From: Escherichia phage vB_EcoM_SA20RB
Sequence record: OL960581
Reading direction: 5' to 3' (one strand)
Length of the DNA stretch: 64,000 nt
Notes under the pieces: model-generated
What the model saw: only the letters and a program-made list of their open reading frames with translations
The model's database searches: none
Told to the model about the DNA's origin: nothing
Translations under genes and position numbers: made by a program
In this document: positions 1-64,000 of the stretch, piece after piece
How positions within the stretch are numbered: the stretch's first letter is position 1
Layout: each line of letters begins with the position of its first letter

Positions 1-11
1 AATTTTCCTTA

Positions 12-2189
12 TTAGGCCGCAAGGGCCTTCATAGTTTTAGCGATTTGGGAAACTTCATCATCACTTAAAGAGTTGCGATAACCGATGAAGTCGGAAACAA
101 TACGGAATTTCTTGGTAAACTCAGCAACCATTTTATCACTGTTTTTTGAAGCATTACGTGATAATTCATCAAAAAGATTAGTTACTGTCCAGATGTCATG
201 ACCGATGGTATCTTTTCCACCGTTGAAATATATACCCTGCAATGAACTAACCATATTACCAAGGCGAGTATATTCTTCGGAAACTTCATCTACACTGAAG
301 TACTTCATCATAAAATCTAGTTCAGGATACTTAATAATTTTATCAATATATCGTTTAGCTGAACTTGAATAACCTACATACTTATCATAATCTACAGCAT
401 CAAAAGCATCTACATATAAATCACGCAGAGTTTCAAAAATACATTGGCACTGACCAAGTTCTTTTACCTTTTTCTGCAAAAGCGGACGAATAACATAAAA
501 TTCATTAATACCAATAAGATTAGCCATACGAGTCAAAATACTCGTAGATGGATGACAAAGCGATGTAGTACCATCCATAGAGAAAATATCAGAACGATGC
601 ATATATGCTACATAACCAGTAATTTCATCTGCTTCTGATGTGAGTGTAAATAGTTCCTCTTTTTCCCAGCGTCCGTCTTTAATTTCAAACTTAAATGCAG
701 TAGCAGCTTTAGGACGAGGAGCTTTACTTTTAACTGCCTTCGGAATATAACTTTTAACTAAAGCTTCAATTTCTGACAAATAATGAATGTTAACTTCATC
801 ACTTTCAAACATTGCCATAATATCAGGAAGCAAATCAATCTGCGATTCTACTTCTGGATTAATAAACAGAAGCCGCTCATTGTGATGAATATTTAAGGTG
901 TTATTAAATTCACTATCATCTAACGCGCGTGCTAATCCACGGACAATATTAACACGATTTTTAGTATTATCAATAACAATATTAATTTTTGTCGTATTAA
1001 TACCAAACAGACGATAGCTTGACGCAACGGCTGAAGTTTCATGGCTTTGCTTAATGCGTTTCAGTCGAGGGTCAAGATTTACTTCATACACAACCCCTGC
1101 ATTGCATAACTTACTGTCAGGTTCAAACATGCTCTGCATCTTTTTATATGACAGATTTTTAGTCGTGAATTTGACTGAATTGCTAATCATATAATCTCGA
1201 GCAGAATATCCCATCTTCATCAATTCACGGTATGTATGACGAGGAGATGTAGATTCTTTAAATCGTTTTACATCTTCATTAAATGCCTGCTCACTGAGCT
1301 CTTTAACACGCTCAATAATATTTTTACGAGTACGATCATCTAATGAAAGAGCTTCGCGTGATGGAGCAATATCAAGTGAACCCATTGGAAACTTAATGTA
1401 ATTCACTTCATTGCGGATGCTTAACCAGTTACGATCTCTAATAACACCTTCGATAGGATAAACAATGCCGCCATAGATAGCATACAATCCACCGCGATCT
1501 GGCCAGTATCTTTCTGGATTTACACCGTAATAGTCATCAAAATCCGGAAAATAATCAATTTCGCGGTCAAGACCATTAATGATAGCCAAATCTTTGAATG
1601 GTCGCATGATATAAGAAACTTCATAAGCAAAGTTTCTAAAGTCTTTTTCTTCAACTGGAACTACGATTTCAATACCAGTTTTATCATCTGGACCCATTTC
1701 TTTTACGAATGTAGGTTTAATCTGCGGACCATCACCATCCATGTAAGCTACATAACCACGAATTTCACCTTTATGATATGAAGTAATACTAAATGTATCA
1801 GTATAACTAAACGGAGATTTAGAACCTAAACCAAATCCACCAATGAAATCGTTAGATTCAGCCTTAGATGAACTAAAGTATGAATTATACAACCCAGGAG
1901 AATTATCATCACCCTGAATATCAAAATCGCTCATACCTGGACCAAAATCTCGGCAAACAAATCGCGGATCTAATCGTCCTGGAACTTGAATGATAAATTT
2001 TTCAGGATTTCCATTAAGAGCATGGGCATCAATCATGTTGGTAATCAATTCACGAACCACTGCGCGAATCTTGTTTGTATACAAATCAGATGACAGAATT
2101 TTAAATACTTTAGGATTTGCTGCGATGCTAAATGCCTTTGATTTAGAACCATTACCAAGAATTGTTTCTTTTTCAGTGGTGATAATCAT
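12..2189 (-). CDS. rIIA: rIIA protein (GHKL-type ATPase-like N-terminus)
   Basis: 725-aa ORF; length, N-terminus [20 protein letters not shown] and map position match T4 rIIA as I recall it. Confidence 0.93.
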
Positions 2190-2199
2190 AATTTCCTCA

Positions 2200-2403
2200 T
2201 TAATTCATATTGCGTTTAATAACTTCAGCAACTTCTAGTAGTTCATCTTTAGTTGCAGTATCGGATTGAATTTTATCTCTAATATCCTTAAAGCGGTTTT
2301 TAAACTCTTCGGCTTCTCCCATATCGAAAAAGCGTTGAATGATTCTATATTCTCGATGAACTGCTTTATCAAAAAGTTCTAAATTTACTCTATATGATTT
2401 CAT
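2200..2403 (-). CDS. rIIA.1: rIIA.1 small protein
   Basis: 67-aa ORF directly upstream of rIIA at the coordinates I recall for T4 rIIA.1. Confidence 0.7.
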
Positions 2404-2428
2404 TTCAATATCCTCATTTGCCCAATTA

Positions 2429-2458
2429 ATTATACCACATCCTTGTGGTAAAGTAAAC
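2429..2458 (-). promoter_or_regulatory. early promoter with spacer hairpin (upstream of rIIA.1)
   Basis: Minus strand GTTTAC, 18 nt containing CCACAaggaTGTGG, TATAAT. Confidence 0.7.
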
Positions 2459-4278
2459 TATTGGCTCATCCATTCTTTACGAAGGTCAGCATTATCTCCC
2501 ATGAGCATTTCAAAAAGCTCCTTCCAATTCTCAGGAAGTTTAACAACATCATATACTGGATTTTGAATCATCTCACGATACTCAGATTTTTCCAAAGAGC
2601 CAAGTCCCTTAATATAACGGATGCTATGTTTAGGTAGAGCATCTTTAGCACTCTCATATTCAGCGACTGTATAAAACCATTCTTGTTTTTTACCGACCTG
2701 AGCGATGATTACAGGAGTTTTGACAAAGCGAATTCTTCCTTGTTCAAACAGTTCTGGCCAATTACTGAAAAATCCGAGCAGAGAAGGATAAATGCTTCCT
2801 AGACCATCATGGTCAGCATCGGTCATAATAGCAATATTATGATAATTCAAGTTTTCAGCTTTTTCACCAAGAACTAATCCAGTGATTGCGCAAATATCAA
2901 ACAGTTCTTTATTTTTAAGCATATCAGCATATGACATACCCCAACTGTTGAGAACTTTACCACGCAATGGATAACCGCCATGAAGTTCTTTATCACGAAC
3001 ATCAATAAGATATCCGATAGCAGAATCACCCTCAGTCAAGAAAAGAGTCGTGTCAGCATCTTTACCACAAAGATTCGCTTTAATATGTTTATGAACCTTA
3101 GCTTTAGAAGCCTTTTTAGCTGCTTTAGTTTCTGCTGCTTTTTCTGCCGCCAATTTACGAGCCAAGGCAGCTTCAATAATTGGCATCAAAATAGCTTCAT
3201 TATTTAGAATAGCGCGTGAAATCTTTTTAGCATCAAGTTGAATATGACTACGGATTTCACCAAATGGAGAAGTCAAACGCTCTTTAGTTTGAGAATCAAA
3301 TCGCATGTTTTTCATATCACGAACAAACATAACGATAGTCAAACATTCTTTAACACGTGCTTTAGTTACATCAATTTTGAACTTACGTTTGATTTGTGGA
3401 ATAAGGTCTTCACAAATATCATCCATAACACAGTCAATGTGATGGCCACCATTCTTAGTGTGAATGTTATTCACATAAGTTAATTGGCGAAATCCATCCG
3501 GTGAACGACCAACCGCAATAGAACAATTTTCTTGTTCTTGAACAATAGCATGTTCATCATACTGTCGTGCATATTTCTTAAAATTACCCTGAACCTTTTT
3601 ACCATTAAAGGTAAATTGAATATCAGGATAAACAACAGCAAGTGTCTGGAGACGATCTAGTGTAATGTCAAGATAAACTTGGGACAGCTCATTAGTTTCA
3701 AATGACATAAAATCTGGAATGAAAGTAACACGAGTTCCTTTCCATTTTCCAGGAATAGTTTCCCAGGATTTATTTTCCATGCCATTTGAACAACGAACTA
3801 CAATATTATTTTGACCATCACCAGTTTCACCAACAAACATCACAGAAAAAATGTTAGTTAAACTAGAACCAACACCATTCATACCACCGGTGACACGTTC
3901 TTTATCATCACCGAAGTTACCACCTGCTTTTGGAATAGTCCAAGCAGCAACTGGACCAGGAATTTCTTCACCGGTAGGTGTTTTAACCATCGCTTGTGGA
4001 ATACCGCGACCGTTATCTTCAACTGTTACCTGATTATTTTTAATGGTAACATTAATTTTATTCGCGAATTTAAACTTAGTACGAATACCTTCATCTACTG
4101 AGTTATCGATAATTTCATCAATAAGCTTAACAAGACCAGGTACATACTGAACACTTTCCCATTTACCAAACAGAAAGCGCTCATGCATTTCATTAGCAGA
4201 AGAACCAATGTACATGCCGCTACGCTTTTTGATATGTTCAATATCGCTCAGAATTTTAATTTCATTCTTAATCATCAC
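2458..4278 (-). CDS. 39: DNA topoisomerase II large (ATPase) subunit, uninterrupted gp39+gp60 equivalent
   Basis: 606 aa; starts (M)MIKNEIKILSDIEHIKKRSGMYIGS like gp39 and ends ...TDADHDGLGSIYPSLLGFFSNWPELFEQGR...RKEWMSQ like gp60, contiguous across the T4 bypass site. Confidence 0.93.
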   Translation of the reverse strand: MMIKNEIKILSDIEHIKKRSGMYIGSSANEMHERFLFGKWESVQYVPGLVKLIDEIIDNSVDEGIRTKFKFANKINVTIKNNQVTVEDNGRGIPQAMVKTPTGEEIPGPVAAWTIPKAGGNFGDDKERVTGGMNGVGSSLTNIFSVMFVGETGDGQNNIVVRCSNGMENKSWETIPGKWKGTRVTFIPDFMSFETNELSQVYLDITLDRLQTLAVVYPDIQFTFNGKKVQGNFKKYARQYDEHAIVQEQENCSIAVGRSPDGFRQLTYVNNIHTKNGGHHIDCVMDDICEDLIPQIKRKFKIDVTKARVKECLTIVMFVRDMKNMRFDSQTKERLTSPFGEIRSHIQLDAKKISRAILNNEAILMPIIEAALARKLAAEKAAETKAAKKASKAKVHKHIKANLCGKDADTTLFLTEGDSAIGYLIDVRDKELHGGYPLRGKVLNSWGMSYADMLKNKELFDICAITGLVLGEKAENLNYHNIAIMTDADHDGLGSIYPSLLGFFSNWPELFEQGRIRFVKTPVIIAQVGKKQEWFYTVAEYESAKDALPKHSIRYIKGLGSLEKSEYREMIQNPVYDVVKLPENWKELFEMLMGDNADLRKEWMSQ

Positions 4279-4327
4279 TTATCCTCGTTTGGTTTCGGGA
4301 ATATTATACTCCAATAATCATAAAGCT

Positions 4328-4345
4328 AAAGGCCCGAAGGCCTTT
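4328..4345 (-). terminator. UUCG-tetraloop hairpin after gene 39
   Basis: AAAGGCC-UUCG-GGCCUUU on the minus-strand RNA. Confidence 0.6.
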
Positions 4346-4614
4346 TATTTAAAACGAATAGTCGAATCCTTGAAGAATAGACCAGAACATACTGTTCCTT
4401 CTACTTTCTGCCCAGTAGGTCCAATAGCACGAAATCCAGTATGTTGGAAATCATTTTCAGAGCAACCGAACCAATTATATCCAGTGATTTCAATATTAGT
4501 AAAACCACTTGAAGACAAAACTTTGGTTGCATTATCAGCATCAGTACATCCTATTAAAGACACTGCTAATACTAATGCTGCAATAGAACGATTAATATAT
4601 TTCATAATTTTCAC
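4345..4614 (-). CDS. small putative lipoprotein
   Basis: 89 aa; signal peptide followed by lipobox-like SLIGC; in the 39.1 slot. Confidence 0.55.
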   Translation of the reverse strand: MKIMKYINRSIAALVLAVSLIGCTDADNATKVLSSSGFTNIEITGYNWFGCSENDFQHTGFRAIGPTGQKVEGTVCSGLFFKDSTIRFK

Positions 4615-4988
4615 TTAAATTTAATGGCTTGAAGAAGACTAATAACTCTCAAGCGGCTTCTTTCATCTTTAACTGTAAAGGAAAGAGGGTCACCAGATTT
4701 CATAGTGATAGTGCATCCAAAATCAAAATTTTCGGGAACTTCTTCGAAGAAGTCAAATTCTTCAGCATAAATTAGAACATTACTCTGCGTACTGTGAAGA
4801 ATTTTTCCGTCATTTCCAGATGCTGTACTAATCATCGTAACATTATGACCTTTCATATCTTCAACGATAAATTCGCTTGTAGATATTACAGCATTAATAG
4901 AACCATTCCTATAAATAGCAGACATTAGATATTTCTTTTCTTCGCCTTCGCGAATACGATATTTCTTACCGATTTTAAACATAATCAC
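4611..4988 (-). CDS. hypothetical protein
   Basis: 125-aa ORF with GTG start at 4988 (ATG two codons in); 4-nt overlap with downstream ORF. Confidence 0.5.
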   Translation of the reverse strand: MIMFKIGKKYRIREGEEKKYLMSAIYRNGSINAVISTSEFIVEDMKGHNVTMISTASGNDGKILHSTQSNVLIYAEEFDFFEEVPENFDFGCTITMKSGDPLSFTVKDERSRLRVISLLQAIKFK

Positions 4989-5160
4989 CCTTTAAGTAAG
5001 TCGTAAAATCCACCATTCACATGCTTAGGAGCGGAAACTAACCGAATAGCAATCCGATGACAATCAGGACATACATCAGTATCCCTTTCAGAAATTTTCT
5101 TGATTTTTTCGTATTCTTTTGCGCAGTCTTTGGATTGACATTTATAATCATAAAGAGGCA
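4985..5160 (-). pseudogene. FmdB-type zinc-ribbon ORF split into two frames at an A6 run
   Basis: Frame 1 (5160 to 5038) gives MPLYDYKCQSKDCAKEYEKI... then stops at 40 aa. The -1 frame continues ...KISERDTDVCPDCHRIAIRLVSAPKHVNGGFYDLLKG to a stop at 4985. The switch point is the T6 run at 5103-5108. Confidence 0.5.
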
Positions 5161-5163
5161 TAA

Positions 5164-5583
5164 TTATTCCTTAAAGTGAGCTTTCAACATCTGATACAAT
5201 GACCATGCCTGTTCATTATTTTCAATAATAACTTTCATTACCGGGAATTCTGTGAAATCTTCTATTTGTTCTTGCTCTTCCTGCTCTTGCTCTTCGGCTG
5301 CCTGATATGGATTTTCCACTTCATCAAAGAACCCAGCTTCACTTTTTGAAAGCCAAATAAAGTCTTCATCCAAAACATCTTTACCAGAAGATAGTACTAA
5401 ATTTCCAGTAGATGACAAAATTTTAATAGGACGCCCAAGAGCATCCACATCTAAAATTTTAAAAGGATACATACCTAAACGTCGCGCATAGATTCCGTTA
5501 TCAGTATGGTCTTTAATAAAATTTTCTTGAGCTTGTTTATTTTTAAATTGATACCATTTATTAACTTCAAATTTAATAGCCAT
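5164..5583 (-). CDS. goF: hypothetical protein in the goF (comC-alpha) slot, acidic [10 protein letters not shown] tract
   Basis: 139 aa; size and position match T4 goF as recalled; sequence identity not verifiable here. Confidence 0.45.
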
Positions 5584-5798
5584 TAATAAATTTCCTTCCA
5601 GTAAGTTGTGCCGTCTTCAGTAATTTCACGAAATACACCGTAAATTGGCTGTTTATCACCGACTTTCTCATACACATAAACAGAAGTCAAGTGAGTAAAC
5701 TTGCTAGTATGTTCCTTTTGAACTACTACCAAATTTGGATCAAATAATACATCTTCAAATTCATCATTAGTGCAGTTCTGAACAATTTTACGTTTCAT
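5583..5798 (-). CDS. cef: small protein in the cef slot
   Basis: 71 aa, same length and position as T4 Cef as recalled; ATGA-type overlap with downstream ORF. Confidence 0.5.
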
Positions 5799-5865
5799 TA
5801 CAATTTCCTCATTAATTAAACATTGGAGCGATGCGTTTCAGAAGAGTATCAGCACCTTTAGCGAA

Positions 5866-5945
5866 TTTCCATTTTATTCTCCAAGTTGTTTTCTGTATCA
5901 GTAGTTGATATTGATATAGTACCATAATCAACTACTGATGTATAT
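5866..5945 (-). repeat. orphan promoter-cassette relative with a perfect 13-bp hairpin and a 4-codon mini-ORF
   Basis: cattttattctccaa leader; ATCAGTAGTTGAT (5897-5909) pairs with ATCAACTACTGAT (5927-5939) around GGTACTATA. Confidence 0.6.
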
Positions 5946-5969
5946 AGTTTTATGAAAAAATTTTAAACT

Positions 5970-6458
5970 TTATGCATAGAGAGCATTGCTATAGTGTTTA
6001 ATCCAACTTTCAGGAATGACTTTGTATGTTCCTAAAAATACCACATTGTACAGCTTAACACCATCTTCTACCCATTGATCGGTAATGTATCCACACATAG
6101 CACGAGTATAAACAACCCTTCCATCGTCTTTGATAAAGTTAAATTCACAAGGAGCAACGAACTTGATAGCTTGACCGAGTTTCCACTTAAAGTCTACGCC
6201 TACATGCGAAGTATCAATCGTTTCAATTCCTTTAGCAGGAACAGCTTTCAAAAACGCAGACTCAAGAAATTTCGCACGAACATAGCCAAACTGAGGTTTA
6301 GACTTTCCATCTTTAGGAATGATACGCACTTTTACTTCAGAATCTTCATCTTTAACACCGTGTTTAAGCTGAATGCTTACAATTTCAACCAATTTTCCTG
6401 CTGCTTTAGAGCGGGATTTATCAGATACACGAGCTAATTCACCAATATTAATAATCAT
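5970..6458 (-). CDS. motB: MotB-like protein (modifier of transcription)
   Basis: 162 aa, the T4 MotB length, in the right slot; C-terminal half is paralogous to the next ORF. Confidence 0.55.
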   Translation of the reverse strand: MIINIGELARVSDKSRSKAAGKLVEIVSIQLKHGVKDEDSEVKVRIIPKDGKSKPQFGYVRAKFLESAFLKAVPAKGIETIDTSHVGVDFKWKLGQAIKFVAPCEFNFIKDDGRVVYTRAMCGYITDQWVEDGVKLYNVVFLGTYKVIPESWIKHYSNALYA

Positions 6459-6502
6459 AGTTATCTCTCACTTGTTAAAAAGATTTTATACTCCACAGGA
6501 CC

Positions 6503-6532
6503 ATTATACTCTGGTCCCAAGAGTTTGTAAAC
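6503..6532 (-). promoter_or_regulatory. early promoter upstream of motB
   Basis: GTTTAC, 18 nt, TATAAT on the minus strand. Confidence 0.65.
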
Positions 6533-6534
6533 TA

Positions 6535-7077
6535 TTAATTCAAAATAGCTACCACTGCACTACGAGGTACTACACTAAAATCACCTGCATGAACAACGTT
6601 CAGAAGTTCAACACCATCTTCAATCCACTGGTCTGTTACCCAACCACAGACCGAAATAAATGGGGTCTTGATAACTACAGCACGAGTTAGAAGGTCAGTA
6701 GGATCGCATTCTTGGAAGAGGATAAGCTCTGCTTCAAAGACTATAGTTTTAATTACTTCATCATTATCTAAGCGTTGTGCTCGAATCACGTAAGCTTTAT
6801 TCTTATCATGCCAATTACTTTTTGAAAAACTTTTAACCACAAACTCGCCTTCACCCAAAACACTGGTCAATGCTTTATAACCCAAACTTAGTTCAGTAGT
6901 TTTAATTTCAGTTTCAACCAGTTTGTAGGTTTTGTCAATTTCGATGGTCCGAGCAGTCATAAAAGTTTCCTTAATTTCTAATGGTTTAACAAGAGTGCCG
7001 TATATGCTTGCTATATCCATATCAAATATTTTATCTATAGGATTTGGGGTGTATTCAGGATTATAATTAAATTTCAT
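6535..7077 (-). CDS. MotB paralog
   Basis: 180 aa; C-terminus CGWVTDQWIEDGVELLNVVHAGDFSVVPRSAV aligns with CGYITDQWVEDGVKLYNVVFLGTYKVIPESWI of 5970..6458. Confidence 0.55.
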   Translation of the reverse strand: MKFNYNPEYTPNPIDKIFDMDIASIYGTLVKPLEIKETFMTARTIEIDKTYKLVETEIKTTELSLGYKALTSVLGEGEFVVKSFSKSNWHDKNKAYVIRAQRLDNDEVIKTIVFEAELILFQECDPTDLLTRAVVIKTPFISVCGWVTDQWIEDGVELLNVVHAGDFSVVPRSAVVAILN

Positions 7078-7079
7078 AA

Positions 7080-7583
7080 TTATCTCATTTCAATAAAATC
7101 TACAAGTTCAGCATGGGATTTGCGGAACATTACTTGATGTCCTCCAATGATAACTTGGTCATCTGGCACTTCGTATACAGCAAGATAAAATCCTTTAGAA
7201 GATAATTCTTCACGCTCTTCTCGGGTGAACCATCTCATCATATCATATTCACTAGCGAAAGCAAAATGATAAAGAGCTATAAACCATCCTGGAATATAGT
7301 GATCTACGCCTACATATTCCTCTTTCTCAAATTTAGTATTAATTGCTATATTAGCATTTTTAACTAATAATTTGTCTTCGCGCGGAAGAGGAATTCTTTT
7401 GTTATCATTACTATGATGCATAAAATTAGGTCTATCATAACCTACGTGTAATAACCACTCTTCGCTCCATGAATCTATTATACTCCTGTATGGCGTTATT
7501 TGAACACAAAGATTTCGACGTATTGTTATAGCATCTTCACAATTAAGAATACTAAAAGATGATTCAACACGATAAATTTTCAT
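7080..7583 (-). CDS. hypothetical protein
   Basis: Track ORF 7080..7622 trimmed to MKIYRVES because an early promoter (7611-7640) lies inside the N-terminal extension. Confidence 0.5.
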   Translation of the reverse strand: MKIYRVESSFSILNCEDAITIRRNLCVQITPYRSIIDSWSEEWLLHVGYDRPNFMHHSNDNKRIPLPREDKLLVKNANIAINTKFEKEEYVGVDHYIPGWFIALYHFAFASEYDMMRWFTREEREELSSKGFYLAVYEVPDDQVIIGGHQVMFRKSHAELVDFIEMR

Positions 7584-7610
7584 TTTATTATCCTCAGTAG
7601 CTATGATGTT

Positions 7611-7640
7611 ATAATACCACAACTAACCGAGGAAGTAAAC
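7611..7640 (-). promoter_or_regulatory. early promoter
   Basis: GTTTAC, 18 nt, TATTAT. Confidence 0.6.
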
Positions 7641-7646
7641 AACTTT

Positions 7647-8330
7647 TTATCGTTTTGTTGGAAGAGACAGAGGATCGCACTCTTCCTCTGACGGAGCATC
7701 TTCAAGACCCATAGCATATCGCAAAGCATACTTCATCATCAGGATGTCTTTCGCACAGTCATGAATAGAATCATGTGCAACGAATCCATCTAAAGTTCCC
7801 TTTGGAAGGGGGCATGTGGTCATATCACGAACAAGCAGAAGTGCTTCAATTCTGGTACGAATATCACGCTGATTCCAAAATTTACAAGGTTCTAACTTAA
7901 ATGTATCAAGCTCATTCTCGGAAACACCATTAAGACGTTGAATATCGCGAATGAGATCAACTAAAATTGGAAAATCAAACGACATTCCACGGCACCAGCC
8001 TTGAGATTTCCAAGGATCGATGTTATGTGCATTGATGTAATCATTAAATTTTGCAATACCATCGATAGTGCTTACATCTTCATCTGATGGTGCAATATTT
8101 TTTCGAGCTTCGGGAGACTGATTTTTCCACCATTCAATAGTGCTTTTAGTAAAAAGACGATGTCCTTTTTGGCTTTTTAAATCAAACTTGATTTTAATGC
8201 CACGTGAAACTAATTCATCAAATGTTTCAACTACTTCCGGATTAGGGTCAAAGGCAATAACAGCCAAATCAATAACAGCTGCCTTTTCACCGCTTCCCAT
8301 TGTTTCAAAATCTATAATAAAATCAAACAT
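7647..8330 (-). CDS. dexA: exonuclease A (DEDD-type 3'-5' exonuclease)
   Basis: 227 aa, the T4 DexA length; starts MFDFIIDFETMGSG (DxE exo motif); sits next to dda. Confidence 0.88.
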   Translation of the reverse strand: MFDFIIDFETMGSGEKAAVIDLAVIAFDPNPEVVETFDELVSRGIKIKFDLKSQKGHRLFTKSTIEWWKNQSPEARKNIAPSDEDVSTIDGIAKFNDYINAHNIDPWKSQGWCRGMSFDFPILVDLIRDIQRLNGVSENELDTFKLEPCKFWNQRDIRTRIEALLLVRDMTTCPLPKGTLDGFVAHDSIHDCAKDILMMKYALRYAMGLEDAPSEEECDPLSLPTKR

Positions 8331-8605
8331 TAAATTTTCCTCGCTAAATCGCGAATTTGACCTACAGTATAATCTTGGATATAAACTTTATTAATGGGCT
8401 CATCAATAAATTTTGCCATAGATTCAATATCTTTTTGTATCTCTTCAAGACTGTATACTATCTTTAAAGCTTTTTCGCGAATAGTAACATTATCAGGTCC
8501 TGAATTTTCTTGGATGACAGCTTTAATGTTTGCCATAAGAGATTTAAACTGCTGCAAACTTAATTCAATCATTAATAACCGCCTTATAAAGATGGCTAAT
8601 TTCAC
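8330..8605 (-). CDS. small helical protein (probable start MIELSLQQF at about 8572)
   Basis: 91-aa ORF, paralog of 8565..8825 (shared QF..L, LEEI..D, I.DY..G.I..L). Confidence 0.5.
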   Translation of the reverse strand: MKLAIFIRRLLMIELSLQQFKSLMANIKAVIQENSGPDNVTIREKALKIVYSLEEIQKDIESMAKFIDEPINKVYIQDYTVGQIRDLARKI

Positions 8606-8825
8606 CTAAAATGTAATCACTGATTGTAACAGTTTTTACTTCACCACAAAAGAATTCTAACGCAATCAAATCTCGTTCAATTTCTTCCAATTGAAGCATT
8701 AACTTGCCTGATTCAGTTTTCACATTTTTGCGATTTTTGCTATAAGCTATTTCATAAATTTCGCTTACTTTATCTTGAAGAAGATAAAACTGATCTTTAG
8801 TTATTTCCACGAATAGCTTCCTCAA
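8565..8825 (-). CDS. small helical protein, paralog of the previous ORF
   Basis: 86-aa ORF between dda and dexA. Confidence 0.5.
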   Translation of the reverse strand: MRKLFVEITKDQFYLLQDKVSEIYEIAYSKNRKNVKTESGKLMLQLEEIERDLIALEFFCGEVKTVTISDYILGEISHLYKAVIND

Positions 8826-8831
8826 ATTTAA

Positions 8832-10151
8832 TCATACATAAAATACATCATAACGACCACGGGTAACACCAACATAAAGAAGCTGCTGAGCTAGTTCAGC
8901 ATCTGCATAATGAATACAAGGCGTATAGATAAAAGCACGGTCTACAGACATGCCCTGAGCTTTATGGAATGTTGATGCAGGAAGTGCTTTCACTTTACTG
9001 AACTGTGATTTAGCATCCCAAAAATCACTCCACGGAGCTTTTCCACCTTTATTCCAATTTTTATAAGTTTCTGCCGTTTTACCTAAAAATAGGTTAAACT
9101 TATATAGCTCTTCATCAGATGAAATTATTTTAATCTTTTCACGATAATATTCATCATCGCCGTAAGTTTCTACTGTTAAATCCCAATGACGAATTAGATA
9201 TTCTCCAGGAACACCACGAGCTTTAACAAATGTTGATGTATATTCTGCTTCTATAATACGAACTAATTGTCCGTTATTAAAAATAATTTCTGACACAGGC
9301 TTTCCATCAATTTTATATGTTTTAATTAATGGTTCCTGCATTACAATAATTTCACCAACGATAAAATCTTTATCAGTTTCAAAAATCTTTTTACGAATAA
9401 TGCTATTTAACTTGTCAACAGATTTATTCGTAAATGCCATTACGCGATTTTCAAACAAATCATCTAGTGATTTTACGATTGAAAAATAATTTACCATAAA
9501 ATCGCGTAAAGCGGTATCACCAGTAAATCCACGTACTCCATGCCCGTCAACAATTTTATCATAAATCCACTTACCATTACGAACATCAGTAGCTACATCA
9601 ATAATAGGAGCATTACTGCGTTTAACTTCAGTGAGTTCACACTGATAAAAATCTTTGTGTGTAAAGAATGGACTGATATAAGCAGTATTTTCTCCTGGAT
9701 CAACAGGTCTAATTTGCTTATTATCACCTATTCCAATTATAGTACACCAAGGTGGAATAGTTGAAAGCAGAATTTTAAATAGCTTTCTATCATACATTGA
9801 CACTTCGTCGCAGATTAATACCCTGCATTTAGCTAAATCTGGTACTTCCTTCTGTTCAAAAAGAACGTTTTCTTCATACGTAACTGGGTTAATTTTAAGA
9901 ATACTGTGAATAGTACTCGCTTCTTTCCCCGACAGTTTTGAAAGAATCTTTTTAGCTGCATGTGTAGGAGCTGCCAAAATGATACCAGTTTCGCCTGTTG
10001 ATATTAAAGCTTCAATGATGAACTTAGTAAGAGTAGTCTTACCGGTACCGGCAGGTCCATTAATAGTTACATGATGTTTCTTTTCTTTAATAGCCTTCAT
10101 AACAATGTTAAAGGCATTTTTCTGGCCTTCGGTCAAATCATCAAATGTCAT
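8832..10151 (-). CDS. dda: Dda SF1B DNA helicase
   Basis: 439 aa, the T4 Dda length; Walker A GPAGTGKTT; MTFDDLTEGQKNAFNIV N-terminus. Confidence 0.93.
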   Translation of the reverse strand: MTFDDLTEGQKNAFNIVMKAIKEKKHHVTINGPAGTGKTTLTKFIIEALISTGETGIILAAPTHAAKKILSKLSGKEASTIHSILKINPVTYEENVLFEQKEVPDLAKCRVLICDEVSMYDRKLFKILLSTIPPWCTIIGIGDNKQIRPVDPGENTAYISPFFTHKDFYQCELTEVKRSNAPIIDVATDVRNGKWIYDKIVDGHGVRGFTGDTALRDFMVNYFSIVKSLDDLFENRVMAFTNKSVDKLNSIIRKKIFETDKDFIVGEIIVMQEPLIKTYKIDGKPVSEIIFNNGQLVRIIEAEYTSTFVKARGVPGEYLIRHWDLTVETYGDDEYYREKIKIISSDEELYKFNLFLGKTAETYKNWNKGGKAPWSDFWDAKSQFSKVKALPASTFHKAQGMSVDRAFIYTPCIHYADAELAQQLLYVGVTRGRYDVFYV

Positions 10152-10459
10152 CGTAAATTCCCTGCAATTGGTATACTAACAATACGCCCAGTATCTAAAA
10201 TTCGCTGATATAATCTTTGTGTGTCTACGTCAGGCTTAACATGTTTAACTTCTATTTTATTAAACCAAAATTTACGTGGAGTCTCAACTAATCTTGGAAT
10301 TCCCTTACCTAAAGCTAGTCGATACTGCTCTTTAAGAGTGGTAAATACTTTATCAGCAATCTTCCATTCAAAAAATACAGCAGGACGATGTTCATCAAGT
10401 GGAACTGGCGCCGTAAATCCGTCTTTGTCTCGGTAAACTATCGCATATACATAAACCAT
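10148..10459 (-). CDS. dda.1-position hypothetical protein
   Basis: 103-aa ORF, 4-nt overlap with dda start. Confidence 0.55.
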   Translation of the reverse strand: MVYVYAIVYRDKDGFTAPVPLDEHRPAVFFEWKIADKVFTTLKEQYRLALGKGIPRLVETPRKFWFNKIEVKHVKPDVDTQRLYQRILDTGRIVSIPIAGNLR

Positions 10460-10460
10460 A

Positions 10461-11216
10461 TTATCCTCGGATAAGTTTAAAAATTGAACAATTTAGCGGG
10501 TATCCTCTTTTCAGTTTAAGTTTATCAATAAAAGACAAGTTTTGATACCGCTCTACACCTTGAATAATTTTATCACACATATCATATTGCATTTCTGCTT
10601 CTGACAACTTTTTCACGGTTTTCCAATCCGAGCCTTTAAGAAGAACGTTCAATTTAACAACTTCAGCGCCTTCTGCTATACGAGAACCATCAATACGAGC
10701 TTTGAGTGCTATAATCGTTAGCTTAACGTCAGAAGTTTGTTTTGATTTAGAAAGCTGAGAAATGTGCTCAATTCGGTTTTCACGTTTTTTCTGTATAGCT
10801 TTAATTTGATTATAAGTCTTTTTGATTTTAGCCCATTTCTTTTCATCTAAATTTAGTTTATGAACTTTTTTCGCAGATGAACGACCAATTCGCAAAGCAA
10901 ATAAATCACGCTTTTCAATCAGCTCTTCTAAAGTATAATCAGAACGAAATGTATTATACTTTTTCTTTACTGCAATAACATTCCCTTTAATGTATCCAAC
11001 GTTATTATCAAAACGTTCTAATGATAATTTCTCTCCTTCAATACGATTATCAAAAGGTTCTCCCGAGTAAGCGCAAACTTTCTGATCTAAAATGTTCTTA
11101 ATGTAATTGAAGTCTAAGTTAAAATCTTTAGAACGTCTTTTTGCAGATGCCTGAGTATGCTCTAAACGACGTGTAATTTTACGAATTTGATTTTTGGACA
11201 TATTATGCAGTTTCAT
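10461..11216 (-). CDS. srd: Srd-like protein (sigma-decoy / RNase E modulator in T4)
   Basis: 251 aa between dda.1 and modA, matching the T4 srd slot and size as recalled. Confidence 0.6.
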   Translation of the reverse strand: MKLHNMSKNQIRKITRRLEHTQASAKRRSKDFNLDFNYIKNILDQKVCAYSGEPFDNRIEGEKLSLERFDNNVGYIKGNVIAVKKKYNTFRSDYTLEELIEKRDLFALRIGRSSAKKVHKLNLDEKKWAKIKKTYNQIKAIQKKRENRIEHISQLSKSKQTSDVKLTIIALKARIDGSRIAEGAEVVKLNVLLKGSDWKTVKKLSEAEMQYDMCDKIIQGVERYQNLSFIDKLKLKRGYPLNCSIFKLIRG

Positions 11217-11252
11217 ATTTTTCTCACATCTTACGGACGGTTGACTAACTAT

Positions 11253-11282
11253 ACTATAACATTTTTACCTTGGCTTGTAAAC
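11253..11282 (-). promoter_or_regulatory. early promoter upstream of srd
   Basis: GTTTAC, 18 nt, TATAGT. Confidence 0.6.
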
Positions 11283-11297
11283 AACTTTATGTAAAAA

Positions 11298-11322
11298 TGC
11301 TTTAAAAATTTCATGGTATAAT
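11298..11322 (+). promoter_or_regulatory. plus-strand MotA-box / extended -10 promoter candidate, antisense to modA
   Basis: Plus strand aaTGCTTTA, 12 nt ending in TGg, TATAAT. Confidence 0.45.
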
Positions 11323-11339
11323 GAATCTAAGTCCTTCCA

Positions 11340-11942
11340 TTATAGATTAAATTCTTCAAAATCGAGAGTATAGATAGTGTATGTTGAATACTTTTTATAC
11401 TCATATCTATCTGCAATTCTAAATACACTTCCAGCCGGTATCATTACTTCTTGTTCATCCGAAACTAATTCCATATTACGATAGCGATGGCTATCTGGAA
11501 ATTTAAAGCTTGGATTATATTCTTTACAGCGTAGAGCTTTTATAGCATACTCCTGGAAATTGAATACCATAGGAGCTTTGAATTCAAAAATAACCTGTGT
11601 GTTATATTCTAAACCAGAAGCAAAATGTAGAGCTATATTTTTATCATATGAAGCTGATACGACTTTATCAAATGTAATAATATCAATTCCTTGATTTAAT
11701 ACTTGCTTAGTCTCAGCTGGAACACCTCTCCAAAGAGGTTTATCGTTTGGTTCCAAACGAGATTTGATTATTTCATTTAACCAAGAGTGGTCGTCTGGCT
11801 TATTAGTAATACAATGAATTAAAAGTTCAATTTCGGATAAATTAAATCCTTCAGAAAGTAATTCTTCACGAATAGAAGCACGCACCGATGCATCCATTGA
11901 TTTGATTTTAAAATCTTTTAATTGCATTGCTGAATATTTCAT
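11340..11942 (-). CDS. modA: ADP-ribosyltransferase ModA
   Basis: 200 aa, the T4 ModA length; paralogous to the next ORF (W/YRG..., EQE..IP motifs typical of R-S-E ARTs). Confidence 0.8.
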   Translation of the reverse strand: MKYSAMQLKDFKIKSMDASVRASIREELLSEGFNLSEIELLIHCITNKPDDHSWLNEIIKSRLEPNDKPLWRGVPAETKQVLNQGIDIITFDKVVSASYDKNIALHFASGLEYNTQVIFEFKAPMVFNFQEYAIKALRCKEYNPSFKFPDSHRYRNMELVSDEQEVMIPAGSVFRIADRYEYKKYSTYTIYTLDFEEFNL

Positions 11943-12562
11943 TCAACTACCTCAATATCATACACTTTAAATGTTCCAAATGAATCGTGTAATTTTTCTT
12001 TTGAAATAGAAGTTATTTTATACTTTCCAATTGGAATCATCCATTCTTGTTCACGCACAATCATCATTAAGTTATCAGTACGTTCTGAATCTAATCCATC
12101 AGTATCTTCATATGTATACTTAAACTCAGTATTAGGAGAAGAAAGTATAATATCGCTGATATGGTCAGAATAATTAAAAGCTTTATCAGTTTTTAAGCGA
12201 AATATTATTTCAGTGAAATATTCAGCATAAGAAAAACCGCACGCTGTGTGCAAACTAGTAGTAAATGAATCTACTCTGTTCGTTGAAAACACTTCTCCAA
12301 CTTGTAAATCTTTAATGAGTTCTTTTGTCGATTTTGATATACCACGATATAACTGATAAGGCGATTTAGTTAAATGCTTTTTAATGATTTTATTTAACTG
12401 TCTGTGAAGAGCTTCATTCTTTTTGGCTTCCATACATTGCCAAAGAATTGACTGTTCAAAGTCAGTAAATTTTTCACAGACCTTTTTATACATATCATAT
12501 TGAAAATCAACGCTTTCAGCTTTTATAGATAACTGTTCAACATCTGCAAGATTAATAATCAT
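11939..12562 (-). CDS. modB: ADP-ribosyltransferase ModB
   Basis: Track ORF 211 aa; starting at MIINLADVEQ gives 207 aa, the T4 ModB length; LYRGIS and REQEWMIP motifs. Confidence 0.8.
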   Translation of the reverse strand: MIINLADVEQLSIKAESVDFQYDMYKKVCEKFTDFEQSILWQCMEAKKNEALHRQLNKIIKKHLTKSPYQLYRGISKSTKELIKDLQVGEVFSTNRVDSFTTSLHTACGFSYAEYFTEIIFRLKTDKAFNYSDHISDIILSSPNTEFKYTYEDTDGLDSERTDNLMMIVREQEWMIPIGKYKITSISKEKLHDSFGTFKVYDIEVVE

Positions 12563-12588
12563 GATAGCCTCCATATACTTCAGAAGCT

Positions 12589-12618
12589 ATCATATCATCG
12601 TTAGAAAGGAAAGTAAAC
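12589..12618 (-). promoter_or_regulatory. early promoter upstream of modB
   Basis: GTTTAC, 18 nt, TATGAT. Confidence 0.6.
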
Positions 12619-12629
12619 AACTTTTTGAA

Positions 12630-12812
12630 TTATTTTGCCCAGGGAGCCCAGGGCGGAGGGTCAAGATGGTATGAAGCTAGTTCTTCTAGAAGAGCATCTG
12701 GGGCTTCAATTCCATAATTCTGTAATACTATACGGTACTCTTTCTTATAATCACTAGAATCATTCTGGATATTCGTAGAATGATTATTTTCTAACATCTC
12801 AAATAAATCCAT
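12630..12812 (-). CDS. hypothetical small protein
   Basis: 60-aa ORF downstream of an early promoter; modA.x slot. Confidence 0.45.
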   Translation of the reverse strand: MDLFEMLENNHSTNIQNDSSDYKKEYRIVLQNYGIEAPDALLEELASYHLDPPPWAPWAK

Positions 12813-12820
12813 ATTAATTC

Positions 12821-13291
12821 CTAGCGATAAAAACCAAAACGACGATTAGTTTCAATAATCTTTCTTTCTTCTTCGGACATTCTCCAGCGTAGTCCAACAT
12901 CAAAATGAGCCCAGACCATCTTAACAAATGCATTTATATCTTTAATATCTTCAATAATAAATGTTTTACTTTTAGAAGGTTGACTAGCTAATTTAACTTT
13001 ATCGTCTTCAAACAAGTCAAAAAGACCATATTCATGAGCCCTTTTATAGCCTTTAATAGTTAAAGCTTCAGAAGAAGAAAACGGTGAATCAGTATTCTGC
13101 AAAATATCTTCAGTATGCTTTATAATTAGAATAACATTTTCTGGATATTTTCTTTCTTTTATATCTTTAATTAAAAGATCCGGATTTTCTGCTAAAGGAA
13201 TAATTAATGAGCACTTTTTATCAAGTGTATTTACTGATTTACCTTCTTTAGACATAAATTCTATTGAATAATGTTTTGCTACTTCAATCAT
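12821..13291 (-). CDS. hypothetical protein
   Basis: 156-aa ORF in the minus-strand operon. Confidence 0.5.
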
Positions 13292-13448
13292 GTGATTTCC
13301 TTTTGCCTACTAATGGACCGTCAGGAATTTTGTTTTCCTGAATATATTTCTCATTTTCTTCCATCATTTTACTGCCAATTTTAAGAAGCAAATCCATTGC
13401 TTCATTTGCTTTATCCTTAGCCTCTTCTAACGTCATATCTCTGTTCAT
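13284..13448 (-). CDS. hypothetical 54-aa protein (below track cutoff)
   Basis: Hand translation [25 protein letters not shown]...; its ATG overlaps the upstream stop (ATGA). Confidence 0.35.
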
Positions 13449-13648
13449 GATTTATCCCCATAGATGTCTCTCATCAATTTAAGCGCTGAGCGTTCTAATT
13501 TCTTTTCTTTCTCAGCACTAATCATTGATTTCATCCATTCTTCTGATTCGTTCTGCATTTCTTTATTTGCTTGTTCAACCCAACCATCGTCAATATACAT
13601 TGAGTTTGGTCTATTGAACCATTCGAGCATTTTCTTCAGAACTTTCAT
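13445..13648 (-). CDS. srh: small protein in the srh slot
   Basis: 67-aa ORF; position relative to mrh/modB matches T4 srh as recalled. Confidence 0.4.
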
Positions 13649-14108
13649 CTGTTTTACCTAAAACAACCGTAGGAGCATCATCAAATTCATGAATTTTTAG
13701 CAAATTTGGATGTAAACTATTCCATACAGAAGAAATAAAGTATGATAAAGCATCTTCGTCCACAATTATAAATTTATTTCCTTTATCTATTTTCCAACTA
13801 TATACTGAATCGTACGAATAAAAAGATAAAGGTTCATCATTATATTTTTCTGTGTTAACATTAATGTATTCTGATTTAGTAAATGCTTCAATTGCTCTAA
13901 ACGGAATATTTGGTACAGTTTCAATAATTCCGATCTTTTTAAGTTTTATTTCAGCATCTTCTGGAACTGGCATTGAAACGAAATTTTCTACAAGATACAT
14001 TGGGTCACAATAACCCTTATCAATCATTACTGCTACAGTAATTGGAACATCTTTAGCAAATGACATGCTATTACTGCTAATATACATTTCAAACAAAATC
14101 GCTTCCAT
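13611..14108 (-). CDS. mrh: protein in the mrh slot
   Basis: Track ORF uses a TTG start; ATG at 14108 (MEAILFEMY) is preceded by GAGGAAA. Confidence 0.4.
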
Positions 14109-14116
14109 AATTTTCC

Positions 14117-14458
14117 TCAATCACAAGATGTAGATGAACAACTAGAATCACAAGAACTTCCACATGAATCGCCAGTCCATACATGAACAGGAACATTAGT
14201 ATCATATGAATCAGAACTAGACTGTGTATTCTGCGTATTAGATGATGCAGTAGGTGTTGACCAACGCCAAGGATTTTTATAATATTCCTGGGCTTCTTCA
14301 TAAGTCATAGTAACTGCTTCTACTGTTCCATCTCCCATATAAACATATTCAACTACAGTTAAAGGAAGGTAGTCATTTGAAATAGGAACTACACCTTCTC
14401 CGGGAGTTGTAGAGAAAAAATCTGTAAAGAAATTTTTAAACCAATTAAAGATAAACAT
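14117..14458 (-). CDS. hypothetical protein with Ser/Cys-rich C-terminal tail
   Basis: 113 aa ending ...[20 protein letters not shown]. Confidence 0.5.
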
Positions 14459-14664
14459 TACAAAAAGCCTCTTTTGAATTCGACTTGCTTATCACCATAA
14501 TCATACCGAATCTCTGCATTAAATTCAACAGAACCATCTGCGTACATCATAAATGAATGCACAACAACTTCTGTAGACCATGGTTGCAATTCATATTTCT
14601 TCATTACATGCCGTGAAATGATAATATCTAAATCTTCATTTGGTTTAATCCAACGATTTAACAT
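14458..14664 (-). CDS. hypothetical small protein
   Basis: 68-aa ORF downstream of early promoter 14691-14720. Confidence 0.5.
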   Translation of the reverse strand: MLNRWIKPNEDLDIIISRHVMKKYELQPWSTEVVVHSFMMYADGSVEFNAEIRYDYGDKQVEFKRGFL

Positions 14665-14690
14665 AGTGCTCTCCTCTATAAGATAGTTCT

Positions 14691-14720
14691 ATTATACCAT
14701 ACTCATTTTGATATGTAAAC
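14691..14720 (-). promoter_or_regulatory. early promoter
   Basis: GTTTAC, 18 nt, TATAAT. Confidence 0.65.
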
Positions 14721-14730
14721 CATTTAAATG

Positions 14731-14756
14731 AAAAAAGGACTCCCGAGGGAGTCCTT
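14731..14756 (-). terminator. rho-independent terminator after soc
   Basis: GGACUCC-CUCG-GGAGUCC followed by U6 on the minus-strand RNA. Confidence 0.8.
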
Positions 14757-14762
14757 GAATTA

Positions 14763-14999
14763 TTAACCACCTATATTTGTAGGTGTAAACATTGCAGCAT
14801 TCTTAGTTTTCCAATCAGCTGCATCAGAAACTACAGTAGAGTATGCTGCCTTTTCAGAAGGAAAGGTCTGATAATGAGAATCTGCGATACGATGCTCGTT
14901 AGAATAAATTTCAAACGGAACAGAAACTTCCATACCTTTAACTTCTTTGCCTTCACCTGCTGGATGAGTAAAGGTCTTGATGTTAACGAAACCACCCAT
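14763..14999 (-). CDS. soc: small outer capsid protein Soc (RB69-type sequence)
   Basis: 78 aa, MGGFVNIKTFTHPAGEGKEVKGMEVSVPFEIYSNEHRIADSHYQTFPSEKAAY; late promoter upstream and strong terminator downstream. Confidence 0.88.
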   Translation of the reverse strand: MGGFVNIKTFTHPAGEGKEVKGMEVSVPFEIYSNEHRIADSHYQTFPSEKAAYSTVVSDAADWKTKNAAMFTPTNIGG

Positions 15000-15030
15000 A
15001 ATAAACTCCTTTATTGTTTAATTACAAGTG

Positions 15031-15038
15031 TATTTATA
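15031..15038 (-). promoter_or_regulatory. late promoter TATAAATA for soc
   Basis: Exact TATAAATA on the minus strand about 30 nt upstream of the soc ATG. Confidence 0.75.
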
Positions 15039-15212
15039 TCAATCTTCAATGAAAACTTGTGCCAGGAATTCATGTTCATCTTTAATTTGTTTATATAAAG
15101 CCATTACAGCATTTATATTAGAGCTATCTACTTTAAGTTGATAAGCATACCACTCGTGTAAATTAATTAAAGCTTTTTGACGTCTAATAAATTCTTCTTT
15201 GGATATTTTCAT
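15039..15212 (-). CDS. hypothetical 57-aa protein (below track cutoff; soc.1/soc.2 slot)
   Basis: Hand translation MKISKEEFIRRQKALINLHEWYAYQLKV...; ATGA overlap with upstream ORF. Confidence 0.4.
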   Translation of the reverse strand: MKISKEEFIRRQKALINLHEWYAYQLKVDSSNINAVMALYKQIKDEHEFLAQVFIED

Positions 15213-15403
15213 TTTGAATGCTCTATAATTAATTTTAAAGCTTCTTCACTGACAAAAATTTCGTCATGACCTTCTGTAACTTCAACCATATGAAGCTGAT
15301 TAGTTAAGAGCTCACATACGAGCTCCTTGTTATAATCTTTAAATAGCTGGTCAATACGCTTCTTGCGGGCTTTCTTAAGCTGGCGCTTATTTAAACGAGC
15401 CAT
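15209..15403 (-). CDS. hypothetical small basic protein
   Basis: 64-aa ORF; overlaps the stop of gene 56. Confidence 0.45.
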   Translation of the reverse strand: MARLNKRQLKKARKKRIDQLFKDYNKELVCELLTNQLHMVEVTEGHDEIFVSEEALKLIIEHSK

Positions 15404-15921
15404 TAATAACCTCGGTCTTGACGTGCGAAATTTTCTGCATTTTTCAAATAATAAAGTTTAAAGATTTCTTCAGCAGTAAGACCAAGACCTTGGAACATAT
15501 TCAGAACGAAATGAAGAATATCAATCATTTCAAATTTAATTTCCAACTGGTCTTGCGGTGACAAATCAGTAATCAGAGTTTCACGGCGTTCACCATGTTG
15601 CGACTTCCAAGGTTTCCATACAGCAGATGCGTCTTTTTCACCATTACTCATACCACCAAGAGAAGTCAGAAGTTCACGGAATTCATCATCAATATAGTCT
15701 TTCTGATTACGTAGCCAATCAACAACTTCACCGGCAGTAGCCAAATCATCAGGATGACGGTTATATTCAGGTTTATCTTTAGCTAAACGAACCTGCAGAG
15801 ATTTCTGCATATCAAGCATAACCTGCAGCGGGTCTTTTTCATCACCGAGAATATCCCAGTATTCATTTTGAGCTTTATCAGCGCCTTCGATCAGTTGTGA
15901 ACATTCGTTAAAGTATGCCAT
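15403..15921 (-). CDS. 56: dCTPase-dUTPase (dCTP pyrophosphatase)
   Basis: From MAYFNECSQLIEGADKAQNEYWDILGDEKDPLQVMLDMQ (172 aa), near-identical to recalled T4 gp56; the longer track ORF runs across its own promoter. Confidence 0.9.
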   Translation of the reverse strand: MAYFNECSQLIEGADKAQNEYWDILGDEKDPLQVMLDMQKSLQVRLAKDKPEYNRHPDDLATAGEVVDWLRNQKDYIDDEFRELLTSLGGMSNGEKDASAVWKPWKSQHGERRETLITDLSPQDQLEIKFEMIDILHFVLNMFQGLGLTAEEIFKLYYLKNAENFARQDRGY

Positions 15922-15955
15922 TATTTTTCCTTTCAATTCATGGGTTAGTAGATTA

Positions 15956-15979
15956 ATTATACAATAAATATATAAAGCA
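15956..15979 (-). promoter_or_regulatory. MotA-dependent middle promoter for gene 56
   Basis: Minus strand aTTGCTTTA, 11 nt, TATAAT. Confidence 0.7.
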
Positions 15980-15992
15980 ATAAGGAGGACAT

Positions 15993-16193
15993 ATGGTACA
16001 AAAATTAATGGCACTTGTTAATGCCATCAAAGGTAATAAAAAACGTATAGCTTTTACTATTTCTGCTATGGTAGGAATTTTACTCTGGAACTTTATTTTA
16101 TCACCAATTGCAATTGCGCATGGTGTTAATATTCCAGTAGTTACTCTTGATACATTCGTAGATTTAGCATTTGCTCTAGTTGGGCTAATTTAA
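15993..16193 (+). CDS. candidate 66-aa two-TM membrane protein (only plus-strand coding candidate)
   Basis: TAAGGAGG 5 nt before the ATG; hydrophobic segments IAFTISAMVGILLWNFILSPIAIA and VDLAFALVGLI; stop overlaps the primase stop. Confidence 0.4.
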   Translation: MVQKLMALVNAIKGNKKRIAFTISAMVGILLWNFILSPIAIAHGVNIPVVTLDTFVDLAFALVGLI

Positions 16194-17218
16194 ATCTTGG
16201 CATATTTAGATAGCCGCATTTTAGCCATTAACCCCTGGGCAATATTATTTTTCATATATTCCATAATTTGTTCAGGGGTTGCACCTTCCTTTCTAATCAT
16301 ATCATTGACATCTTTTGATTTCCAGGGAGATTTATCCCAAAACATAACCCTTTCTCCTGCATCAACTAATTTAGTCATTCGTTTGATAGTGTCAGGGTGA
16401 CGAGGTTCATTATCTAAAACCCACACTCGTCTATCTTTAAATGGAACAACTTCTAGGTCTAATTGACCGCCAGTAATGGCTATACCATTTTCAATAAAAA
16501 GTGAATCTATAGGTCCTTCTAGAACATATACATCACCATCTTTGACTCGTTCAACTCCATAGATTTTTGTTGCCTCAGGATAAGCTTTGATGGTGATATA
16601 TTTTTGAGGAGCATCTTTCTTTAATGCACGTCCTTGAAAAGACTCAGCTTTTCCATTAGCATTATAAATTGGAATAACAAGACGAGGCTCAGGTATTTCC
16701 TTTTTATATGTTCCTGGCGCTATACTGTTAACTAATTTAGGCCATTCAGTTGTAAACCAAAGATATTTCCATTTATCCTTTGGAATACAACGAGCTTTTA
16801 CATATTTTATAATTGGATGGTCTTCCGCCAGTTTATCTAATCTAATACATGACGGAAGAGATTTAATTATTTTCTTCTCAGGTTGTTTAGGAAGTTCTTT
16901 AGGTTTTTCTACTGGACGACTTTTACCTTTTTCTTTTCTTATTTCAAAGATATACTCACGATATAAATCAGGTTCAAACTCCTTTAAATATATTCCGATT
17001 GGTGCATGATAGTTGCAGTTATAACAATGAATATTTCCTTCATTATTATCGCCATAATACCATCCACGGGCTTTATTTTGATCGGTTTTTGAATCTCCAC
17101 AAACAGGGCATCTAAACCGTAATTTAAAAGTTGAACTATTATTTACTTGTGCGAATTTAGGCAAATGAGCTAATGCACGGTATGCAAACTCATTATCAAT
17201 CCAAGGTATTGATGACAT
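16190..17218 (-). CDS. 61: DNA primase
   Basis: 342 aa, the T4 gp61 length; zinc ribbon CPVCGDSKTDQNKARGWYY...CYNC; MSSIPWIDNEFAYRALAHLPKF. Confidence 0.95.
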   Translation of the reverse strand: MSSIPWIDNEFAYRALAHLPKFAQVNNSSTFKLRFRCPVCGDSKTDQNKARGWYYGDNNEGNIHCYNCNYHAPIGIYLKEFEPDLYREYIFEIRKEKGKSRPVEKPKELPKQPEKKIIKSLPSCIRLDKLAEDHPIIKYVKARCIPKDKWKYLWFTTEWPKLVNSIAPGTYKKEIPEPRLVIPIYNANGKAESFQGRALKKDAPQKYITIKAYPEATKIYGVERVKDGDVYVLEGPIDSLFIENGIAITGGQLDLEVVPFKDRRVWVLDNEPRHPDTIKRMTKLVDAGERVMFWDKSPWKSKDVNDMIRKEGATPEQIMEYMKNNIAQGLMAKMRLSKYAKI

Positions 17219-17220
17219 TT

Positions 17221-17385
17221 TTACTCTTCTTTTTCTTTAGATTCCTCTTTTTTCTTTTTAGGAATCTGTTCAGGACCTTTATTTACTACAGCACCTGACG
17301 TTGTTCCAGTAGAGATATTTTCAGGATTACCACCTGAATCTCCAGCTACCATATCTTCTTTAATAAATTCTTTAAACGTTTTCAT
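17221..17385 (-). CDS. 54-aa disordered peptide with capsid-targeting-like N-terminus (61.1 slot)
   Basis: Hand translation MKTFKEFIKEDMVAGDSGGNPENISTGTTSGAVVNKGPEQIPKKKKEESKEKEE; GAGG RBS; ends 2 nt before the primase ATG. Confidence 0.5.
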   Translation of the reverse strand: MKTFKEFIKEDMVAGDSGGNPENISTGTTSGAVVNKGPEQIPKKKKEESKEKEE

Positions 17386-17397
17386 ATTAGCCTCTAA

Positions 17398-17691
17398 TTA
17401 TTCACCTACCACTTCAGCGATGATATTTTTATTATTAAAGTTTTTATCGCAATACAGAACATAATTATACTGCATTACACCACCAGACTTAAGCTGTTTT
17501 TGCACTTCGGCTTTCATTTCAGGACGATCACGCTCAACGATATTCATAATATCCGCTTCAATTTGAGTTTCAACCTCAGTCTGATCTGCAGTCATAGACC
17601 ATTCACACAAATCTTTGTCATAACCCGCCATAGCAGGCTGAGCAGTACAAGAAGCCAAAGCAAAAATTGCAGCAAAAACAAATTTTTTCAT
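17398..17691 (-). CDS. sp: Spackle periplasmic superinfection-exclusion protein (inhibitor of gp5 lysozyme)
   Basis: 97 aa with signal peptide MKKFVFAAIFALASCTAQPAMAG; matches T4 sp (61.3) in size, slot and recalled sequence. Confidence 0.78.
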   Translation of the reverse strand: MKKFVFAAIFALASCTAQPAMAGYDKDLCEWSMTADQTEVETQIEADIMNIVERDRPEMKAEVQKQLKSGGVMQYNYVLYCDKNFNNKNIIAEVVGE

Positions 17692-17794
17692 GATAATCTC
17701 CTCAGTAGTTTATGTTTACAGTATCTCAATTTTCAACAAAAGTAAACACTAGTAGAAGTAAACAGACAAATTGCAATAATTGGTGATTTCAGTT

Positions 17795-17977
17795 TCATTC
17801 TTCTCCTCCTTCGTGTTGATGAACATATTCTTTTTCAAGTCTAGAGCACAAGTTTTCATATTCAACTAATAAAAATGAATCAAGTGCGTTATTTCTATGC
17901 TGACACCGTTCTTGTAAAGAATCCATCTCTGAACGTTGTTCTTGTGTTAATAATTGATAACCTGATACTTTAGACAT
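17795..17977 (-). CDS. hypothetical small acidic protein
   Basis: 60-aa ORF with its own early promoter upstream. Confidence 0.45.
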   Translation of the reverse strand: MSKVSGYQLLTQEQRSEMDSLQERCQHRNNALDSFLLVEYENLCSRLEKEYVHQHEGGEE

Positions 17978-18006
17978 TTTGTTCTCCGCGATTAGCTGAT
18001 AGAATT

Positions 18007-18036
18007 ACTATAACACAACTCTATCAGCTTGTAAAC
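18007..18036 (-). promoter_or_regulatory. early promoter embedded in a stem-loop
   Basis: GTTTAC, 18 nt, TATAGT; flanked by 9-bp inverted repeat AGCTGATAG/CTATCAGCT. Confidence 0.6.
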
Positions 18037-18038
18037 TA

Positions 18039-18281
18039 CTATTTTACTAGCATCAATAACTGTTTCTCTAACTTGACGATTTTACGAAAGTATCTTTTGC
18101 ATTGGCGAATCTGCCTCTTCGTAGGACGTACAACAAACTTAATAAATTCCACTCGACCAAATGGAGGACTTTCTTCTGCTGGAATATCTAACACCAATTC
18201 CCACGTATCTGCAATAAGTGCTTTGAATTGCGTATTTTTCCTGACTTTATACGGAGTAGGTTTAAATAAAACAATATGCAT
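18039..18281 (-). CDS. small basic protein in the 61.4 slot (possible TifA-like ToxN inhibitor)
   Basis: 80 aa from MHIVLFKPTPYK; ATG 1 nt after the dmd stop, preceded by GAGGA; assignment by position and size only. Confidence 0.4.
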   Translation of the reverse strand: MHIVLFKPTPYKVRKNTQFKALIADTWELVLDIPAEESPPFGRVEFIKFVVRPTKRQIRQCKRYFRKIVKLEKQLLMLVK

Positions 18282-18282
18282 A

Positions 18283-18465
18283 TTATCCTCGGCAATCCAC
18301 TTCGCACACTTTCTTGTCATCAATGAAAGCTTTAACTAATGCTTTATTAACTTCAGCATATTGACTAGTAGCCCATTGAACGTCATCTTTCATCATTGTG
18401 ATTTCTTTAGTAAACATGCTTTCATTCTTAAACCACCCCATAAAAACTACCTTTACCAATTCCAT
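18283..18465 (-). CDS. dmd: Dmd antitoxin (inhibitor of RnlA/LsoA)
   Basis: 60 aa, the T4 Dmd length, directly downstream of gene 41 (61.5 slot). Confidence 0.6.
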   Translation of the reverse strand: MELVKVVFMGWFKNESMFTKEITMMKDDVQWATSQYAEVNKALVKAFIDDKKVCEVDCRG

Positions 18466-18493
18466 AACAATCTCCTCATTTAACCAACAAGAC

Positions 18494-18524
18494 TACTATA
18501 CCATAGTCTTGTCAGCTTGTAAAC
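18494..18524 (-). promoter_or_regulatory. early promoter embedded in a stem-loop, upstream of dmd
   Basis: GTTTAC, 18 nt, TATAGT; 8-bp inverted repeat CAAGACTA/TAGTCTTG around the -10. Confidence 0.6.
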
Positions 18525-19951
18525 TAAAATTTTAATTCATTTGCCAAAGCATCTAACTGAGCTCGAGTGGATTCATTTCTTTGATAACGATTCTGCTCAG
18601 CCTGAATCTGCTGTGAACCTGCTACTTCGTTCACTTCAGTTGGAGTAGAATCTTGTTCAATTTCTACCCATTTCTGATTTCCCTTTTGAACACCCATCAA
18701 AAACTTATTCCATTTGTTCTTATCACCATATCGTGATTTGATTTGCTTAATAAGTTGTTGTTCAGCAGCTGCTAGCTCCTCGGTTTCAATGACCGCAAGC
18801 ATAAAATCGGCTGTTGCTGGAAGACCAGCAGATTCTGCAATATCGCTCATGTTAACATCAGAAGAATCCCAAGCTTGTTTACCAACCTGTGCTGCAGTCC
18901 AAAGAACAGTTTCGGTTTCAACAGCCAGAGCACGCAATTCCTCTGCAATAGCTTTAACAGTTGTGTAACTATTTTCTGAATAAACTCTAATGCGGCAAGA
19001 TTTACAAATACCTAGATAGTCGACAATAATGATTGTTGGAACAAAATTCTTTTTGAGCTTCAATTCATTCAAGAGAGACCTGAATGTGTTAGCATCTGCT
19101 CCGCCAGTAGGATACTGTTTAACGATTAAACGGCCGAGAGTAGATTTCTCACGCCATTTTTCCATTTTTCCTTTATACTCAGCGTAAGAAATATGTCCAT
19201 CATCAATGTCATCAAGAGAAACATCAAGCATATTAGCATCAATACGCTTAGCACAGACTTCTTCTGCCATTTCCATGGAAATATAAAGAACATTATGTCC
19301 GAGCTGTAAATAATCTGCCGCTAATGAACACAATCCTAATGATTTACCGACGTTAACGCCAGCCATTAAAACGTTCAGTGTTCCAGTTTCAGCTCCGCCT
19401 TTCGTAATTTTGTTTAGAATTCTGAGTTTAAATGGAACCTTACGAGCTTTATTCATATAAGATAGCCAACGTGCTTCGTAGTCATCCATCCAATCATGAC
19501 CAACGTAACTATCAAATGAAATTGATAATGCTTGGCGCATGATGTCAGGAATAGCACCAACATCCGGCATTTTCTTATTTCGTTTTTCCGGAGGAAGCTC
19601 AGCATTAGTTTGAATTTCGATTATTTTAGACGTAGCATTAAACATCGCCCTTTGCTGAACATATTTTTCTGTTTCTTTTATTAACCAACTGTGGTCTTCT
19701 GGAGAATCAGCTAGTTTTGAAATAAGTGTTTTTACACCAGAATATTCTGTTTCAGTAAATGAACTATTTTCTAATGCAACATTTAACGCATTAATAGATG
19801 GAACGCTATGGTATTCATTAACATGAGATTTAATTAATTTGAATGTATTTTTAGCTGGACCACTTTCAAAATATTCTGAATCCATATATGGCCAAACTTT
19901 TGAAAAATAAGCTTGATCAAATATGAGATGAGAAAGAATAATTTCTACCAC
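18524..19951 (-). CDS. 41: replicative DnaB-family helicase
   Basis: 475 aa, the T4 gp41 length; Walker A GVNVGKS. Confidence 0.95.
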   Translation of the reverse strand: MVEIILSHLIFDQAYFSKVWPYMDSEYFESGPAKNTFKLIKSHVNEYHSVPSINALNVALENSSFTETEYSGVKTLISKLADSPEDHSWLIKETEKYVQQRAMFNATSKIIEIQTNAELPPEKRNKKMPDVGAIPDIMRQALSISFDSYVGHDWMDDYEARWLSYMNKARKVPFKLRILNKITKGGAETGTLNVLMAGVNVGKSLGLCSLAADYLQLGHNVLYISMEMAEEVCAKRIDANMLDVSLDDIDDGHISYAEYKGKMEKWREKSTLGRLIVKQYPTGGADANTFRSLLNELKLKKNFVPTIIIVDYLGICKSCRIRVYSENSYTTVKAIAEELRALAVETETVLWTAAQVGKQAWDSSDVNMSDIAESAGLPATADFMLAVIETEELAAAEQQLIKQIKSRYGDKNKWNKFLMGVQKGNQKWVEIEQDSTPTEVNEVAGSQQIQAEQNRYQRNESTRAQLDALANELKF

Positions 19952-19960
19952 ACTTACTCC

Positions 19961-20323
19961 TTAAAAGAATTTAAATTTTTTCTTTGACCTTTTATTAAAC
20001 GCATCTTGTAGTTGCATTGTAATACATTTTTCTACATGAGGAGCTAACTCAGCTTTTCTTTCTTGGTCAAGAACAGCAAAGTCCATTACGACTTTTCCAT
20101 CAACCCAATCTAATTTTGTCACATACACAATGTGTGTAGAACCATCTTCTAGTTTAATGACAATCTCCTGGATAACATTTTCCATGGCAGATTTAATTAT
20201 CTTAAGAGATTCATTAAAAAGACGTTCTTTTCTTTCTTCTTCCCCCTCCGAAGAGGGGGATTCATCGATAATTTCTAGATCTAAATCTAAATCATCTTTA
20301 TTCATTAAATTCTTCCATATCAC
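19961..20323 (-). CDS. 40: gp40 head-vertex assembly chaperone
   Basis: 120 aa between uvsX and 41, as in T4. Confidence 0.6.
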   Translation of the reverse strand: MIWKNLMNKDDLDLDLEIIDESPSSEGEEERKERLFNESLKIIKSAMENVIQEIVIKLEDGSTHIVYVTKLDWVDGKVVMDFAVLDQERKAELAPHVEKCITMQLQDAFNKRSKKKFKFF

Positions 20324-21479
20324 TTAACTGATCTAGGTCAGTTTCTAAATCAGCTGCTGATTTACTTTTACTTTCTGGAGATTTAAATTTTTCAACCTTT
20401 GAGTTAATCAATTCATCAACTTCAGCTTCAACAATTTCATTACTATCAATAGCACCTAACTGATAAGCATGTTTAATAGCATCTCGGAATGGTTGATGCT
20501 TAAATAAAGGACCCCAGAATGTAGTGCAGTTGGTATCTTTTGCACGCCAAGATTTTTCTTCGCGAATCATCTCGCCGGTTTCTTCGTCAAGAAATTCACG
20601 AGCATACCAGCCATTTTTAGGTTTTACCACAAATCCTAATTCAAGAGCCATATCTAACAATCCAGAATAAGGATCGATACCACCGTCAAATTTAACATCA
20701 ATAAAGAATTTACTTTTTTCTTTAACGGTACGAGATTTTTCTACATTTAGAACAAATTGATACCCCTGAAGATCAGAACCATCTTTAATCTGGCGCTTAC
20801 CGATAATGAATACAGTATCAGCCGAATACATTACGCCTGTACCACCTGTCATCACGGTTTTACTAAACATTTCAATTGTTTCAATTGTATGGTTAACCGC
20901 AACGCACGGAATGTTTTTAATACTAAAATAAGGAGTAACAATACGGAATAATGACTTCAGTGATTTAGCACGAGTCATATCTGCCACAGATTTTTCATTC
21001 AAGGCATCTTCCGTTTCTTTCTTAGAAGCCATATTACCGATTGAGTCGATGAATACAATAACCTTTTCACCACGCTCAATAGCTTCAAGCTGGTTCACCA
21101 TATCAATTTTCAGTTGTTCAACTGACTGAATTGGTGTATGAATTACTCGTTCCGGGTCAACTCCCATGGATCGCAAATAAGCAGGAGTAATACCAAATTC
21201 GCTATCATAGAATAGACAAACCGCGTCAGGATATTTGTTCAAATACGCCGCAACCATAGTCAAAGACATATTTGATTTAAAGTGTTTAGAAGGACCTGCA
21301 AAAATGGTTAAACCAGACTGCATACCACCATCAATCGCACCAGAAATAGCAATATTAAGCATTGGGATTTTTGTACGGATTACATCCTTTTCATTAAAGA
21401 ATTTAGATGTAGTCAGTTCAGCAGTCATTTTAGAAGTGGAAGCTTTAATCAAACGGGATTTTAAATCTGCAATAGACAT
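20298..21479 (-). CDS. uvsX: UvsX RecA-like recombinase
   Basis: 393 aa; GPSKHFKS Walker A; long identity with recalled T4 UvsX (…FFIDVKFDGGIDPYSGLLDMALELGFVVKPKNGWYAREF…). Confidence 0.95.
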   Translation of the reverse strand: MSIADLKSRLIKASTSKMTAELTTSKFFNEKDVIRTKIPMLNIAISGAIDGGMQSGLTIFAGPSKHFKSNMSLTMVAAYLNKYPDAVCLFYDSEFGITPAYLRSMGVDPERVIHTPIQSVEQLKIDMVNQLEAIERGEKVIVFIDSIGNMASKKETEDALNEKSVADMTRAKSLKSLFRIVTPYFSIKNIPCVAVNHTIETIEMFSKTVMTGGTGVMYSADTVFIIGKRQIKDGSDLQGYQFVLNVEKSRTVKEKSKFFIDVKFDGGIDPYSGLLDMALELGFVVKPKNGWYAREFLDEETGEMIREEKSWRAKDTNCTTFWGPLFKHQPFRDAIKHAYQLGAIDSNEIVEAEVDELINSKVEKFKSPESKSKSAADLETDLDQLSDMEEFNE

Positions 21480-21556
21480 TCATTTTTTCCATAGGCATCA
21501 TTATATTTTCCTCACTGGTTAAAGATAGAGTAATTATAACACAATAAATTTAGGCA

Positions 21557-22405
21557 TTAATCAACTGCTATCGGATGAATAGCATTAAACTTATGAAACG
21601 CTTCTGATTTTTCTTTGCGCGAAACACACATGCGAAGAACCTTTAATGGCTCGTCTTCTTCACCCAACGATTTTCTCTTTTCAATATTCGATGTTTTCCA
21701 ACGAGCTTGCTCTGGAAACTCTCTATTGATTTGCTCAAGAGCTCTATTATGTTTTGAATTACTACGAATTGAACTACATCCGCCAGGAGCTTGCGCTTTT
21801 CCGGATACAACCAGATATTTGAACAAGGCCAAATGCGGATAACCTTGATTAATTAAATTGAGAAATGCATACATATCTTCGCATAAATCAATTTTTCCAT
21901 ACCCAATTTGTTCTGTTGTAAGTTTCCCGAGGTCATACCAAGTATTCGTGAATCCATATGAATTTTCACGATAATTACCCCAAGATGAAGTAATTTTAAA
22001 AATAGGCAGACGAGCATGACCATGATAATACCCGCAATCCATGGCATCTTCAACGTATTGAATCAATTCATAGAACTGTTCACGAGTTAATTGATTAATT
22101 TTATCTACGCAGCGACGATCATCTTTCTTTCGCATTGAACTCATACGAATAGTAGTATCATCATCAATCATCCAAATTCGTTGACCTGCATACATATCAG
22201 TAATTGCTTTACGAGTACCAGCAATTCCATTAACATCATCAGGAATAGTTATAATTTTAGCTCTAGACCCGTAAGCGTCATAATAAGCTTTTTCTTCGTG
22301 TTCACGTACTACAATATGAGGTTCATAATCAGTCGGAAACATATCAAGGGCAGAAACTGCCCCGACACGCTGATAACTTGGAATTACGAATTGAATCATT
22401 TCCAC
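21557..22405 (-). CDS. GT-A-like glycosyltransferase in the beta-gt slot (likely beta-glucosyl-HMC-alpha-glucosyltransferase of T2/T6 type)
   Basis: 282 aa with an IWMIDDD acidic motif; lies between uvsX and 42, where T4 has segA plus the 351-aa beta-gt. Confidence 0.5.
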   Translation of the reverse strand: MEMIQFVIPSYQRVGAVSALDMFPTDYEPHIVVREHEEKAYYDAYGSRAKIITIPDDVNGIAGTRKAITDMYAGQRIWMIDDDTTIRMSSMRKKDDRRCVDKINQLTREQFYELIQYVEDAMDCGYYHGHARLPIFKITSSWGNYRENSYGFTNTWYDLGKLTTEQIGYGKIDLCEDMYAFLNLINQGYPHLALFKYLVVSGKAQAPGGCSSIRSNSKHNRALEQINREFPEQARWKTSNIEKRKSLGEEDEPLKVLRMCVSRKEKSEAFHKFNAIHPIAVD

Positions 22406-23136
22406 TCACCTTTATAATCTTTTTTCACAATATGAGTTTCGCCAGTATTCCACCAATGATCAACCAAGTAAAAATGACGAAAATATACATGAAGACTTCC
22501 AACATTCCATATAATAGAACCTGCTTTATACTGACGAGTTGAATCGCCTGCATTCAAGTCAGATACTAATTTATCTAGTACGTATTTTTGCCATGCATAA
22601 TCATTACGGAATCCGAAGACCACGTCATTTGAACGCATGCTTACTACTGCATTGACTTTCTTATCACGAATCAGGTACTGCACTGTATTAGTACACATGA
22701 AATCTGACATACCATCTTTATTGTAGTCAAACTGCATGGATGGACGAGTATAAATCATGATACCACGCCGAGAATCAGGATTTTGACCAAGTTCAGCTAA
22801 ACACATATCATACTGGGCATAGTTATCTTCTGACCAGATGGCCCAACCATAATTCGAGTTAATTTCGCCTTTAGAAGATGCTACCTGCTGCCAAATCTTT
22901 GGTGTTTCACCCGGAATATCTTTAACAAACAAACTTTTAGATTTATACCATTCAAGTTCACGTTGAATGTATTCATCATTAAGAGCGCCAAAAATAAACG
23001 GTTCATCTGCTACAAATGATGCACCAATAATTTCAATAGTTTTAACACCAGTTTTATCAACTACGAAATCTTTTTCTTTTAATGCAAGCCCCAAATGAAG
23101 ACGGATTTCTTCAACTGTCATAGAGTCACTAATCAT
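22396..23136 (-). CDS. 42: dCMP hydroxymethylase
   Basis: 246 aa, the T4 gp42 length; thymidylate-synthase-like sequence. Confidence 0.92.
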   Translation of the reverse strand: MISDSMTVEEIRLHLGLALKEKDFVVDKTGVKTIEIIGASFVADEPFIFGALNDEYIQRELEWYKSKSLFVKDIPGETPKIWQQVASSKGEINSNYGWAIWSEDNYAQYDMCLAELGQNPDSRRGIMIYTRPSMQFDYNKDGMSDFMCTNTVQYLIRDKKVNAVVSMRSNDVVFGFRNDYAWQKYVLDKLVSDLNAGDSTRQYKAGSIIWNVGSLHVYFRHFYLVDHWWNTGETHIVKKDYKGEWK

Positions 23137-23143
23137 TTAAACC

Positions 23144-23293
23144 TCAATTGATACATTCATATTTAACTTGTAACAGTAATAAACCCCAACCTATAATAAG
23201 TGTCGGAATCATACAAGGAACCGTTACGCTATAGTATATACTTATTATAATCATCAAGATTAAAAGCAATACTGTTAAAATTTTGCTTTTCAT
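23144..23293 (-). CDS. 49-aa hydrophobic peptide (below track cutoff)
   Basis: Hand translation MKSKILTVLLLILMIIISIYYSVTVPCMIPTLIIGWGLLLLQVKYECIN; its ATG overlaps the imm stop (ATGA). Confidence 0.35.
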   Translation of the reverse strand: MKSKILTVLLLILMIIISIYYSVTVPCMIPTLIIGWGLLLLQVKYECIN

Positions 23294-23541
23294 TCCTTCT
23301 CTCTGATGATAATTACTTGATTCGGTTGTGCAGATTTTTTAGTTTCACCCGCAATTGACCAAATAAATGTAATAAACCAACCAATAATTGACCAATTAAA
23401 CAGTAAAGATGTGAAAAAGATTCCTACTGTCGATTTTGACCCACGCATCAAGGCGATGAACCACGGAAGCATGTATATAATAATAGCCAACACGCCTGAA
23501 ACTAAAACCATAAAAATTGAACCTGCTACTAAAGTTTCCAT
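23290..23541 (-). CDS. imm: Imm superinfection immunity membrane protein
   Basis: 83 aa, the T4 Imm length; two TM segments; slot between 43 and 42. Confidence 0.78.
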   Translation of the reverse strand: METLVAGSIFMVLVSGVLAIIIYMLPWFIALMRGSKSTVGIFFTSLLFNWSIIGWFITFIWSIAGETKKSAQPNQVIIIREKE

Positions 23542-23548
23542 GTTTTCC

Positions 23549-23929
23549 TCACTTAGTCAAATTTTTTACACATGAATTATAAGAATTCACTACATACTCC
23601 ATCGGAGCATTTTTACCTGTACGCCATTGGTAATTATTAGCCCAATTAGCCCAAATTTCGGCGCAGTAGTTTTCAATTTTTTCTTCGCGTGTAATTACAT
23701 CCGAATTACGATATGCTTGAGCAGATTCGTCTGGACGAATAGCTTCGTCAAAATTCGCCTGCATTTGTTCTACTGTCTGTTTTGGAGCCTCTTTATAACA
23801 CTTGACGTTAGGATTATAAAATTTGCTTGAACAGTTTACAATTTTTCCTGCATCAGACTGATTTACTACCGGTCCTTGAGCTACACAGCCAGTAAGACCC
23901 AATGTAATAACCAAAATAGCAATTTTCAT
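23549..23929 (-). CDS. putative lipoprotein
   Basis: 126 aa; MKIAILVITLGLTGC lipobox. Confidence 0.55.
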   Translation of the reverse strand: MKIAILVITLGLTGCVAQGPVVNQSDAGKIVNCSSKFYNPNVKCYKEAPKQTVEQMQANFDEAIRPDESAQAYRNSDVITREEKIENYCAEIWANWANNYQWRTGKNAPMEYVVNSYNSCVKNLTK

Positions 23930-23939
23930 AATAATTTCC

Positions 23940-24197
23940 TCAAATACAAGTAGTAATTACTCCAGTAGTGCTTACACAGGTATTACCTAATTGAACACCA
24001 AGCGTTCCATTAGTATTCATATGAAGATTATCATCAATTTTTGTTGATACTTTACCATTCATGTGAATAACAGTATTAGATTCAATCACATTCTGAGTGT
24101 CATTTTCAATATCAATAAATGGAACAGCTGCTAATGCAACTAGAACAACTGCTAATGCAACTAAACACGCTGCTAAACAACCATAAACAATTTTCAT
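23940..24197 (-). CDS. single-pass membrane protein
   Basis: Trimmed to MKIVYGCLAACLVALAVVLVALAAV because the promoter cassette 24191-24280 lies inside the track ORF extension. Confidence 0.5.
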   Translation of the reverse strand: MKIVYGCLAACLVALAVVLVALAAVPFIDIENDTQNVIESNTVIHMNGKVSTKIDDNLHMNTNGTLGVQLGNTCVSTTGVITTCI

Positions 24198-24280
24198 TTT
24201 ATTCTCCAAATCCGTATCAGTTGATAGTTGTATAGTACCATGGAAGAACAGAGATGTAAACCGTTTTGTGAAAAAATTTT
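24191..24280 (-). repeat. early-promoter/leader cassette, copy 1 (50 nt + 25 nt identical to copy 2, 15-nt spacer swapped)
   Basis: ttttcattttattctccaaatccgtatcagttgatagttgtatagtacca [15 nt] gtaaaccgttttgtgaaaaaatttt. Confidence 0.85.
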
Positions 24281-24344
24281 TAATGAATTTACAGGACCTA
24301 GAATCATCTATTTTTCCTAAGTATAGATTTATATTACTTGTATG

Positions 24345-24366
24345 AAAAAGGGACCCGGAGGTCCCT
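24345..24366 (-). terminator. rho-independent terminator after gene 43
   Basis: GGGACC-UCCG-GGUCCC followed by a U5 run. Confidence 0.75.
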
Positions 24367-24378
24367 AGATTTATTCTA

Positions 24379-27075
24379 TCAGCCAAACAGGAAGTCTAAC
24401 GAAGCTTTTTCCTCATAGTCCATACCTGCCGATTCACACATACCCGCAAGTGGTTTAACAAACGATTTTTGGAACAAAGTTGAGTAGTCAATCCAAGACA
24501 GTACGTCAGAACGAATTTCTTTTGGAAGTTCTGTGCCTGATGGCCAAGCAATGCACTTGTCACCAAATGGATTTCCTTCACGTAATGGAAGAACCATTAC
24601 CTTATTTCCATCCAAAATTGGAGCTACACCTAAACCACTAACAGCTCGACGATAAGTTAGTACGCCACGAATATGGAACGGGCATTTAAATCCTGGCCAA
24701 CCTTTATCATCATATTTCGCTATATCGTTCGCAGTTTTTACTTCAGCAATAACTTTATAGTCAAGTTGACGATATTCTTTCTCAAAGTTCTTGTAGTATT
24801 CTTGGACAGACTCTTCACCTTCCTGAAGAATACGACGAATACTTTCTTCGAGAGCTTCTTGTACTGCTTTTGGTGTTGAACTCTGTTGAGTTTCCATACC
24901 CATAATTTTTAGATGCGGTTCGGCAAATCGCTTATCTTCCATATCATAAACGTTCAGAGCATAACGTTTTTTCGCTTTCCAAAATCCACCAACACCCTTT
25001 GAACCAAGCGGAGGGCAAGAAATAGCTTCACGGTCCATATGCATCAGATGCTCGCGGTTATTCATATAGTCACATAACTCACGATATGCAACATCAATCA
25101 TAGGTTCCATCTTTTTCTTACCAAACTGATTCATGAATTCAACTAAATCATTTTGTTCTTTAAAGCGATCAAGACCTACTTTTTCAATAACTTTATCTAC
25201 ACAAACATATACCGAATCAGTATCACCTGCTGCGATGAAATCTTCACCATTAGTTCCACATACTTTATTCAGATATTCATTAATTTTGCGAGCAATCCAC
25301 TGAATACCGACTTGACCGAAAATTGTGATAGCAGTAGCATTTCGCAAATCATAGTAACGGAAATGAATATTACCAAGAGCACCATAAAGACTGTTAATAA
25401 GAATTTTACGGTTCAGCTGATTTGTGTTAGCAAGTGTAGCTGCTTTTTCACATTCTTCGATCAGACTATTAAGAACAGATTCGGTGTAATTCGATAATTC
25501 GTTTAAGAAATCATCACTGAACTTAACATATCGTTCAACTTCTGGTTTAGTTGAACAAGACCCTGCACCTTTCATAATAATCTTTTTAATAGCTTCGGCA
25601 TTCATTTCTTCAGCGAACATTTTCTTTTTCCAATCTTTACGCTGGAAAAATACTTTAGCGATTTCCTTTGGAATGATACCTTCTTGGTGCTTATCATACA
25701 TCCATCCATTCGGAGAGCAAGAATATTCATCACTTGGCTTAGGAGCTGTTCCTGCGATATATTCATGAATTGGATGAACTTTAAACTGCCCACGAATAGT
25801 CTCAGGACTAATGTTAACCTGACGAATAATGCTAGGATACAGAGACGTCAAGTCAAAACTCATAATGTATCGACGAGCAATCGGTTTAGGTTCAAACACA
25901 AATGCACCTGGAAAACTCTGTTTAACGTGTGAACCTTGTTGAGGAATAACCTTATGTTCACCTTTCAGTGAGTTAAAAATAATAGCATCCCAAGTTTTAA
26001 TAGGACTCATTACACCAGAAAAAGGCATTTTAGCGTAATAAGACATACTTAAAACTAGATCGATAAACCCACGAATTTTATCAATTGCTTGAACTGATTC
26101 TACGTCAATGATGTTATAACTAATGTATCGTTGATGATTAGTCTCACGAAGTTTATTAATAGGACCATCGTACGGTAATTTACCTTTTTTGGTTTCATGT
26201 TGAGCAACTGATTCCAAAGAGAACGATGGCAAATTAGTAAATGCGAATTTCTTGTACAAATCTAAATAATCAAGAATAGATACGCCATCAATAGAATAAA
26301 TTTCTTTGCTACCGTACATATTTTGAATTAGTTTAGATTTTACCCGACCGATTGGAGAGAAGCGTTTCATACTGCGTTCACCGAGAACCATTTTAACACG
26401 GTTCATGATATACGGAACGTCAAATCCCTCAATATTCCAACCGGTAAAAATAGCAGGTCGTTTCTGTTCCCAGAGATTAATATATTCCATGAGCATATCA
26501 CGCTCATTATCAAATGGCATATAAATTACTCGGTCAAGAATTTCTTGAGGAACTTCATCACCACCTTCACAGTCAAGCTTAGCAGCTAACTTTGCATCCC
26601 ATTTTGATACTGAACCGTACATTGAATTCAACAAATCAAAGACGTAAAAACGATCGTCAATTGAATCATAATGAGTGATAGCATCAATTTCATATTCTGC
26701 TTTCATTGGGTCAGGAAATTTATCACCAGTAACCTCAATGTCACAGTTAGCTACACGAACAAATTTTCGGTCATAAACAATTTCTGAACCATATGTATCA
26801 CTGATATAAGCGAGTTTAAAATCGTTCATACCGAGAGCTTCGAGACCGATGTCTTCCATTCGCTTCATCCAGTCTCGTGCATCTTTCATTGATGGAAATT
26901 TTTGAGGAGCACAATTTTTACCATAAATGTCTTTGTATTTTGACTCTTCCTTACAATGCCTAAACATAGTCGGAAGATATTCTACTTCACGAGTACGTTC
27001 CTTTCCGTTTTCATCAATATAACGCTCAACAATATTATTTCCGACTGTTTCGATAGAGATATAAAATTCTTTCAT
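24379..27075 (-). CDS. 43: DNA polymerase (family B)
   Basis: 898 aa, the T4 gp43 length; MKEFYISIETVGNNIVERYIDENGKERTREVEYLPTMF; DTDS polymerase motif. Confidence 0.97.
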   Translation of the reverse strand: MKEFYISIETVGNNIVERYIDENGKERTREVEYLPTMFRHCKEESKYKDIYGKNCAPQKFPSMKDARDWMKRMEDIGLEALGMNDFKLAYISDTYGSEIVYDRKFVRVANCDIEVTGDKFPDPMKAEYEIDAITHYDSIDDRFYVFDLLNSMYGSVSKWDAKLAAKLDCEGGDEVPQEILDRVIYMPFDNERDMLMEYINLWEQKRPAIFTGWNIEGFDVPYIMNRVKMVLGERSMKRFSPIGRVKSKLIQNMYGSKEIYSIDGVSILDYLDLYKKFAFTNLPSFSLESVAQHETKKGKLPYDGPINKLRETNHQRYISYNIIDVESVQAIDKIRGFIDLVLSMSYYAKMPFSGVMSPIKTWDAIIFNSLKGEHKVIPQQGSHVKQSFPGAFVFEPKPIARRYIMSFDLTSLYPSIIRQVNISPETIRGQFKVHPIHEYIAGTAPKPSDEYSCSPNGWMYDKHQEGIIPKEIAKVFFQRKDWKKKMFAEEMNAEAIKKIIMKGAGSCSTKPEVERYVKFSDDFLNELSNYTESVLNSLIEECEKAATLANTNQLNRKILINSLYGALGNIHFRYYDLRNATAITIFGQVGIQWIARKINEYLNKVCGTNGEDFIAAGDTDSVYVCVDKVIEKVGLDRFKEQNDLVEFMNQFGKKKMEPMIDVAYRELCDYMNNREHLMHMDREAISCPPLGSKGVGGFWKAKKRYALNVYDMEDKRFAEPHLKIMGMETQQSSTPKAVQEALEESIRRILQEGEESVQEYYKNFEKEYRQLDYKVIAEVKTANDIAKYDDKGWPGFKCPFHIRGVLTYRRAVSGLGVAPILDGNKVMVLPLREGNPFGDKCIAWPSGTELPKEIRSDVLSWIDYSTLFQKSFVKPLAGMCESAGMDYEEKASLDFLFG

Positions 27076-27112
27076 AGATATTCCTTAGTTTATAGCCCGA
27101 GTTATTAGGCTC
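27073..27112 (-). promoter_or_regulatory. gp43 autogenous translational operator (hairpin with AAUAACUC loop plus RBS)
   Basis: Minus strand reads GAGCCTAATAACTCGGGCTATAAACTAAGGAATATCTATG, the RNA element known from T4 gene 43 and the original SELEX work. Confidence 0.85.
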
Positions 27113-27133
27113 TTGATATATTATACTCCAAAT

Positions 27134-27151
27134 AAGGGGCCGAAGCCCCTT
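27134..27151 (-). terminator. UUCG-tetraloop hairpin after regA
   Basis: GGGGC-UUCG-GCCCC then UUAUUU. Confidence 0.65.
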
Positions 27152-27153
27152 GC

Positions 27154-27522
27154 TTAATTACCAATCGTATATTTAGGAACGAGTTTCCATTCATGTTTTT
27201 GTTTAAAAGAAATAACTCGGAAGTTATTGGTTAAATCTTTCATAAAAGTTCTTTGACCAGGAACGATTTCAATCAGTCCCCAATCTTCTAACAGCCACGC
27301 AATCGAATCACGACGAACTTCATCTTCTTCTGTCATTTCAACCTGACGGCCATCCATACGAAGCATTTCTTTAAAATGAACGATATAGTATAGTCCTTTT
27401 TTCTGAAGAATATGACAGGACTGATACAGAACTTTATCTTTATTATTAGCAATTCCCATACGAGTCAAGGTTTCTTTTACTTTCAGAAAATCTTCAGGTT
27501 TTTTAAGAGTAATTTCAATCAT
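27154..27522 (-). CDS. regA: RegA translational repressor
   Basis: 122 aa; MIEITLKKPEDFLKVKETLTRMGIANNKDKVLYQSCHILQKKGLYYIVHFKEM. Confidence 0.93.
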   Translation of the reverse strand: MIEITLKKPEDFLKVKETLTRMGIANNKDKVLYQSCHILQKKGLYYIVHFKEMLRMDGRQVEMTEEDEVRRDSIAWLLEDWGLIEIVPGQRTFMKDLTNNFRVISFKQKHEWKLVPKYTIGN

Positions 27523-27523
27523 T

Positions 27524-28087
27524 TTACCATTCCAATGCTAGTTTTTTGAGTTGTTTCTGTTCTTTTACATTCTTAGTCACTTCTTTCAAAAAATCATCCG
27601 TGACTAAACCTTTTAGTTCTTTTAATACTAAAGGAAGTTTTCCATTTTTAGTAAGAATTGATTTATAGTTAATTGCATCATTTGTATTAACTTGATACCG
27701 CTTAGCAAGTAACTTAATAATCAATACTTCAGTAGAATCTTCGACCAGTTTTGCCCATTTACCATATCTTTTACCCCGAGGAACAGCAGCCATCAGATAA
27801 TTAAAATGGGCTTCATCGCTTAAACCTGATCCAATTAAATTCATAGCATATACAGCTGGCATGCATTCAGGAAATTGTGATAATGCATTCTCAACCATGT
27901 ATTTTGAATAATCTTTTTGAGCAATAGAGCATTTAGTTTTATTATTAATAGCTCCAATTATTTCAAAAAATTCATTTTCAGCTTTTTCCTTAAAAGAATC
28001 AGCAGCAGATTGGACAGCTGTCCAATCTTTTGAATACCAAGCAACTTGATGCTCGTTTAATTGAATATCATCTTCAAATAAGCTCAT
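27524..28087 (-). CDS. 62: clamp-loader small subunit
   Basis: 187 aa, the T4 gp62 length, adjacent to gene 44. Confidence 0.92.
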
Positions 28088-28088
28088 A

Positions 28089-29048
28089 TCACTTCCACTG
28101 CATTTCGCATGCTAATTGAATGAAAAGATATGCTAAATGTAATTCCGTATTAGCCGCAATTCCATGATACTGGTTATTTTCACCAACAATTTCATACATA
28201 CGAATAATACTTTGCGGAGTTACGCGTGTATAGATTTCTTCGGCAAGTTTACCTACGAACCACGAATAATCAGCTGCATATTTTGGTGCTAAAGCTCTGA
28301 GCTGTTTAACATCTTTATTTTTGAGAGATTCAAGAACATCATCAATAGCACCACGATCGTTAGTAACCAGTGATAAAATACCAGCATCCAAAACACCTTT
28401 AGATGAATAACTATCGAGCTCACCAATAGTTTTACGAAAATCCGGAAAATTCTTTTTAACCAAAGCTGCTACAACTTTCATATCAGCTATAGCAATTCCT
28501 TCATGCTTGCAGATTTCAGTCAATCGACGAATCATCTGCTTCATCATTTCAATTTTATCTTCATCAGTCGGTTGACCGAATGTAATAACTCGGCAACGTG
28601 ACTGAAGCGGTTTAATAATACCATCAATATTGTTAGCAGTAATAATAATACTACAGTTTGAACTATAAGCTTCCATAAAGGAACGAAGATGTCGCTGAGA
28701 CTCTGCTAACCCTGAGCGGTCAAATTCATCAATAACGATTACTTTTTGACGACCATCAAATGAAGCTGCACTAGCAAAATTAGTCAAAGGACCACGAACG
28801 AAATCAATTTTACAGTCTGATCCATTCACAAACATCATATCAGCATTTACATCATGACACAATGCTTTTGCTACAGTTGTTTTACCTGTTCCTGGAGAAG
28901 GAGAATGAAGAATAATATGTGGAATTTTACCTTTACTTGTAATAGATTTAAAGGTTTCTTTATCAAAGGCGGGAAGAATACATTCATCGATAGTAGATGG
29001 ACGATATTTCTGTTCAAGAATGTGTTCTTTTTCATTTACAGTAATCAT
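28089..29048 (-). CDS. 44: clamp-loader large subunit (AAA+)
   Basis: 319 aa from [22 protein letters not shown]; Walker [10 protein letters not shown]. Confidence 0.95.
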
Positions 29049-29080
29049 AATTTCCTCATTCAAGTTTTAGTGTAAATTAT

Positions 29081-29098
29081 AAAGGGCCGAAGCCCTTT
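29081..29098 (-). terminator. UUCG-tetraloop hairpin after gene 45
   Basis: AAAGGGC-UUCG-GCCCUUU. Confidence 0.65.
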
Positions 29099-29099
29099 A

Positions 29100-29786
29100 T
29101 TAAAAGTCGTGGGTAGAATCAGCTTCAAGAGCTACTACATAATTCGCATGTTCACCTTCAAATTTAGCAGCGCCTTGTTTACCTTTTGCCCAGAGCAGAA
29201 GTTTATAATTTCCTGGTTGCATTTTCATATTTGCCATATTGATAATGAAATTAAATGTATTTTCACCATCATAATCACCAAGAGTCAAAGAATATTTAAC
29301 ACGGGTCAAAGCAGAATCTTCTACTTTATTAAAACCGTTAATTACGATTTTACCTTCTTTTACTGTGATAGCAATTGTATCAATCTGCAGACCGCGAGAT
29401 ACACGCAACAGCTGTTGAAGGTCTTCAGCTTTAATTTCGGTAACAACAGATGCTACCGGGAATGGAATTGGTTTATTAGGAGCAACTACTGTACTCGGAT
29501 CGGCTGCTGGCCAAAAAATTGTTGAACGGGCATCAGCAATTTTAATATTTCCATCTTCTGACTGGGAAATTTCTGCATCATCATTAACTAGAGACAGAAT
29601 ACCGAGAAAACCGTTCAAATCGTAAATCGCTACATCAAAATCAATAGTGTCAGAAATATTTGCTTCCGCATAAGTTGTACCATTAACTGCGCGAGTCATA
29701 ATAAATTGACCAGATTTAAGCATAATACCAGAGTTAATAGTAGCGAAATTTTTGAGCAGAGCAGTAGTATCTTTAGACAGTTTCAT
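29100..29786 (-). CDS. 45: sliding clamp
   Basis: 228 aa; MKLSKDTTALLKNFATINSGIMLKSGQFIMTRAVNGTTYAEANISD. Confidence 0.95.
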   Translation of the reverse strand: MKLSKDTTALLKNFATINSGIMLKSGQFIMTRAVNGTTYAEANISDTIDFDVAIYDLNGFLGILSLVNDDAEISQSEDGNIKIADARSTIFWPAADPSTVVAPNKPIPFPVASVVTEIKAEDLQQLLRVSRGLQIDTIAITVKEGKIVINGFNKVEDSALTRVKYSLTLGDYDGENTFNFIINMANMKMQPGNYKLLLWAKGKQGAAKFEGEHANYVVALEADSTHDF

Positions 29787-29815
29787 GTAATTTCCTTCAA
29801 TTCAAATGAGATTTA

Positions 29816-29840
29816 ATTTTATAACTAATTTAATAAAGCA
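29816..29840 (-). promoter_or_regulatory. MotA-dependent middle promoter upstream of gene 45
   Basis: Minus strand TTGCTTTA, 12 nt, TAAAAT. Confidence 0.6.
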
Positions 29841-29841
29841 A

Positions 29842-30231
29842 TTAACGATTAAAATCGGCAGCAATTGTTTCCGCAACAATTTGAGCAGCAACAATTAGAC
29901 GTTCATCTGCATTACCACAATAATCATCTTCAAGGCGTTCACCACATGAAGTCATAATAAATTTAGCACCAGCATTTAAAGATTCTGTCGTATGTTTGCG
30001 CATTAGTTCAATCCATTTATTACTTACTTCACGATCGATAGCTTCATAATACGCATGACGAGCAGGTGCAGATTTAATTTTGCTCTGAATAACTTCCATC
30101 GCGTTATCAGAAAGAGACAAAACCCATGCTCGACGAATTTTATTTTGGTTTTGTGGATTTGATTCAGAACGCACGTGTTTTGGCTGAATATCTTTTACAT
30201 CAACAGTATAATTCACAGTAATTTTAGTCAT
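29842..30231 (-). CDS. rpbA: RNA polymerase-binding protein RpbA
   Basis: 129 aa, the T4 RpbA length, directly upstream of 45. Confidence 0.78.
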
Positions 30232-30240
30232 AATACACCT

Positions 30241-30429
30241 TTAGTCATAATAATCAGTAACAGTCCAAGCTTCATTTCTGTTGGACATTATTTTCGTATA
30301 TTCTGCTTTAAATGCATTCTTAAGCATAGATTCAGTAACTATATGCTCTTCATTAGAAAAATTATTTCTCAGAATATATCGTTTTATTTCAGGAATAGTT
30401 AATAGATGCTGTCCAGTTGAATATTCCAT
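30241..30429 (-). CDS. hypothetical small protein (45.2 slot)
   Basis: 62-aa ORF with a MotA-type promoter upstream. Confidence 0.5.
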   Translation of the reverse strand: MEYSTGQHLLTIPEIKRYILRNNFSNEEHIVTESMLKNAFKAEYTKIMSNRNEAWTVTDYYD

Positions 30430-30446
30430 GTTTTTCCTCCATAGAG

Positions 30447-30470
30447 ATTATACTCTAATAAATTAAAGCA
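30447..30470 (-). promoter_or_regulatory. MotA-dependent middle promoter upstream of 30241..30429
   Basis: Minus strand aTGCTTTA, 11 nt, TATAAT. Confidence 0.65.
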
Positions 30471-30484
30471 TAATCTCTTATAAA

Positions 30485-32167
30485 TTAAACCATTACAGTA
30501 AATCGACCAACTTTCTTCATTTGAAGATGCTGACCATATTCTTGCGGGTCATGGTCTTTATGCGAAATTATAAAAACATTAGTATTTTTCATTGAATTTA
30601 TAATATTAGCTACGCCTTTAATACCTTCGGCATCAAATGACCCATCAAACACTTCATCAAGAATTAATGTACTAATACTAACACCAGATACGATAGAAGC
30701 AATATCACGCCAAGTAAATAAAAGAGCAATATCGATTCGTGCTTTTTCACCTTCACTAAATGAAGCATAACTAAAATCTTCGCGACCACGAGATTTAATT
30801 GTCTCATTAAATTCTTCATCTAATGTAAACACATAATCCGCTTCCATTATTTTAAGATAATGGTTAATCTGCTTATTAAATAATGGAATGTACTTTTTAA
30901 TAATAGCACCTTTAATACCAGAATCTTTGAGCATATCAGTCAAAATTCCTCTGTGGTATTTTTCCATTACTAAATTAGTTTTTGTCTTAACAATTTTATC
31001 AAGTTCTTCTTGAAGCAGTGCTATTTCATCAGCATGGTCAATAAACTCGGATGATGCTTTTTCTATAGCTGCTTTAACTTTTTTAGCTTTATCTACCGTC
31101 GTGATTAGAGATTGCTTTTTATTGCGAATATCATTCGCCAGCGTCTGTTGGGTTTTAATATTATCTCGGTATTCATCAACGAGAACTTTTAAATTATCAC
31201 GATGTGTTGAAAGCTGTTCAAACGAATGCGTGCATTCAGAAACTTTATCTTTAATTTTAGAAACAACTTTATCACCGGAACTTAATTGTGACAAACAGGT
31301 TGGACATAATCCACCTTCGTGATACATATTAATGACTTTATTATACGAGTCAATTTTTGATTTAATTAAAAATGCTTCTTGACCGATTTTATTAAATGCA
31401 TCAGTCGGGTCTTCATCCAAAACAATATTAACTAATCTTTCATTAGCTTCTTCTATTTCCGATTTTAACGTTCTAGCTTCTTTTGCCAAATCATCATACA
31501 TATTCTGTAGACGAGTAAGGTTATCACCAGTTAATTTTTTCTGGCGTTCAACGTTATCATTATATATTTTAATTTGTTGGATAATACTATCTTTTTTAAC
31601 ATCAAGCACTTGGTTTTGTGAATTTAATTCACGTATTAGTGCTTTATTAAGCTTATCCATTTCAGCTAATGTTCCTACCTCGAGCAGGTCTTCCACAAGC
31701 TTTCTTCGTGCAGGGGTCGACAAACCCATGAAAGGGGTATACCCTGCTGTACCAAGGACAACAATCTGCTTGAAACTGGCATATGACATTCCGATAAGCT
31801 GTTCAAATTCTGCTTGGAAATCTTTACTGCTGGCAGATTCATTAAGACGTGTACCGTTAACGGTGATTTCGAAAACGTTTGGTTTTTGTCCTCTTTTGAT
31901 ATAGTACTTTTTCTCATCATATTCCATCCACAGTTCAACTAAAAGTTCTTTCTTATTTGTGCTGTTTATTAATTGACCTTTCTTTACATCACGGAATGGC
32001 TTGCCAAAAAGCCCAAATGTGATGGCTTCTAACATAGTAGACTTACCACCGCCATTTCGTCCAGTAATAAGAGTTTTTTGAACCTTATCTAGTTGAATGT
32101 CAATAGGATTTCCACCTACTGACATTATATTTTGATACCTAACTCGGTTTAGTTTAAAATTCTTCAC
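30485..32167 (-). CDS. 46: recombination endonuclease subunit (Rad50/SbcC-like ATPase)
   Basis: 560 aa; Walker A GRNGGGKST; zinc hook CPTC; long coiled coil. Confidence 0.93.
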   Translation of the reverse strand: MKNFKLNRVRYQNIMSVGGNPIDIQLDKVQKTLITGRNGGGKSTMLEAITFGLFGKPFRDVKKGQLINSTNKKELLVELWMEYDEKKYYIKRGQKPNVFEITVNGTRLNESASSKDFQAEFEQLIGMSYASFKQIVVLGTAGYTPFMGLSTPARRKLVEDLLEVGTLAEMDKLNKALIRELNSQNQVLDVKKDSIIQQIKIYNDNVERQKKLTGDNLTRLQNMYDDLAKEARTLKSEIEEANERLVNIVLDEDPTDAFNKIGQEAFLIKSKIDSYNKVINMYHEGGLCPTCLSQLSSGDKVVSKIKDKVSECTHSFEQLSTHRDNLKVLVDEYRDNIKTQQTLANDIRNKKQSLITTVDKAKKVKAAIEKASSEFIDHADEIALLQEELDKIVKTKTNLVMEKYHRGILTDMLKDSGIKGAIIKKYIPLFNKQINHYLKIMEADYVFTLDEEFNETIKSRGREDFSYASFSEGEKARIDIALLFTWRDIASIVSGVSISTLILDEVFDGSFDAEGIKGVANIINSMKNTNVFIISHKDHDPQEYGQHLQMKKVGRFTVMV

Positions 32168-32379
32168 AAAAGATTCCTTTTAATGTATCTTTTAGACCAT
32201 TCTATCATATCATCATAATCTAAAAAGTATTCATCAAATTCAGCCATGCAAACAACACCTTGTGCTGCTTTTGATGTGATATAAATTATTCCAACATATC
32301 TAGAATCTTCTTCGGTGTAATCAATATTTGCTATGAATTCATCATTAATGTCAAATGTCGAAAACTTCACAGTATGCAT
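32164..32379 (-). CDS. hypothetical small acidic protein (46.1 slot)
   Basis: Track ORF trimmed to MHTVKFSTFD; overlaps the gene 46 start by 4 nt. Confidence 0.45.
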   Translation of the reverse strand: MHTVKFSTFDINDEFIANIDYTEEDSRYVGIIYITSKAAQGVVCMAEFDEYFLDYDDMIEWSKRYIKRNLL

Positions 32380-32614
32380 CCTTAATACAAGATACAGCCA
32401 TATCTTGTAATGATTTAGGTGTATCATTATCTAAAATGTTGAAGTTAAAAGATACAGCCCAGTCAGTGCAGACCGTAACCTTTTTAATACAATTATCTTC
32501 AACCTCTAGCGGTTCAAACCAATATTCAATAATTTCTTTATGCCCAATATCATCTTTTACTTCGCATTCAAAATGCTGACTCATCATAACATTTTTAAAT
32601 TCATCAAAAGTCAT
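32351..32614 (-). CDS. hypothetical small protein (46.2 slot)
   Basis: 87-aa ORF; overlaps the gene 47 stop by 4 nt. Confidence 0.5.
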   Translation of the reverse strand: MTFDEFKNVMMSQHFECEVKDDIGHKEIIEYWFEPLEVEDNCIKKVTVCTDWAVSFNFNILDNDTPKSLQDMAVSCIKDAYCEVFDI

Positions 32615-33630
32615 TGTGTTGCCTCTACATATAACTGATTTGCATATTGAATAAGTGCTTCGCGATCAGAATCAGTGATGTCTGGAATTGCATTAATGTA
32701 TTCTTCCATCAACGTCTGAAGAGATTGAACTTCAACTTCTTCACTATCATCTGACTCGACAGAGTTATCAATCTTTGACACAACTCGTAATGAATGCACA
32801 ACTTTTTCTAGTTCAGATTCGAACTTCGTCAGATTTTTGTCTACTTCAGTTACTATAACACGCACTGACAGATTTGTAAAATCTTTATAGTCAATTTTTC
32901 CCTTAAATGGATATTGAATTCGACGATGCCAAGTAGTGTTGTTTGGAATAAATTCCATTCGTTCTGTTTCTGTATCAAACATCCAGAACCCACGAGGGTC
33001 ATTCTCGTCACCCGCAGTTAGTGTCCATGGTGTCCCAATATATCTGACGTTAGCAGCCTCAGAGATAGTATGGAAGTGACCAGACCACACTTCTTTGTAA
33101 GTCTTAAGGAAATCAGGTTCAAGACCGTGAGATTTCATTCCTTTATAAAAATAAAATCCATTCAGTTCCCAGTGACCAACACAAAAAGAAGCAGATGAAG
33201 TTTTGATGTGTTCAAGAATTTCACCAGTGTTTTCTTCACACATCCAAGGAATTAAATCAATCAAACATCCGTCAAAATCTACTGTAGTAGGCTTATCATA
33301 TACTTTAACATTAGGATATTTAGCCAAAAGCTCAGTAGAAGCATTTGGATGCATTACATTTTTATAGTGGAGATCGTGATTTCCTACAATAGTATGTAAT
33401 GTGATTCCAGCGGCATCAAGCATTTGAACTATTTCACGGGCAAACTCCATAGTTTTATGCGTGATCGCTTTTCGTACATCAAAAATATCACCGTATTGAA
33501 TCCATACAGTAATTCCATTTTTCTTAGAATATTCTATCGCTTGCTTAATTCCATCAATTTGAATACCGCGAATCCATTCATCATCAGCTTTAACGCCTAA
33601 ATGCCAATCACCCAAGTTTAGTATTTTCAT
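32611..33630 (-). CDS. 47: recombination endonuclease subunit (Mre11/SbcD-like)
   Basis: 339 aa; MKILNLGDWHLG and GNHD phosphoesterase motifs. Confidence 0.93.
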   Translation of the reverse strand: MKILNLGDWHLGVKADDEWIRGIQIDGIKQAIEYSKKNGITVWIQYGDIFDVRKAITHKTMEFAREIVQMLDAAGITLHTIVGNHDLHYKNVMHPNASTELLAKYPNVKVYDKPTTVDFDGCLIDLIPWMCEENTGEILEHIKTSSASFCVGHWELNGFYFYKGMKSHGLEPDFLKTYKEVWSGHFHTISEAANVRYIGTPWTLTAGDENDPRGFWMFDTETERMEFIPNNTTWHRRIQYPFKGKIDYKDFTNLSVRVIVTEVDKNLTKFESELEKVVHSLRVVSKIDNSVESDDSEEVEVQSLQTLMEEYINAIPDITDSDREALIQYANQLYVEATQ

Positions 33631-34231
33631 GGTGTCTTTTCCATCCTAATTTAGCTGCTTTTGAAACTAGTTCTTTAATTTTTCCTTTTGTCCATTCAGG
33701 ACCAGGAGGTTCATGACATAACATTTGCTTAACTCCGTTATTATACCATTTTTTACCTTTATTATGTGATGAAGCTTTAAATTTATTTGACCTTCCTTTT
33801 ACATAACCTTCTGGAATATACGGTAAAAAGGCAGATTTTCCTGTTAATGGGTCATGTGAATGTATGTTTCCTTTACAATTATGAGAACCATATAATGGAT
33901 GATTTTGTCCTTTAATATCTCTTCCAAATGAACCTTTTGGAGCAGCATATGACATATTAAAGAATAATGGATTTTTAACCGCATCATGCAAACGTTGATA
34001 ATATAGCTCGCATTTAATAGCTTCTTCGCGTGTATCAAATTCATCTAAAATGCATGAATCAAATAAATGTGGGTTATTTGAAAGTTCTTCATTATAAATT
34101 TTCTTATACTTTTTAGATAAAACTGATCCATGATATCCGGCTAAATGCCTGTCTAAAGATGTAGATCCAATATAAAAAGGAGGAAGTTTATCTCCACTAT
34201 ATATTGTTAAATAAGTTATATATTTTTTCAT
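33608..34231 (-). CDS. free-standing GIY-YIG homing endonuclease (seg-like)
   Basis: 207 aa; YLTIY...FYIGST, conserved R/H/E (REEAIKCE), C-terminal G.NHP.YG..H NUMOD-like repeats; 23-nt overlap with the gene 47 start. Confidence 0.78.
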   Translation of the reverse strand: MKKYITYLTIYSGDKLPPFYIGSTSLDRHLAGYHGSVLSKKYKKIYNEELSNNPHLFDSCILDEFDTREEAIKCELYYQRLHDAVKNPLFFNMSYAAPKGSFGRDIKGQNHPLYGSHNCKGNIHSHDPLTGKSAFLPYIPEGYVKGRSNKFKASSHNKGKKWYNNGVKQMLCHEPPGPEWTKGKIKELVSKAAKLGWKRHHENTKLG

Positions 34232-34368
34232 ATATCAAGAACCGTCATTGAAATGCAAAATAAAATTATTGAAATAAATCCATCTGGAGTGCTAAAGAAC
34301 CCAATCCAACACGCTCTAGTGAATAGATAAAATGCGAGAAAAAGTATCACATATCCAAGAAATATCAT
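34228..34368 (-). CDS. 46-aa hydrophobic peptide (below track cutoff)
   Basis: Hand translation MIFLGYVILFLAFYLFTRACWIGFFSTPDGFISIILFCISMTVLDI; its stop overlaps the seg-like ATG (ATGA). Confidence 0.3.
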   Translation of the reverse strand: MIFLGYVILFLAFYLFTRACWIGFFSTPDGFISIILFCISMTVLDI

Positions 34369-34391
34369 TATATCAAACTCCGTATAAAGCT

Positions 34392-34409
34392 AAAGGGCCG
34401 AAGCCCTTT
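34392..34409 (-). terminator. UUCG-tetraloop hairpin at the alpha-gt stop
   Basis: AAAGGGC-UUCG-GCCCUUU overlapping the stop codon. Confidence 0.65.
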
Positions 34410-35610
34410 ATTTTGTAATAATGTCAAACTGTTCTTTAAAGCAGAAGCTTGAATCTTGATGCTGATACAAAAATTCATAAGCTTTTTCGCGTTCACGGTC
34501 ATAAAGAGCTCGGTCAGATGACAGTTCTTTAATACGTTCAAATGTTGATTCCATGTCATTTTCATCAAACCAAACGATACCGCTATCATGAGAAATTAAC
34601 GGAGTATTATCAACACGGAATTTTAAATTTTCGCCAGTAGATTTCCAAAATACTGGAATTGTTCCACATGCACCAAGCTCGAGATGAGTATATTCTAAAG
34701 AACGTTGTAGATATTTTTTGTCCAACTTACTCAGCTGATAACCAAATCCGGATTTACTCATGCGCTCAAGCATTTCGCTATTTACATAACGGTCAAGAAT
34801 TTGCGTTGGCAAATTAGGAGCAATTTTAATTTGGTCTACTTGATGAAGACGATAATACTCGTATGGAATTCCTTTTTCTTTAATAGGAATGAACGCAGGA
34901 GAACGTTCCAGACCTTCCATAATAGTACTTAGCCCAGCAGGTTTAAGATGTTTTTCGTGAAAATCAAACATCTGATAAAAACCTTTCCATGTAGTCGTAC
35001 GACCAATCCAACGGTTGACATTCATGTTAATTTCAGAAACATCTTTCCAGTAGGTTGATCGAACCTTCGCAATATCCATAGGAGGCTGAAAGTTGTATAC
35101 AGTCGGTGCTTCTTCAATATCATCAAACAGAGAAACTGTTTCTGGATACCATTCTTTCATCAAAACTTTATTAAAATCACCATTATCAGAATGACTAAAA
35201 ATAACATCAGCTCGACGAACAGTTTCTTCTAATCCCAAATTTCGGCGCAAAGAAAGAGAAGAATGGTCATGTTGATAAACTACAACACGAACTGAAGGTT
35301 TAATGTTATCAATAATTTTTTTATAGTTATTAATAGTGTCTTCTTCGACTGAAGTAGCAGGAACTGAATTGATAATTAGAATATCACAATCATTTACCAG
35401 CTTAAGTGTTTTATCGTATTCTTTTGCCAATAAAACCGGAATTGAAAATGATTTATAATCATGCGCGCAATTACGAGTAAATGATTTATCTTTAGCATAA
35501 ACCAAAGTTACTTCATGACCATTTTTAATAAACCAATCACGCTGCTCGAGAGAAAATTTAGTTACGCCGCAACCTTCAAGACCTCGAGCCATAAAAATAC
35601 ATACTTTCAT
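34408..35610 (-). CDS. a-gt: alpha-glucosyltransferase (HMC-DNA)
   Basis: 400 aa, the T4 alpha-gt length; MKVCIFMARGLEGCGVTKFSLEQRDWFIKNGHEVTLVY. Confidence 0.88.
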   Translation of the reverse strand: MKVCIFMARGLEGCGVTKFSLEQRDWFIKNGHEVTLVYAKDKSFTRNCAHDYKSFSIPVLLAKEYDKTLKLVNDCDILIINSVPATSVEEDTINNYKKIIDNIKPSVRVVVYQHDHSSLSLRRNLGLEETVRRADVIFSHSDNGDFNKVLMKEWYPETVSLFDDIEEAPTVYNFQPPMDIAKVRSTYWKDVSEINMNVNRWIGRTTTWKGFYQMFDFHEKHLKPAGLSTIMEGLERSPAFIPIKEKGIPYEYYRLHQVDQIKIAPNLPTQILDRYVNSEMLERMSKSGFGYQLSKLDKKYLQRSLEYTHLELGACGTIPVFWKSTGENLKFRVDNTPLISHDSGIVWFDENDMESTFERIKELSSDRALYDREREKAYEFLYQHQDSSFCFKEQFDIITK

Positions 35611-35634
35611 TTAATATCCTCATTGTTTTGGTTT

Positions 35635-35658
35635 ATTTTACCAAAAATTTATAAAGCA
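35635..35658 (-). promoter_or_regulatory. MotA-dependent middle promoter upstream of alpha-gt
   Basis: Minus strand TTGCTTTA, 11 nt, TAAAAT. Confidence 0.6.
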
Positions 35659-35660
35659 AT

Positions 35661-35680
35661 ATAGGAGCCGAAGCTCCTAT
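35661..35680 (-). terminator. UUCG-tetraloop hairpin upstream of the alpha-gt promoter
   Basis: AUAGGAGC-UUCG-GCUCCUAU. Confidence 0.6.
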
Positions 35681-35850
35681 CCGCATAATACACCATACAG
35701 AGGCTCATTAGAGCTTCTAAATTTTATACGTTTATGTGTTATAGTTCCTTCTGCTTTAGCTTTATCATGAGACTCTTTAAAGCGCCTCATCATTTCTACT
35801 TTAGAGGAACGAATTTTATTATAATCTATTTCACAAGTCTGGGCGTTCAT
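35677..35850 (-). CDS. 57-aa basic peptide (below track cutoff)
   Basis: Hand translation MNAQTCEIDYNKIRSSKVEMMRRFKESHDKAKAEG...; its stop lies inside terminator hairpin 35661-35680. Confidence 0.35.
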   Translation of the reverse strand: MNAQTCEIDYNKIRSSKVEMMRRFKESHDKAKAEGTITHKRIKFRSSNEPLYGVLCG

Positions 35851-35853
35851 CTT

Positions 35854-36060
35854 TCACAGTTGCCACCATTTTTTGACTTGATAGGAATCAACCCACACTT
35901 TCATATTAGGGTCTGCTCTTACAATAGGAGGATTAACTTCTTTAATTGAACTATCATGGTATTCTTTTTCAGAAATTTTCACGCAAAGATGACCATTCAA
36001 AGATTCAGTAAATCCTGCATTAATTTTAAGACGCTTGAATTTTACGCGTGTAAGCATCAA
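35854..36060 (-). CDS. hypothetical small protein
   Basis: 68-aa ORF between 55 and a-gt. Confidence 0.45.
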   Translation of the reverse strand: MMLTRVKFKRLKINAGFTESLNGHLCVKISEKEYHDSSIKEVNPPIVRADPNMKVWVDSYQVKKWWQL

Positions 36061-36343
36061 TCATATCCTCAATCTGCGATCTAGTAGTCTTCCAAAGAAT
36101 ACTAATGAGTTCATCGTTATATGGCTGTTTTAGAATATCCCGACTTTTCTTGATAGCATATTCGTATTGAGCAAAATTATTGTTTTCAGCTGCAATCTGA
36201 GCGTGTTTATAAAGACGGTTCAGTTCGCGTTTGTTTTTAGACAATAACTTATTTGCTTTTCTTTCTGCTTCAAGACGGTTCTTTTCTTCAATAGAAGAAA
36301 TAAGCTTTTCCACTTCATCATTAATTTCGGGTTTATCAGTCAT
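36026..36343 (-). CDS. hypothetical helical protein
   Basis: 105-aa ORF. Confidence 0.5.
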   Translation of the reverse strand: MTDKPEINDEVEKLISSIEEKNRLEAERKANKLLSKNKRELNRLYKHAQIAAENNNFAQYEYAIKKSRDILKQPYNDELISILWKTTRSQIEDMIDAYTRKIQAS

Positions 36344-36344
36344 A

Positions 36345-36563
36345 TTATTTCTCTAATATAAAATAAAAATCATCATCTGTTAAATGATACCGATAGTTTA
36401 ATTCTACACCATTAGATTTAAAAGCGGTATCATACGGATTTTCTGGATCAATATCAATGTCAAGAGCTAAAACTTCCCTGAGATACATTTTAAGTAAATA
36501 GGGAATAGCTTCAACTTCAGGTATTTCTTCCAAGAATCCGGAGAGGTTAATCGTTAGCCTCAT
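36345..36563 (-). CDS. hypothetical small acidic protein
   Basis: 72-aa ORF; overlaps the gene 55 stop. Confidence 0.5.
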
Positions 36564-37110
36564 ATAAAAAATCCAAACTAGGAGAATCGTCTACAACACT
36601 TTTCTTTTCAGCCCCCGGTGTTCTATAGGTTGATTCTTCGTAATGCGTCATTTTATCGTAGATGTCTTGAATAAAAGTTTCATCTACTAACGCAACCATA
36701 TCGTCGTCACGACTGTCATAGACATTGTGAACGAAGTAACTATATTTCTTTGCAACTTCCTTACGTTCTTTTTTAATACGTTGGACGAATGCATTAAAAC
36801 AAGCTTGAGTTATATATGCATGTGGGTTTTTATATTTCGTTTCATCAAAATTATGAAGCCCCTTAATAGAAGCTTCTATACCATCTGCAATCATTTCTTG
36901 TTTCCAAGATTGGGTGTATCCTGAAAAGTTGAAACGTTTAGATAAGCCTTCTGCAATAAGCATAATGGCTAATCCGATAGTATCATTCTGACGAACTACT
37001 TTATTTGGGTCTTTATTATTTGCTAATTCTGTTTTCCAATCAATAATAGCTTGTAAAAGCTCTTTATTGTTTACGTAATTATATTTAGGCTTAGTTTCTG
37101 ACATTTTCAC
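36547..37110 (-). CDS. 55: late-transcription sigma factor gp55
   Basis: (MK)[36 protein letters not shown]; 185-187 aa depending on start. Confidence 0.93.
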
Positions 37111-37182
37111 CTCTTAGCTCAATTCATAGATCTATTATATCATAATATTTGAAGATCTATCTTAAAGCATAGAGGATATCAG

Positions 37183-37452
37183 TTATCTAAGTAAACAGTA
37201 TGCTTGGAACACTTTCTCCATCATCTTTTTAAATTCATGAATATCTATGTAATGACTAGTTAAATCAGCATGATATAAAAAGTCTAAAAACTTTTCATGT
37301 GTGCTAGCATATTCACTTTCATTTAATTCAGAAACATGGCTTTCCCAATATCCAACACCAGTCTTATTTGGGAAAAATGAAATTTTCATGTATTGGTCAA
37401 CATAGAAAATGCCATAATTTTCAATAGTAATAGAAATATTAATAAATTTCAT
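37183..37452 (-). CDS. hypothetical protein (55.x region)
   Basis: 89-aa ORF. Confidence 0.45.
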   Translation of the reverse strand: MKFINISITIENYGIFYVDQYMKISFFPNKTGVGYWESHVSELNESEYASTHEKFLDFLYHADLTSHYIDIHEFKKMMEKVFQAYCLLR

Positions 37453-37670
37453 ACATTCATCAACTTAGCCGCTTCGAGAGCTGCATCTAGTGAATCAAAT
37501 TGGTCAACGTATTCAATCAATTCGCCATAATTAGCGTATAACCACCATTGGCTAAATTCATACTCAAGGATGAATCCATTTCCTTCAATTTGAGTTAAAC
37601 CAATGCCATTTGTATTTACTTCATATCCGGCAAGACGTAAATCGTTAATAAGAGCTTCGTTCATATTCAT
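37449..37670 (-). CDS. hypothetical small acidic protein
   Basis: 73-aa ORF, 4-nt overlaps on both sides. Confidence 0.5.
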   Translation of the reverse strand: MNMNEALINDLRLAGYEVNTNGIGLTQIEGNGFILEYEFSQWWLYANYGELIEYVDQFDSLDAALEAAKLMNV

Positions 37671-37993
37671 ACCTTAGCAATTTTCAGGTCAGCAAATTTT
37701 TTCTTGCGTTGATTTTTCATACGACGAATAGTTTTATCGGAAATTTCATGCTTTTGATAAGCTTTAGATTCTACACCAAAAGCTTTAACATCAAATTCTG
37801 ACAAGATATATTGAACCAACAATTCACGGACAGTATTGCGTCCAATTTTCTGATCATTCTGTTTCATCGTCTGATGAAGTTCTTTTTCCCATTTATCCAA
37901 AATTTGAGGAGTTACAATATCGCCTTTTTCTAGCAGAGAAACTACTTTATCATATGCATAAGAATTGATGGCGTTTTTAATTTGAATAGTCAT
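37667..37993 (-). CDS. hypothetical protein with basic C-terminus
   Basis: 108-aa ORF; terminator hairpin upstream at 38032-38047. Confidence 0.5.
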   Translation of the reverse strand: MTIQIKNAINSYAYDKVVSLLEKGDIVTPQILDKWEKELHQTMKQNDQKIGRNTVRELLVQYILSEFDVKAFGVESKAYQKHEISDKTIRRMKNQRKKKFADLKIAKV

Positions 37994-38031
37994 ACATTAT
38001 CCTCAATTGCGTTAAAATTTTATTATCCAAA

Positions 38032-38047
38032 AAGGGCCGAAGCCCTT
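38032..38047 (-). terminator. UUCG-tetraloop hairpin
   Basis: AAGGGC-UUCG-GCCCUU followed by U5. Confidence 0.65.
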
Positions 38048-38246
38048 AGCTAAACTGTTTGGCACCCTTCCAGCCTTCGTACATCATTGCAGCTGATATT
38101 AATATTGCTCCTGCGCATTTTGAATATTTGTGATTCCAAAACCAGTTCAGAAAAACTTCGTCATCAATACCTTGGGCTATCATATTTTCAAAGAACTGAC
38201 GACGAGCTTCGGCAATTCGTTGTGATAATTTAGATTCAGGATTCAT
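38046..38246 (-). CDS. hypothetical small protein
   Basis: 66-aa ORF. Confidence 0.45.
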   Translation of the reverse strand: MNPESKLSQRIAEARRQFFENMIAQGIDDEVFLNWFWNHKYSKCAGAILISAAMMYEGWKGAKQFS

Positions 38247-38378
38247 TTAAATTTTCCAGTTACCGTTTTCATCAATGAATTTAATCCAGTCATTTACTGA
38301 CCACTTAGTCGTATCGCCTTTTGGAGCGACATTTAAAGTGTATAATCCTTGTTTAAAAAGCATGCGTTTGATATTCAT
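38247..38378 (-). CDS. 43-aa peptide
   Basis: Track ORF trimmed to MNIKRMLFKQGLYTLNV, preceded by GAGGAAA just after the upstream stop. Confidence 0.35.
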   Translation of the reverse strand: MNIKRMLFKQGLYTLNVAPKGDTTKWSVNDWIKFIDENGNWKI

Positions 38379-38385
38379 ATTTTCC

Positions 38386-38679
38386 TCAGCTGTAACGATA
38401 GCACTCGTTTGATTTACGCTTAGCAACTCGTTGAGAAGTATTGTAATCAAAATCATCGTCAATGTAAACTGATTTTTTCAACTTTCTTACTTCACCACGC
38501 AATTGACGATTTAACTCATCTTTAACTTCTGAATCAATGCCTTTCATTCTACGCCATTTATCTGAGCGAAAAATGTTTTCAACCATATCTTTATGACTTA
38601 CACCATCAGGAGCTTTACGCTTTCCGAAATAGTCATAATCACGAACTTTCAAGTCTTTACGACGATACGTTTTACCCAT
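38386..38679 (-). CDS. hypothetical highly basic protein
   Basis: 97 aa from MGKTYRRKDLKVRDYDYFGKRK. Confidence 0.45.
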   Translation of the reverse strand: MGKTYRRKDLKVRDYDYFGKRKAPDGVSHKDMVENIFRSDKWRRMKGIDSEVKDELNRQLRGEVRKLKKSVYIDDDFDYNTSQRVAKRKSNECYRYS

Positions 38680-38854
38680 GGAGTTTAATTTCCTTAGCAA
38701 CTGAACTAAATACAGCACGATCACAAATCATCTGTTTATGTAACTTGAGTATAAGATAATAAACTTCAAAACCGTTTACATAAGTAACACGAACAACATT
38801 ACCATTAATAAAATAATATTGTCCCTTTTTAATTTCTTTATCAACCACAACCAT
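38672..38854 (-). CDS. hypothetical small protein
   Basis: 60-aa ORF just downstream of early promoter 38885-38914. Confidence 0.45.
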   Translation of the reverse strand: MVVVDKEIKKGQYYFINGNVVRVTYVNGFEVYYLILKLHKQMICDRAVFSSVAKEIKLHG

Positions 38855-38884
38855 ATCAAATCCTCAAAGGCAATTCATATGTTA

Positions 38885-38914
38885 ATAATACCATAGTTTG
38901 AACTTCTTGTAAAC
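38885..38914 (-). promoter_or_regulatory. early promoter
   Basis: GTTTAC, 18 nt, TATTAT. Confidence 0.6.
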
Positions 38915-39011
38915 AACTTTGTGAAATTATTTTAGGGAACGATAAGAAGGGAACGATAGCTTAGAATGGTAATATACAGAATGCGAGAAAGAAAGGCCCA
39001 GAGGGCCCGTC

Positions 39012-39320
39012 TTAGTCTTCTATGATATCTCTATCATATCCAAGTGAAATGAGAGTTTCTTTGAAGTGTTTAATGTTCTTTTGTCTAGAATCATTGATGA
39101 AAATGACTGGATAACGAATGTTAAGAGATGTGAATCCAGCGCGTTTAGCAAGAGATACAATCAGTGGACGATCATACTCAATCTTACCATTATTTGTAAG
39201 AACTTTATAGAAAGTAAAAGGAGCATTGAGCTCCTTTAGAAGTTTTGTAACTGATTGACATCCAGGACAACGACCTACTTCATCTGGAATTCCATAGACT
39301 TCAATCTTATTTTGTTTCAC
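39012..39320 (-). CDS. nrdH: NrdH-like glutaredoxin
   Basis: 102 aa; CPGC redox motif; slot upstream of the 55.x genes. Confidence 0.82.
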   Translation of the reverse strand: MKQNKIEVYGIPDEVGRCPGCQSVTKLLKELNAPFTFYKVLTNNGKIEYDRPLIVSLAKRAGFTSLNIRYPVIFINDSRQKNIKHFKETLISLGYDRDIIED

Positions 39321-39322
39321 AA

Positions 39323-39535
39323 CTATTCCTTACTAAGAGCAGCATTCAGCTTATTAGTAATTTTATCCAGACGCTCATTGAACTCGCTAGAAGACAGTCC
39401 TTTTTCTGGAGAAATCAAACTAATCACGAAAAATATAACAATAAAAGGAATAAGGAAAATAGCTCCAACTGCCATAAACAAAAAGAATGTTACGGTTGTA
39501 AGAAAATCAGCTAAACCTTTACGAAATTTATACAT
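39323..39535 (-). CDS. small membrane protein
   Basis: 70 aa with one long TM (FLTTVTFFLFMAVGAIFLIPFIVIFFVISLI). Confidence 0.5.
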   Translation of the reverse strand: MYKFRKGLADFLTTVTFFLFMAVGAIFLIPFIVIFFVISLISPEKGLSSSEFNERLDKITNKLNAALSKE

Positions 39536-39650
39536 ATTTTACCCTTAATTGATTAACCAAGCATTGATAAGCACTAAACTATATTGCGAATAAAATTCTG
39601 GACCAAAATGAAAAATCATATCATTTATAGTGTCCATAATATAATTCAAT

Positions 39651-40121
39651 TTAATCATGTTTCCACACCCCATCGGTATTTGACCAAAGTCGCTGATTAT
39701 CTGATCCTCGCCACAGCTTTTTGGTAGGAAGATTTTTCTCATACTTCCCATCAATAATAACATCAACATATTTAAGCATTTCTAGTTGTTTAATATCTTC
39801 AAATTTATATCCTGTCCACAACCAAATGCTTTTATTGGAATAAAGATTTTTTACTGTTTGAACCACAGAGTGAATAACATCTCGGTTATCAGGATAGAGA
39901 GGGTCTCCTCCAGTTATAGTTAATCCTTCTATATAATCATTATTCAAACATTCAATTAATTGTTCTAGTGTTTCACCAGTGAATGGAACACCATTTCTAG
40001 CATTCCATGTTGATTTATTATAACACCCTTCGCATTTATGCAAACAACCTGTAACGAAAAGAACTGTCCTGCATCCAGGACCATTAACAAAGCAGCATGG
40101 GTATATTCTGTCATAATTCAT
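39651..40121 (-). CDS. nrdG: anaerobic ribonucleotide reductase activase (radical SAM)
   Basis: 156 aa; radical-SAM-type Cys cluster CLHKCEGC (Cx3Cx2C); the T4 NrdG length. Confidence 0.92.
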   Translation of the reverse strand: MNYDRIYPCCFVNGPGCRTVLFVTGCLHKCEGCYNKSTWNARNGVPFTGETLEQLIECLNNDYIEGLTITGGDPLYPDNRDVIHSVVQTVKNLYSNKSIWLWTGYKFEDIKQLEMLKYVDVIIDGKYEKNLPTKKLWRGSDNQRLWSNTDGVWKHD

Positions 40122-40950
40122 TTATATATTTCCAATTATAGCCTTCAACACTTTTACGTTCGCCATTTAAACATTTTAAAATATTTCCTTTGCTAGAAAT
40201 ATTAAAATATTTTGCTGCGTCTGGTATATAATTAAATGTTTTTAAAAGAACACCATCTTTATATGCGCCAAATAAATTAAGAGTATATTTTTCTCGAAGA
40301 CGCTGATGTTTCCTTTTCATAACCTCAGGATTTGCATACGCCAACCTCAATGAATTTCTATGTTTTTCTTTTACTTCAGGTTTTTGCATTGCTAACTTAG
40401 TTAGCCTGGAAATTTTATTTCTAACTTCGTCAGTTTTCATTGCATTTGACAAATTTAATAAAGTTTTATTTCTAACTTCAGGTTTTTGCATTGCTAACTT
40501 AGTTAGTTCTCTATGTCTTTTTCTAAAATCGTCATCCTTCCATATATTTTTCGATAATTTTGACATAGAGCGGTGAAATAATTCCTTTTCACTGGAATAC
40601 AATTTAAAAATTTCATCCAATTCATCCGCATTAAATCTATCGGTATTCGAGTTTATCATTCTATGAAAGGCATAACACATTTTACTATTGCTTGTTTTAG
40701 CTAAATAGTAATGAGCTAACGCATGGTCATAATATGACAAATTAACAATATTCCATTTATCTGTTTTATATTCAGGAAATATAGATTTGGGAAGCACGTG
40801 ATGTGCTTCCGTTTTTCCTTTTATTTTAGGATTATTATAATTTTTTGTTATCAAATCAACATATGACAATAGTAAATCATTATTTTCTTCAAATATTAAA
40901 GCTAATTTATCATTCACAAAATCGCAAGGATAAAATCTATCGTAATTCAT
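40111..40950 (-). CDS. free-standing HNH homing endonuclease (mobC slot)
   Basis: 279 aa; HNH motif AHHVLPKS...NIVNLSYYDHALAH; repeated ..LTKLAMQKPEV(R/K).K NUMOD-like modules; lies between nrdD and nrdG. Confidence 0.82.
   Translation of the reverse strand: MNYDRFYPCDFVNDKLALIFEENNDLLLSYVDLITKNYNNPKIKGKTEAHHVLPKSIFPEYKTDKWNIVNLSYYDHALAHYYLAKTSNSKMCYAFHRMINSNTDRFNADELDEIFKLYSSEKELFHRSMSKLSKNIWKDDDFRKRHRELTKLAMQKPEVRNKTLLNLSNAMKTDEVRNKISRLTKLAMQKPEVKEKHRNSLRLAYANPEVMKRKHQRLREKYTLNLFGAYKDGVLLKTFNYIPDAAKYFNISSKGNILKCLNGERKSVEGYNWKYINEL
40373..40506 (-). repeat. 32-nt perfect direct repeat inside the HNH gene (copies 40373-40404 and 40475-40506)
   Basis: acttcaggtttttgcattgctaacttagttag occurs twice, 102 nt apart, encoding LTKLAMQKPEV twice. 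Confidence 0.85.
40909..40950 (-). repeat. diverged duplicate of the nrdG 5' end (compare 40080-40121)
   Basis: ATGAATTACGATAGATTTTATCCTTGCGATTTTGTGAATGAT versus ATGAATTATGACAGAATATACCCATGCTGCTTTGTTAATGGT. Confidence 0.75.
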
Positions 40951-42226
40951 TGGTGTTTAACCCTATGCATGATTTCTTTATTTTTTCCGAGATTAAATCC
41001 GCGTTCATTCGGATTTCCCAAATAACCACAAGTTCTTCTTATTGTGTTCATCTTTTTAGGATCAGTTTCTCCACAAATAGAACAAACAAATCCGTTTTCA
41101 GTAGGAGTCATTTCATGTGTACTTCCACATGTAAAACATTTATCTACTGGCATGTTAACACCAAAATAATCTAAATGTTGTGCAGCATAATCCCATACAG
41201 CCTCAAGACCTTTTAAGTTATTTTTCATATCAGGAAGTTCAACATAAGAAATGTGACCACCTGTCGCAATGAAATGATATGGGGCTTCGCGAGAAATCTT
41301 TTCAAATGGAGTGATATTTTCTTCTACTGAAACATGGAAACTATTAGTGTACCAGCCTTTATCAGTAACATCTTTTACACTTCCATATTTTTCAGTATCA
41401 AGTTTACAGAAGCGATAACAAAGGTTTTCAGCAGGTGTAGAATACAAGCTAAAAGCAAAACCAGTTCTTTCAGTCCACTGCTTAAGACGAGCATTCATTT
41501 TAGTTAAAATTTCCTGTCCAATATCACGACCGACAAGAATATTCAATTCGTGAATACCAATGTATCCTAGGGACACTGAACTTCTACCGTTTTTAAATAA
41601 CTCAATTATGTCGTCATCAGGTTTAAGACGAACCCCGAATGCACCTTCTTGGTAAAGAATAGGAGCAACAGTAGCTTTAACTCCTTTTAAGGAACTAATT
41701 CTACACATCAATGCTTCAAAACATAAATCCATTCTCTCATTGAACAATTCGGCAAATTTCTGTTCATTGAACTGTGTTCCAATATAAGAATCTAATGCGA
41801 TACGAGGAAGATTCAGTGTTACAACACCAAGATTATTACGTCCATCAAGAATTTCATTACCAGTCGAATCTTTCCATACGCTCAAGAAACTACGGCAACC
41901 CATTGGAGAAACAGGAACAGATGAACCAGTGATAGCTCTATTGTTCTTAGCTGAAATAATATCAGGATACATCCTTTTGCTTGCACACTCTAGAGCAAGC
42001 TGCTTAATATCATAGTTCGGATCGTCTTTGTAAAGATTAACACCTTCTTCAACGAACATGACAAGTTTAGGGAAAATAGGAGTTATCCCATCACGACCAA
42101 GACCTTTGATACGATTTTTCAGAATTGCTTTCTGAATCATTCGTTCAGTCCAGTCAGTTCCCGTACCAAATGTAATTGTTACAAAAGGCGTTTGACCATT
42201 AGAGCTGAAAAGTGTATTTACTTCAT
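40947..42226 (-). CDS. nrdD: anaerobic ribonucleotide reductase NrdD, exon 2
   Basis: …EVNTLFSSNGQTPFVTITFG… through the glycyl-radical end RRTCGYLG; exons 1+2 sum to 605 aa, the T4 NrdD length. Confidence 0.88.
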
Positions 42227-43271
42227 CATTATATTCAGCATGAGTCGCAAATTCATGCCCGTTTATATGAAACAACAAAATTTGGATAGTCCATAGATAT
42301 GCAACGTTCTTTTATAGTGCTAGGATGAAAATTTAGCGCTTTAGCTGCTTCTATATAAGACGTATACTTAATACCGTCAACAACCACATATTCAGGAACT
42401 TTATGAATAGTAGTCTTAATACTCAAAACAAGAGGATGAGTTTCGACTTCACTTTCAGTGCAATTTAAATATTCCGCTGCTTTTTTAAAACTTCTAAAAG
42501 TTTTATTTTTAAGCTTTATCGATACTTGTTTTTTACTTTTTCGACTATTGATATTATTTTGCACATGTTCCTTAGATCTTCCGTTTTTAGCATAATATTC
42601 AGCTACAGAAGATTTTATATTGTTTTTATGAGATTCGGATAACACTTTACCCTTATGAGCATCTCTTAATTTTTGAATATGTTCTTCAGTATCCGGATGC
42701 TTATAAAACTTTTTACCGCCTATGGATTTATTTAAACATTTTTTGCTATAAAAATATTTACGTATGACCTCTTCTTCATGTTTTAATGCATCTTTATAAC
42801 TATCAAATGTTTTTAAAATTATCCATTTAGTAGGTGTATCAGTTTTTAAGCGTTCATTTATATACTTAGATGACGTTGTGTAAGTTTTCCAGTTTGTGGG
42901 CTTGTTTTTAATTGTTCTAAATTTTTTATAACCGATATAAATGTCGCCATTAGAAAACTTAACTAAGTATGTAAATGCGTCTTTATCTTTTATTTTAGTA
43001 CAACGTCTTTTTATCCATTTCATTGTTTCACCTCGTATTCATAAGATAATCTTATTTATACAAGATGACTGCTGCATGTCGCCATGCAGATTAGACTATA
43101 TCTTCATCTTTCGATGCCGGCCGTTTCGAATAGCATTAGCTTCTATTCTACACCGTTACATTCATCACGGTTAGTCGTTAGGCATTTAGTTCAAAAGAAC
43201 ATTTAGCACGGGATTGTCTACTAGAGAGGTTCCCCGTTTAGACCGGTTTTACATGAGCCTGAATTAAATTA
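42227..43271 (-). mobile_element. group I self-splicing intron in nrdD (sunY-type) carrying the I-TevII ORF
   Basis: Exon 1 frame stops 2 codons after ...AFQAYE. The intron core has ctaaacggggaacctctctagtagacaatcccgtgctaaat, typical of T4 introns. The 5' splice site follows a U and the intron ends in G. Confidence 0.85.
42253..43023 (-). CDS. I-TevII: intron-encoded GIY-YIG homing endonuclease I-TevII
   Basis: 256 aa; NGDIYIGYKK GIY-YIG motif; located inside the nrdD intron. Confidence 0.85.
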   Translation of the reverse strand: MKWIKRRCTKIKDKDAFTYLVKFSNGDIYIGYKKFRTIKNKPTNWKTYTTSSKYINERLKTDTPTKWIILKTFDSYKDALKHEEEVIRKYFYSKKCLNKSIGGKKFYKHPDTEEHIQKLRDAHKGKVLSESHKNNIKSSVAEYYAKNGRSKEHVQNNINSRKSKKQVSIKLKNKTFRSFKKAAEYLNCTESEVETHPLVLSIKTTIHKVPEYVVVDGIKYTSYIEAAKALNFHPSTIKERCISMDYPNFVVSYKRA

Positions 43272-43809
43272 ACTCATACGCCTGGAATGCATCGTATACG
43301 TCTTTTTCTGTTTTAGACTGGGCATAATTCAACGCATCAGCGATTTGCCATTTTTCTGCATCCTCAATATGTTTTGCATAGGTGCGTTTAACATAAGGAG
43401 AAAGTACTTTATCTACATTAGCAAAAGTCGTTCCGCCGTACTGATGTGAAGCAACCTGTGCAGTAATTTGTGCCATAATTGCAGTAGCAACGCCAATTGA
43501 TTTAGGAGTTTCAATCTGTGCATTGCCGAGCTTAAATCCGTTCTCAAGCATTCCTTTTAAATCTACTAAACAGCAATTAGTAAATGGAAGAGCAGGGGAA
43601 TAATCAATATCGTGGAAATGGATAATTCCGCTTTCATGCGCTTTCATAATAAAAGACGGGACCATATTTTTGGCAATGTGTTTAGACACAATACCAGCCA
43701 TAAGGTCCCGTTGAGTTGGAAAAACACGAGAATCTTTATTAGCATTCTCGTTCAAAAGGTCTTTATTAGTTTTATGAATCAATCCTTCAATTTCTTTTTC
43801 AATTGTCAT
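43272..43809 (-). CDS. nrdD: anaerobic ribonucleotide reductase NrdD, exon 1
   Basis: MTIEKEIEGLIHKTNKDLLNENANKDSRVFPTQRDLMAG...; ends at GAG-U just before the intron. Confidence 0.88.
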
Positions 43810-44279
43810 TTTAAACTCTTTCTAAGCTGCTTCTTAAATGAAGCTATTAATTGTGTTTTAGTGTCAGATTCATTATATTCAAATCCTCTTTGAAGCATCT
43901 CAGCCATCATTTCCTCTTTTCCTAAACGAGAAAATTCCTTTGATTTATCTCCAACGAAGTTAGGGTGAATATTATTTTGGGTGTAATCGGATTTTAAATA
44001 AGTAAGTAAATTTTCTAACCATTCAAGATAATCAACGCCTTGTCCCTTTAAGCCAGAACGATTAAATTTGTGCTTCATTTGACCTTCCGCTGCATTGCAA
44101 AGATTACAGAGCAATCCACGTACCTTTCCTGCTTTTGGTCCATTTAATTCATGGTCATGGTCAAGGTGATTAGCTTGAACATCAGGATTTAGTTCTCGTT
44201 GGCAAATTAAGCATTTACCGTTTTGTGCATTATAAAATTTCTGTTTTTCTTCTTTATATAATTTGCCAGTCAATAACAT
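43806..44279 (-). CDS. 49: endonuclease VII (Holliday junction resolvase)
   Basis: 157 aa; MLLTGKLYKEEKQKFYNAQNGKCLICQRELNPDVQANHLDHDHELNG. Confidence 0.93.
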   Translation of the reverse strand: MLLTGKLYKEEKQKFYNAQNGKCLICQRELNPDVQANHLDHDHELNGPKAGKVRGLLCNLCNAAEGQMKHKFNRSGLKGQGVDYLEWLENLLTYLKSDYTQNNIHPNFVGDKSKEFSRLGKEEMMAEMLQRGFEYNESDTKTQLIASFKKQLRKSLK

Positions 44280-44320
44280 AATAAAACCCTTACCTTAAAT
44301 AGATAAGGGTATTTATTATT

Positions 44321-44497
44321 TCAAGTATTGTAAAACATTCGATGCAATCGTTTATATTGCCGAATCATCTTTTTAGTAGGACGAGAATAAGTTCCTACAC
44401 AAGTGGTCATATTAGGGTCTGTAGAATTTCCTTTAATAAAAAGTTTCCAAACCTTACCACCATTTAACTTTTCAGTATAAATCAATTCAGTTTTCAT
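44321..44497 (-). CDS. 58-aa peptide (below track cutoff)
   Basis: Hand translation MKTELIYTEKLNGGKVWKLFIKGNSTDPNMTTCVGTYSRPTKKMIRQYKRLHRMFYNT; TAATG overlap with upstream ORF. Confidence 0.4.
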   Translation of the reverse strand: MKTELIYTEKLNGGKVWKLFIKGNSTDPNMTTCVGTYSRPTKKMIRQYKRLHRMFYNT

Positions 44498-44943
44498 TAA
44501 AACGCTCGGTCAGAAAAAGAAATTTGAGTTTCAAGCCATTCAATATATTCTGCTGCAGCTTGCATCAAATTTCCTTCATAACCATCATTATTTTCTTGTG
44601 CAGCTAATTTAGCTAATGCATATGAAATACGTTCACCTTGAAAAGCGGCTTTAGGTTTATGAATAGCTTGATCAACTCGTTCTACAACTTCTTCAATTTC
44701 GCCATTTTCCGCTGATTCAGTATTCCACAAGCACCAATACGTAATTGGCTTATCGTAAATGTTAATAATCTTTCCATCAGAAAGTTCAATTTCAATAATT
44801 CCAGTATCAGGTTCTATGTCGTCTTCGCATTCTTTTGCAAGTTCACGAACTTTAAAGACAGTACCTGCACTAAGTTCTGGCCAGTAATTACACAGCCCTT
44901 TATCAGCACGATTAATTCTAAACCACTTATCTACTATAATCAT
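44497..44943 (-). CDS. hypothetical protein (49.x/pin region)
   Basis: Track ORF 154 aa; probable start MIIVDKWFRINRADKG. Confidence 0.45.
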   Translation of the reverse strand: MIIVDKWFRINRADKGLCNYWPELSAGTVFKVRELAKECEDDIEPDTGIIEIELSDGKIINIYDKPITYWCLWNTESAENGEIEEVVERVDQAIHKPKAAFQGERISYALAKLAAQENNDGYEGNLMQAAAEYIEWLETQISFSDRAF

Positions 44944-45065
44944 GTCCCATCTCCATATCAATTAAGTCATTTATCGTAGGTTCATTATATACTGTTTCTT
45001 CATCAGTGTAAACCGGTTCTTCCGGCTCTGGCTCTACAGTTTCCCATCTAGCCGCCCACCAAGGT

Positions 45066-45275
45066 TTAACCCCGAAGCTTATTAAGTTCTTCATAATCAA
45101 TCCAGGATTCTAATCCTGATGGCAAATCAGATTCAATTTCCCAAAGAAGTTCTTCAATTTTATGAAGACGATCTAGTTCTTCAGCAGGAATAGTAACCAT
45201 TGACGGAGCTCTTGCTACACTAATATCGTAAATCATATTTACCCCAGTTTGACCATGCAATCGCCGTATTTCCAT
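45066..45275 (-). CDS. hypothetical small protein
   Basis: 69-aa ORF. Confidence 0.4.
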   Translation of the reverse strand: MEIRRLHGQTGVNMIYDISVARAPSMVTIPAEELDRLHKIEELLWEIESDLPSGLESWIDYEELNKLRG

Positions 45276-45454
45276 TTAGAAATAGACTTTTCACCGTTAG
45301 AATAATAAACTTCGAGTTTAGCACGATTATTTTTAATTTGAATAACCTTTGCTGTCATCAAAGTTCCATACCCGTAATAAACTGCAACCTCATCACCTAC
45401 ATATACCGCGCTTCCGCGGTAGTCATGGATATAATCAGTTCCTTCGAGCATCAT
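45239..45454 (-). CDS. hypothetical small protein
   Basis: 71-aa ORF; overlaps the nrdC stop by 4 nt. Confidence 0.45.
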   Translation of the reverse strand: MMLEGTDYIHDYRGSAVYVGDEVAVYYGYGTLMTAKVIQIKNNRAKLEVYYSNGEKSISKWKYGDCMVKLG

Positions 45455-45714
45455 TTAAAGTATTCCCGCAATTGGTCAAATCCACCAATATGACTTCCAT
45501 CAGGAGCAAATACTTGCGGCATTGTCAAACCAATTTGAGTATCACGACCTAGTTTCGTCAGAAGCTCAGCGATTTTCTCATCATCAAAAACACCTTTTTC
45601 CGGCATAATGTTGATAAATTCAAACGGCTGTTTCTTCACAGTCAAAAGACGTTTTGCATTATCGCAATACACACATTTGTGGATGTTGCTATCATAACCA
45701 TATACTTTAAACAT
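45451..45714 (-). CDS. nrdC: T4 thioredoxin/glutaredoxin NrdC
   Basis: 87 aa MFKVYGYDSNIHKCVYCDNAKRLLTVKKQPFEFINIMPEKG...; matches T4 NrdC as recalled. Confidence 0.95.
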   Translation of the reverse strand: MFKVYGYDSNIHKCVYCDNAKRLLTVKKQPFEFINIMPEKGVFDDEKIAELLTKLGRDTQIGLTMPQVFAPDGSHIGGFDQLREYFK

Positions 45715-45715
45715 A

Positions 45716-45958
45716 TTATTCCTTAATTCCTAGTACTTGTTTAAAAGTCTCGTCGTAATCAAGACTTTGACCCGTTTGTTCTTTATGTTTGTATATAATA
45801 TCACTTACTTCTGATAGCATATTTTTATATGAACGAGTTAAAGCAGATTTAAGCACGCTGTATCTATCAGGAAATTTACCGTGTTCATTATAATACGCTA
45901 TTGCTAATTCACGGACTGCCTTTTCAGCAATCTCCATATATTCTTTACGCTTGGTCAT
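45716..45958 (-). CDS. hypothetical protein (nrdC.1 slot)
   Basis: 80-aa ORF. Confidence 0.5.
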
Positions 45959-46262
45959 TTTCTTCTCGGTTAAATCGGTGTTTACAATGACGACATTTAT
46001 AACGAAGATTACTAGTCTGCCAATGAATTAATTGAACCTGTTCAGTACCACATTTTGGACAGTTCGGAACATTCTTAGAAACCCTTTCGCGGCGTTCAAC
46101 CATAACCATAATGGCATCCCAGGCTGGAGGTTTAAAATCTAAATCATCACAACCATGAATCTTTCCACGCATTTCCAGATCGTCTTCTTCACCAGCCATA
46201 ATAATTTTAATTAGACTGGAATTACTTGAAGCTGCAATATCTTCTAATAGACGCTTTTTCAT
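45945..46262 (-). CDS. zinc-ribbon protein (nrdC.2 slot)
   Basis: 105 aa with CPKCGTEQ...CRHCKHRF. Confidence 0.5.
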
Positions 46263-47188
46263 TTCAATACCTCAATAGCATTACGTAAACCATTTGCTTT
46301 TGCATTAAGAGCTTTTAACAATTTAGTGTGTTCGGCAATTTGGGCTTCAACTTCAATCAAACGAGCATTGAGATATTCGCGTTCTTCGCTCAAGCTATCA
46401 ACCTTTTCTACTTTAGGTTCTTTTACAACTGGCTTATATGTATTAGGGTTCTTCAGTTTAATTAGAATACGTGAACTGTATAACATTGAACCATTATTTT
46501 CGATTTCGTCATACATTTCTACTACGTCCATGATTTTTAACATCATGCGGAGTTTATAAGATAACGAACGAATAGTTTTGTTGTGCTTATTAATTTCTCT
46601 AGCTGTCATGGTGCCGAGATTACGTGAGTAATAATAAGGAACCTGGATATTAATTAACACTGATGAACCACCTGGCTTGTGTGTTACTTCATCAGCAATA
46701 ACCCAGTCCTTAACATGAACTGTATTTGTACGGTCATCACCAGCGGTAAATAGTTTGCGAGCATGCTTAAAAAGCATATTCACTTGGTCATTGAACTGAC
46801 AAGCAAATTTATCAGCAAATTTAGTTTCAGGAATGGTAGATAACCAATCAGCCAAATGAGTCTTTTTAACATCGTTAACAATAGTAAATTCAACCAAATC
46901 GGTTATAGATGTCGCAGATTTAATGAAGCTTGGCTTCATAAAGTTTTTAATGTTATCGCGAGCTACAGTAGAAGATAACATACGAGAACGTTTAAACCAT
47001 TCAAGCAAATTGCCTAACGAATGAGAATAAGCGTTTTGAGTATCTTTACAGATATGATTTTCCTGACCAACATATTGAAGGAAATCACGAAGAATATTAT
47101 TGATTACTGCTCTGTGTCCAATCTGATAACTACGGTGTTTAGTAATAAGACTGTCAAAATAATCAATATAATGTTTACGAGTTTTCAT
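46259..47188 (-). CDS. coiled-coil-tailed family member A
   Basis: 309 aa; shares KIMDVVE and tail heptads with 47241.., 48300.. and 49337.. Confidence 0.6.
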   Translation of the reverse strand: MKTRKHYIDYFDSLITKHRSYQIGHRAVINNILRDFLQYVGQENHICKDTQNAYSHSLGNLLEWFKRSRMLSSTVARDNIKNFMKPSFIKSATSITDLVEFTIVNDVKKTHLADWLSTIPETKFADKFACQFNDQVNMLFKHARKLFTAGDDRTNTVHVKDWVIADEVTHKPGGSSVLINIQVPYYYSRNLGTMTAREINKHNKTIRSLSYKLRMMLKIMDVVEMYDEIENNGSMLYSSRILIKLKNPNTYKPVVKEPKVEKVDSLSEEREYLNARLIEVEAQIAEHTKLLKALNAKANGLRNAIEVLK

Positions 47189-47240
47189 GTTCTTCTCACT
47201 TGGTTAATGATTTATACTCCGAGCCATCCTTGGCTTTAAA

Positions 47241-48242
47241 TTACTTAATTAACTGTAAAGCTTGTTCAAGACGATCCAGGCGATTAACAGATTCTTCCCA
47301 AATCCTTTTAGCCTGCTCATATTCTTTCTGCGCTTTATTAGAAATTTCTAGAGCTTCTTTATAAGCTTTTTCTAGTGCAATAACTTCTGGACGAATTTCT
47401 ACAGGTTCAGGCGAATCATCAAGATTATCCATTAGTTCCTCAAGTGTAATTTCTTCTTTAGGAGTATTCACAATTTCATCACATTTTTGTTGGTAAATTT
47501 CTTTATCAGTCGGTGAGTACGCACATTTCACTTCACGAAGACTAACTACAATTTTATATCCTTCCCAACCACACATATTTTTGAAAGGATATGTATGAAT
47601 ATTTTCTACTGTTTCCATACAAAGTAATGCGGTTTCTAATTGACGAGTTATAGTGCTAGCAATTGAGAAAAATTTATTAATGTTCTTTTGGTTAGTTTCT
47701 GGTGTAAAAAATCCATAATTCACAAAAATAGATACTTTATTTTTATCAAGTTCATATTCTTTTATGATAATCATATCAGAAGCCAAAGGATGAATTTGAC
47801 GATAATCGCCATAACATAATTTAGAAGCTGATTTTAGAAGTTGCTTCTTGAAAAGTCTGAAATTACTAATCCAACGACGAGTAAAAATATTCTCAGGGTC
47901 TTCTTTATTATTAAGATGATAAGAATTAACATCACCGAACCAATTATATCCTACTACATCTTTGGTTCGTTTAATTTCTTTCCCAAAATTACCAAGAATA
48001 TCCCGATTAACCAAATATGAAAGAAGACGAGACTCTTTAAAGGTTTTCTTGATAACATCTTTATCTACACGGCTAGAAATTTTACGAATTTCATGAATAA
48101 ATTTAACAGAAGAAACAATACTTGCGTCAACACTATTGAGCCATTGATTGATAATAGAAATAACGCTATTTTGACCAAACATCGGTATAGCTTTATCATC
48201 AATAACACTATTGAATGATTTGATATATTCGTTACGAGTCAT
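47241..48242 (-). CDS. coiled-coil-tailed family member B
   Basis: Trimmed to MTRNEYIKSF (333 aa) because early promoter 48271-48300 lies in the track extension; motifs FKKQLLKSASKL and CMETVEN. Confidence 0.6.
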   Translation of the reverse strand: MTRNEYIKSFNSVIDDKAIPMFGQNSVISIINQWLNSVDASIVSSVKFIHEIRKISSRVDKDVIKKTFKESRLLSYLVNRDILGNFGKEIKRTKDVVGYNWFGDVNSYHLNNKEDPENIFTRRWISNFRLFKKQLLKSASKLCYGDYRQIHPLASDMIIIKEYELDKNKVSIFVNYGFFTPETNQKNINKFFSIASTITRQLETALLCMETVENIHTYPFKNMCGWEGYKIVVSLREVKCAYSPTDKEIYQQKCDEIVNTPKEEITLEELMDNLDDSPEPVEIRPEVIALEKAYKEALEISNKAQKEYEQAKRIWEESVNRLDRLEQALQLIK

Positions 48243-48270
48243 ATTAATCTCCTCAGTAGAAAGTAAGAAC

Positions 48271-48300
48271 ATTATACCACATCCTTGTGGCAAAGTAAAC
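48271..48300 (-). promoter_or_regulatory. early promoter with spacer hairpin; 32-nt near-copy of 2429-2460
   Basis: attataccacatccttgtgg(c/t)aaagtaaacta is shared with the rIIA.1 promoter, one mismatch. Confidence 0.7.
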
Positions 48301-49328
48301 TAGTTCAGTGCATTTAGTGCATTGTTCAGTTTAGAACGTTGCTTCGTGAGATTTTTGACTTTTTCTTGAGCTTTTTCTAGCATCTTTTCAGCTTCTAACA
48401 CTTCATTAGTTGCTTTAACGAGTTCATCATCTACTGCCTTGATAGACTTCTCAATCGCATCCGCGTGCCATTTTTCAACAGGTTTAAGACTCGGATTTTC
48501 AACAGGAAGAAAATTCGCTTTATTGAATTTCCATGCATCCTTATTACCTGAACTATACATCCAAAATTTAGGATCGTTTGATGAGTAATTGGATAAATTT
48601 AAATTTAAGTTATCTTGCACTTCTTGCTTTTTCTCTTGCGTGACTTCGTCCTTTCTCAAAAAATCGTATTTAAATGAAATGATCATATCAAGTTCATATG
48701 TTGTTGTGTCTAATTTAAATCGTTCGAAATGCTGTGAAATCTTAGACTGAACAGCAGCAACAACGTCCATATACTTAAATGCTTCTGTCAACTGTGATTT
48801 AAGGCATTCGCAAATTGAAAGAGAATTTTTTGTATTAGGTTTAAAGCTAATTCGTGCAGTTCTGTTATTTTCTTTTAATGGTCTTACTTCCATCTGAAGA
48901 GTATAACCATCAAATTTCAGATTCTTTAAGTTAATATCAGAACCTTTTAATCGACTCGCAGTTGATAAAATTTGCTTTAATTGTCTACGGAACAGAGCAA
49001 TAAATCTCCATTCAATACGATAATGATTTGGATTGAAAAATCCAGATGATAAATCGACCTTACTTTGACCAACGCCTTGAACAAATAGAGGATTTTTATA
49101 ATCGATAGTTTTACAGAAATCGGTGAGCTGCTCACGAGCCGTCATTTGTGTAATATAACCCGCTTTACTAAAATTACGCACCCATTCACTGCTATTCGTA
49201 TACTTAAAGTGATGAATAACACGATTAACTTTATCAGGGTCTAAATTATTTTCACACAAAAATGTCATAACATCACGAGTATAACTGGCATTACGAACCA
49301 TATCTTCAATTTGAGAACGAGTTTTCAT
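48300..49328 (-). CDS. coiled-coil-tailed family member C
   Basis: 342 aa; motifs FRRQLKQILSTASRL and KYMDVVA; tail ...LEAEKMLEKAQEKVKNLTKQRSKLNNALNALN. Confidence 0.6.
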   Translation of the reverse strand: MKTRSQIEDMVRNASYTRDVMTFLCENNLDPDKVNRVIHHFKYTNSSEWVRNFSKAGYITQMTAREQLTDFCKTIDYKNPLFVQGVGQSKVDLSSGFFNPNHYRIEWRFIALFRRQLKQILSTASRLKGSDINLKNLKFDGYTLQMEVRPLKENNRTARISFKPNTKNSLSICECLKSQLTEAFKYMDVVAAVQSKISQHFERFKLDTTTYELDMIISFKYDFLRKDEVTQEKKQEVQDNLNLNLSNYSSNDPKFWMYSSGNKDAWKFNKANFLPVENPSLKPVEKWHADAIEKSIKAVDDELVKATNEVLEAEKMLEKAQEKVKNLTKQRSKLNNALNALN

Positions 49329-49336
49329 GGTATTCC

Positions 49337-50227
49337 TTAAGATTTAAGTAAATCAACAATTTTAATTAACTTTTCACGCTCAGATTTAGCTTTACTACTC
49401 AATCCAGATAGTCTGAAAATTTCATCGTCATATTGTTGAATAGAAATATTCAGCTCTTCAATCTGCTTATTAAAATAATCAATTTGTTCAGAATGTTTTT
49501 CGTTACTACGAACTGGTACAGGTTTTGTAGGCAATTTAGTTGAACTGGATTCATCCGGACGATAAATTAAAATACAACTTGAACCAATAGGGCATTTTGC
49601 ACCAGATGAATATTCTAATGTTCCAGCTTCTTTTAAAACTTCAAAAGCTAAACAGAGATGATGCCCCATATTAACATAATCTGTAGAGTGAGCTCTGATA
49701 TAATAATCATCTCCACGAATACTAAATTTAAAGCATTTAAGGTCTTCTGTATTATTGGTCTTAAAAATCATTTGTTTATCTAGACCTTTAGCTAATCGAG
49801 CGCCTAATGCTAATAATCGTCGTTGATTTTCCCACAAATCTGCAATCATTTGGTCAAATGATAACTTCGGCATTAGTCGACCATAAAGGTCATATCCTTT
49901 ATTGTAATTACGAAGGATTTCACTCGCATTAATACGAGACAACGCTCCAATTTTATTAAGGGCTTTCATAATGCGATTAGATAAACTCATTCCAGACCCG
50001 TTTGTTCGCTGTAAATGTTTTTCTAATCCAAATCCAATATCAACTTTAAACTTATCTAAAATTTCAGCATGAACATCTCTGTCGATAACATTCAAATCCA
50101 AAGTTGGGTTAAATCTATGAAAAAATTTATCTGGCTCTCCACGGCGAAGTACAGTCCATTCATTCATCATTTTTTTATTAACTAAAGATTTAATTACTGC
50201 ATTGACATTATTAATTACTACTGACAT
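49337..50227 (-). CDS. coiled-coil-tailed family member D (most diverged)
   Basis: 296 aa from MSVVINNVNAV, preceded by GAGGAAAA; tail ...LSGLSSKAKSEREKLIKIVDLLKS. Confidence 0.55.
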   Translation of the reverse strand: MSVVINNVNAVIKSLVNKKMMNEWTVLRRGEPDKFFHRFNPTLDLNVIDRDVHAEILDKFKVDIGFGLEKHLQRTNGSGMSLSNRIMKALNKIGALSRINASEILRNYNKGYDLYGRLMPKLSFDQMIADLWENQRRLLALGARLAKGLDKQMIFKTNNTEDLKCFKFSIRGDDYYIRAHSTDYVNMGHHLCLAFEVLKEAGTLEYSSGAKCPIGSSCILIYRPDESSSTKLPTKPVPVRSNEKHSEQIDYFNKQIEELNISIQQYDDEIFRLSGLSSKAKSEREKLIKIVDLLKS

Positions 50228-50234
50228 ATTTTCC

Positions 50235-50642
50235 TCACTCAATTTCAATTTTACTAAATACACAGAATATGATTGAACAGACTACATAAGCACCACACAC
50301 AGATTGAACTAATACCATCCCAAAGAACCAAACAATATTATCAAACAGTGTCTGTTTTACGTCGAAAGGACGTAAACTTACAGTAATATTATCACCTTTT
50401 TCTATTGAAGAATACATCTCTGGGGAAATATATTCACTAAATCTATAACCGTCTTTGAGTTCATATACGGCAATAAACGATAAACTAGACCCTTTTCCTT
50501 GTGTTCCTGTAATGGTATTAACTACAGTAACATCATAATCTTTATAATGCATATAATCATTAATTGCGTAATAACCATATGCAACTACTACACATAAACA
50601 ACATATCAATAAATTCAATCTTTTAATTATCAACTGTTTCAT
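50235..50642 (-). CDS. bitopic/two-TM membrane protein
   Basis: 135 aa with N- and C-terminal hydrophobic segments. Confidence 0.5.
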   Translation of the reverse strand: MKQLIIKRLNLLICCLCVVVAYGYYAINDYMHYKDYDVTVVNTITGTQGKGSSLSFIAVYELKDGYRFSEYISPEMYSSIEKGDNITVSLRPFDVKQTLFDNIVWFFGMVLVQSVCGAYVVCSIIFCVFSKIEIE

Positions 50643-50697
50643 AATAATCTCAATTAAAAGGGCTTAGAACCATTATACCATCCTTGGTATAAAGCGG

Positions 50698-51225
50698 TTA
50701 TGCGAGTACCGTCTTTAACCGTTCTTCAAACTTCCGAAGAGTATTTTGGCGTTCAGCTCTTTGCTTTTTGTAAGTTTCAATACGCTCTGAAATGAGAGTG
50801 TATCGTTCATTTACTGATTCTTTCATAAAATCAGGAATTTCACGAGAAGCTTTAATCTCGTCAAATTTATCAATAACAGCTTGCTCTTCAGCAATTAAGT
50901 TATCATACATTAAAATATCTTTCTTGATGAACTCAATATCTTCTTGAGTTACACGAGATAATTTAGATGCTTTATCCTTTTTGTACTGTTCGTTAGTATC
51001 ACGAGACCAGTGCAATGTACGATTTTTATTCGTATTTTTGTAAATTTCTACAATACCGATCTCATCAATAATAACGATCCAATTCCAACGGGATTTGTAA
51101 ATTTGTCCTCCATCAACAGTGATTTCACCTCCGATTGAGATGTCGTTAAAGAACTTGCTTTGTGCTTCAGATTTAAATTTACCATCGTTGTAATTTACCA
51201 AGTTGAAAATATCTTTAGCGTTCAT
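50698..51225 (-). CDS. hypothetical protein with coiled-coil tail
   Basis: 175 aa; C-terminal ...ERIETYKKQRAERQNTLRKFEERLKTVLA. Confidence 0.5.
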   Translation of the reverse strand: MNAKDIFNLVNYNDGKFKSEAQSKFFNDISIGGEITVDGGQIYKSRWNWIVIIDEIGIVEIYKNTNKNRTLHWSRDTNEQYKKDKASKLSRVTQEDIEFIKKDILMYDNLIAEEQAVIDKFDEIKASREIPDFMKESVNERYTLISERIETYKKQRAERQNTLRKFEERLKTVLA

Positions 51226-51251
51226 TTTGTGTTCCTCCGTAGTTGATAGTT

Positions 51252-51283
51252 GTATAGTACCACAGAGGAACAGTCTTGTAAAC
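51252..51283 (-). promoter_or_regulatory. early promoter cassette (shares agttgatagttgtatagtacca with 24219.. and 52680..)
   Basis: GTTTAC...TACTATAC plus the shared leader. Confidence 0.6.
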
Positions 51284-51285
51284 CA

Positions 51286-51600
51286 CTAAAAGAAACTTCT
51301 TTCACAATTTTTTCCACTGAACCAGGCGCTCACTGCTTTCTTAGTCTCAGGAGCAGTGTTATCCATAAACCATTCAAAGGCAGCCTTTTTATGATTCTGG
51401 AGGGCTTCTCGGGCTTTAATCTGCTCACGGTCTATTAACACTAACATATGAGCCTTTCTTGTCACCATGGGCTTCTTATGATTTTTTGAATACTCCCAGT
51501 CATTTGTCCATCGCATTGTCGTTGCGAACTGAAATACTGCTTCTTTAATTTTAGTTTCGTAAATTTCACGAGCCTTTGAGTATAACATCATTACCTCCAT
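51286..51600 (-). CDS. hypothetical protein
   Basis: 104-aa ORF. Confidence 0.45.
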   Translation of the reverse strand: MEVMMLYSKAREIYETKIKEAVFQFATTMRWTNDWEYSKNHKKPMVTRKAHMLVLIDREQIKAREALQNHKKAAFEWFMDNTAPETKKAVSAWFSGKNCERSFF

Positions 51601-51689
51601 TCACCAGTTTAATTCTAGTCATCTTTTTAATGGCAGTCCATATAATCTATTTCTGAACTGCCTTTTTGTCATAGAAGTCCTCTTATGAA

Positions 51690-52658
51690 TTATTTCAGAA
51701 GAGTAACCTCAGCAATTTCTTCCCAACCGTTTTTGTCGGTCATAATAAAGTCAGCAAGATAAAGAGCAGTACGCAGTGAAACATTGCGTAAACGGTTAAC
51801 ATTAACTTTCATCCATGATAATGCTTTATAAGTTTCTTCATCAGAAAGACCGCGCTTTTGCATCATGTCAGTTGAAAGAATAACATCTTCAACCCTGACC
51901 ATAATTTCTTCATTAGTATGAACACCCAAATCCAAATAAACCGAGCGGGACACTAATGCTTGTAAATGTGGAGCAAGTTTAGTACCACGGTCTAATTCGC
52001 GGTCAATGTCAACGTTTGTGATAAAAACAATCGTTCCTTTAAATTCAAACTCACGCTCAATGCCTTTTTCTTCTAAGTAAGAAGACGCAGTGCTCCAGCA
52101 GACTTTACGGGTCTCTCCGGTGTCCAGAGCGGCTTTTAGAAGATTAAGAATGTCCATATCAGAGAAAACATCCACATCATCAATCAAAAGGACAGAATTC
52201 TCTTCACGATTATTCCAAAGCTGCTCATAAAGACCAATACCAGAGATTTTACCATTAATGCTTTTATATTCAATGTATCCAATATCATTTGCTTTATTTA
52301 AAGCTTTATCTAAAGAATACGTTTTACCAATACCTGCTGCACCAGAGATAATCAATGAACGAATATTTCCATTAATAATACCATTCGTCATCATTCCCAT
52401 AACATTAAATCTTTTATTAATGCGGGTTTTCATATCTTCATACGATTCTTTAACTTCTTCAACCTTTACACCATCATATGAAATATCTGATTTGTAAACC
52501 CAAACACCGCGACGTTTACCGTCAATTTCAACAAAAACTTTACCATCTCCTTGTGCATCTACCGGAGCATTATCTGGGAACCATTCGCCTAAGAGCTCAA
52601 AAGTTCCAGAGATTTCTTTACCGAAGTAGATACCCTTATTGATAGTTACAGTTTTCAT
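51690..52658 (-). CDS. AAA-type ATPase (nrdC.10 slot)
   Basis: 322 aa from MKTVTINKG; Walker A GAAGIGKT; Walker B VLLIDDVD. Confidence 0.7.
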   Translation of the reverse strand: MKTVTINKGIYFGKEISGTFELLGEWFPDNAPVDAQGDGKVFVEIDGKRRGVWVYKSDISYDGVKVEEVKESYEDMKTRINKRFNVMGMMTNGIINGNIRSLIISGAAGIGKTYSLDKALNKANDIGYIEYKSINGKISGIGLYEQLWNNREENSVLLIDDVDVFSDMDILNLLKAALDTGETRKVCWSTASSYLEEKGIEREFEFKGTIVFITNVDIDRELDRGTKLAPHLQALVSRSVYLDLGVHTNEEIMVRVEDVILSTDMMQKRGLSDEETYKALSWMKVNVNRLRNVSLRTALYLADFIMTDKNGWEEIAEVTLLK

Positions 52659-52741
52659 TTTATTCTCCAAATCCGTATCAGTTGATAGTTGTATAGTACC
52701 ATAAAGCTTTATGCTTGTAAACCGTTTTGTGAAAAAATTTT
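52652..52741 (-). repeat. early-promoter/leader cassette, copy 2
   Basis: Same 50-nt and 25-nt blocks as 24191-24280, upstream of the AAA ATPase gene. Confidence 0.85.
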
Positions 52742-52752
52742 GAAATAAAAAA

Positions 52753-52770
52753 GGGAGCCCGAAGGCTCCC
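52753..52770 (-). terminator. rho-independent terminator after the nucleotidyltransferase gene
   Basis: GGGAGCC-UUCG-GGCUCCC followed by U6. Confidence 0.8.
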
Positions 52771-52772
52771 TA

Positions 52773-53783
52773 TCATTTATAATAACTTCGGTGGTTTTCA
52801 AGATAAACCCTCTCAAGGAAGTCATCCCAGAAACCCATGTCTACTTTTTGTTGCATACCGTTCTTAGAAGCTTCAATAGATGCTGCTTCTACTTGATCGA
52901 CCACATCTTCCAAAAACTCTTGAACAGTTTTAAATGGATGTTTACCAAGCTTCACGTCGAGAATAAATGGAGCGTCTTGGAGTGGATAGACTAAGTCACC
53001 AGTTTTGTAAATTTCCAATAGTTGGAGTCCACCACGACAAGCATGACTCAGAGCTTTCCAGTCAATACCCTCATTCGCTTCAGCCTTACGAGCACGTTCA
53101 CCATATTCAGCATCAAGTTTATTCAAAGACTGCTTAAGCTCAATAAGAGAAAGAGTTGTCTGATATTTACGACCCAACACAGTGTAGAACGTTTGTGGGC
53201 CTGTTTTCTCATGATTATGGAATACCCATTCACAGAATTCGTTCTCTGGAAGACGATGCTTAATATCTTCAACTTTAGTTCGACGCTGCTTAATGGAACC
53301 GTCTTCTTGGTAATCAACCCATTGCTCAGGGATTTGATTAACTACTTTCAATACATCACGCAATGCGGCCAAACGAGAACCCTTGACACCATATTTAGAA
53401 GCTTGCTTGCGGACATATCCTAAATAAGATTTCATGTTAGTTGTATAAAAACGAGAACGATTGTCTTGAATAAACTTCCACACATCAGGTAAATCAGATT
53501 TAACCACTAGTTCAGGTGGAGTGTGAAGCATATCTAATGCTACGGTTTCACCATCTGCTGCTAATTTAAAGAAATATTTAAGACTGTATAGTTCATGGTC
53601 AATATCATCTTTAGTGTTTTTAGATGATGTGTTGTTGGTATTTTTACTCATATGCTCTTTAACATTTCCGATAAGAATATCACGAGCAGGAGGAACAAAG
53701 ATTTCTTTAAAATCTACATCAGATTCTGGGGTAGAAGTTCCATAAAGATGACTACCAAAATAACTTTTCATTACTGTTTTCAT
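52773..53783 (-). CDS. pol-beta-superfamily nucleotidyltransferase (nrdC.11 slot)
   Basis: 336 aa; N-terminal FGSHLYGTSTPESDVDF (G-S-x11-D-x-D). Confidence 0.65.
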   Translation of the reverse strand: MKTVMKSYFGSHLYGTSTPESDVDFKEIFVPPARDILIGNVKEHMSKNTNNTSSKNTKDDIDHELYSLKYFFKLAADGETVALDMLHTPPELVVKSDLPDVWKFIQDNRSRFYTTNMKSYLGYVRKQASKYGVKGSRLAALRDVLKVVNQIPEQWVDYQEDGSIKQRRTKVEDIKHRLPENEFCEWVFHNHEKTGPQTFYTVLGRKYQTTLSLIELKQSLNKLDAEYGERARKAEANEGIDWKALSHACRGGLQLLEIYKTGDLVYPLQDAPFILDVKLGKHPFKTVQEFLEDVVDQVEAASIEASKNGMQQKVDMGFWDDFLERVYLENHRSYYK

Positions 53784-54226
53784 TTAACATCCTTAAATTC
53801 TATCATAGGGCAGATTTTAGATTTACTAGCTTTAAGGTATTCAACGATTACACTATTAGGATGTTCAATACCGTTTTCTTCGTCTTGTTGACGCTTCCAC
53901 GCTCTATCATACCTGACTCCTTCCCATAAACCTGAAATCTTAGCTACAATATATGCTATACCTACTGCAATAACGACAATCGTAGCAAATATCAGTACAC
54001 CAAATACGGTTCCGCCTGCGTGTAGAAGCCAGAATCCTGTAACACCAAATTGACTTAAAATAGCTTGTCCTACCACCCAACTACCTAATAGCCCCGATGT
54101 GCAAATAACACCGATAACTAAGAACGTCCACGCCATTTTCCAGAAATATTTACACAAAGAATTCGGACGCTGCCAGTAAAAGAAATCATGCATACGAACG
54201 TGCCAAGAGTTTTCATTAATAATCAT
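53780..54226 (-). CDS. polytopic membrane protein
   Basis: 148 aa, 3-4 hydrophobic helices. Confidence 0.5.
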   Translation of the reverse strand: MIINENSWHVRMHDFFYWQRPNSLCKYFWKMAWTFLVIGVICTSGLLGSWVVGQAILSQFGVTGFWLLHAGGTVFGVLIFATIVVIAVGIAYIVAKISGLWEGVRYDRAWKRQQDEENGIEHPNSVIVEYLKASKSKICPMIEFKDVK

Positions 54227-54228
54227 AA

Positions 54229-54750
54229 TTATCCTTTCATTGAAGGTGTAACAGTTGTTAAATACTTAATCATAGCTTCAGCTTCTGATTTTGATAATGA
54301 AATTTCTCCATTGTTTTGACGAATAGAAATAAAATCCGGATGACGGTCACCACCAGCTTTTAAAATACACATATAAGTATCAGTTTCATCTTCAATATCT
54401 GAAATGATTGAAGCAGTTCCGCATGAATGCGGTTTTTGATAAATCAATGCAGCTTTTCTTCCACCGTTTGACTGTTCATAAACTTTTAACACATCAAACA
54501 AATCACTTCTTTTATCAATAGCTAAGATGTTGTTTTCATCTTCAATGTTAAATCCTTCGGATACTTCATAAAGTGTCACCCATAAATCACCTATATCGAT
54601 AGTAGCATTTCCTTTTCCACGACTTTCAAGAGTATGACAAATTTTCTTGATTTCGTCATAACTCATTTTAATAATATCATCTCCTTGAATAAGGAAGATG
54701 TCATTTTTAAATTCAACACGAATTAAACCGCTTTCACTTGAAATAAACAT
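54229..54750 (-). CDS. hypothetical protein, paralog of 54757..55314
   Basis: 173 aa; ISLSKSEAEAMIKYLTTVTPSM aligns with VTFTKDEAIALKTYLDSVIPTM. Confidence 0.5.
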   Translation of the reverse strand: MFISSESGLIRVEFKNDIFLIQGDDIIKMSYDEIKKICHTLESRGKGNATIDIGDLWVTLYEVSEGFNIEDENNILAIDKRSDLFDVLKVYEQSNGGRKAALIYQKPHSCGTASIISDIEDETDTYMCILKAGGDRHPDFISIRQNNGEISLSKSEAEAMIKYLTTVTPSMKG

Positions 54751-54756
54751 ATTTCC

Positions 54757-55314
54757 TCACTTTGAAATCATAGTTGGAATGACAGAATCAAGATAAGTCT
54801 TTAGCGCAATGGCTTCGTCTTTGGTAAATGTGACAATATGTGATCGAAAATCATCAATTTGACGAATAGTTAAGACATCTCCCTCTTCATAACATTTTGA
54901 TACATTTAAAAGAGTTTCATCATTCTGATTGCAATCGTTAGTAATAATAGCATTGCAATTTTTGAGCCATTTTAAACTATGTTTTCTTTCATTAGAATAA
55001 TAAAAATATTTAATCTTAGCTATAAAACTATCCCAATGAATAACTGATAAACACATTGACTCACTTTTAATATTAAATCCTGGGCATGAAGAATAAAAAT
55101 GAATTTTGTGCTCATCATTGATGCTTACTATTTTATCAGTATAAGGATATTCAATTTGGGTTAAATGAATGATTTCACTAGGCGTAAAATACAGCATATC
55201 GTCTTCTTGCGTCAAACGATACATGTTATTTACTTTTTCTATAGCCAATTCACCAAAAAGCGGACTAACTTCTAATACTAATCGTTTCATATTGATTCTC
55301 TTCGACTCATTCAC
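54757..55314 (-). CDS. hypothetical protein, paralog of 54229..54750
   Basis: 185 aa; GTG start with AGGAG upstream (alternative ATG at about 55290). Confidence 0.5.
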   Translation of the reverse strand: MNESKRINMKRLVLEVSPLFGELAIEKVNNMYRLTQEDDMLYFTPSEIIHLTQIEYPYTDKIVSINDEHKIHFYSSCPGFNIKSESMCLSVIHWDSFIAKIKYFYYSNERKHSLKWLKNCNAIITNDCNQNDETLLNVSKCYEEGDVLTIRQIDDFRSHIVTFTKDEAIALKTYLDSVIPTMISK

Positions 55315-55449
55315 AATTACATACTCCTTTGAATAATATCAATAATGTTGTTCACCAGATTATAAGTAAACATCGGGTGATAATATTGAATCATCACATA
55401 CACAACAAACAAAACTTTCATTCTCTTCTCCTTGGCAGTTGACAAGATT

Positions 55450-55479
55450 ACTATACCATAACCTTGCCAACTTGTAAAC
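55450..55479 (-). promoter_or_regulatory. early promoter
   Basis: GTTTAC, 18 nt, TATAGT. Confidence 0.6.
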
Positions 55480-55481
55480 CA

Positions 55482-55655
55482 TTAAATGACGTTTTCAATA
55501 AAATTCTGAAGCTTTGTGTGAGCATCAACCATGATTTTCATTTCTTCCTTTGCGAAAGCTGTACCTCTTTCACGAGAAGAATACTCATAGTCAGAAACTG
55601 CATTAGCATATTCTTCAATTAGCTTCATTAAAAACATCTGCTTTTCAGTTTTCAT
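55482..55655 (-). CDS. 57-aa helical peptide (below track cutoff)
   Basis: Hand translation MKTEKQMFLMKLIEEYANAVSDYEYSSRERGTAFAKEEMKIMVDAHTKLQNFIENVI. Confidence 0.4.
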   Translation of the reverse strand: MKTEKQMFLMKLIEEYANAVSDYEYSSRERGTAFAKEEMKIMVDAHTKLQNFIENVI

Positions 55656-55839
55656 TATTCCACCTAATCATTTCAAGATATTGAACTAACTTAGCTTTAG
55701 ATTTATCCAAATCCTTTTTAGCTGCTTCTATACCATCGTATGAATATCCTTCACAATGCTCAACTGCCAATTGGTATGAATCTATTTCAATATCACGTGC
55801 TAATTTAATGATTTTTTCAAACTGTTCACGTGTTAGCAT
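55645..55839 (-). CDS. small helical protein
   Basis: 64-aa ORF. Confidence 0.45.
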   Translation of the reverse strand: MLTREQFEKIIKLARDIEIDSYQLAVEHCEGYSYDGIEAAKKDLDKSKAKLVQYLEMIRWNNEN

Positions 55840-55841
55840 AC

Positions 55842-56045
55842 TTAAACTCTCGTATTATGATCGATAATTTCATCAAGAAACATATCTAAAGCTTCTACAG
55901 CATTATCAACTTTAGCTTCAAGTTCTTCAGCGCCTTTATTTGCAATGCCTGACGAAAACCAAGCAAAGTCACTAAGTTCCTCATCTGCTTTGCGAATTAA
56001 AGCTACCAATTCTTTAATTTTATCTGCTTGTTCGATACTAATCAT
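55842..56045 (-). CDS. small acidic helical protein
   Basis: Trimmed to [13 protein letters not shown]; TAATG overlap with upstream ORF. Confidence 0.45.
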   Translation of the reverse strand: MISIEQADKIKELVALIRKADEELSDFAWFSSGIANKGAEELEAKVDNAVEALDMFLDEIIDHNTRV

Positions 56046-56233
56046 TATTCCACCACATATGAAAGAGAGAATATTGCACACGCCATATGAGTTGCAGCTT
56101 CATCACACATATCATAACGTTTCTTAAGAAGTTTTTCAAGTTCTTCACTGGTAACTTCATCCATGTTGACGAAAAAATCACCATTAATGATGACGTAGAT
56201 ATTTCCTTCTTGATTAAGTGCTTCAATTTTCAT
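56045..56233 (-). CDS. small acidic protein
   Basis: Trimmed to [14 protein letters not shown]; early promoter cassette directly upstream. Confidence 0.45.
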
Positions 56234-56259
56234 GATGTTCTCCTCTTTATCTGATGGTT

Positions 56260-56291
56260 GTATAGTATCACAGCTCAAATGGAAAGTAAAC
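56260..56291 (-). promoter_or_regulatory. early promoter cassette (diverged copy of the 24191/52652 family)
   Basis: GTTTAC...gaTACTATACAacc. Confidence 0.55.
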
Positions 56292-56306
56292 CGGTAAAAT
56301 GAAAAA

Positions 56307-56324
56307 AGTCTCCCGAAGGAGACT
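56307..56324 (-). terminator. rho-independent terminator after rI.-1
   Basis: AGUCUCC-UUCG-GGAGACU followed by U6. Confidence 0.8.
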
Positions 56325-56328
56325 AATG

Positions 56329-56715
56329 TTATTCGAGGGAAAGAAGATATTTACTTTGATAAAACATTCCAGTAATATCATCTATCGTGCTTTGAATGGC
56401 TGGAGGCATTTCTTTATAAATGCTGTTAGATTGGTCTAGTATGCGATCAATCATTTTAATTGTGTCGGTAGGAAGTTTACTAGCATCTGGAATTGAAGGT
56501 GTGTATTTTCTACCAGAATACCCCAAATATTGCTCACCAAATTTATCAATCAAATCTGGTAACTCAGAGAAAATAAAATCGTATGCTTTATGTCTAGCAT
56601 AACTTTTAGTTTCAAAATGCGCAGAATGAAAATAAGCTTGTGCAGCCATTAATAAACCTAAGTATTCATCTGCCTTTGAAGGTTTTCCACTTTGTGAAAA
56701 GTCGCTGAATTTCAT
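56329..56715 (-). CDS. rI.-1: rI.-1-slot protein
   Basis: 128-aa ORF directly downstream of rI; terminator follows. Confidence 0.55.
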
Positions 56716-57005
56716 TCAGTCTCCAATTTAATGTTCATAATTCTAGCGTATGATTGTGCCATCTCCGCGCCTCGCTCTATACATTCAAAATCGGAAGAGC
56801 ACGGGTCATTTTTATAGGTCGTTCGCATAAAACTATAGAACTGTTCAGATGATTCTACGCTTTTATTTTCAAAAAGCATATAAACATGTCTAATGCCAGA
56901 TTCCATAAATTTATCAAAATGAGGATCGACATTTGCTTCAATCGGTGGAGATAAAGCAAACGCTAATCCTAGCATGGCAAATAGTGCCGTTGCTTTTAAG
57001 GCCAT
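56712..57005 (-). CDS. rI: RI lysis-inhibition antiholin
   Basis: 97 aa MALKATALFAMLGLAFALSPPIEANVDPHFDKFMESGIRHVYMLFENKSVESSEQFYSF... Confidence 0.92.
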   Translation of the reverse strand: MALKATALFAMLGLAFALSPPIEANVDPHFDKFMESGIRHVYMLFENKSVESSEQFYSFMRTTYKNDPCSSDFECIERGAEMAQSYARIMNIKLETE

Positions 57006-57017
57006 AAAGGCCTCCTA

Positions 57018-57230
57018 TCATTTTTGTCCTGTATTTACTTTATGCCGATGCACGGCCTTAACTTTATCAAGGTATTTTTCAAAATTTCGCAATCTAGTAT
57101 AGTCTGCCGGAGATTGGTTGAGTGATACTTCTCGACGCAAAGCTGAAATGATATTTCCAACTTCCCTACGAATTTCATCTAATTGAAGAACAGTAAGATT
57201 GCGAAGTTGCTTTTCAGTTAATTGTAGCAT
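57018..57230 (-). CDS. rI.1: rI.1-slot small protein
   Basis: 70-aa ORF with TATAAATA upstream. Confidence 0.5.
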
Positions 57231-57255
57231 ATATACCCCTTTAGTTAGATAAACC

Positions 57256-57263
57256 TATTTATA
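57256..57263 (-). promoter_or_regulatory. late promoter TATAAATA upstream of rI.1/rI
   Basis: Exact TATAAATA on the minus strand about 25 nt upstream of the 57230 start. Confidence 0.65.
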
Positions 57264-57272
57264 ACTTTTGCA

Positions 57273-57854
57273 CTAACCGAGCTTTTTAGTTAATTCATTC
57301 CAATGTTTTCTGCACAAAGAAACATAAATTTCATCACCAATACAGATTTGATTACCTTCTTTAACTGGTGTTCCATCTTCCATTAATCGAGCTGTCATAA
57401 TAGCTTTTTTACCACAATGACAAACTGCTTTTAGTTCAATAAGTTTATCTGCAATCGCCAAAAGTTCTTTAGAACCTTCAAATAATTTTCCAGCGAAATC
57501 AGTCCTTAGTCCATAAGCCATAACAGGAACATTATATGTATCAACAATTCGGCTTAATTGATGCACCTGTTCAGTTTTTAAAAACTGAGCTTCATCTACA
57601 AATACGCAATGAATATCTTTTTGTGCTTCAGCCCATTTATAGAACTCAAAAATATCCATATCATCCGTAATAATATTCGCTTCCTGTTTAATTCCAATGC
57701 GAGAAACGACTTCACAAACAGAATCGCGAGTATCAATAGCAGGTTTAAGAACTAATACACCCATTCCGCGTTCTTTATAATTATGCGCAGCAGTTAAAAG
57801 AGAAGCAGATTTTCCAGCATTCATTGCTGCATAAGTAAAAATTAAACTCGCCAT
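57273..57854 (-). CDS. tk: thymidine kinase
   Basis: 193 aa; AAMNAGKS P-loop; C-terminal zinc-site cysteines. Confidence 0.93.
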   Translation of the reverse strand: MASLIFTYAAMNAGKSASLLTAAHNYKERGMGVLVLKPAIDTRDSVCEVVSRIGIKQEANIITDDMDIFEFYKWAEAQKDIHCVFVDEAQFLKTEQVHQLSRIVDTYNVPVMAYGLRTDFAGKLFEGSKELLAIADKLIELKAVCHCGKKAIMTARLMEDGTPVKEGNQICIGDEIYVSLCRKHWNELTKKLG

Positions 57855-57863
57855 ATCACCTTC

Positions 57864-58049
57864 TTAAAGCGTATTCACATAAGCTATTAATTCGTTTTCT
57901 TTCTTATCAAACCGGTCAGCAAATTCTTCTTGCTGTTCGGGAGATAGCGGGCCGTATTCATCATAAAAGGTGTTTGCTTCTGTATGCTCATCTAGAAGTT
58001 CATGGATAAGCTCAAACAATTTATCTTTTTGTTCTTTACTCAGACTCAT
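57864..58049 (-). CDS. small acidic protein (tk.1 slot)
   Basis: 61-aa ORF. Confidence 0.45.
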   Translation of the reverse strand: MSLSKEQKDKLFELIHELLDEHTEANTFYDEYGPLSPEQQEEFADRFDKKENELIAYVNTL

Positions 58050-58219
58050 ATATTAATTTCCAGGAGTTTTAAAATAATTCGCTTTTGCTTAAATATTTCC
58101 ATAGTTAAATGGTCAGTATCTTTTTGACCGATTCCAATAGCAAAACCTTTATTAACAGCGAGTTCAATTAAATTATCAAGCTCACGTAACACTTCATATT
58201 GTAACTCAAAACTATTCAT
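58046..58219 (-). CDS. 57-aa peptide (below track cutoff; tk.2 slot)
   Basis: Hand translation MNSFELQYEVLRELDNLIELAVNKGFAIGIGQKDTDHLTMEIFKQKRIILKLLEINI; ATGA overlaps at both ends. Confidence 0.4.
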   Translation of the reverse strand: MNSFELQYEVLRELDNLIELAVNKGFAIGIGQKDTDHLTMEIFKQKRIILKLLEINI

Positions 58220-58443
58220 TTTGGTTTACCTTCTTTAACGAAATCGGGATAAGGATAAAATCCTGAATAAAATCCTTCACCTTTATGATTGATGCATCCT
58301 TTATTAGAACAATAGCACCAATAGTCGAAATCACAAGCCATTTCATCATTACATAAAGCAAAAACAACCGGCCATTTACACTTTTCACAATGGGCATTTT
58401 TAAGAATACTAGTTTGGCTCATAACCATGTAACCTTTAAGCAA
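58216..58443 (-). CDS. Cys-rich small protein
   Basis: 75 aa with CEKC...C...CYCSNKGC pattern. Confidence 0.45.
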   Translation of the reverse strand: MLKGYMVMSQTSILKNAHCEKCKWPVVFALCNDEMACDFDYWCYCSNKGCINHKGEGFYSGFYPYPDFVKEGKPK

Positions 58444-58631
58444 TATTCTTCTACATGTTGTTTACGACCTTTCCTATCAATAAAGGTATATTCAACAAAT
58501 GTTCCAATATAGTCTTTATCTACATCATGAGGACTATTAATTGGGCATTTAGTACGGCAAATGCGTTCCCATTGACGAATAATTTCTGCTTTGTTTTTAG
58601 GATCAAACGGATGCGGGTAATGTACTTTCAT
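58419..58631 (-). CDS. hypothetical small protein
   Basis: 70-aa ORF. Confidence 0.45.
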   Translation of the reverse strand: MKVHYPHPFDPKNKAEIIRQWERICRTKCPINSPHDVDKDYIGTFVEYTFIDRKGRKQHVEEYCLKVTWL

Positions 58632-59082
58632 AATCCACCACTATTAAATCAATATCAGGAGTAAACATGTCGATTAATTTAGAAACCTTATCCCAATCAC
58701 CGCCAGCAATACCACAACCTATGCGTGGAATGTAAATTACTGGTTTAAACAAAAGGGTCTCTGCCTGTAGATTTAATTCTATCATGCAGTTTACTAAAGC
58801 ACCATAATCAAGATTAGGACCCGGTTCGTATTGCGTATACAGGTTATAGCATATACCAAATCCCGTAGGACTATGTTTAAAAACAATAGACATATCGCCT
58901 AATTTATCGCGAGAACCGTACTCGGTAGTAGTTTTATCTATTTCTAAAATTTTAGGATAGGCCCTCGCTAATTGACCCGCTACACCTGAACCCATAGTAT
59001 GAAAGCAGTTGCACCCGTGCGCAATAATATTACCTTGAAGAAATAGGGCGACAATATCGCCCTTGATATATTTTACAATCAT
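58603..59082 (-). CDS. macrodomain protein (TARG1/OARD1-like ADP-ribose binding/hydrolase)
   Basis: 159 aa; motifs IAHGCNCFHTMGSGVAGQL and IPRIGCGIAGGDW. Confidence 0.65.
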   Translation of the reverse strand: MIVKYIKGDIVALFLQGNIIAHGCNCFHTMGSGVAGQLARAYPKILEIDKTTTEYGSRDKLGDMSIVFKHSPTGFGICYNLYTQYEPGPNLDYGALVNCMIELNLQAETLLFKPVIYIPRIGCGIAGGDWDKVSKLIDMFTPDIDLIVVDYESTLPASV

Positions 59083-59426
59083 CTAGTACTCAATCCTCGA
59101 TTATAAGAATCTACCAAACGGTCAACCATTGAATGACAAGCGGCTTTATCTTTCTCCTCCGCAACTGAACATTCTAAGGTATTCCACTTTTTAGCATATC
59201 GTTTTAACAATGTATCATTTTTATATCTACTTGATTTATCTCTTTCTCCGTCTTTATATGCATATATTAATTTCTGCGCAAATTCAGCTTGGCATGCTTT
59301 ATTTTTCCCACAATAATCTGCCGCAGTGCGATTTACATATTCTCTAATTTCAGTATATGATGTATCTGCTGACGCAGAAGCAGAAAATGAAATTAATCCT
59401 ATACATAAAACCAAAATTTTAGTCAT
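59079..59426 (-). CDS. vs: Vs (valyl-tRNA synthetase modifier) slot, secreted-type N-terminus
   Basis: 115 aa, the T4 Vs length as recalled; signal-like MTKILVLCIGLISFSASASA. Confidence 0.5.
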   Translation of the reverse strand: MTKILVLCIGLISFSASASADTSYTEIREYVNRTAADYCGKNKACQAEFAQKLIYAYKDGERDKSSRYKNDTLLKRYAKKWNTLECSVAEEKDKAACHSMVDRLVDSYNRGLSTR

Positions 59427-59964
59427 TTACTATTTCCAAAAGTTTATTATTTTTAAGGTAATTAGCCTTTTCTAGGACTTCAGAAGCATATTTAGAACCT
59501 GCTTTAACATTCCATCCCGAATTATAAGAGGATATTGCTTTTCTTATATCACCCTTATGTATATTTAACCAATAAGAAAGTTCAATGTACGCCCAGGAAG
59601 CTGAATTGGATCGTTTATTCAACATTCTTTTTATTTCGGCATCGGTCATATTATAACCAAGTTCCTTAACTCTTGCTCGCATAGTAGGCAAATAATTTTG
59701 GAACATTCCGTAGGCGTGATGCTTTGGTTTAGATTTTAAATTAACTCCGGCAGAGCTTTCTTGCCATAAAATAGCAGCCATTATATGACCCAATCCGCTC
59801 TTGTGGATGTTTTTGTGTGTTTTATATTTTCCATCCTTAGAAAATTGTTCCCCGAATTGATATGCGTAGCGCATGTTATCGAGTTGGACATTACTGAAAG
59901 TATGCTCGGAGCTATGTGCCATCATTGAAATGGCCAATAGACCAGCGAGTAGTGCTTTTCTCAT
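59419..59964 (-). CDS. vs.1: secreted lytic transglycosylase-like protein (vs.1 slot)
   Basis: 181 aa; signal peptide; ILWQESSAG catalytic-Glu motif of the SLT family. Confidence 0.6.
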   Translation of the reverse strand: MRKALLAGLLAISMMAHSSEHTFSNVQLDNMRYAYQFGEQFSKDGKYKTHKNIHKSGLGHIMAAILWQESSAGVNLKSKPKHHAYGMFQNYLPTMRARVKELGYNMTDAEIKRMLNKRSNSASWAYIELSYWLNIHKGDIRKAISSYNSGWNVKAGSKYASEVLEKANYLKNNKLLEIVND

Positions 59965-59971
59965 GCTTACC

Positions 59972-60433
59972 TCATTGAGTTTTAATTACGGCTTTAGAAG
60001 CCTTTCCTGGTAAACGACGACTGTTGATAATTGCCATCCTACATTGAAGTGACGGGTCTTTGAACTTCGCGTTAGGTTTACAAACTGTAAATCCAAGCCA
60101 AAGATTTCCATCTGTGATTTCTAAACGTCCAGGACGATATTCAACCCCATCAATAAAATCCTCGTCAATGTCAGGACGCGGAGGCATACTCAGGAATTCA
60201 TTAACTTCTAAAACATGGTCTTTTATTTTGTGGAATAATTCAAAAACATATGTCTCATCAATCTCCCGTTGAATTGCACGATCAAGAAGATGTTGAGAAT
60301 ATTTTAGATGAAACGATGAGACCCCTGCTGCTTTTGATGCCTCACGAATCTCATTGTTAATTTGACGAAACTCCGACTCAAAGTGACGACGAAGTTTATT
60401 TCGACGGATAAAAACTTCTGTATTGATAGTCAT
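59972..60433 (-). CDS. regB: RegB endoribonuclease
   Basis: 153 aa MTINTEVFIRRNKLRRHFESEFRQINNEIREASKAAGVSSFHLKYSQHLLDRAIQ. Confidence 0.93.
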   Translation of the reverse strand: MTINTEVFIRRNKLRRHFESEFRQINNEIREASKAAGVSSFHLKYSQHLLDRAIQREIDETYVFELFHKIKDHVLEVNEFLSMPPRPDIDEDFIDGVEYRPGRLEITDGNLWLGFTVCKPNAKFKDPSLQCRMAIINSRRLPGKASKAVIKTQ

Positions 60434-60460
60434 GTTATTCTCCTCTTAACTGATAGAAAA

Positions 60461-60490
60461 ATTATACCACAGTCAAGAGGAAAAGTAAAC
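60461..60490 (-). promoter_or_regulatory. early promoter upstream of regB
   Basis: GTTTAC, 18 nt, TATAAT. Confidence 0.65.
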
Positions 60491-60492
60491 AA

Positions 60493-60771
60493 TTATTCTT
60501 TAAATCTAATCAATTTATTCATAGACTTTGTAACTTCTGCACGAACCTCATGTAGGTTTTTAAGCTGTTCAAGACGCTGCTCATAGTAAGCAATTTCATC
60601 TTCTTCGAGACAGTCCTGTGAATCTTCTTTAAGATAACGTGCATAGTCCTGGAAAGCTTTACGGACTACTTCCTGGAAGTCATCAAGACTTTGAATTTTC
60701 TTAGGAGCAACAGATACACGACGAGGGGCAGTATAATACTCATAACCAAACCCTGCGCTTAATTGGGCCAT
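60493..60771 (-). CDS. hypothetical protein (vs.3 slot)
   Basis: Trimmed to [13 protein letters not shown]; TAATG overlap with upstream ORF. Confidence 0.45.
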
Positions 60772-61037
60772 TAATATTTTTCCTCTGGTTGGAACACAGC
60801 ACGACAAGCCCACATACTGGCTTCTTTGAGTTTCGTTTTAGCAATAGTTAACTGATCGAGACTTTCAGCATAATTCTTCGCGAATTCACAGTCTTCACAA
60901 TTATTTAGTGCTTCCCAGAATTCATCATACAAAGCATCAAAGATAAGTCCTAAACGAACTTCAGCGTCTTTGATAGCATTCACTTTACCGATTTTCTCTT
61001 CAGTATGTGGTTTATAACCTTTAATGTCTTCAATCAT
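60771..61037 (-). CDS. vs.4: vs.4-slot protein (possible Acb2-type cyclic-oligonucleotide sponge)
   Basis: 88-aa helical ORF, second ORF after regB; assigned by position only. Confidence 0.45.
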
Positions 61038-61251
61038 ATTTTACTTCCTCACCAGTACCTAAATCATATTCAACTAAACGAATAGGCTCATGAATGCCAT
61101 AACCCTGAACAGAAATTTCTGTCGTAGGATAAATTCCATCAATATCACCCATATTCCATGCTTCATTAAATTGCTGTTCGCCTGAATTACTAAACCACTC
61201 GGCGAAAGCATTTAGCACATCTTTAGAACCTTCAATAATTATCTTTGCCAT
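61030..61251 (-). CDS. hypothetical small acidic protein (vs.5 slot)
   Basis: 73-aa ORF. Confidence 0.45.
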   Translation of the reverse strand: MAKIIIEGSKDVLNAFAEWFSNSGEQQFNEAWNMGDIDGIYPTTEISVQGYGIHEPIRLVEYDLGTGEEVKYD

Positions 61252-61613
61252 TACAAACTCTCAGTAAAGGTACGAGCGATAACGTCGCGCTGCTGTTCCG
61301 GAGTTAGAGAGTTAAAGCGAACTGCATAACCGGATACACGGATGGTCAGCTGCGGATATTTTTCCGGATGCTTAACTGCATCTTCCAGAGTTTCACGACG
61401 CAGAACGTTAACGTTCAGGTGTTGACCACCTTCAATTTTAACTGTAGGCTGTTGCTCAATTTCAATTTCACGGGCATGCAAACCATAGAAAATTTCTGGG
61501 TCTACAAAAGAGTCCTCTTTAAAGGTTTTAGAGACAATAATTCGTGCTTGAATACCATCTTCAAAATAAATAGTACCTTTATGTGTGCCTTCAAGAATTT
61601 GATATGCTTTCAT
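61251..61613 (-). CDS. vs.6: autonomous glycyl-radical cofactor (GrcA/YfiD-like)
   Basis: 120 aa ending ...[36 protein letters not shown], near-identical to the E. coli YfiD/PflB glycyl-radical C-terminus. Confidence 0.8.
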
Positions 61614-61620
61614 ATAAACC

Positions 61621-61848
61621 TCAATTAGAAAATAAATTTATCCAAGATTGTTCTTTAATTAAAAATGGCTCAGAATCATATGCCATTAAACTCTGTGTGA
61701 TTAGTCCTTTAAAAGGCCCATCAATAAATTCCATGGTAAAATATGGAATTTTATTCATTAGCCGTGCATTAGGAGCCGTGCACAAAACTCTGCATCCTTT
61801 GAATACGCCTTTTTGTAATTTGTATTGCTTAGGATAAAATTCGCTCAA
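61621..61848 (-). CDS. hypothetical small protein (vs.7 slot)
   Basis: 75-aa ORF. Confidence 0.45.
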
Positions 61849-61948
61849 AATGTTATTTTTTTTGCCAAAATTTCAAAATGATTCACCAATTTATTTTTAA
61901 TAGTTTTTGGTGAAAAATAAAGATATTCGAAAAGCTGAGTGTCTGTCA

Positions 61949-62491
61949 TCATTGCATTCCGATTACGAAAAACTGCGGACGAGTAATACCACCAATGCAG
62001 CATTTACTATTGCAGCAGTGTTGCACAGTTTCAATATGAATATCGTAAATTTTATCCATATCAGGAGATTTAACAGGCTCATCGATTATATACAAAATTC
62101 GAGAAAGCGATAAACCTCTGAACTTGCTACCTCTATTACCAACAAAACTACGGACAGAATCAGTAAATAAACGGAATCGAATATCATCGCTAGAATAACG
62201 AGAAAATTCTTTTTTAATGCGGCCCGCAGAAATTTTAGCGTAAGCTGAAGTATTAGAAAGAACAATAACTGTTCCACCATCATACAACCAATTAGCGGCA
62301 AAATTAGTTACTGCAGTTGATTTACCAGATTGTCTGCCACCATCTAAACGAAGTGTACAATATTCTTTAAATAAATGCGACGAATCAGGTACATAAAATC
62401 CACTATTACAAATTTCTTCTACTCTAGCATCAGAATGGTGTGTAAAAGCATTCATCAGGGATAGATAAGGACCAGTTAAAAATGTTCTCAT
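61949..62491 (-). CDS. P-loop NTPase (vs.8 slot)
   Basis: 180 aa; Walker A GGRQSGKST; Walker B ILYIIDEP. Confidence 0.55.
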   Translation of the reverse strand: MRTFLTGPYLSLMNAFTHHSDARVEEICNSGFYVPDSSHLFKEYCTLRLDGGRQSGKSTAVTNFAANWLYDGGTVIVLSNTSAYAKISAGRIKKEFSRYSSDDIRFRLFTDSVRSFVGNRGSKFRGLSLSRILYIIDEPVKSPDMDKIYDIHIETVQHCCNSKCCIGGITRPQFFVIGMQ

Positions 62492-62631
62492 TTCTTCTCT
62501 CTAAGTTTGGGCCATTCCATGGCGCATGAATTGTCCATTTCTGTATTTACCCATTACCGCACTTGGGCTCGACCTTATTACAGGTTGGCGGGAATCCCTC
62601 ACAGAATCATGAGGTCCAGGTTGTTCCCATA

Positions 62632-63105
62632 TTATTTGAACGATTTAACGTACTGAATAGAACCTTTACTATTCACGAAAGCGATTTTACCATTTTTATT
62701 ATACATGGTAGCAGTACGCTGATAGCCATAAGTTTGCTTACCAGATTGATAACCAACTAATGCAAAATTATCTTCACCCATTTTATTCTGTTTAGCACGA
62801 ATGCGTTCATGACCATGTGCCATAAGAACCTTAGCATCACCAGTTGCAATGGATCTACGAGTTTTTTCATCTTCAACTGTATTAACAAAGTCGTCAAATG
62901 AATCAAATTTAGCATGAGATTTATTATACAGTTTTCCATCTACTGCATAATTATATCCCTGTACATCCATCTCAACTTCTGTACCATCATCCAATACAGC
63001 AGTGATTTTCTGTCCTTTTTTAAATTTCAAAAGATCAGTAAAAGATTCAGCAATAATTTGAGAATTAATAGCTGCTTCAGTAATAAATTCTTGATATGTT
63101 TTCAT
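62632..63105 (-). CDS. internal head protein with capsid targeting sequence
   Basis: 157 aa starting MKTYQEFITEAAINSQIIAE (T4 CTS consensus MKTYQEFIAE with I-x-E protease sites); the ipII/ipIII slot next to e. Confidence 0.7.
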   Translation of the reverse strand: MKTYQEFITEAAINSQIIAESFTDLLKFKKGQKITAVLDDGTEVEMDVQGYNYAVDGKLYNKSHAKFDSFDDFVNTVEDEKTRRSIATGDAKVLMAHGHERIRAKQNKMGEDNFALVGYQSGKQTYGYQRTATMYNKNGKIAFVNSKGSIQYVKSFK

Positions 63106-63159
63106 GTGTTTCCTTTAAATATTTTAATTAGTAATCTATTTATTTAAGTAACTGTGAAT

Positions 63160-63189
63160 ATACTATCACAGTTTTAGGAGAAAGTAAAC
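63160..63189 (-). promoter_or_regulatory. early promoter embedded in a stem-loop, upstream of the internal protein gene
   Basis: GTTTAC, 18 nt, TAGTAT; 8-bp inverted repeat AACTGTGA/TCACAGTT around the -10. Confidence 0.6.
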
Positions 63190-63193
63190 AACT

Positions 63194-64000
<807 letters not shown>

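Follow-up and report, generated by a model that had tools for sequence, protein, structure and literature searches.

The 123-nt intergenic region between srd and modA in Escherichia phage vB_EcoM_SA20RB houses, on the plus strand, a close match to the middle promoters of phage T4, which points antisense into the ADP-ribosyltransferase genes modA and modB and recurs at the same place in seven genera of the Tevenvirinae. Our preferred reading, which we hold tentatively, is that this site is a genuine, selected middle promoter dependent on MotA and AsiA, and that antisense transcription from it would silence the mod genes at middle times. The window analysed is a 64,000-nt stretch of sequence record OL960581, to which positions refer unless another record is named. 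The features of the region are:

8832-10151, minus strand: dda
10148-10459, minus strand: dda.1
10461-11216, minus strand: srd
11253-11281, minus strand: sigma-70 early-type promoter of srd (TTTACA, 17 nt, TGtTATAGT), found by a generic −35/−10 scan
11295-11304, plus strand: MotA box aaaTGCTTTA (core TGCTTTA, 11298-11304), a perfect match to the consensus
11305-11316, plus strand: 12-nt spacer aaaatttcatgg, whose last three bases, TGg (11314-11316), are a TGn extended −10
11314-11334, plus strand: 21-nt block TGGTATAATGAATCTAAGTCC, the same as in T4 PuvsY from the extended −10 to +6
11317-11322, plus strand: −10 hexamer TATAAT, a perfect match
11329, plus strand: predicted transcription start (A), the seventh base after the −10 element, placed by analogy with T4
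11329-11942, then into modB (to 12574 and beyond), plus strand: predicted non-coding transcript, antisense to all of modA
11340-11942, minus strand: modA (RNA polymerase ADP-ribosyltransferase), the first gene under the predicted antisense transcript
11939-12574, minus strand: modB (ADP-ribosyltransferase), the second gene covered, absent transcript termination

The region from srd to modB shares about 96% identity with phage T4 and with some 500 further Tequatrovirus genomes. The early promoter of srd and the antisense promoter are separate elements, arranged back-to-back with overlapping upstream regions. The srd promoter is found in the genera whose intergenic regions are 123-153 nt long and is missing where these measure 80-87 nt. 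In T4, srd, dda.1 and dda possess promoters of their own.

Two side observations concern srd. Near the 5′ end of its leader lies a 13-nt motif, CGTCCGTAAGA(C/T)G (window 11227-11239; minus-strand RNA CGUCCGUAAGAUG), which folds as a small hairpin and is kept in T4, RB69, Bp7 and VR25; in Jiaodavirus it is located within the spacer of the antisense promoter. The hairpin may be a 5′ stabiliser or a processing signal of the srd mRNA. Inside modA, the sense strand holds a middle-promoter-like site, aaaAGCTCTA-12-agaaTATAAT (predicted start near 11507, minus strand), which scores 16.3 bits in the window and 14.1 bits at T4 12075 with the weight matrix described below and is missing from the list of mapped promoters. 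Judged by its sequence, this site could drive srd at middle times.

The consensus of T4 middle promoters comprises a MotA box, (a/t)(a/t)(a/t)TGCTTtA, centred near −30 and separated by 12 ± 1 bp from a −10 element, TAtaaT (PMC2988021, Hinton 2010), and about half of these promoters carry a TGn extended −10 (PMC2988021). The site between srd and modA has all three features, namely the MotA box, the 12-nt spacing and a −10 element reading TGgTATAAT. The sequence-only reading had described the box, the 12-nt spacer ending in TGg and the TATAAT on the plus strand exactly as they stand, and its statement that they face the opposite way to the surrounding genes is borne out by the ORFs from dda through modA.4, every one of which lies on the minus strand. 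The generic sigma-70 −35/−10 scan does not pick up the site, as would be expected of a promoter in which a MotA box replaces the −35 element. Mapped T4 middle promoters mostly start at the seventh base after the −10 element; a start at the corresponding A11329 would place the modA stop codon 11 nt downstream of +1. T4 has motA and asiA at 161-164 kb, beyond the 64-kb window, and from its identity of about 96% to T4 the source phage presumably encodes MotA and AsiA. The TGn extended −10 may, in addition, permit weak firing independent of MotA.

We rebuilt the full T4 genome, took 58 experimentally mapped middle promoters from the table of a review (PMC2988021) and used them to build a weight matrix with terms for the MotA box, the length of the spacer and the extended −10. 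At 22.2 bits, the site is the top middle-promoter match on both strands of the window, a score that none of 200 dinucleotide-preserving shuffles reached (best score: mean 16.0, sd 1.5, maximum 20.1). The strict pattern TGCTTTA-N11-13-TATAAT has three matches in the window against 0.06 expected, the other two being on the gene strand, and a relaxed pattern has 18 against 5.0 expected, six of them on the plus strand. Pattern counts, weight matrix and shuffles rule out a chance match. In T4, the counterpart of the site, one spacer SNP apart, ranks second genome-wide, just over PuvsY and above all 58 mapped promoters.

The top match in T4 (22.3 bits) falls between genes 3 and 2 (AF158101, about 75960-76015, TSS 76000, plus strand) and reads taaTGCTTTA-13-gtggTATAATgggtctAAGTCCCTTCCATT, with the core tggTATAATgggtctAAGTCCCTTCCATT the same as in the modA site. 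It points antisense into gene 2 and is not among the 58 mapped T4 promoters. This sister site is present in RB69 (Pm:79256, Nolan 2006) and absent in KpV477, where genes 3 and 2 abut.

The 21 consecutive bases that the modA site shares with PuvsY, the promoter of T4 oriF/ori(uvsY), extend from about −16 to +5/+6. PuvsY reads ...TGCTTCAcgttaaaacgTGGTATAATGAATCTAAGTCCatcc, and its mapped start, T4 115371, is the A equivalent to the predicted start of the candidate. Over the 4 nt before and the 18 nt after the −10 element, the candidate and PuvsY have an identity of 0.86; the median for the 58 known middle promoters is 0.32. Since PuvsY is a mapped, MotA-dependent promoter (PMC2988021, PMC3016281), this identity makes it very likely that the candidate, too, fires in vivo. 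The two promoters differ in that PuvsY expresses uvsY in the sense direction, whereas the candidate has no downstream gene, and in their upstream halves, where the candidate has the box TGCTTTA with a 12-nt spacer and PuvsY has TGCTTCA with a 13-nt spacer; the candidate's box is the better one.

PuvsY orthologues in six other genera have in common a downstream pattern of the TATAAT-GGTTCT-ARG type (TATAAT-G-R-W-T-Y-T-A-R-G...), and a related TATAAT-G-R-W-T-Y-T-A-R-G sequence is carried by P34i, the promoter of oriG. We considered the downstream GAATCTAAGTCC motif as an origin signature and rejected it, as promoters of ordinary genes (T4 PnrdC.7, and PrnlB in both RB69 and Bp7) have it as well. 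The shared downstream module thus marks a strong subclass of middle promoters and not origins specifically. General concerted evolution of the candidate and PuvsY within genomes was likewise rejected, since the excess of within-genome over between-genome similarity is not significant (permutation p = 0.08), their near-identity being specific to Tequatrovirus and striking in T4 alone. In the window, the orthologues of T4 PnrdC.7, PnrdD and PrIIB2, with predicted starts at 50665, 43865 and 123 (all minus strand), share part of what follows the −10 element of the modA site (TATAATggttctAAGCCC, TATAATgaatctgA and TAAAATggttgctGAG, respectively). The pattern suggests that a promoter-plus-leader module may have been reused among the strongest middle promoters.

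Two annotated start codons of uvsY look wrong. In Bp7 (locus extract position 10356) the annotated ATG overlaps the −10 element of the promoter (tataATGg), and in RB69 (locus extract position 9599) the start as annotated adjoins gene 25 and precedes the promoter; the true starts are probably further downstream in both phages.

At the mod-srd locus, we compared RB69 and moskry (Mosigvirus), Bp7 (Dhakavirus), VR25 (Gaprivervirus), CGG4-1 (Gelderlandvirus), myPSH1140 (Karamvirus), and PKO111 and KpV477 (Jiaodavirus). The ModA homologues fall into two groups, with at least 95% identity to the window's ModA in Tequatrovirus and at most 36% (25-36%) in the other genera. The motif occupies the same position and orientation in all seven genera (Tequatrovirus, Mosigvirus, Dhakavirus, Gaprivervirus, Gelderlandvirus, Karamvirus and Jiaodavirus); its loss where the flanking genes are conserved, which the sequence-only reading had named as the observation that would count against it, was seen in none of them. 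On the strand opposite mod, all relatives have the box (T/C)GCTTT(A/T/C), followed after 12-13 nt by TATAAT, a hexamer that is perfect in 10 of the 10 genomes examined. The spacer and flanking sequences diverge across genera, and the promoter elements and their spacing alone are kept. Furthermore, in all seven genera the −10 element ends 17-45 nt ahead of the stop codon of the last mod gene, so that the RNA would begin just outside the ORF and span the whole mod gene. The site is the best promoter-like match at the mod loci of seven of the eight relatives, the exception being VR25, which has a variant box, CGCTTTT, and a lower score. In Gelderlandvirus, Karamvirus and Jiaodavirus, the intergenic region of 80-87 nt is essentially the antisense promoter plus the ribosome-binding site of srd. 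Within Tequatrovirus, the box, the TGG, the −10 element and +1 to +10 are invariant in seven sequences, with SNPs between the MotA box and +10 confined to the spacer, and 507 records contain the element at an identity of at least 90% to a 50-nt query. An IMG/VR scan yielded six near-identical relatives, which are uninformative on divergence.

This pattern of conservation bears on whether the plus-strand promoter is itself what is selected. The conserved bases could instead serve the minus strand, as an UP element, terminator, processing site or leader for srd, with the plus-strand promoter incidental. Indeed, in T4 and in the window the start of the srd early promoter has the MotA box some 40-60 bp upstream, where an UP element would be expected. 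We nevertheless regard this as extremely improbable. Gelderlandvirus, Karamvirus and Jiaodavirus have no separate srd early promoter and the motif persists in them, which rules out a by-product of that promoter's UP element. Moreover, keeping only two hexamer blocks and a spacing of 12-13 nt is the signature of a plus-strand promoter and not of a minus-strand RNA or terminator, and the intergenic region contains no terminator-like site on the minus strand. It is also very improbable, in our view, that the promoter is active but has no selected function and represents tolerated transcriptional noise. AT-rich phage genomes do readily yield promoter-like sequences, as the six relaxed plus-strand matches in the window illustrate, but the others among these have poor −10 elements, whereas the site tops the window and beats every shuffle. 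It is kept, furthermore, even though ModA identity drops to 25-36%, and even in minimal intergenic regions.

What the promoter would express can be narrowed down from the downstream sequence. There is no ATG ORF downstream on the plus strand, and reading frames of 30 aa or more in the next 400 nt all open with GTG or TTG and are embedded in modA in antisense orientation, in agreement with the earlier statement that the site has no plus-strand ORF to express; the next plus-strand gene in T4 is gene 53, at 77 kb. No Rfam family matched the downstream RNA, and its folding is no better than that of shuffles (z = −0.13). No position-conserved intrinsic terminator was found in seven genomes, which offer weak candidates of a hairpin and T-run at about −6 kcal/mol. 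With no ORF, family, structure or terminator, the predicted product is an untranslated RNA complementary to modA and then to modB. We give almost no credence to the idea that the site expresses a small plus-strand protein or a structured small RNA gene. A 35-aa GTG ORF is present at 11377-11484 (plus strand), but it lacks an ATG, is wholly antisense in modA and cannot be conserved, because the ModA protein itself is only about 30% conserved between genera. The small RNA gene was rejected on the Rfam, folding and terminator searches, all of them negative, and the small protein on the restriction of the ORFs to non-ATG frames antisense within modA.

We favour, as a working explanation and over an origin primer, that middle-time antisense transcription silences the mod genes together with early read-through; this is possible, and we put it forward with reserve. 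ModA and ModB are early, toxic enzymes, which makes an off-switch at middle times plausible. A few minutes post infection, a non-coding RNA starting at A11329 would run convergently into modA and modB, and its most likely job would be to shut down the mod operon after its early work. Polymerases from the antisense promoter, predicted to be very strong, would collide head-on with polymerases arriving from the upstream early promoters, and the antisense RNA could pair with modA/modB mRNA, blocking translation or provoking decay. The collisions would also lower early read-through into srd, dda.1 and dda. The placement is that of a cis-antisense RNA, on the opposite strand, with +1 11 nt outside the modA stop codon and overlapping the target; a defined terminator was not found, and interference by collision does not require one. 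That the promoter keeps strictly to a place just beyond the mod ORF in seven genera is compatible with selection to cover mod, and the lack of an ORF, RNA family, structure and terminator is in keeping with an RNA whose effect comes from its synthesis or from base-pairing. We infer that silencing is the effect under selection.

Known phage cis-antisense RNAs, or cases of convergent-promoter interference, include lambda OOP, directed against cII, and P22 sar, directed against ant. These resemble the modA site in the position of the promoter, at the 3′ end of a regulatory or toxic gene or beyond it, and in its later firing back over that gene. They differ from it in that the OOP and sar RNAs are short and have defined terminators, whereas the candidate has no evident terminator and is predicted to depend on a phage activator. 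Several considerations weigh against silencing. The sister promoter at gene 3/2 faces late genes in antisense, and the logic of an off-switch is not obviously applicable to these. The one non-coding antisense middle promoter that experiments have characterised in T4, P34i, functions as a replication origin and not as a regulator. Early mRNAs, besides, have short lifetimes in any case and the early promoters are closed down by other routes, so that an additional shut-off mechanism may not be needed.

The explanation to be weighed most carefully against silencing is an origin of the oriG/oriF type, in which the untranslated middle transcript would stay as an R-loop and prime rightward leading-strand synthesis. 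We consider it unlikely, while giving it real weight; the silencing and origin models are not mutually exclusive. By definition, oriF and oriG each combine a middle promoter with an unwinding element that follows it, and no particular sequence is required there for the R-loop to form (PMC3016281). A middle-mode promoter is, by sequence, present at the modA site. The sequence-only reading had offered either an origin-type element or an antisense regulator, and the resemblance to oriF and oriG on which it drew is real: the site has the 21 bases in common with the oriF promoter PuvsY, and P34i, the promoter of oriG/ori(34), likewise is a middle promoter pointing antisense into a gene, with nothing to encode. 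However, the shared downstream sequence also occurs on the sense promoters T4 PnrdC.7 and RB69 and Bp7 PrnlB, and oriA is annotated 4.9 kb away. The parallel with P34i has its own limits. P34i lies inside a late gene and fires leftward, as is usual for middle transcription, whereas the candidate is intergenic and fires rightward, against early and middle transcription; and the link to replication is experimental for P34i and hypothetical for the candidate. P34i is kept at the homologous antisense position in RB69 gene 34 (atTTGCTTTA-13-agagTATAATggttcc, 18.6 bits, record position 151561, minus strand), although this copy is missing from the 2006 list of RB69 promoters. Conserved antisense middle promoters thus have a precedent as origins.

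A readily unwinding stretch downstream of the start is evident only in T4 and the window. In T4 and in the window, the duplex from +1 to +100 of the modA site is among the 2-3% least stable stretches, compared with 12% for oriF and 28% for oriG. In the relatives, 7-48% of background stretches are as unstable or more, so low stability is an inconsistent feature, and oriG itself does not stand out by this measure. We therefore rejected nearest-neighbour duplex stability as a discriminator of origins, since it does not separate the known ones from other promoters.

The position of the annotated origins can be set beside this. Array mapping puts oriA in the vicinity of soc (15.3-15.6 kb), and a MotA-dependent promoter close by is reported to serve it through a mechanism that is poorly understood (PMC3016281). 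In the origin explanation, the modA site may contribute to the poorly defined oriA activity. The T4 record, against this, places oriA at 16763 and names the transcript of gene 56 as its primer, so the candidate is not the annotated oriA. The other origins in that record are at 79355 (oriE), 115321 (oriF) and 152947 (oriG); none is annotated at 11.9 kb, and a limited literature search found no report of one there. GC skew has no inflection at the site, which counts against an origin, although a review says the same of oriA and oriC (PMC3016281). A fork primed at the site would also meet about 60 kb of early and middle transcription head-on. To our knowledge, plasmid screens recovered only ori(uvsY) and ori(34); toxicity of the mod genes could have hidden a fragment with the modA site. 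A bolder form of the origin explanation would make the site a third R-loop origin of the oriF/oriG class, possibly with a twin at gene 3/2, present throughout the Tevenvirinae, underlying the ill-defined activity of the oriA region and overlooked through its "wrong" direction and its unclonable toxic neighbours. We judge this version distinctly improbable.

As an oriG-like antisense middle promoter of the MotA type, the element has apparently gone undescribed. The list of 58 mapped T4 middle promoters (PMC2988021) does not contain it, the closest entries being Pdda.1 at 11138 and P56/69 at 16813. Its RB69 orthologue appears as "Pm:12081" on the plus strand (12081-12122) between modA and srd (Nolan et al. 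2006, PMC1524935, Additional file 4), there as a supplementary HMM prediction only (score 7.9, with a 1-bp insertion), undiscussed and with no comparison with T4 (PMC1524935). For T4, 22 antisense starts are reported in a dRNA-seq study (GSE255091).

The two best middle-promoter matches in T4, the modA site and the gene 3/2 site, are thus both antisense and both uncatalogued among the mapped promoters. That they occur in T4 is of wider relevance, as this phage is the reference system for phage transcription and replication, and the intergenic location of the modA site makes clean point mutants easy. If the site primes replication, the decades-old question of the nature of oriA becomes directly testable. 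If, as we tentatively favour, it silences modA and modB, T4 would have its first instance of antisense control driven by MotA, and the ADP-ribosyltransferases, which are currently of wide interest, would gain a new regulatory layer.

Follow-up and report, generated by a model that had tools for sequence, protein, structure and literature searches.

Two near-identical promoter cassettes

The window examined here, a stretch of 64,000 nucleotides from Escherichia phage vB_EcoM_SA20RB (OL960581), raises the question of how one phage genome comes to hold two promoter and leader cassettes that are nearly identical, lie about 28 kb apart, and differ in the short spacer between their -35 and -10 elements. 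Megablast identified the window as belonging to a Tequatrovirus (T4-like phage); identity to sequenced isolates reached 99%, and every gene of the window lies on the minus strand. Direct reading of both regions bore out the near-identity that a first, sequence-only reading had noticed. The block containing the leader and -10 covers 55 nt with a single mismatch (24187-24241 vs. 52648-52702; A vs. G at 24190); the 50 nt first reported (24191-24240) are exact, and the identity runs one base further, to 24241. The second block is equally real but measures 26 nt rather than the 25 nt claimed (24255-24280 = 52716-52741). Across the flanks of the two copies, all 81 positions are identical except 24190. 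The spacer had been described as 15 nt that are completely different; its core is indeed unrelated, with only 2 chance matches, but this core comprises 13 nt (24242-24254 vs. 52703-52715), the first and last T being common to both copies.

A repeat search of the window recovered the pair as repeat families D2, D7, D10, and D16, plus weaker relatives at 51.2, 5.9, and 56.3 kb. The 20-mer GGTACTATACAACTATCAAC had three exact matches and one with three mismatches in the window, where 0.00 were expected (100 shuffles). Together with a splitting of the cassettes into modules, these searches identified the diverged copies proposed at 51241-51283, 56250-56291, and 5866-5945 as genuine family members. 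We dropped the explanation that the duplication arose through faulty assembly or a chimera, a concern already voiced with the first reading and now almost inconceivable: the T4 reference (NC_000866) and hundreds of independently sequenced genomes hold both cassettes at the same two loci, and the family is present in 542 independent phage records.

Anatomy of the two cassettes

Copy 1 lies on the minus strand between gene 43 (24379-27075) and imm.1 (23549-23929), and is the orthologue of the T4 promoter between these genes. Its features, and those of the open reading frame behind it, are as follows.

24349..24366, minus strand: intrinsic terminator hairpin after gene 43, AGGGACC-TCCG-GGTCCCT plus a T run (terminator scan)
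24255..24283, minus strand: left block, with an A/T-rich UP-like tract, CACAAAACG, and the -35 (GTTTACA) (sequence, promoter scan)
24255-24260, minus strand: -35 hexamer TTTACA (promoter scan)
24242..24254, minus strand: variable spacer core, sense TCTCTGTTCTTCC, spacer type S1
24232..24241, minus strand: extended -10, A-TGG-TACTAT (TGn 24238-24240, hexamer 24232-24237)
24208..24231, minus strand: initial transcribed region and leader, ACAACTATCAACTGATACGGATTT
24195..24207, minus strand: SD and start codon, GGAGAATAAAATG, with a perfect RegB/S1 strong-site consensus at 24197-24207 and the start codon at 24195-24197
23940..24197, minus strand: ORF85, a small protein of 85 aa with a hydrophobic N-terminus (PHROG 4189, E = 3.5e-31)

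The terminator hairpin of copy 1 sits approximately 65 nt upstream of its UP region and is also present in T4, T6, and wV7. Copy 2, also on the minus strand, is flanked by the homologues of T4 nrdC.11 (52773-53783) and nrdC.10 (51690-52658), and matches T4 base for base across the entire intergenic region.

52752..52771, minus strand: terminator hairpin after the nrdC.11 homologue, AGGGAGCC-TTCG-GGCTCCCT plus T6 (terminator scan), identical in T4
52716..52744, minus strand: left block, UP-like tract and -35 (hexamer 52716-52721)
52703..52715, minus strand: variable spacer core, sense AGCATAAAGCTTT, spacer type S2, also found at T4 32>frd.3
52693..52702, minus strand: extended -10, TGG-TACTAT (hexamer 52693-52698)
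52656..52692, minus strand: leader, RegB/S1-consensus SD (52658-52668), and start codon of the nrdC.10 homologue (52656-52658)

The hairpin of copy 2 (8 bp, GC-rich, followed by T6) is located directly upstream of the UP region. Its spacer forms part of a perfect 14-nt palindrome, CATAAAGCTTTATG (52700-52713, minus strand), that runs into the TGn and is kept at two loci per genome in approximately 490 records.

Both copies present the same order of elements: a terminator, an A/T-rich tract, CACAAAACG, GTTTACA, 17 nt, TGg-TACTAT, the leader ACAACTATCAACTGATACGGATTT, the SD GGAGAATAAA, and ATGAAAA. The conserved blocks had been read as promoter, leader, and ribosome binding site, and the promoter scan supports this assignment (-35 TTTACA, 17-nt spacer, TGg-TACTAT, and start codon). 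In a consensus scan, both copies gave TTTACA-17-TACTAT preceded by TG, and both terminators were called as well. Each leader is approximately 35 nt long and is followed by GGAGAATAAAATG (52656-52668 in copy 2). Some GenBank records carry a 'promoter' annotation at these sites. Judging from the position of the -10, the transcription start of copy 1 would lie near 24225.

T4 early promoters combine excellent -35, TGn, -10, and UP elements and have been termed 'uber' promoters (Hinton 2010, PMC2988021); unmodified host sigma-70 RNA polymerase recognises these elements (PMC2988021). A sequence scan found all four at both copies, with the 17-nt spacing, and there is no material difference from the T4 early promoter (Pe) class. 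The PeSL cassettes of T4 and PST comprise an AT-rich region, a promoter of the form TTTACW-N17-TAYWAT, an SD with ATG at the 3' end, and a stem-loop (Comeau 2014, PMC4122927). Like PeSLs (Arbiol 2010, PMC2839356; Comeau 2014), both copies have an AT-rich upstream region, with AAAAATTTTTTCACAAAAC directly before the -35 GTTTAC, a promoter of this form, and at their 3' ends an SD with a downstream start codon in GGAGAATAAAATG.

The leader also contains a candidate processing site. Strong cleavage sites for RegB/S1 in T4 early mRNAs follow the consensus GG*AGRAYARAA (Durand et al. 2006, reviewed in PMC3014915), which GGAGAATAAAA matches at 11/11 positions in both copies. Like the known strong sites (PMC3014915), which lie in intergenic translation-initiation regions of early mRNAs, it occupies the SD position of an early gene and is unpaired in the predicted own-promoter transcript, which makes both copies candidate sites on sequence grounds. 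There are four perfect GGAGRAYARAA sites in the window versus 0.43 expected, and each is the SD of an early-promoter cassette leader.

5872-5882, minus strand: RegB/S1 consensus site
17977-17987, minus strand: RegB/S1 consensus site
24197-24207, minus strand: RegB/S1 consensus site, copy 1
52658-52668, minus strand: RegB/S1 consensus site, copy 2

For transcripts that would start at the cassettes' own promoters, folding predicts no structure and an accessible SD (SD pairing probability ~0.1). When we asked whether the leader is a known or structured RNA, Rfam returned only sub-threshold noise and the fold z-scores of the two copies were not significant.

In sigma-70 promoters, the stretch between the -35 hexamer and the TGn is the only part without base-specific polymerase contacts. 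The variable 13 nt coincide exactly with this stretch, and the conserved blocks coincide with the published RNA polymerase contact elements and the RegB/S1 consensus. Such a correspondence with the UP, -35, TGn, -10, and RegB/SD elements is what independent convergence would predict, with every conserved base needed for maximal promoter, ribosome binding, or RegB function. However, the -10, initial-transcribed, and leader sequences of other strong early promoters in the window are different, the 24 nt of the mid-leader (ACAACTATCAACTGATACGGATTT) are identical in both copies despite having no known recognition role, and the identity reaches into the first codons (ATGAAAA). Convergence is therefore highly improbable. 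Conservation of the mid-leader is explained by common descent, to which selection may also contribute. Homology of the two downstream proteins was considered as well and none was found; they belong to different PHROGs and the identity ends after ATGAAAA.

A cassette family with recurring modules

Copies 1 and 2 are very probably paralogous members of a Tequatrovirus family of early-promoter/leader cassettes, the PeSLs. The 97-nt cassette was found at 3,273 places in 542 phage records, or about 6-8 per genome. With up to four mismatches allowed, a pattern scan of IMG/VR and the T4 reference found the core TGGTACTATACAACTATCAAC at no fewer than 11 T4 loci, and the IMG/VR contigs hold at least seven locus types of the cassette.

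T4 family loci: motB>cef, 43>imm.1, nrdC.9>nrdC.8, nrdC.11>nrdC.10, >mobD.5, >denV, >e.8, 32>frd.3, >motA, >ndd.4, denB>ndd.6
51226..51300, minus strand: family member C (nrdC.9>nrdC.8), sharing the -35 and the TGGTACTATACAACTATCAAC core, with a spacer of the S1 type and a leader of its own
5866..5945, minus strand: diverged member motB>cef, RegB-consensus SD at 5872-5882
56250..56291, minus strand: diverged member upstream of the mobD.5 homologue (repeat search, module split)

Comparison of these loci shows that upstream regions, spacers, and leaders occur in different combinations. The full leader of both copies (L1) follows a different, unrelated spacer at each of three loci: imm.1, nrdC.10, and ndd.6. 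Conversely, the spacer of copy 2, AAGCATAAAGCTTTA (S2), occurs with two leaders, at nrdC.10 and 32>frd.3; together with its -35 and -10 blocks it forms a 58-nt promoter unit that is identical at T4 32>frd.3, in front of another leader and gene. The spacer type of copy 1, AAGACTGTTCTTCCA and variants, is homologous to the T4 imm.1, e.8, ndd.4, and nrdC.8 spacers, the last three having other leaders. The upstream block of copy 2 (U1: terminator T-tract, UP, and -35) is found with S2 and, at motA, with spacer S4, and the 26-mer 24255-24280 of copy 1 is also present in the T4 nrdC.10, motA, and frd.3 promoters.

The family has at least six spacer types, each kept at its own loci (2-3 per genome) across approximately 500 genomes. 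Probes spanning the spacers located S2 at 980 places in 494 records (~2 per genome) and S1 at 1,331 places in 530 records (2-3 per genome). These counts, of about 2-3 places per genome in some 500 records, indicate that the spacers are old, stable, and specific to sub-families. Contrary to what had first been supposed, the replaced spacer is not unusual. Nor was there a clean swap of 15 nt, since the copy 2 spacer moves with its -35 and -10 as the 58-nt unit. Because spacers recur with different leaders, the units are mosaic modules, and the apparent swap would be the junction of two promoter sub-families that have a leader in common. What holds from the first proposal is modular exchange inside the promoter, supported by the varied combinations in which upstream, spacer, and leader modules occur at 11 or more T4 loci. 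Recombination would be the source of this mosaicism, judging from the arrangement of the modules.

A promoter pair elsewhere in the window, at 2458 and 48300 (2429-2460 and 48271-48302), 46 kb apart, shows the converse of the copy 1/copy 2 pattern: 31/32 positions are identical over the -35, spacer, and -10, and the leaders differ. Its spacer holds a hairpin, CCACA-AGGA-TGTGG, and its 10-mer ACCACAAGGA is also present in the spacer of the T4 ndd.6 promoter.

We also considered whether a recent gene conversion event in this phage made the flanks of copy 1 match those of copy 2 and halted at the heterologous spacer, a form of concerted evolution as opposed to old modular descent. The 81 flanking positions that agree everywhere except 24190 in the window would fit such an event, as would T4, where copies 1 and 2 differ by a t/g substitution immediately before the -35 GTTTAC, an indel of one ACT unit in the leader, and a g/a substitution ahead of the ATG. 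The same three small changes separate copy 1 of T4 from copy 1 of the window. However, among relatives each of these differences is polymorphic on its own at both loci, in various combinations, and the indel is a one-unit slip of the tandem ACTACT. At most three small characters need explaining and no conversion tract is required, and we consider gene conversion unlikely.

In the paralogous-family explanation, each copy would be a strong sigma-70 early promoter with UP, -35, TGn, and -10 elements, preceded by an intrinsic terminator hairpin and followed by a short unstructured 5' leader, an SD that doubles as a consensus RegB/S1 site, and the start codon of a non-essential early gene. Host RNA polymerase would fire these promoters immediately after infection, as expected of the Pe class, whose transcription does not depend on phage protein synthesis, and the mRNA would be translated from the open SD and then probably inactivated by a RegB cut within GG^AG. 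Promoter activity, transcription start, and RegB cleavage are thus predicted for both cassettes from their sequences. The conserved blocks would be the functional parts and, at the same time, the short homologies at which the T4 recombination system joins cassettes. The 13-15 nt difference would exist because the copies fall in different spacer sub-families, copy 1 in S1 and copy 2 in S2. Copy 2 would be a mosaic of the promoter module of 32>frd.3 and the leader module of imm.1 and ndd.6, and copy 1 a mosaic of an nrdC.8/ndd.4/e.8-type spacer and the same leader as copy 2.

Pairing between spacers and leaders

Among the 16 promoters of the form GTTTAC-N17-TAnnnT in the window, 7 have a spacer complementary to their own leader, with dG of -10 to -22 kcal/mol. 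A permutation of native versus swapped pairs over these 16 promoters gave p = 5e-5. The hairpins enclose the -10 and several cover the SD, as at 60490, 51283, and 7640; their arm sequences differ among promoters.

-35 G at 63189, 60490, 55479, 51283, 18524, 18036, and 7640 (also 5945), minus strand: promoters with a self-complementary spacer, 13-17 bp

In member C, the spacer GUUCCUCUG pairs with the SD CGGAGGAAC in a hairpin enclosing the -10 (fold z = -4.14). In the cef member, the spacer ATCAGTAGTTGAT is exactly complementary to the leader segment ATCAACTACTGAT, a conserved block of the family that provides the 3' arm of a hairpin likewise enclosing the -10 (fold z = -4.31). Stem-loops of PeSLs are found mostly between the -35 and -10, or overlapping the latter, and function as terminators or attenuators (Arbiol 2010, PMC2839356). 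The spacer-leader hairpins of the window correspond to this published 'SL' component. Sequestering of the SD by these hairpins, which would silence read-through RNA, may be under-described.

Copies 1 and 2 do not show this pairing. The spacer-leader duplex of copy 1 (-8.7 kcal/mol) was equalled by 33% of shuffles and that of copy 2 (-2.4 kcal/mol) was no better than shuffled sequence, and the folds of the read-through transcripts were unremarkable (z = +0.34 and -1.09, respectively). On these duplex energies and z-scores, we rejected a role for the spacer as an anti-SD or hairpin arm in the two copies.

These data bear on a further alternative, in which the spacers are locus-specific functional elements (the 5' arm of a stem-loop attenuating or silencing read-through transcripts, for example, or a protein-binding palindrome) and the difference between the copies is selected rather than neutral. 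The 7/16 promoters with self-complementary spacers (p = 5e-5), the folding of members C and cef at z of about -4, the typical position of PeSL stem-loops between the -35 and -10 or over the -10 (Arbiol 2010, PMC2839356), and the perfect 14-nt palindrome around the copy 2 spacer that recurs at two loci per genome all speak for it. However, in the two copies in question the duplexes (-8.7 kcal/mol, 33% of shuffles, and -2.4 kcal/mol) stay at the shuffled level and the read-through folds are likewise at z = +0.34 and -1.09, and as RNA the palindrome CATAAAGCTTTATG gives only a 5-bp A/U-rich stem. Functional, selected spacers appear distinctly unlikely for this pair.

Since the spacer of copy 1 is homologous to that of member C, which pairs with the SD of its own leader, copy 1 looks like an S1 promoter to which a foreign leader was attached within the shared -10/initial-transcribed block. 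Within the family explanation, one possible history has two parts. Tequatrovirus early promoters would be built from three or more modules that reassort independently (terminator/UP/-35, spacer, and leader), joined at three short, functionally conserved blocks: UP/-35, TGn/-10/initial transcribed region, and RegB-SD-ATG. In its ancestral form, the spacer would have supplied the 5' arm of a hairpin around the -10, one silencing or attenuating read-through RNA; this hairpin would have been kept in nrdC.8 and cef and lost in copies 1 and 2 through replacement of the leader or the spacer. We offer the two parts together as a plausible but tentative proposal, somewhat short of probable. If the modular part is true, functional constraint itself supplies the micro-homologies for gene shuffling.

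Gene content at the cassettes

The cassettes had been linked to PeSL-mediated gene shuffling, and the two loci themselves fit the published model, as both copies are points of ORF insertion in some relatives; a window-wide association was not statistically detectable in the comparison with T4. At copy 1, ORF85 is absent from T4 and T6, whose cassette abuts imm.1 directly, and compared with the T4 Pe locus the cassette here would drive this additional 85-aa ORF ahead of imm.1. ORF85 is inserted exactly at the start codon, with the junction within ATGAAAAT, the opening of both ORF85 and imm.1, and it was found at one place in ~325 of ~540 records. At the copy 2 site, one or two ORFs with a second early promoter are inserted in LR746311 and MN895438: Shigella phage vB_SsoM_113 has two extra ORFs there and phage teqdroes has one, and in each case a second early promoter follows. 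Either the UP/-35 block or a repeated ...GGAGAATAAAATGAAAAC borders the copy 2 inserts. Insertions in relatives fall exactly at copies 1 and 2, with the conserved blocks as borders.

Two observations concern the copy 1 locus in other phages. Relative to phage wV7, 21 nt are duplicated in tandem and in frame within the hydrophobic N-terminal segment of ORF85 (LVALAVV LVALAAV; window 24100-24160). In T6 (AP018814.1, 24507-24546), a 40-nt misc_feature 'attL' covers the -10 and leader of the imm.1 cassette; the label would seem to come from an automated att-site caller, set on the same direct repeat. The label had looked like evidence for a mobile element, a reading that we rejected.

Across the whole window, 2 of the 18 indel or replacement events relative to T4 have a boundary in an early-promoter cassette, and enrichment was not detectable (permutation p = 0.33). 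These two are 17748-18058, bounded by two cassettes, and 23929-24190. The former is a 309-nt insertion relative to T4 (20110-20146) with cassettes on both sides (-35 at 18036 and 17747), a textbook case of an ORF insertion flanked by PeSLs. The four pure insertions that have no promoter at their ends lie in translationally coupled contexts, and T4 homing-endonuclease genes (seg, mob) coincide with many of the other events.

21467-22414; 35601-35626; 40143-40930; 53784-54732; 15038-15403: differences between the window and T4 at T4 homing-endonuclease genes

T4 segA (with beta-gt), mobB, mobC, mobD, and segF are absent from the window or replaced by unrelated sequence; at the position of mobD, the window has a 148-aa ORF with a hydrophobic segment (53780-54226). 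The region of the T4 dam methyltransferase (16825-17725, ~900 nt) has no counterpart at window 15961-15982.

The 28.5 kb between copies 1 and 2 contain genes 43, regA, 62, 44, 45, 46, 47, and 55 and the nrd genes. The first reading had seen the copies as potential substrates for large deletions or duplications. A deletion between the copies would be lethal, and a duplication of these 28.5 kb should exceed the headful capacity of T4; no such rearrangement surfaced incidentally in the searches made.

Relation to known systems

The cassette pair is real but ordinary; the PeSL family is already known, is present in T4 itself, and has been proposed as a driver of accessory-gene shuffling in T4-like phages. 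In addition to the promoter features described above, the cassettes resemble PeSLs in being intergenic, in having many repeats per genome and a terminator-type stem-loop upstream, in the insertion of ORFs at cassettes in some close relatives, and in what appear to be chimeric forms. However, copy 1 has no stem-loop next to or within the promoter, its terminator lying ~65 nt upstream rather than adjacent or overlapping, and it fits the 'SL' part of the definition only loosely. Also unlike PeSLs, both copies sit beside core replication and nucleotide-metabolism genes (43 and the nrdC cluster) and not in the densest hyperplastic regions. Published PeSLs recombine with one another to give chimeric PeSLs and mini-circles (Arbiol 2010; Comeau 2014); in the present family, the mosaic spread of modules would be an indirect sign of such exchange.

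The main value of the analysis is correct annotation, as the early promoters of the ORF in the imm.1 region and of nrdC.10, and the finding opens no new question. It adds modestly to what is known in three respects: a clear case of modularity inside a promoter (one leader with three spacers, one spacer with two leaders), a shared leader that ends in a perfect RegB/S1 site, and natural spacer variants in otherwise identical cassettes, which offer a ready test of the effect of the spacer on a very strong promoter.

Other hairpins in the window

Two identical 22-nt terminator-like hairpins, TAAAGGGCCGAAGCCCTTTATT, are located 5.3 kb apart at 29080-29101 and 34391-34412, and copies with 82% identity to them occur at 4327, 27133, and 38030.

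Follow-up and report, generated by a model that had tools for sequence, protein, structure and literature searches.

Gene layout and endonuclease protein

The window, the whole 64-kb stretch of DNA analysed, belongs to a T4-like phage, and all coordinates given here refer to its minus strand, on which nrdD exon 2, an ORF for an HNH-type homing endonuclease and nrdG follow one another (Table 1). The nrdG product matches Pfam Fer4_12 (2.4e-48), and the nrdD C-terminus, ...KNKEIMHRVKHQ*, is the same as in phage IME339, where the site between nrdD and nrdG is empty. The endonuclease ORF and nrdG are read in differing frames across their overlap. An earlier note on this DNA had reported the motif ATGAATTAYGA at both ends of the endonuclease gene, with the nrdD stop overlapping the endonuclease ATG, and a perfect 32-nt direct repeat inside the gene; all three were found again, the motif at 40940-40950 and 40111-40121. 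It had also placed the endonuclease stop over the nrdG ATG, but this stop is the TGA at nrdG nt 9-11, as in most copies of the gene. In KP01 and L050 the stop is a TAA directly before the nrdG ATG, and in all variants it lies no more than 10 nt from that ATG. No second endonuclease copy was found in the 64-kb window.

Table 1. Coordinates of the features at the nrdD–nrdG locus of the window
Feature	Position	Strand	Remarks
nrdD exon 2	40947..42278	minus	stop TGA 40947-40949 overlaps endonuclease ATG 40948-40950 as ATGA
HNH-type homing endonuclease ORF	40111..40950	minus	279 aa, start MNYDRFYPCDFVND
nrdG (anaerobic ribonucleotide reductase activase)	39651..40121	minus	intact, 156 aa, start MNYDRIYPCCFVNG
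ORF overlap ATGAATTATGA	40111..40121	minus	11 nt; nrdG ATG 40119-40121; endonuclease ...NEL* ends at TGA 40111-40113
L copy, resident unaltered nrdG nt 1-40	40911..40950	minus	now endonuclease start codon and codons 1-13
R copy, substitute altered nrdG nt 1-40, MNYDRIYPCCFVN	40082..40121	minus	now heads functional nrdG
R-core, nrdG nt 16-30	40092..40106	minus	includes Asp10 -> Cys
Inferred mobile cassette, 829 bp	40082..40910	minus	endonuclease codon 14 onward and substitute nrdG nt 1-40; missing from empty sites
HNH motif region, residues 48-80	40711..40809	minus	EAHHVLPKS...N67...H76...H80
Five ~17-aa helical repeats (NUMOD3-like), residues ~140-222	40285..40533	minus	presumed DNA-binding modules
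Internal direct repeat, copy 1	40363..40404	minus	perfect 32 nt at 40373-40404
Internal direct repeat, copy 2	40465..40506	minus	perfect 32 nt at 40475-40506
C-terminal NUMOD1 / I-HmuI-like helix-turn-helix region, residues 237-272	40135..40242	minus	below Pfam threshold
Imperfect 10-bp hairpin/palindrome, nrdG nt 37-60	40062..40085	minus	straddles insertion point; kept in empty sites

The assignment of the 279-aa protein to the HNH enzymes is supported by its PHROG matches (phrog_655, 5.7e-37; phrog_12434 'HNH endonuclease', 4.7e-15) and, transitively, by a match to T4 MobC (38% identity over 60 of the 279 residues across the HNH motif, E 1e-7), which itself passes Pfam HNH with 27.6 bits against a cutoff of 21.4. 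The protein gave no match to Pfam HNH and none in a PDB sequence search, and the best Foldseek match of its model (pLDDT 77.7) in the PDB, I-HmuI (1u3e), is non-significant at E 0.79. Residues H50, H51, N67, H76 and H80 are invariant among nine homologs. Toward the C-terminus, PF22083 (21.1 bits, cutoff 27) and NUMOD1 (17.3 bits) both score below their cutoffs, and the region of residues 237-272 is 50% identical to the C-terminus of an HNH protein of phage VR7. The VR7 homolog was rejected as a same-locus copy, as its locus is another one, between 49.3 and 49.1, and its N-terminus is unrelated. Another homolog, P0007, passes Pfam NUMOD1 and NUMOD3 and the I-HmuI-like model, and is the only one in which Pfam recognizes NUMOD3. 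AlphaFold places helices at residues 140-153, 157-170, 174-188, 191-206 and 208-222, and these five modelled repeats are presumed to bind DNA. A 51-nt periodic repeat (D3) underlies the region; the perfect 32-nt repeat is part of a 42-nt, 90% repeat with a spacing of 102, and in a natural variant (P0002/L050) precisely the 102 nt separating the copies are missing. No published report of cleavage, homing or expression of the protein was found in the literature.

Two versions of the nrdG 5' end

The endonuclease ORF and nrdG begin alike, with 31 of 42 nt and 11 of 13 residues the same and 7 of the 11 mismatches at third codon positions, much as the earlier note had described (13 shared codons, about three quarters of the nucleotides, many third-position differences). 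Codon 10 differs at all 3 positions, GAT in the endonuclease and TGC in nrdG. When the nrdG 42-mer was compared with both strands of the whole window, the endonuclease start was its best non-self match; the runner-up reached 26/42, and the binomial P for a 31/42 match is ~6e-10. A repeat search likewise pairs 40082-40122 with 40911-40951, at a spacing of 829. The likeness of the two starts is no chance match, and the nrdG-like N-terminus is absent from the endonuclease paralogs compared.

Comparison with empty sites identifies the resident copy. The L copy, at the endonuclease start, agrees with the nrdG of the empty-site phage IME339 at 39 of 40 nt and with that of a second empty-site locus (L015) at 40 of 40, and it differs among occupied genomes in the way the resident population does (window versus PST). 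The same endonuclease is carried by the Klebsiella Jiaodavirus phages Mexia, Roth04, UTI-K1 and KP01. Here it starts MNFDRIYPSDFVN and matches the empty-site nrdG of that genus (L029/L037) at 38-40 of 40 nt, at 40/40 in Mexia and Roth04. The nrdG 3' of the Jiaodavirus endonuclease begins with the same substitute sequence as in the window (MNYDRIYPCCFVN) and has resident-type sequence starting at residue 14. One architecture with one junction is therefore present in two genera, and in each the L copy is the genus's own nrdG.

The nrdG genes point the same way from the other side. Of the mismatches between the nrdG headed by the R copy and empty-site alleles, 8-11 fall in nt 1-40 and 8-18 in the other 431 nt (Fisher P ~1e-6); a comparison of occupied with empty nrdG gave 9-11 and 8-16, respectively, with a Fisher P of 1e-6 to 3e-6. 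The window NrdG is 97% identical to that of IME339, from which it differs at residues 6, 10, 19 and 95. Between the genera, cassette identity is 85% at the nucleotide level, that of nrdG from nt 41 onward 69% and that of the nrdD 3' end 74%. We also considered a long co-conversion tract in the nrdG of the Klebsiella phages and rejected it, as the protein has the resident sequence already at residue 14 and beyond; extended megablast matches in this gene mirror only its conserved 5' third.

Of the records with the endonuclease, 21 are from Tequatrovirus and 10 from Klebsiella phages; in all of them it lies between nrdD (or a 72-aa ORF) and nrdG. The junction is empty in ~623 records. A search of IMG/VR for further occupied sites returned empty sites only, and no relatives of the endonuclease were found in JGI metagenomes. 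The gene is thus present or absent at one fixed site and has spread horizontally, as is expected of a homing endonuclease.

These comparisons reverse the order of events in the earlier note, in which the endonuclease entered precisely at the ATGA of nrdD and nrdG, the insertion duplicated the nrdG start, and the endonuclease-side copy then diverged or was recoded. Parts of that proposal stand: the empty sites do have the ATGA overlap (in IME339, in T4-type loci and in the ~623 phage records whose junction is uninterrupted), ATGAATTAYGA does occur at both ends of the gene, and other copies of the endonuclease, including those of the Klebsiella phages, do share the nrdG-like start. However, in both genera it is the endonuclease-side copy that matches empty-site nrdG, at 39-40 of 40 nt, and the nrdG-side copy that is divergent, and the likeness between empty and occupied sites runs 40 nt beyond the ATGA before it breaks. 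Insertion at the ATGA with later recoding of the endonuclease side is thus extremely unlikely. The cassette probably sits inside nrdG, after nt 40 (codon 14), and not between the genes. As read from these alignments, the endonuclease has no start of its own but continues, in frame, from the ATG and codons 1-13 of the resident nrdG, and the R copy at the end of the cassette restores a complete nrdG ORF. The insertion duplicated nothing; nrdG is kept whole by a substitute 5' end with which the cassette makes good the 13 lost codons.

Proposed expression from the resident start, and the substitute 5' end

The fact that the endonuclease lies exactly on the native nrdG initiation site makes coupling to nrdD structurally plausible, and inheritance of this coupling by the endonuclease, as the earlier note suggested, is a plausible prediction. 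No clear Shine-Dalgarno sequence was found at the junctions, a scan for promoters and terminators gave sites no commoner than in shuffled sequence, and RNA folding at both window junctions is like that of shuffles (z 0.67 and 0.21). We propose a coupled chain in which translation would pass from nrdD to the endonuclease via the ATGA, and from the endonuclease to nrdG by way of the endonuclease stop, which is 8 nt beyond the nrdG ATG. With such a chain, nrdG expression would depend on an open endonuclease ORF. This suggests how a selfish gene with neither promoter nor ribosome-binding site secures its expression, and that the endonuclease ORF may be hard to lose, as nrdG translation may depend on it.

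The L copy could instead be a dead nrdG remnant that is in frame by chance, with the endonuclease translated from an internal start (e.g. TTG at codon 28) or not expressed. The lack of a canonical Shine-Dalgarno sequence before the L-copy ATG and the low confidence with which the first four residues are modelled are in line with this. Yet 31 records of two genera retain the fusion in frame, the L-copy ATG is the sole ATG 5' of the HNH motif, and a start at codon 28 would lose a predicted helix at residues 9-20 (block pLDDT 88) together with part of the paralog-conserved region. Moreover, dN/dS against the Klebsiella-phage ortholog is 0.085, and such strong purifying selection argues for expression of the endonuclease. 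We consider a dead remnant very unlikely and favour the resident start as that of the endonuclease.

The R block, i.e. the altered 5' end carried by the cassette, differs from native nrdG in a consistent way. At nt 18, 24, 28 and 29, all outside the 11-nt ORF overlap, the bases of 13 R-type and 23 native alleles, the latter from several genera, are disjoint, and Asp10, which the R block changes, is present in 28 of 28 empty-site loci. The block is nearly confined to endonuclease-occupied genomes. These include ~70 genomes from two genera that carry SegH, a GIY-YIG enzyme, in which the R block is present and the L copy absent; among the ~623 empty-site records the block occurs in three (U5, ESh24 and ERS-1). 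It reaches no further than nt 40 of nrdG and is found on four different nrdG bodies. A pattern search with the R-core returned no hits in IMG/VR, none in GTDB genomes and one in JGI metagenomes, on a segH contig. A DNA-binding domain common to SegH and the HNH enzyme was rejected as the explanation for the shared block, since the proteins have no similarity. The changes and the distribution of the block fit a cleavage-resistant allele, and immunity of the occupied genome through the R changes is plausible on these alignments.

Alternatively, the R block could come from a donor lineage outside the sample, in which it was the native 5' end of nrdG, and have been co-converted with the endonuclease without any adaptation for immunity. 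Descent from such a lineage would account for the block being common to two unrelated endonucleases, the HNH gene and SegH. In addition, the nrdG of the T4 reference is a mosaic, Jiaodavirus-like at nt 91-330, so long co-conversion or recombination tracts do occur at this locus. On the other hand, searches of IMG/VR, GTDB genomes and JGI metagenomes revealed no uniformly diverged nrdG with an R-type start, the block is short on all four nrdG bodies, and its changes hit bases that are constant in the native alleles. A donor origin of this kind is unlikely, though less so than a dead remnant.

The R changes could also serve RNA structure or translation, remodelling the pairing in their new upstream context. 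RNAalifold predicts a helix in 11 empty sites that pairs nrdG nt 21-33 with the nrdD 3' end near the start codon and has nt 24 and 28 in its 3' arm, and the empty-site junction of IME339 folds unusually well (z = -2.9). This helix shows no compensatory changes, however, and differs from the single-sequence minimum-energy folds; U5, ESh24 and ERS-1 combine a native nrdD end with the R block, and replacing three bases of an invariant Asp codon would be an odd way to alter a helix. The alignment of empty-site junctions holds almost no covariation, and the hairpin at nrdG nt 37-60 has one compensatory pair, C-G to U-A. A role of the R changes in RNA structure or translation is very unlikely, about as much so as a dead remnant.

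Returning to cleavage resistance, we infer the following route. The enzyme would cut native nrdG near nt 40, within a site at ~nt 16-55, and repair from an occupied genome would retain the recipient DNA up to the break while copying the endonuclease body and the R block. Retention of recipient DNA to the break would explain why the L copy is resident and why nrdG is resident again from nt 41. In the product, the L junction would be immune as the right half of the site is missing, and the R junction through the changes at nt 18, 24 and 28-30, including Asp10 -> Cys. The sharp borders at nt 40 could also stem from later recombination that eroded the flanks, rather than mark the position of the cut. 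The broader reading combines both halves of the cassette: an endonuclease without initiation signals captures the host start and its coupling, and a portable cleavage-resistant 5' end, traded among HNH, SegH and endonuclease-free phages of three genera, acts as a mobile immunity allele for an nrdG target. We regard this as possible but somewhat doubtful. For the enzyme itself, the analysis predicts a concrete target, native nrdG at ~nt 16-55 with a cut near nt 40, and nrdG nt 18, 24 and 28-30 as the resistance determinants.

Comparison with known systems

Free-standing endonucleases of phages are described as inserts between genes; unlike these, the insert here would lie inside nrdG. A survey from 2013 that covered the ribonucleotide reductase genes of phages reported no case of an interrupted nrdG (PMC3653736).

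The same nrdD/nrdG locus holds the reference MobC of T4 (NP_049689, 210 aa, H-N-H), listed in a T4 review as uncharacterised and with its target unknown (PMC2988022). Its ATG likewise lies on the native nrdG start and shares an ATGA with the nrdD stop; its N-terminus reads MNYDRIY, and its stop (..KDEL*) falls at nrdG nt 9-11, as in the window gene. It is nonetheless a different HNH protein. The window gene was rejected as a mobC ortholog, the two giving separate sets of tblastn matches besides sharing similarity near the motif only, and T4 MobC occurs in 32 records with zero overlap with the 21 and 10 records of the window gene. From residue 1 onward, the N-terminus of T4 MobC can be aligned with HNH genes that lie at unrelated loci, and the homolog in KP27 begins MNYQKIY; the nrdG likeness of T4 MobC may therefore be partly native to its family. 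The nrdG beside it retains Asp10 and has synonymous changes only. Annotation calls for caution here: PST labels the window endonuclease 'mobC', a label by position only since the gene is not T4 mobC. Separately, one genome annotates the endonuclease as an RNR activase.

SegH, found in T6 and its relatives, uses the same nrdD/nrdG junction, and its stop overlaps the nrdG ATG. In Tequatrovirus as well as in KM16, a Moonvirus phage, the nrdG 3' of SegH begins with the R-type sequence too. However, SegH is unrelated to the window endonuclease, with undetectable similarity; it has no L copy and no duplication, and the last ~22 nrdD codons are replaced too. In work by Sandegren, Nord and Sjoberg in 2005, SegH reportedly cleaved its own as well as segH-less DNA. 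Cleavage of both DNAs would be a poor fit to simple R-block immunity against SegH.

A parallel is found in mobile ORFs of fungal mitochondria that bring a replacement gene end, known from atp6 of Allomyces macrogynus and from atp6, atp9, cox2 and nad3 of Glomus (PMC3630166). There, an endonuclease ORF lies within the host gene with a copy of the gene terminus on either side; the native one is identical to that of element-free relatives, and the divergent inserted one is joined to the gene body (PMC3630166). The phage cassette has the same pattern, with two termini, a native copy matching element-free relatives and a divergent copy on the gene body. It is a mirror image of the fungal elements in that the 5' end rather than the 3' end is replaced, and its displaced native copy is reused as the start and initiation region of the endonuclease instead of remaining as a dead remnant. 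The host and enzyme also differ, a phage and an HNH enzyme here, and an organelle and LAGLIDADG or GIY-YIG enzymes in fungi. No phage example of such a layout was found described in the literature.

In two other phage systems an HNH cassette lies within a host coding sequence and comes with extra sequence that preserves the host function: MobA with the gene 60 bypass cassette of T4 (10.1101/2022.08.31.505936), and MobE of Aeromonas phage Aeh1, which splits nrdA (PMC3045599). In these the host gene is split into two polypeptides or needs ribosomal bypassing, whereas nrdG in the window is whole.

Two copies of the nrdG start

The 279-aa HNH endonuclease ORF begins MNYDRFYPCDFVN, and the intact nrdG downstream of it begins MNYDRIYPCCFVN. 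Over the first 42 nt the two are identical at 31 positions, with 7 of the 11 mismatches on third codon positions, and codon 10 differs at all three (GAT in the ORF, TGC in nrdG). When the nrdG 42-mer was scanned over both strands of the whole window, the ORF start was the sole outlier (31/42, binomial P ~6e-10; runner-up 26/42), which bears out the shared start described in an earlier note on this DNA. The TGA of nrdD and the ATG of the ORF overlap as ATGA, also as described; the ORF stop, said to overlap the nrdG ATG, is in fact a TGA at nrdG nt 9–11, giving an 11-nt overlap of the two genes.

Genes around the nrdD–nrdG junction of the window
Feature	Position	Strand	Remark
Endonuclease VII (gp49)	43806–44279	minus	
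nrdD exon 1	43264–43809	minus	
I-TevII, intron endonuclease	42253–43023	minus	256-aa GIY-YIG ORF in nrdD intron, as annotated in PST and T4
nrdD exon 2	40947–42278	minus	
HNH endonuclease	40111–40950	minus	279-aa ORF
nrdG	39651–40121	minus	
nrdH	39012–39320	minus	
gp55		minus	after nrdH in listed order

The region is 98–98.5% identical to Tequatrovirus phages, e.g. OMNI12 and Yersinia phage PST; its I-TevII ORF is an ordinary T4 feature, separate from the nrdG finding. The PST annotation of the 279-aa ORF, 'mobC: homing endonuclease', is a name given by position only. The product of T4 mobC (NC_000866) is a different, 210-aa HNH protein (MNYDRIYSNLVNS...KDEL*) with 38% identity to the window protein over 60 aa around the motif, and on this comparison the window gene is not T4 mobC. 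In UTI-K1 (L043, 1613–2449) the ortholog is annotated 'ribonucleotide reductase class III activating protein', a label that may come from its first 13 residues being nrdG-derived.

Polarity, insertion point and transfer between genera

In phage IME339, no gene lies between nrdD and nrdG, which overlap as ATGA. Its nrdG start (ATGAATTATGATAGATTTTATCCTTGCGATTTTGTGAATGG; MNYDRFYPCDFVNG) is 39/40 identical to the window endonuclease start, unlike the window nrdG. Nine T4-type empty loci from IMG/VR agree with IME339, L015 matching the endonuclease start at 40/40. Codon 10 is Asp in every one of 28 empty loci that represent several T4-like genera, and the Cys-Cys version of the start occurs in none of these 28. 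Between the window nrdG and its closest empty-site relatives there are 8–9 mismatches in nt 1–40 and 8–18 in the other 431 nt, a clustering with Fisher P ~1e-6. Because empty-site nrdG starts match the endonuclease side and the mismatches cluster in nt 1–40, these alignments identify the endonuclease-side copy (L) as the original nrdG start, still in its original place, and the nrdG-side copy (R) as the altered one. Empty and occupied alleles remain similar for 40 nt beyond the ATGA, up to a break inside codon 14 (GGY to GAT). The insert (40082–40910, 829 bp) consists of the endonuclease from its codon 14 on, together with a substitute for nrdG nt 1–40. Straddling the insertion point, at 40062–40085 (nrdG nt 37–60), is an imperfect 10-bp hairpin or palindrome, AATGGYCCTGG..CAGGRYCGTT, kept across empty sites with one compensatory change (C-G to U-A) linked to Val19/Thr19 variants.

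An ortholog with 85.7% protein identity is found in ten Klebsiella phages, Jiaodavirus wherever taxonomy is given. It starts ATGAATTTCGACAGAATCTACCCTTCTGACTTTGTGAATG (MNFDRIYPSDFVN) and is preceded by a 72-aa ORF, not directly by nrdD. In Mexia and Roth04, the ortholog start and the nrdG start of empty sites in their own genus (L029, L037) agree at 40/40 positions. The nrdG 3' of the endonuclease in the Klebsiella phages has MNYDRIYPCCFVN as its start, and its protein does not differ from the resident one from residue 14 onward; the junction ...GTGAATG/ATAA... is common to both genera. These matches argue that the L copy follows the resident genome and the R copy moves with the endonuclease. 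Endonuclease paralogs at other loci (T6-type, VR7 and others) lack the nrdG-like N-terminus. Nucleotide identity between the window and Mexia is 84.9% in the cassette, 68.9% from nrdG nt 41 onward and 74% at the nrdD 3' end, and the endonuclease dN/dS is 0.085; the cassette identity above that of its flanks, together with this ratio, indicates a functional protein that moved between the genera after their divergence.

The earlier interpretation is thus upheld in part by the empty-site and Klebsiella-phage comparisons: the nrdD–nrdG overlap of empty sites, the initiation site inherited by the endonuclease (the L copy keeps its position at the nrdD stop) and the presence of the similarity in other copies of the gene all stand, as does immunity as a possibility. 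Its polarity, with the endonuclease copy as the recoded one, and its insertion point exactly at the ATGA do not.

The 72-aa ORF (DUF7415) lies between nrdD and nrdG in Klebsiella Jiaodavirus phages (loci L003, 3736–3954, and L051, 2811–3029) and overlaps the start of nrdG, or of the endonuclease, by 29 nt, so in Jiaodavirus the captured initiation site would be coupled to another gene than nrdD.

The perfect 32-nt internal repeat of the endonuclease is present as reported (40373–40404 and 40475–40506, spacing 102 nt). It encodes LTKLAMQKPEV twice and sits among five predicted ~17-aa helices (residues ~140–222) that resemble NUMOD3 modules; Pfam matches NUMOD3 in a homolog only, not in the window protein. 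The Mexia repeat is also nearly perfect (28/29, by eye). A natural variant (P0002, Logan contig L050, 975–1770) has lost exactly the 102 nt between the repeat copies, and the repeat is therefore recombinogenic.

The R block and the endonucleases of the locus

Comparing 13 R-type alleles with 23 native alleles of 'YP.D' type, we found nt 18, 24, 28 and 29 to be fully disjoint. The R-specific nucleotides lie outside the 11-nt ORF overlap, so coding for the endonuclease C-terminus is not their explanation. Read from the sequences, the R block has TGC-TGC in place of TGC-GAT, a change more like the copying of one codon than like three substitutions that arose independently. A 70-nt R-type query retrieved 91 phage records at ≥90% identity, about 70 of which carry SegH (GIY-YIG) between nrdD and nrdG, e.g. 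T6; the Moonvirus phage KM16 likewise has SegH and the R block. No similarity was found between SegH and the window HNH protein. In three of ~623 records with a contiguous nrdD–nrdG junction, the R block stands without any endonuclease: U5 (L047, 2526–2570), ESh24 (L054, 361–405) and ERS-1 (L053) keep nrdD with its native end and its overlap as ATGA, and may represent empty sites that are resistant or genomes that have lost an endonuclease. A metagenome contig combines SegH and the R block with an nrdG body of T4-reference type. Since it also occurs in these SegH, endonuclease-free and metagenome cases, the R block is short, ending by nt 40, and sits on at least four nrdG backgrounds, nearly always next to an endonuclease. 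Judged by this distribution, it is not private to the HNH endonuclease. We read it as a putative allele under selection for resistance to cleavage, by the HNH endonuclease or by another enzyme. In a 2005 study, SegH reportedly cut its own DNA too, which fits poorly with a simple immunity role of the R block against SegH.

At least three different endonucleases occupy this locus. Roughly 623 records are empty, 71 carry SegH, 32 carry T4 mobC, and the window type is found in 21 plus 10 in Klebsiella phages. T4 mobC likewise begins on the native nrdG start, at its overlap with the nrdD stop, and reaches 11 nt into nrdG. The N-terminus of its protein can be aligned from the first residue with HNH genes at unrelated loci, and a homolog in Slopekvirus begins MNYQKIY; start capture is therefore not claimed for T4 MobC. 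In SegH genomes (T6, L046 1440–1510; KM16, L049 1080–1215), the nrdD 3' end has been exchanged over its last ~22 codons (..GTPSVVPWNLGKMKEMVKRVKHA*), the change setting in sharply ~66 nt before the stop, and the segH ATG lies within CATGCATAGG, a 10-mer also present near the native nrdD end. The reference T4 nrdG (L045 4447–4917; compared with L003 and L029) is a mosaic, of Jiaodavirus (Klebsiella-phage) type in nt 91–330 (26–30 matches per 30 nt) and of Tequatrovirus type in nt 331–471, which suggests inter-genus exchange at an endonuclease hotspot.

Proposed homing and translation, and known systems

The captured nrdG ATG is the only ATG upstream of the HNH motif, and the in-frame fusion of the endonuclease to the nrdG start is kept in 31 records. 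We propose that the target of the enzyme would be native nrdG, cut at a site that extends across the insertion point. Repair of the break from an occupied genome would leave recipient DNA up to the break and copy the endonuclease and R, so that both the L copy and the sequence from nt 41 onward would be resident, in agreement with the alignments. Immunity would follow from an L junction lacking the right half of the site and an R junction in which the left half is mutated; a site of this kind would require nt 18–30 as well as nt 41 onward. The cut position is a prediction, since the present boundaries could also be the product of recombination that trimmed the flanks later.

No good Shine–Dalgarno sequence was found before the endonuclease ATG or the nrdG ATG. 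In our proposal, ribosomes that finish nrdD would re-initiate on the endonuclease, as on nrdG in empty sites, and those that finish the endonuclease would re-initiate on nrdG. Every variant has its endonuclease stop within 10 nt of the nrdG ATG, as the TGA at nrdG nt 9–11 in most copies; in KP01 (L044 1874–1900) and L050, a TA insertion in a (TA)n run turns it into a TAA directly before the nrdG ATG. RNA folding and a promoter scan gave no added support for this translation proposal. The empty junction of IME339 (L001 1963–2082) has a more stable fold than is usual for its composition (−33.2 kcal/mol, z = −2.9), in a structure containing the start codon, a folding that the window's two junctions lack.

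In a review of T4, mobC is given as a free-standing insert located between nrdG and nrdD, its target unknown (PMC2988022), and a survey of phage RNR genes reports no interrupted nrdG (PMC3653736). In the literature outside the key 2005 paper on the locus, we found no description of an nrdG-derived endonuclease start. The nrdG cassette is of moderate interest, as it offers a testable target and a resistance prediction for an uncharacterised endonuclease. Insertion inside genes is also known among phages, from the MobA/gene 60 cassette and from Aeh1 MobE, but these split the gene. The nearest precedent in architecture comes from fungal mitochondria: the 'mobile ORF plus foreign C-terminus' of Allomyces atp6 and of Glomus atp6, atp9, cox2 and nad3, in which a divergent inserted terminus is joined to the gene and the native terminus matches element-free relatives (PMC3630166). 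The nrdG case is its mirror image, with replacement at the 5' end, and has the further feature that the displaced native piece is reused as the start of the endonuclease.

Follow-up and report, generated by a model that had tools for sequence, protein, structure and literature searches.

Four diverged tandem paralogs, nrdC.3 to nrdC.6, in a Tequatrovirus: a family with one published anti-Dsr1 member

Locus and family assignments

Four tightly packed, co-oriented phage genes of similar architecture raise the question of whether they are copies of a single family and what such a set does for the phage. They lie in the window, i.e. the whole 64,000-nucleotide stretch of Escherichia phage vB_EcoM_SA20RB (OL960581) that was analysed, which comes from a Tequatrovirus and is 97% identical in this region to Tequatrovirus IME340. 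Comparison with the annotated T4 record identified the four ORFs, all of them present and on the minus strand, as the T4 genes nrdC.3 (46259..47188; 309 aa), nrdC.4 (47241..48242; 333 aa), nrdC.5 (48300..49328; 342 aa) and nrdC.6 (49337..50227; 296 aa), with 52, 57 and 8 nt between successive genes. They are located between nrdC/nrdC.2 and nrdC.7, in a gene order identical to that of T4, which bears out the nrdC.x slot proposed in the initial annotation, and share 61%, 96%, 95% and 98% amino acid identity, respectively, with their T4 counterparts. The two members noted as starting with MKTR are indeed nrdC.3 and nrdC.5. The array adjoins an AAA ATPase (nrdC.10) and an RlaP-type nucleotidyltransferase (nrdC.11), as annotated, but no evidence was found for a functional link to this pair. 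Host-antagonising genes are encoded nearby, namely pin (anti-Lon) and, in T4 and T6, gp49.2, an anti-OLD factor (PMC13096335).

In databases, (i) nrdC.5 matches DUF7235 (PF23882) over its full length with 420.7 bits (E 5e-126), the Pfam gathering threshold being 30 bits, (ii) nrdC.3 and nrdC.4 both match phrog_1435 (E 1e-116 or lower; 1e-116 for nrdC.3), and their close homologues all have a precomputed assignment to PF26897 (Phage_T4_Y04OP), and (iii) nrdC.6 matches phrog_2257 (E 1e-152), and all of its 105 homologues carry PF26899 (Phage_T4_Y05B). In Pfam, PF26897, PF23882 and PF26899 stand apart, each without an assigned function, whereas the evidence presented below unites them in one superfamily. 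Searches for enzyme, PDB, NCBIfam or PADLOC matches to the four proteins were negative, and the PADLOC defence-system models gave no family at E <= 0.01 for any of seven proteins scanned. The gene family was found only in Straboviridae and is phage-only. In the literature searched, the names nrdC.3 and nrdC.6 were not encountered and nrdC.4 is named once, in a genome announcement that notes a strain difference.

Paralogy of nrdC.3, nrdC.4 and nrdC.5

The proposal of four diverged tandem paralogs was upheld by BLASTP for nrdC.3 and nrdC.4, by hhalign for nrdC.5 and by Foldseek only for nrdC.6. Indeed, nrdC.3 and nrdC.4 share 24.7% identity over 271 aa (BLASTP, E 5e-8) and align at 98% in hhalign, and the nrdC.3/4 profile aligns with the nrdC.5 profile at 95.2% (E 2.7e-8; 252 columns in register), against a maximum of 1.0% for 20 column-shuffled control profiles. 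Within this alignment, the motifs that had been read by eye as signs of paralogy, FRLFKKQLLKSASKL / FRRQLKQILSTASRL and CMETVEN / KYMDVVA, pair up in register. A conserved body motif, W-x6-h-x2-L-x2-[AG]-[SA]-[RK]-L-x2-G-[DS], lies at aa 124-146 of nrdC.4 (47805..47873, minus strand), aligns between nrdC.4 and nrdC.5 in hhalign and has equivalents on the same strand in nrdC.3 (46733-46807), nrdC.5 (48936-49010) and nrdC.6 (49778-49834). Invariant residues are F128, G145 and R148 in A1 and, in the nrdC.6 family, N134-G142, R144-A146 and G148; the motif is also found in the single-copy protein of Kanagawavirus.

Counter-defence by nrdC.5 and early expression

For one member a function has been published. 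When T4 nrdC.5 is supplied in trans, a deletion mutant again forms plaques on MG1655 with dsr1 from ECOR17 (PMC9391042), a study in which Srikant, Guegler and Laub (eLife 2022) reported the phenotype alone and gave neither a mechanism nor a fold or family relationships. In Dsr1, a SIR2 NADase is fused to a TPR sensor, which is reported to recognise the phage major capsid protein (PMC12803255). The third ORF is the ortholog of T4 NrdC.5 (95% aa identity, same position, DUF7235), from which it differs at about 5% of residues; the remaining three are paralogs of it. NrdC.5 is thus a published anti-Dsr1 factor, as shown for the T4 copy, although its effect on Dsr1 could be indirect. Consequently, of the "undescribed host-interaction or counter-defence module" of the initial annotation, counter-defence stands for at least this member, but "undescribed" does not, the finding having been published in 2022. 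Experimental support concerns one of the four members, nrdC.5, which weighs against a role common to all.

Srikant et al. (2022) termed nrdC.5 an early gene (PMC9391042). Directly upstream of nrdC.4, a T4-early-type promoter-like sequence, GTTTACTTTGCCACAAGGATGTGGTATAAT (48271..48300, minus strand), has 10/12 consensus matches with an extended -10, and this 30-mer recurs with one mismatch at 2429-2458(-), where 0 occurrences are expected by chance; judging from these features, it may work as a promoter.

The reading to which we incline, with somewhat better than even confidence, is that the array encodes early non-enzymatic inhibitors, whose variable bodies would provide target specificity and whose conserved tails would provide self-association.

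Divergence, copy number and recombination

Divergence of the four genes above that of their flanks, as first observed, is borne out by dN/dS (0.12-0.29, the highest value being that of nrdC.3, vs 0.01-0.07 in flanking genes) and by identity to Dhakavirus and Gaprivervirus (22-50% vs 78-89% for the flanks). The gene-wide dN/dS is below 1 in all four, which is relaxed or episodic constraint and does not demonstrate positive selection. For nrdC.3, two deeply diverged alleles exist, of which the window has the one with 61% identity to T4 nrdC.3 (vs 95-99% for the neighbouring genes). The array is not invariant either: the copy-number variation anticipated among T-even relatives amounts to 1-4 members across genera and 2-4 within Tequatrovirus, and an internal duplication was also found. 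In Yersinia phage fPS-2, nrdC.6 is followed immediately by nrdC.3, and the 8-nt spacing between the two equals that in front of nrdC.5 in the window. A 13-nt identity, ACGAGTTTTCATG, is shared by the 5' ends of nrdC.3 (47177..47195) and nrdC.5 (49317-49335) in copies 2140 nt apart (repeat family D14; no strand assigned), and this repeat is likely the junction of a natural nrdC.4+nrdC.5 deletion.

These losses bear on the strongest alternative, distinctly less probable than the inhibitor array yet a serious possibility, according to which nrdC.5 is the sole counter-defence factor and nrdC.3, nrdC.4 and nrdC.6 serve early host takeover or regulation in some other way or are duplicates drifting towards loss. 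Some natural Tequatroviruses are devoid of nrdC.4, or of nrdC.4 plus nrdC.5, tail remnants alone remain in other records, a disrupted nrdC.5::nrdC.3 hybrid is present on 167 kb contigs, and the T4 reference nrdC.6 has a frameshift that removes its tail; the raised dN/dS, being below 1, would also be consistent with relaxed constraint. Since many phages are without some of the copies and T4 nrdC.6 is frameshifted, some copies may be unnecessary to the phage or in decay instead of acting as inhibitors. However, hundreds of genomes (553-741 records) retain a full-length ORF for each paralog, and orthologs persist in four genera with motifs and tails conserved at 22-50% overall identity, which indicates purifying selection on function rather than decay.

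Protein architecture and C-terminal tails

The AlphaFold2 model of nrdC.4 (pLDDT 83) comprises helices at 3-84, an alpha/beta region at 88-259, a disordered segment at 261-283 and a helix at 285-332, and that of nrdC.6 (pLDDT 77.5) ends in two helices (243-272 and 278-295). In each protein, a body built of an N-terminal helical bundle and a two-layer alpha/beta domain, in which no catalytic site could be recognised, is connected by a disordered linker to an amphipathic helix of 45-55 aa at the C-terminus.

The coiled-coil-type tails described in the initial annotation were recovered both in these long terminal helices and in a 3.5-residue periodicity of conserved hydrophobic positions over the last 42 residues in all four families (shuffle p <= 0.011). 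All encoded on the minus strand, they are: in nrdC.3, an amphipathic helix or coiled-coil tail (aa 262-309; 46262..46405; p 0.0025); in nrdC.4, a long terminal helix (aa 285-333; 47244..47390; p 0.0015), modelled as a single 48-residue helix; in nrdC.5, an amphipathic helix (aa 291-342; 48303..48458; p < 0.0005) with a best heptad score of 1.0 at aa 296-330; and in nrdC.6, the two modelled helices, broken at SGLSS (49340..49501). Tails are more conserved than bodies in 13/13 ortholog pairs, with identities of 0.75-0.81 vs 0.59-0.75 for nrdC.3, 0.61-0.67 vs 0.42-0.48 for nrdC.4 and 0.59-0.69 vs 0.29-0.41 for nrdC.6. On the basis of this long helix with heptad periodicity, the tails are a candidate oligomerisation domain.

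The fifth ORF, nrdC.8 (50698..51225, minus strand; 175 aa; phrog_2274), had been credited with a similar tail. Its C-terminal helix does have amphipathic periodicity (p 0.0005), but no homology was detected (hhalign under 1% to each of the four families). It is far more conserved than the four (68-70% identity to Dhakavirus; dN/dS 0.03).

The tails could alternatively form a hetero-oligomeric coiled coil, through which the four proteins would cooperate as one multi-subunit early complex. This is improbable in our estimation, even though the tails surpass all other parts in conservation, share the terminal pattern L-x3-[AIL]-x-x-[LV]-[LI]-[KN], show homology detectable across families (the nrdC.6 tail aligns with that of the Kanagawavirus single-copy protein at 89.6% in hhalign, over 41 columns with 32% identity) and are encoded by tightly packed, co-transcribed genes. 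Indeed, plasmid-borne nrdC.5 alone rescued an nrdC.5-less phage clone, which may still carry other paralogs; viable natural phages hold 1, 2 or 3 members in differing combinations; and the tails of different paralogs in one genome are strongly unlike (tail-only hhalign 35% or less).

Membership of nrdC.6

Foldseek searches with the AlphaFold models of nrdC.4 and nrdC.6 pointed to related folds rather than the unrelated ones that would have spoken against paralogy. The nrdC.4 model matches JS10 nrdC.6 (E 1.5e-5, prob 1.0), the nrdC.6 model matches seven Straboviridae proteins that are also matched by the nrdC.4 model (prob 1.0), and each thus matches the other's family; these fold matches of nrdC.6 have modest TM-scores (0.37-0.48) and are between predicted structures. 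According to these models, nrdC.6 belongs to the family by fold and tail, without a body sequence signal.

That the four are not one family, their tails being convergent coiled coils and at least nrdC.6 having an unrelated body, is very improbable: it would agree with the hhalign probability of 2% or less between the nrdC.6 body and the other three and with the division of the four into three families by Pfam and PHROGs, but not with reciprocal Foldseek matches through seven shared intermediates, the identical order of secondary-structure elements in the nrdC.4 and nrdC.6 models (H-H-h-E-E-H-E-E-linker-helix), the equally placed motif W..(R/K)..L...(A/G)(S/A)(R/K)L..G(D/S), or the single Kanagawavirus protein, which is matched by all three family HMMs. 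The four genes nrdC.3, nrdC.4, nrdC.5 and nrdC.6 are therefore confirmed as diverged tandem copies of one family.

Proposed mechanism

Because nrdC.5 disarms Dsr1 and the family is shared, nrdC.3, nrdC.4 and nrdC.6 appear, by analogy, to be good candidates for acting against other defences. Direct inhibition of a host protein would be the most probable mechanism. As inhibitors, these proteins would be made early, before the appearance of the late structural proteins to which such sensors respond; the body, which varies between copies, may in each case bind one host immune protein directly, and self-association of the tails could render the inhibitor multivalent when its target is oligomeric. 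As copies are duplicated, diverge, recombine or are lost, the phage lineage would adjust its set to the defences that its hosts carry. Raised dN/dS, bodies diverging faster than tails, variable copy number, the hybrid and the duplication together form the signature of an arms race.

A bolder extension of the inhibitor array, which we regard as speculative and rather unlikely, is that the family jams bacterial pattern-recognition immunity in a modular, combinatorial way. Each rapidly evolving body would sit on the sensor domain of a different Dsr/Avs-type receptor and yet not switch it on, and the paralog tails would give homo- or hetero-oligomers that are multivalent and possibly multi-specific. 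The bodies might imitate a conserved virion protein, since the best PDB matches of the modelled alpha/beta domain are tail-terminator-like proteins. If this were true, nrdC.3, nrdC.4 and nrdC.6 would each neutralise a distinct immune sensor.

Comparison with known systems

Tail terminator or tail completion proteins (lambda gpU-like fold) were also considered and rejected, the combination of a strong fold match with a structural-module context being absent. No DSAD1-like sequence or fold similarity was found in the four proteins. DSAD1, an anti-DSR2 protein of SPbeta-like Bacillus phages, is described as non-enzymatic; it neutralises a defence protein with SIR2-type NADase activity and binds the sensor domain of its target in competition with the structural protein that acts as trigger. 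This competition for the sensor is our working model for NrdC.5 against Dsr1. The accessory clusters of T4 (the dmd-tifA-adfA "anti-TA island", gp49.2 and pin) likewise consist of small, early, non-essential genes, each directed at one host system, and are likewise quickly gained, amplified and lost. These clusters are made up of unrelated genes, whereas nrdC.3-nrdC.6 are one tandem-amplified family with a shared tail.

Genomic context of the nrdC.3-nrdC.6 genes

The window belongs to a T4-like phage, and its 4-kb block of four genes shares 97.3% identity with Enterobacteria phage IME340 and was matched by 656 phage records, nearly all of them Tequatrovirus. Comparison with the annotated T4 genome identified these genes as nrdC.3 (46259-47188), nrdC.4 (47241-48242), nrdC.5 (48300-49328) and nrdC.6 (49337-50227), all encoded on the minus strand and separated by 52, 57 and 8 nt, in exact agreement with the coordinates and the nrdC.x slot proposed in the initial annotation. 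They are followed by nrdC.7 (membrane protein), nrdC.8, nrdC.9, nrdC.10 (AAA ATPase) and nrdC.11 (RlaP-type nucleotidyltransferase); the suggested functional link between the four genes and this ATPase/nucleotidyltransferase pair was not supported. No other site in the region resembles a terminator as closely as the strong, GC-rich hairpin at 52752-52771 (both strands), which has 8 pairs, 6 of them G-C, and a minus-strand T-run; it is located directly past nrdC.11 and parts this gene from nrdC.10.

Directly upstream of nrdC.4 lies an early-type promoter-like 30-mer, GTTTACTTTGCCACAAGGATGTGGTATAAT (48271-48300, minus strand), which looks like the T4 early promoter consensus. It occurs twice in the window, the second copy (2429-2458, minus strand) differing by one mismatch, for a chance expectation of 0. 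The total promoter count was not in excess of the shuffled expectation (40 versus 36.6), and meaning is attached only to this repeated 30-mer.

The surrounding region includes a host-antagonising gene, pin (anti-Lon). In T4 and T6, gp49.2 of this region is also host-antagonising, as an anti-OLD gene (PMC13096335). Between pin/49.1 and nrdC, nothing in the window matches T4 gp49.2 or gp49.3; this stretch (45069-45454, minus strand) holds instead an fPS-2-type pair, namely g084 (annotated 'antitoxin', 93%) and g085 (100%), so that the anti-defence content of this slot near nrdC is allelic too.

Paralogy of the four genes

The proteins NrdC.3 and NrdC.4 share 24.7% identity across 271 aa (BLASTP, E 5e-8) and a common PHROG (phrog_1435), and PF26897 is precomputed on close homologues of both. 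The nrdC.3/4 profile (38 sequences) matched the nrdC.5 profile (9 sequences) with 95.2% probability (E 2.7e-8) and 252 columns in register, compared with at most 1.0% for all controls (20 column-shuffled and one reversed); the aligned stretches are those in which related motifs had been recognised by eye. There is thus strong evidence that nrdC.3, nrdC.4 and nrdC.5 form one family.

In profile comparison, the nrdC.6 body showed no similarity to the other paralogs (at most 2%), and nrdC.4 and nrdC.6 were therefore modelled with AlphaFold2 from family alignments (pLDDT 83 and 77.5, respectively). From mid-body onward, the two models agree in the succession of their elements: a pair of helices and a short helix lead to a beta hairpin, after which come a long helix, another beta hairpin, a disordered linker and the terminal helix. 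Searched against BFVD with Foldseek, the nrdC.4 model matched fPS-65 nrdC.3 (E 2e-8) and JS10 nrdC.6 (E 1.5e-5, probability 1.0). The nrdC.4 and nrdC.6 models also shared matches to seven uncharacterised proteins in other Straboviridae, each roughly 300-370 aa long (PM2, IME523, Acj61, Acj9, Cronus, Mineola and fHe-Yen9-01). The single-copy protein of Kanagawavirus IME523 was found by all three family HMMs, and combines the body motif EFNYNWRMILTLGSRLCVG with a tail homologous to that of nrdC.6 (89.6%). The predicted folds provide good evidence that nrdC.6 belongs to the same family.

No DNA-level repeats beyond a 13-nt microhomology were found between the paralogs, which implies that the duplications are old. 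Internal duplication or domain permutation was considered on the basis of an out-of-register hhalign match between nrdC.3 (aa 14-135) and nrdC.5 (aa 151-271) at 94-97%, which seemed significant against shuffles yet was lost when a clean alignment of 14 nrdC.3 sequences was used; the match was an artefact caused by a natural nrdC.5::nrdC.3 hybrid protein (P0202) contaminating a small alignment. The fifth ORF with a similar tail reported in the initial annotation, nrdC.8, gave no profile signal and was excluded from the family.

Architecture and conserved tail

The body comprises an N-terminal helical bundle and a two-layer alpha/beta domain, and no catalytic-type residue was found to be invariant across the families. 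A disordered linker of 15-25 residues connects it to a terminal amphipathic helix (45-55 residues) in which the conserved hydrophobic residues recur with a periodicity of 3.5 residues (p <=0.011), in line with the heptad-rich tail described from the sequence. Every tail terminates in L-x3-[AIL]-x-x-[LV]-[LI]-[KN]. In 13 out of 13 between-genera ortholog comparisons, conservation is higher in the tail than in the body (for instance, 0.59-0.69 versus 0.29-0.41 identity for nrdC.6). A long, solvent-exposed helix of this type would be predicted to associate with a second copy of itself or with a partner.

Tail-confined tblastn matches of 92-98% identity were observed in ACG-C40 (NC_019399.1:47512-47727, nrdC.3), Manna (PP987310.1:50891-51139, nrdC.4) and Pinarejo (PP925831.1:50018-50158, nrdC.6), in which deletions or replacements seem, from these alignments, to spare the tail. 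A further candidate, a 173-aa ORF (P0212, locus L022) carrying the nrdC.5 tail at 95% identity on an unrelated 117-aa N-terminus, could have pointed to a tail acting as a mobile module on unrelated bodies. It was discounted, as it lies on an 803-nt ENA metagenome contig whose first 479 nt have no T4-like match, and is probably an assembly chimera.

Divergence, copy number and recombination

Identity to Dhakavirus and Gaprivervirus orthologs is 44-50% for nrdC.4, 22-26% for nrdC.5 and 46-49% for nrdC.6, compared with 86-89% for nrdC, 83-85% for nrdC.11, 78% for nrdC.10 and 83-87% for gp49. In eight Tequatrovirus genomes, dN/dS reached 0.29, 0.17, 0.18 and 0.12 for nrdC.3 to nrdC.6, versus 0.01-0.07 for gp49, nrdC, nrdC.1 and nrdC.8-nrdC.11; the population analysis is based on these eight loci, scans of viral contigs having yielded few (4 and 5 loci). 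The greater divergence relative to the flanking genes noted at the outset is thus seen both between genera and in dN/dS. Furthermore, there are two deeply diverged nrdC.3 alleles: the copy in the window is 61% identical to that of T4, versus 95-99% for neighbouring genes. Together, nrdC.2 and nrdC.3 (45945-47188) form two deep allele classes within Tequatrovirus with a mean dS of 0.6-0.8, compared with 0.07-0.22 for the eleven remaining genes of the analysis, a sequence pattern that indicates mosaic replacement by recombination.

Copy number is variable both among and within genera. Most Tequatroviruses carry four members, and Mosigvirus, Dhakavirus and Gaprivervirus three; Jiaodavirus and Kanagawavirus have one clear member each, plus a possible candidate, an ORF of about 260 aa slightly upstream in the same gene block, and no member was found in the Krischvirus region examined. 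Within Tequatrovirus, PD112 is devoid of nrdC.4 and fPS-2 retains only nrdC.3 and nrdC.6, its deletion corresponding to the distance of 2140 nt between the copies of a 13-nt identity located at the 5' ends of nrdC.3 and nrdC.5, the pair of genes recognised earlier by their 'MKTR' starts. On two 167-kb contigs (L023:3570-4900, ENA contig PASO19-1 scaffold_6, and L024:1931-3261), nrdC.4 is missing and nrdC.6 is followed by a 115-aa N-terminal nrdC.5 fragment and a 299-aa hybrid ORF in which nrdC.5 aa 146-274 and nrdC.3 aa 129-309 are fused out of register, showing that paralogs have recombined. About 82 residues are tandemly duplicated within the nrdC.6 homologue of Shigella phage Sf25 (P0065, 378 aa), whose aa 1-258 correspond to nrdC.6 1-259 and whose aa 259-378 correspond to nrdC.6 177-296. 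In the T4 reference (L001:5103-5989, NC_000866.4), nrdC.6 is annotated as a tail-less protein of 275 aa with a frameshift near residue 259; it matches at 98% over 259 aa, then at 97% over 37 aa, with the conserved tail in another frame, and reflects either a genuine tail-less allele of the reference strain or an error in its sequencing.

Members of the family were observed exclusively in T4-like phages, with 653, 553, 581 and 741 tblastn records for the four members; nrdC.5 has twelve 50%-identity representatives among 1.84 billion proteins.

Putative role in counter-defence

Although T4 is the best-studied phage, no role is known for about half of its genes. Searches of Pfam, PHROGs, NCBIfam, PADLOC and PDB sequences for a known function by homology returned only DUFs or sub-threshold noise. 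Weak matches of nrdC.3 aa 30-86 (46931-47101) to the N-terminal SAM-like (core-binding) domain of XerC/D-type tyrosine recombinases fell far below curated cut-offs (Pfam E 0.061; NCBIfam E 0.0016) and were not retained.

Infection of ECOR17 by a T4 clone missing a block of accessory genes is blocked by the immune protein Dsr1, and this is counteracted by nrdC.5 (Srikant, Guegler and Laub, eLife 2022, PMC9391042). The window nrdC.5 is 95% identical to this published gene and is very likely an anti-Dsr1 factor. The counter-defence role proposed from the sequence therefore holds for nrdC.5, and the label 'undescribed' does not, since one member was already published. Searches on family names, accessions and 'anti-DSR1' returned nothing past the 2022 paper, and the literature searched contained no mention of nrdC.5 paralogs.

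Taken as a whole, the data are best explained, with a slight preference, by an array of inhibitor proteins that are made early and do not act as enzymes, and at least one other paralog could, tentatively, also be a counter-defence factor. No functional statement on nrdC.3, nrdC.4 or nrdC.6 was found in the literature searched. Alternatively, nrdC.5 may be the only anti-defence gene, the rest having other roles or decaying, which we consider unlikely. A still less probable arrangement is one in which the tails join all four proteins into one hetero-oligomeric complex, because natural genomes carry 1-3 members and nrdC.5 alone gives rescue. That the four genes are not one family is highly improbable, the four tandem, diverged paralogs of the initial annotation having been recovered by BLASTP, profile-profile comparison and, for nrdC.6, predicted structures (Foldseek).

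What appears to be new is the placement of the anti-Dsr1 gene in a superfamily of four members that varies in copy number and combines a conserved tail with bodies that evolve fast; in current databases it is divided among three families. The orphan T4 genes nrdC.3, nrdC.4 and nrdC.6 become concrete candidate counter-defence factors, as do their orthologs, numbering in the hundreds, in T-even phages used for therapy, and the differences among natural Tequatroviruses in the set of copies carried are relevant to host-range prediction in phage therapy.

Given the early-type promoter-like site upstream of nrdC.4, the proteins of such an array would be in place ahead of the late structural proteins to which sensors like Dsr1 respond. 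According to a 2026 preprint (PMC12803255), Dsr1 senses the phage major capsid protein through an Avs7-like TPR domain. The conserved tail would probably render the inhibitor oligomeric, and the other paralogs could be retuned copies directed at other host proteins. The combination of a variable body with a conserved self-association tail is a structural hypothesis that could steer the search for the mechanism of Dsr1 inhibition: the variable NrdC.5 body would probably bind Dsr1 and block either its activation or its NADase activity, by analogy with DSAD1 acting against DSR2.
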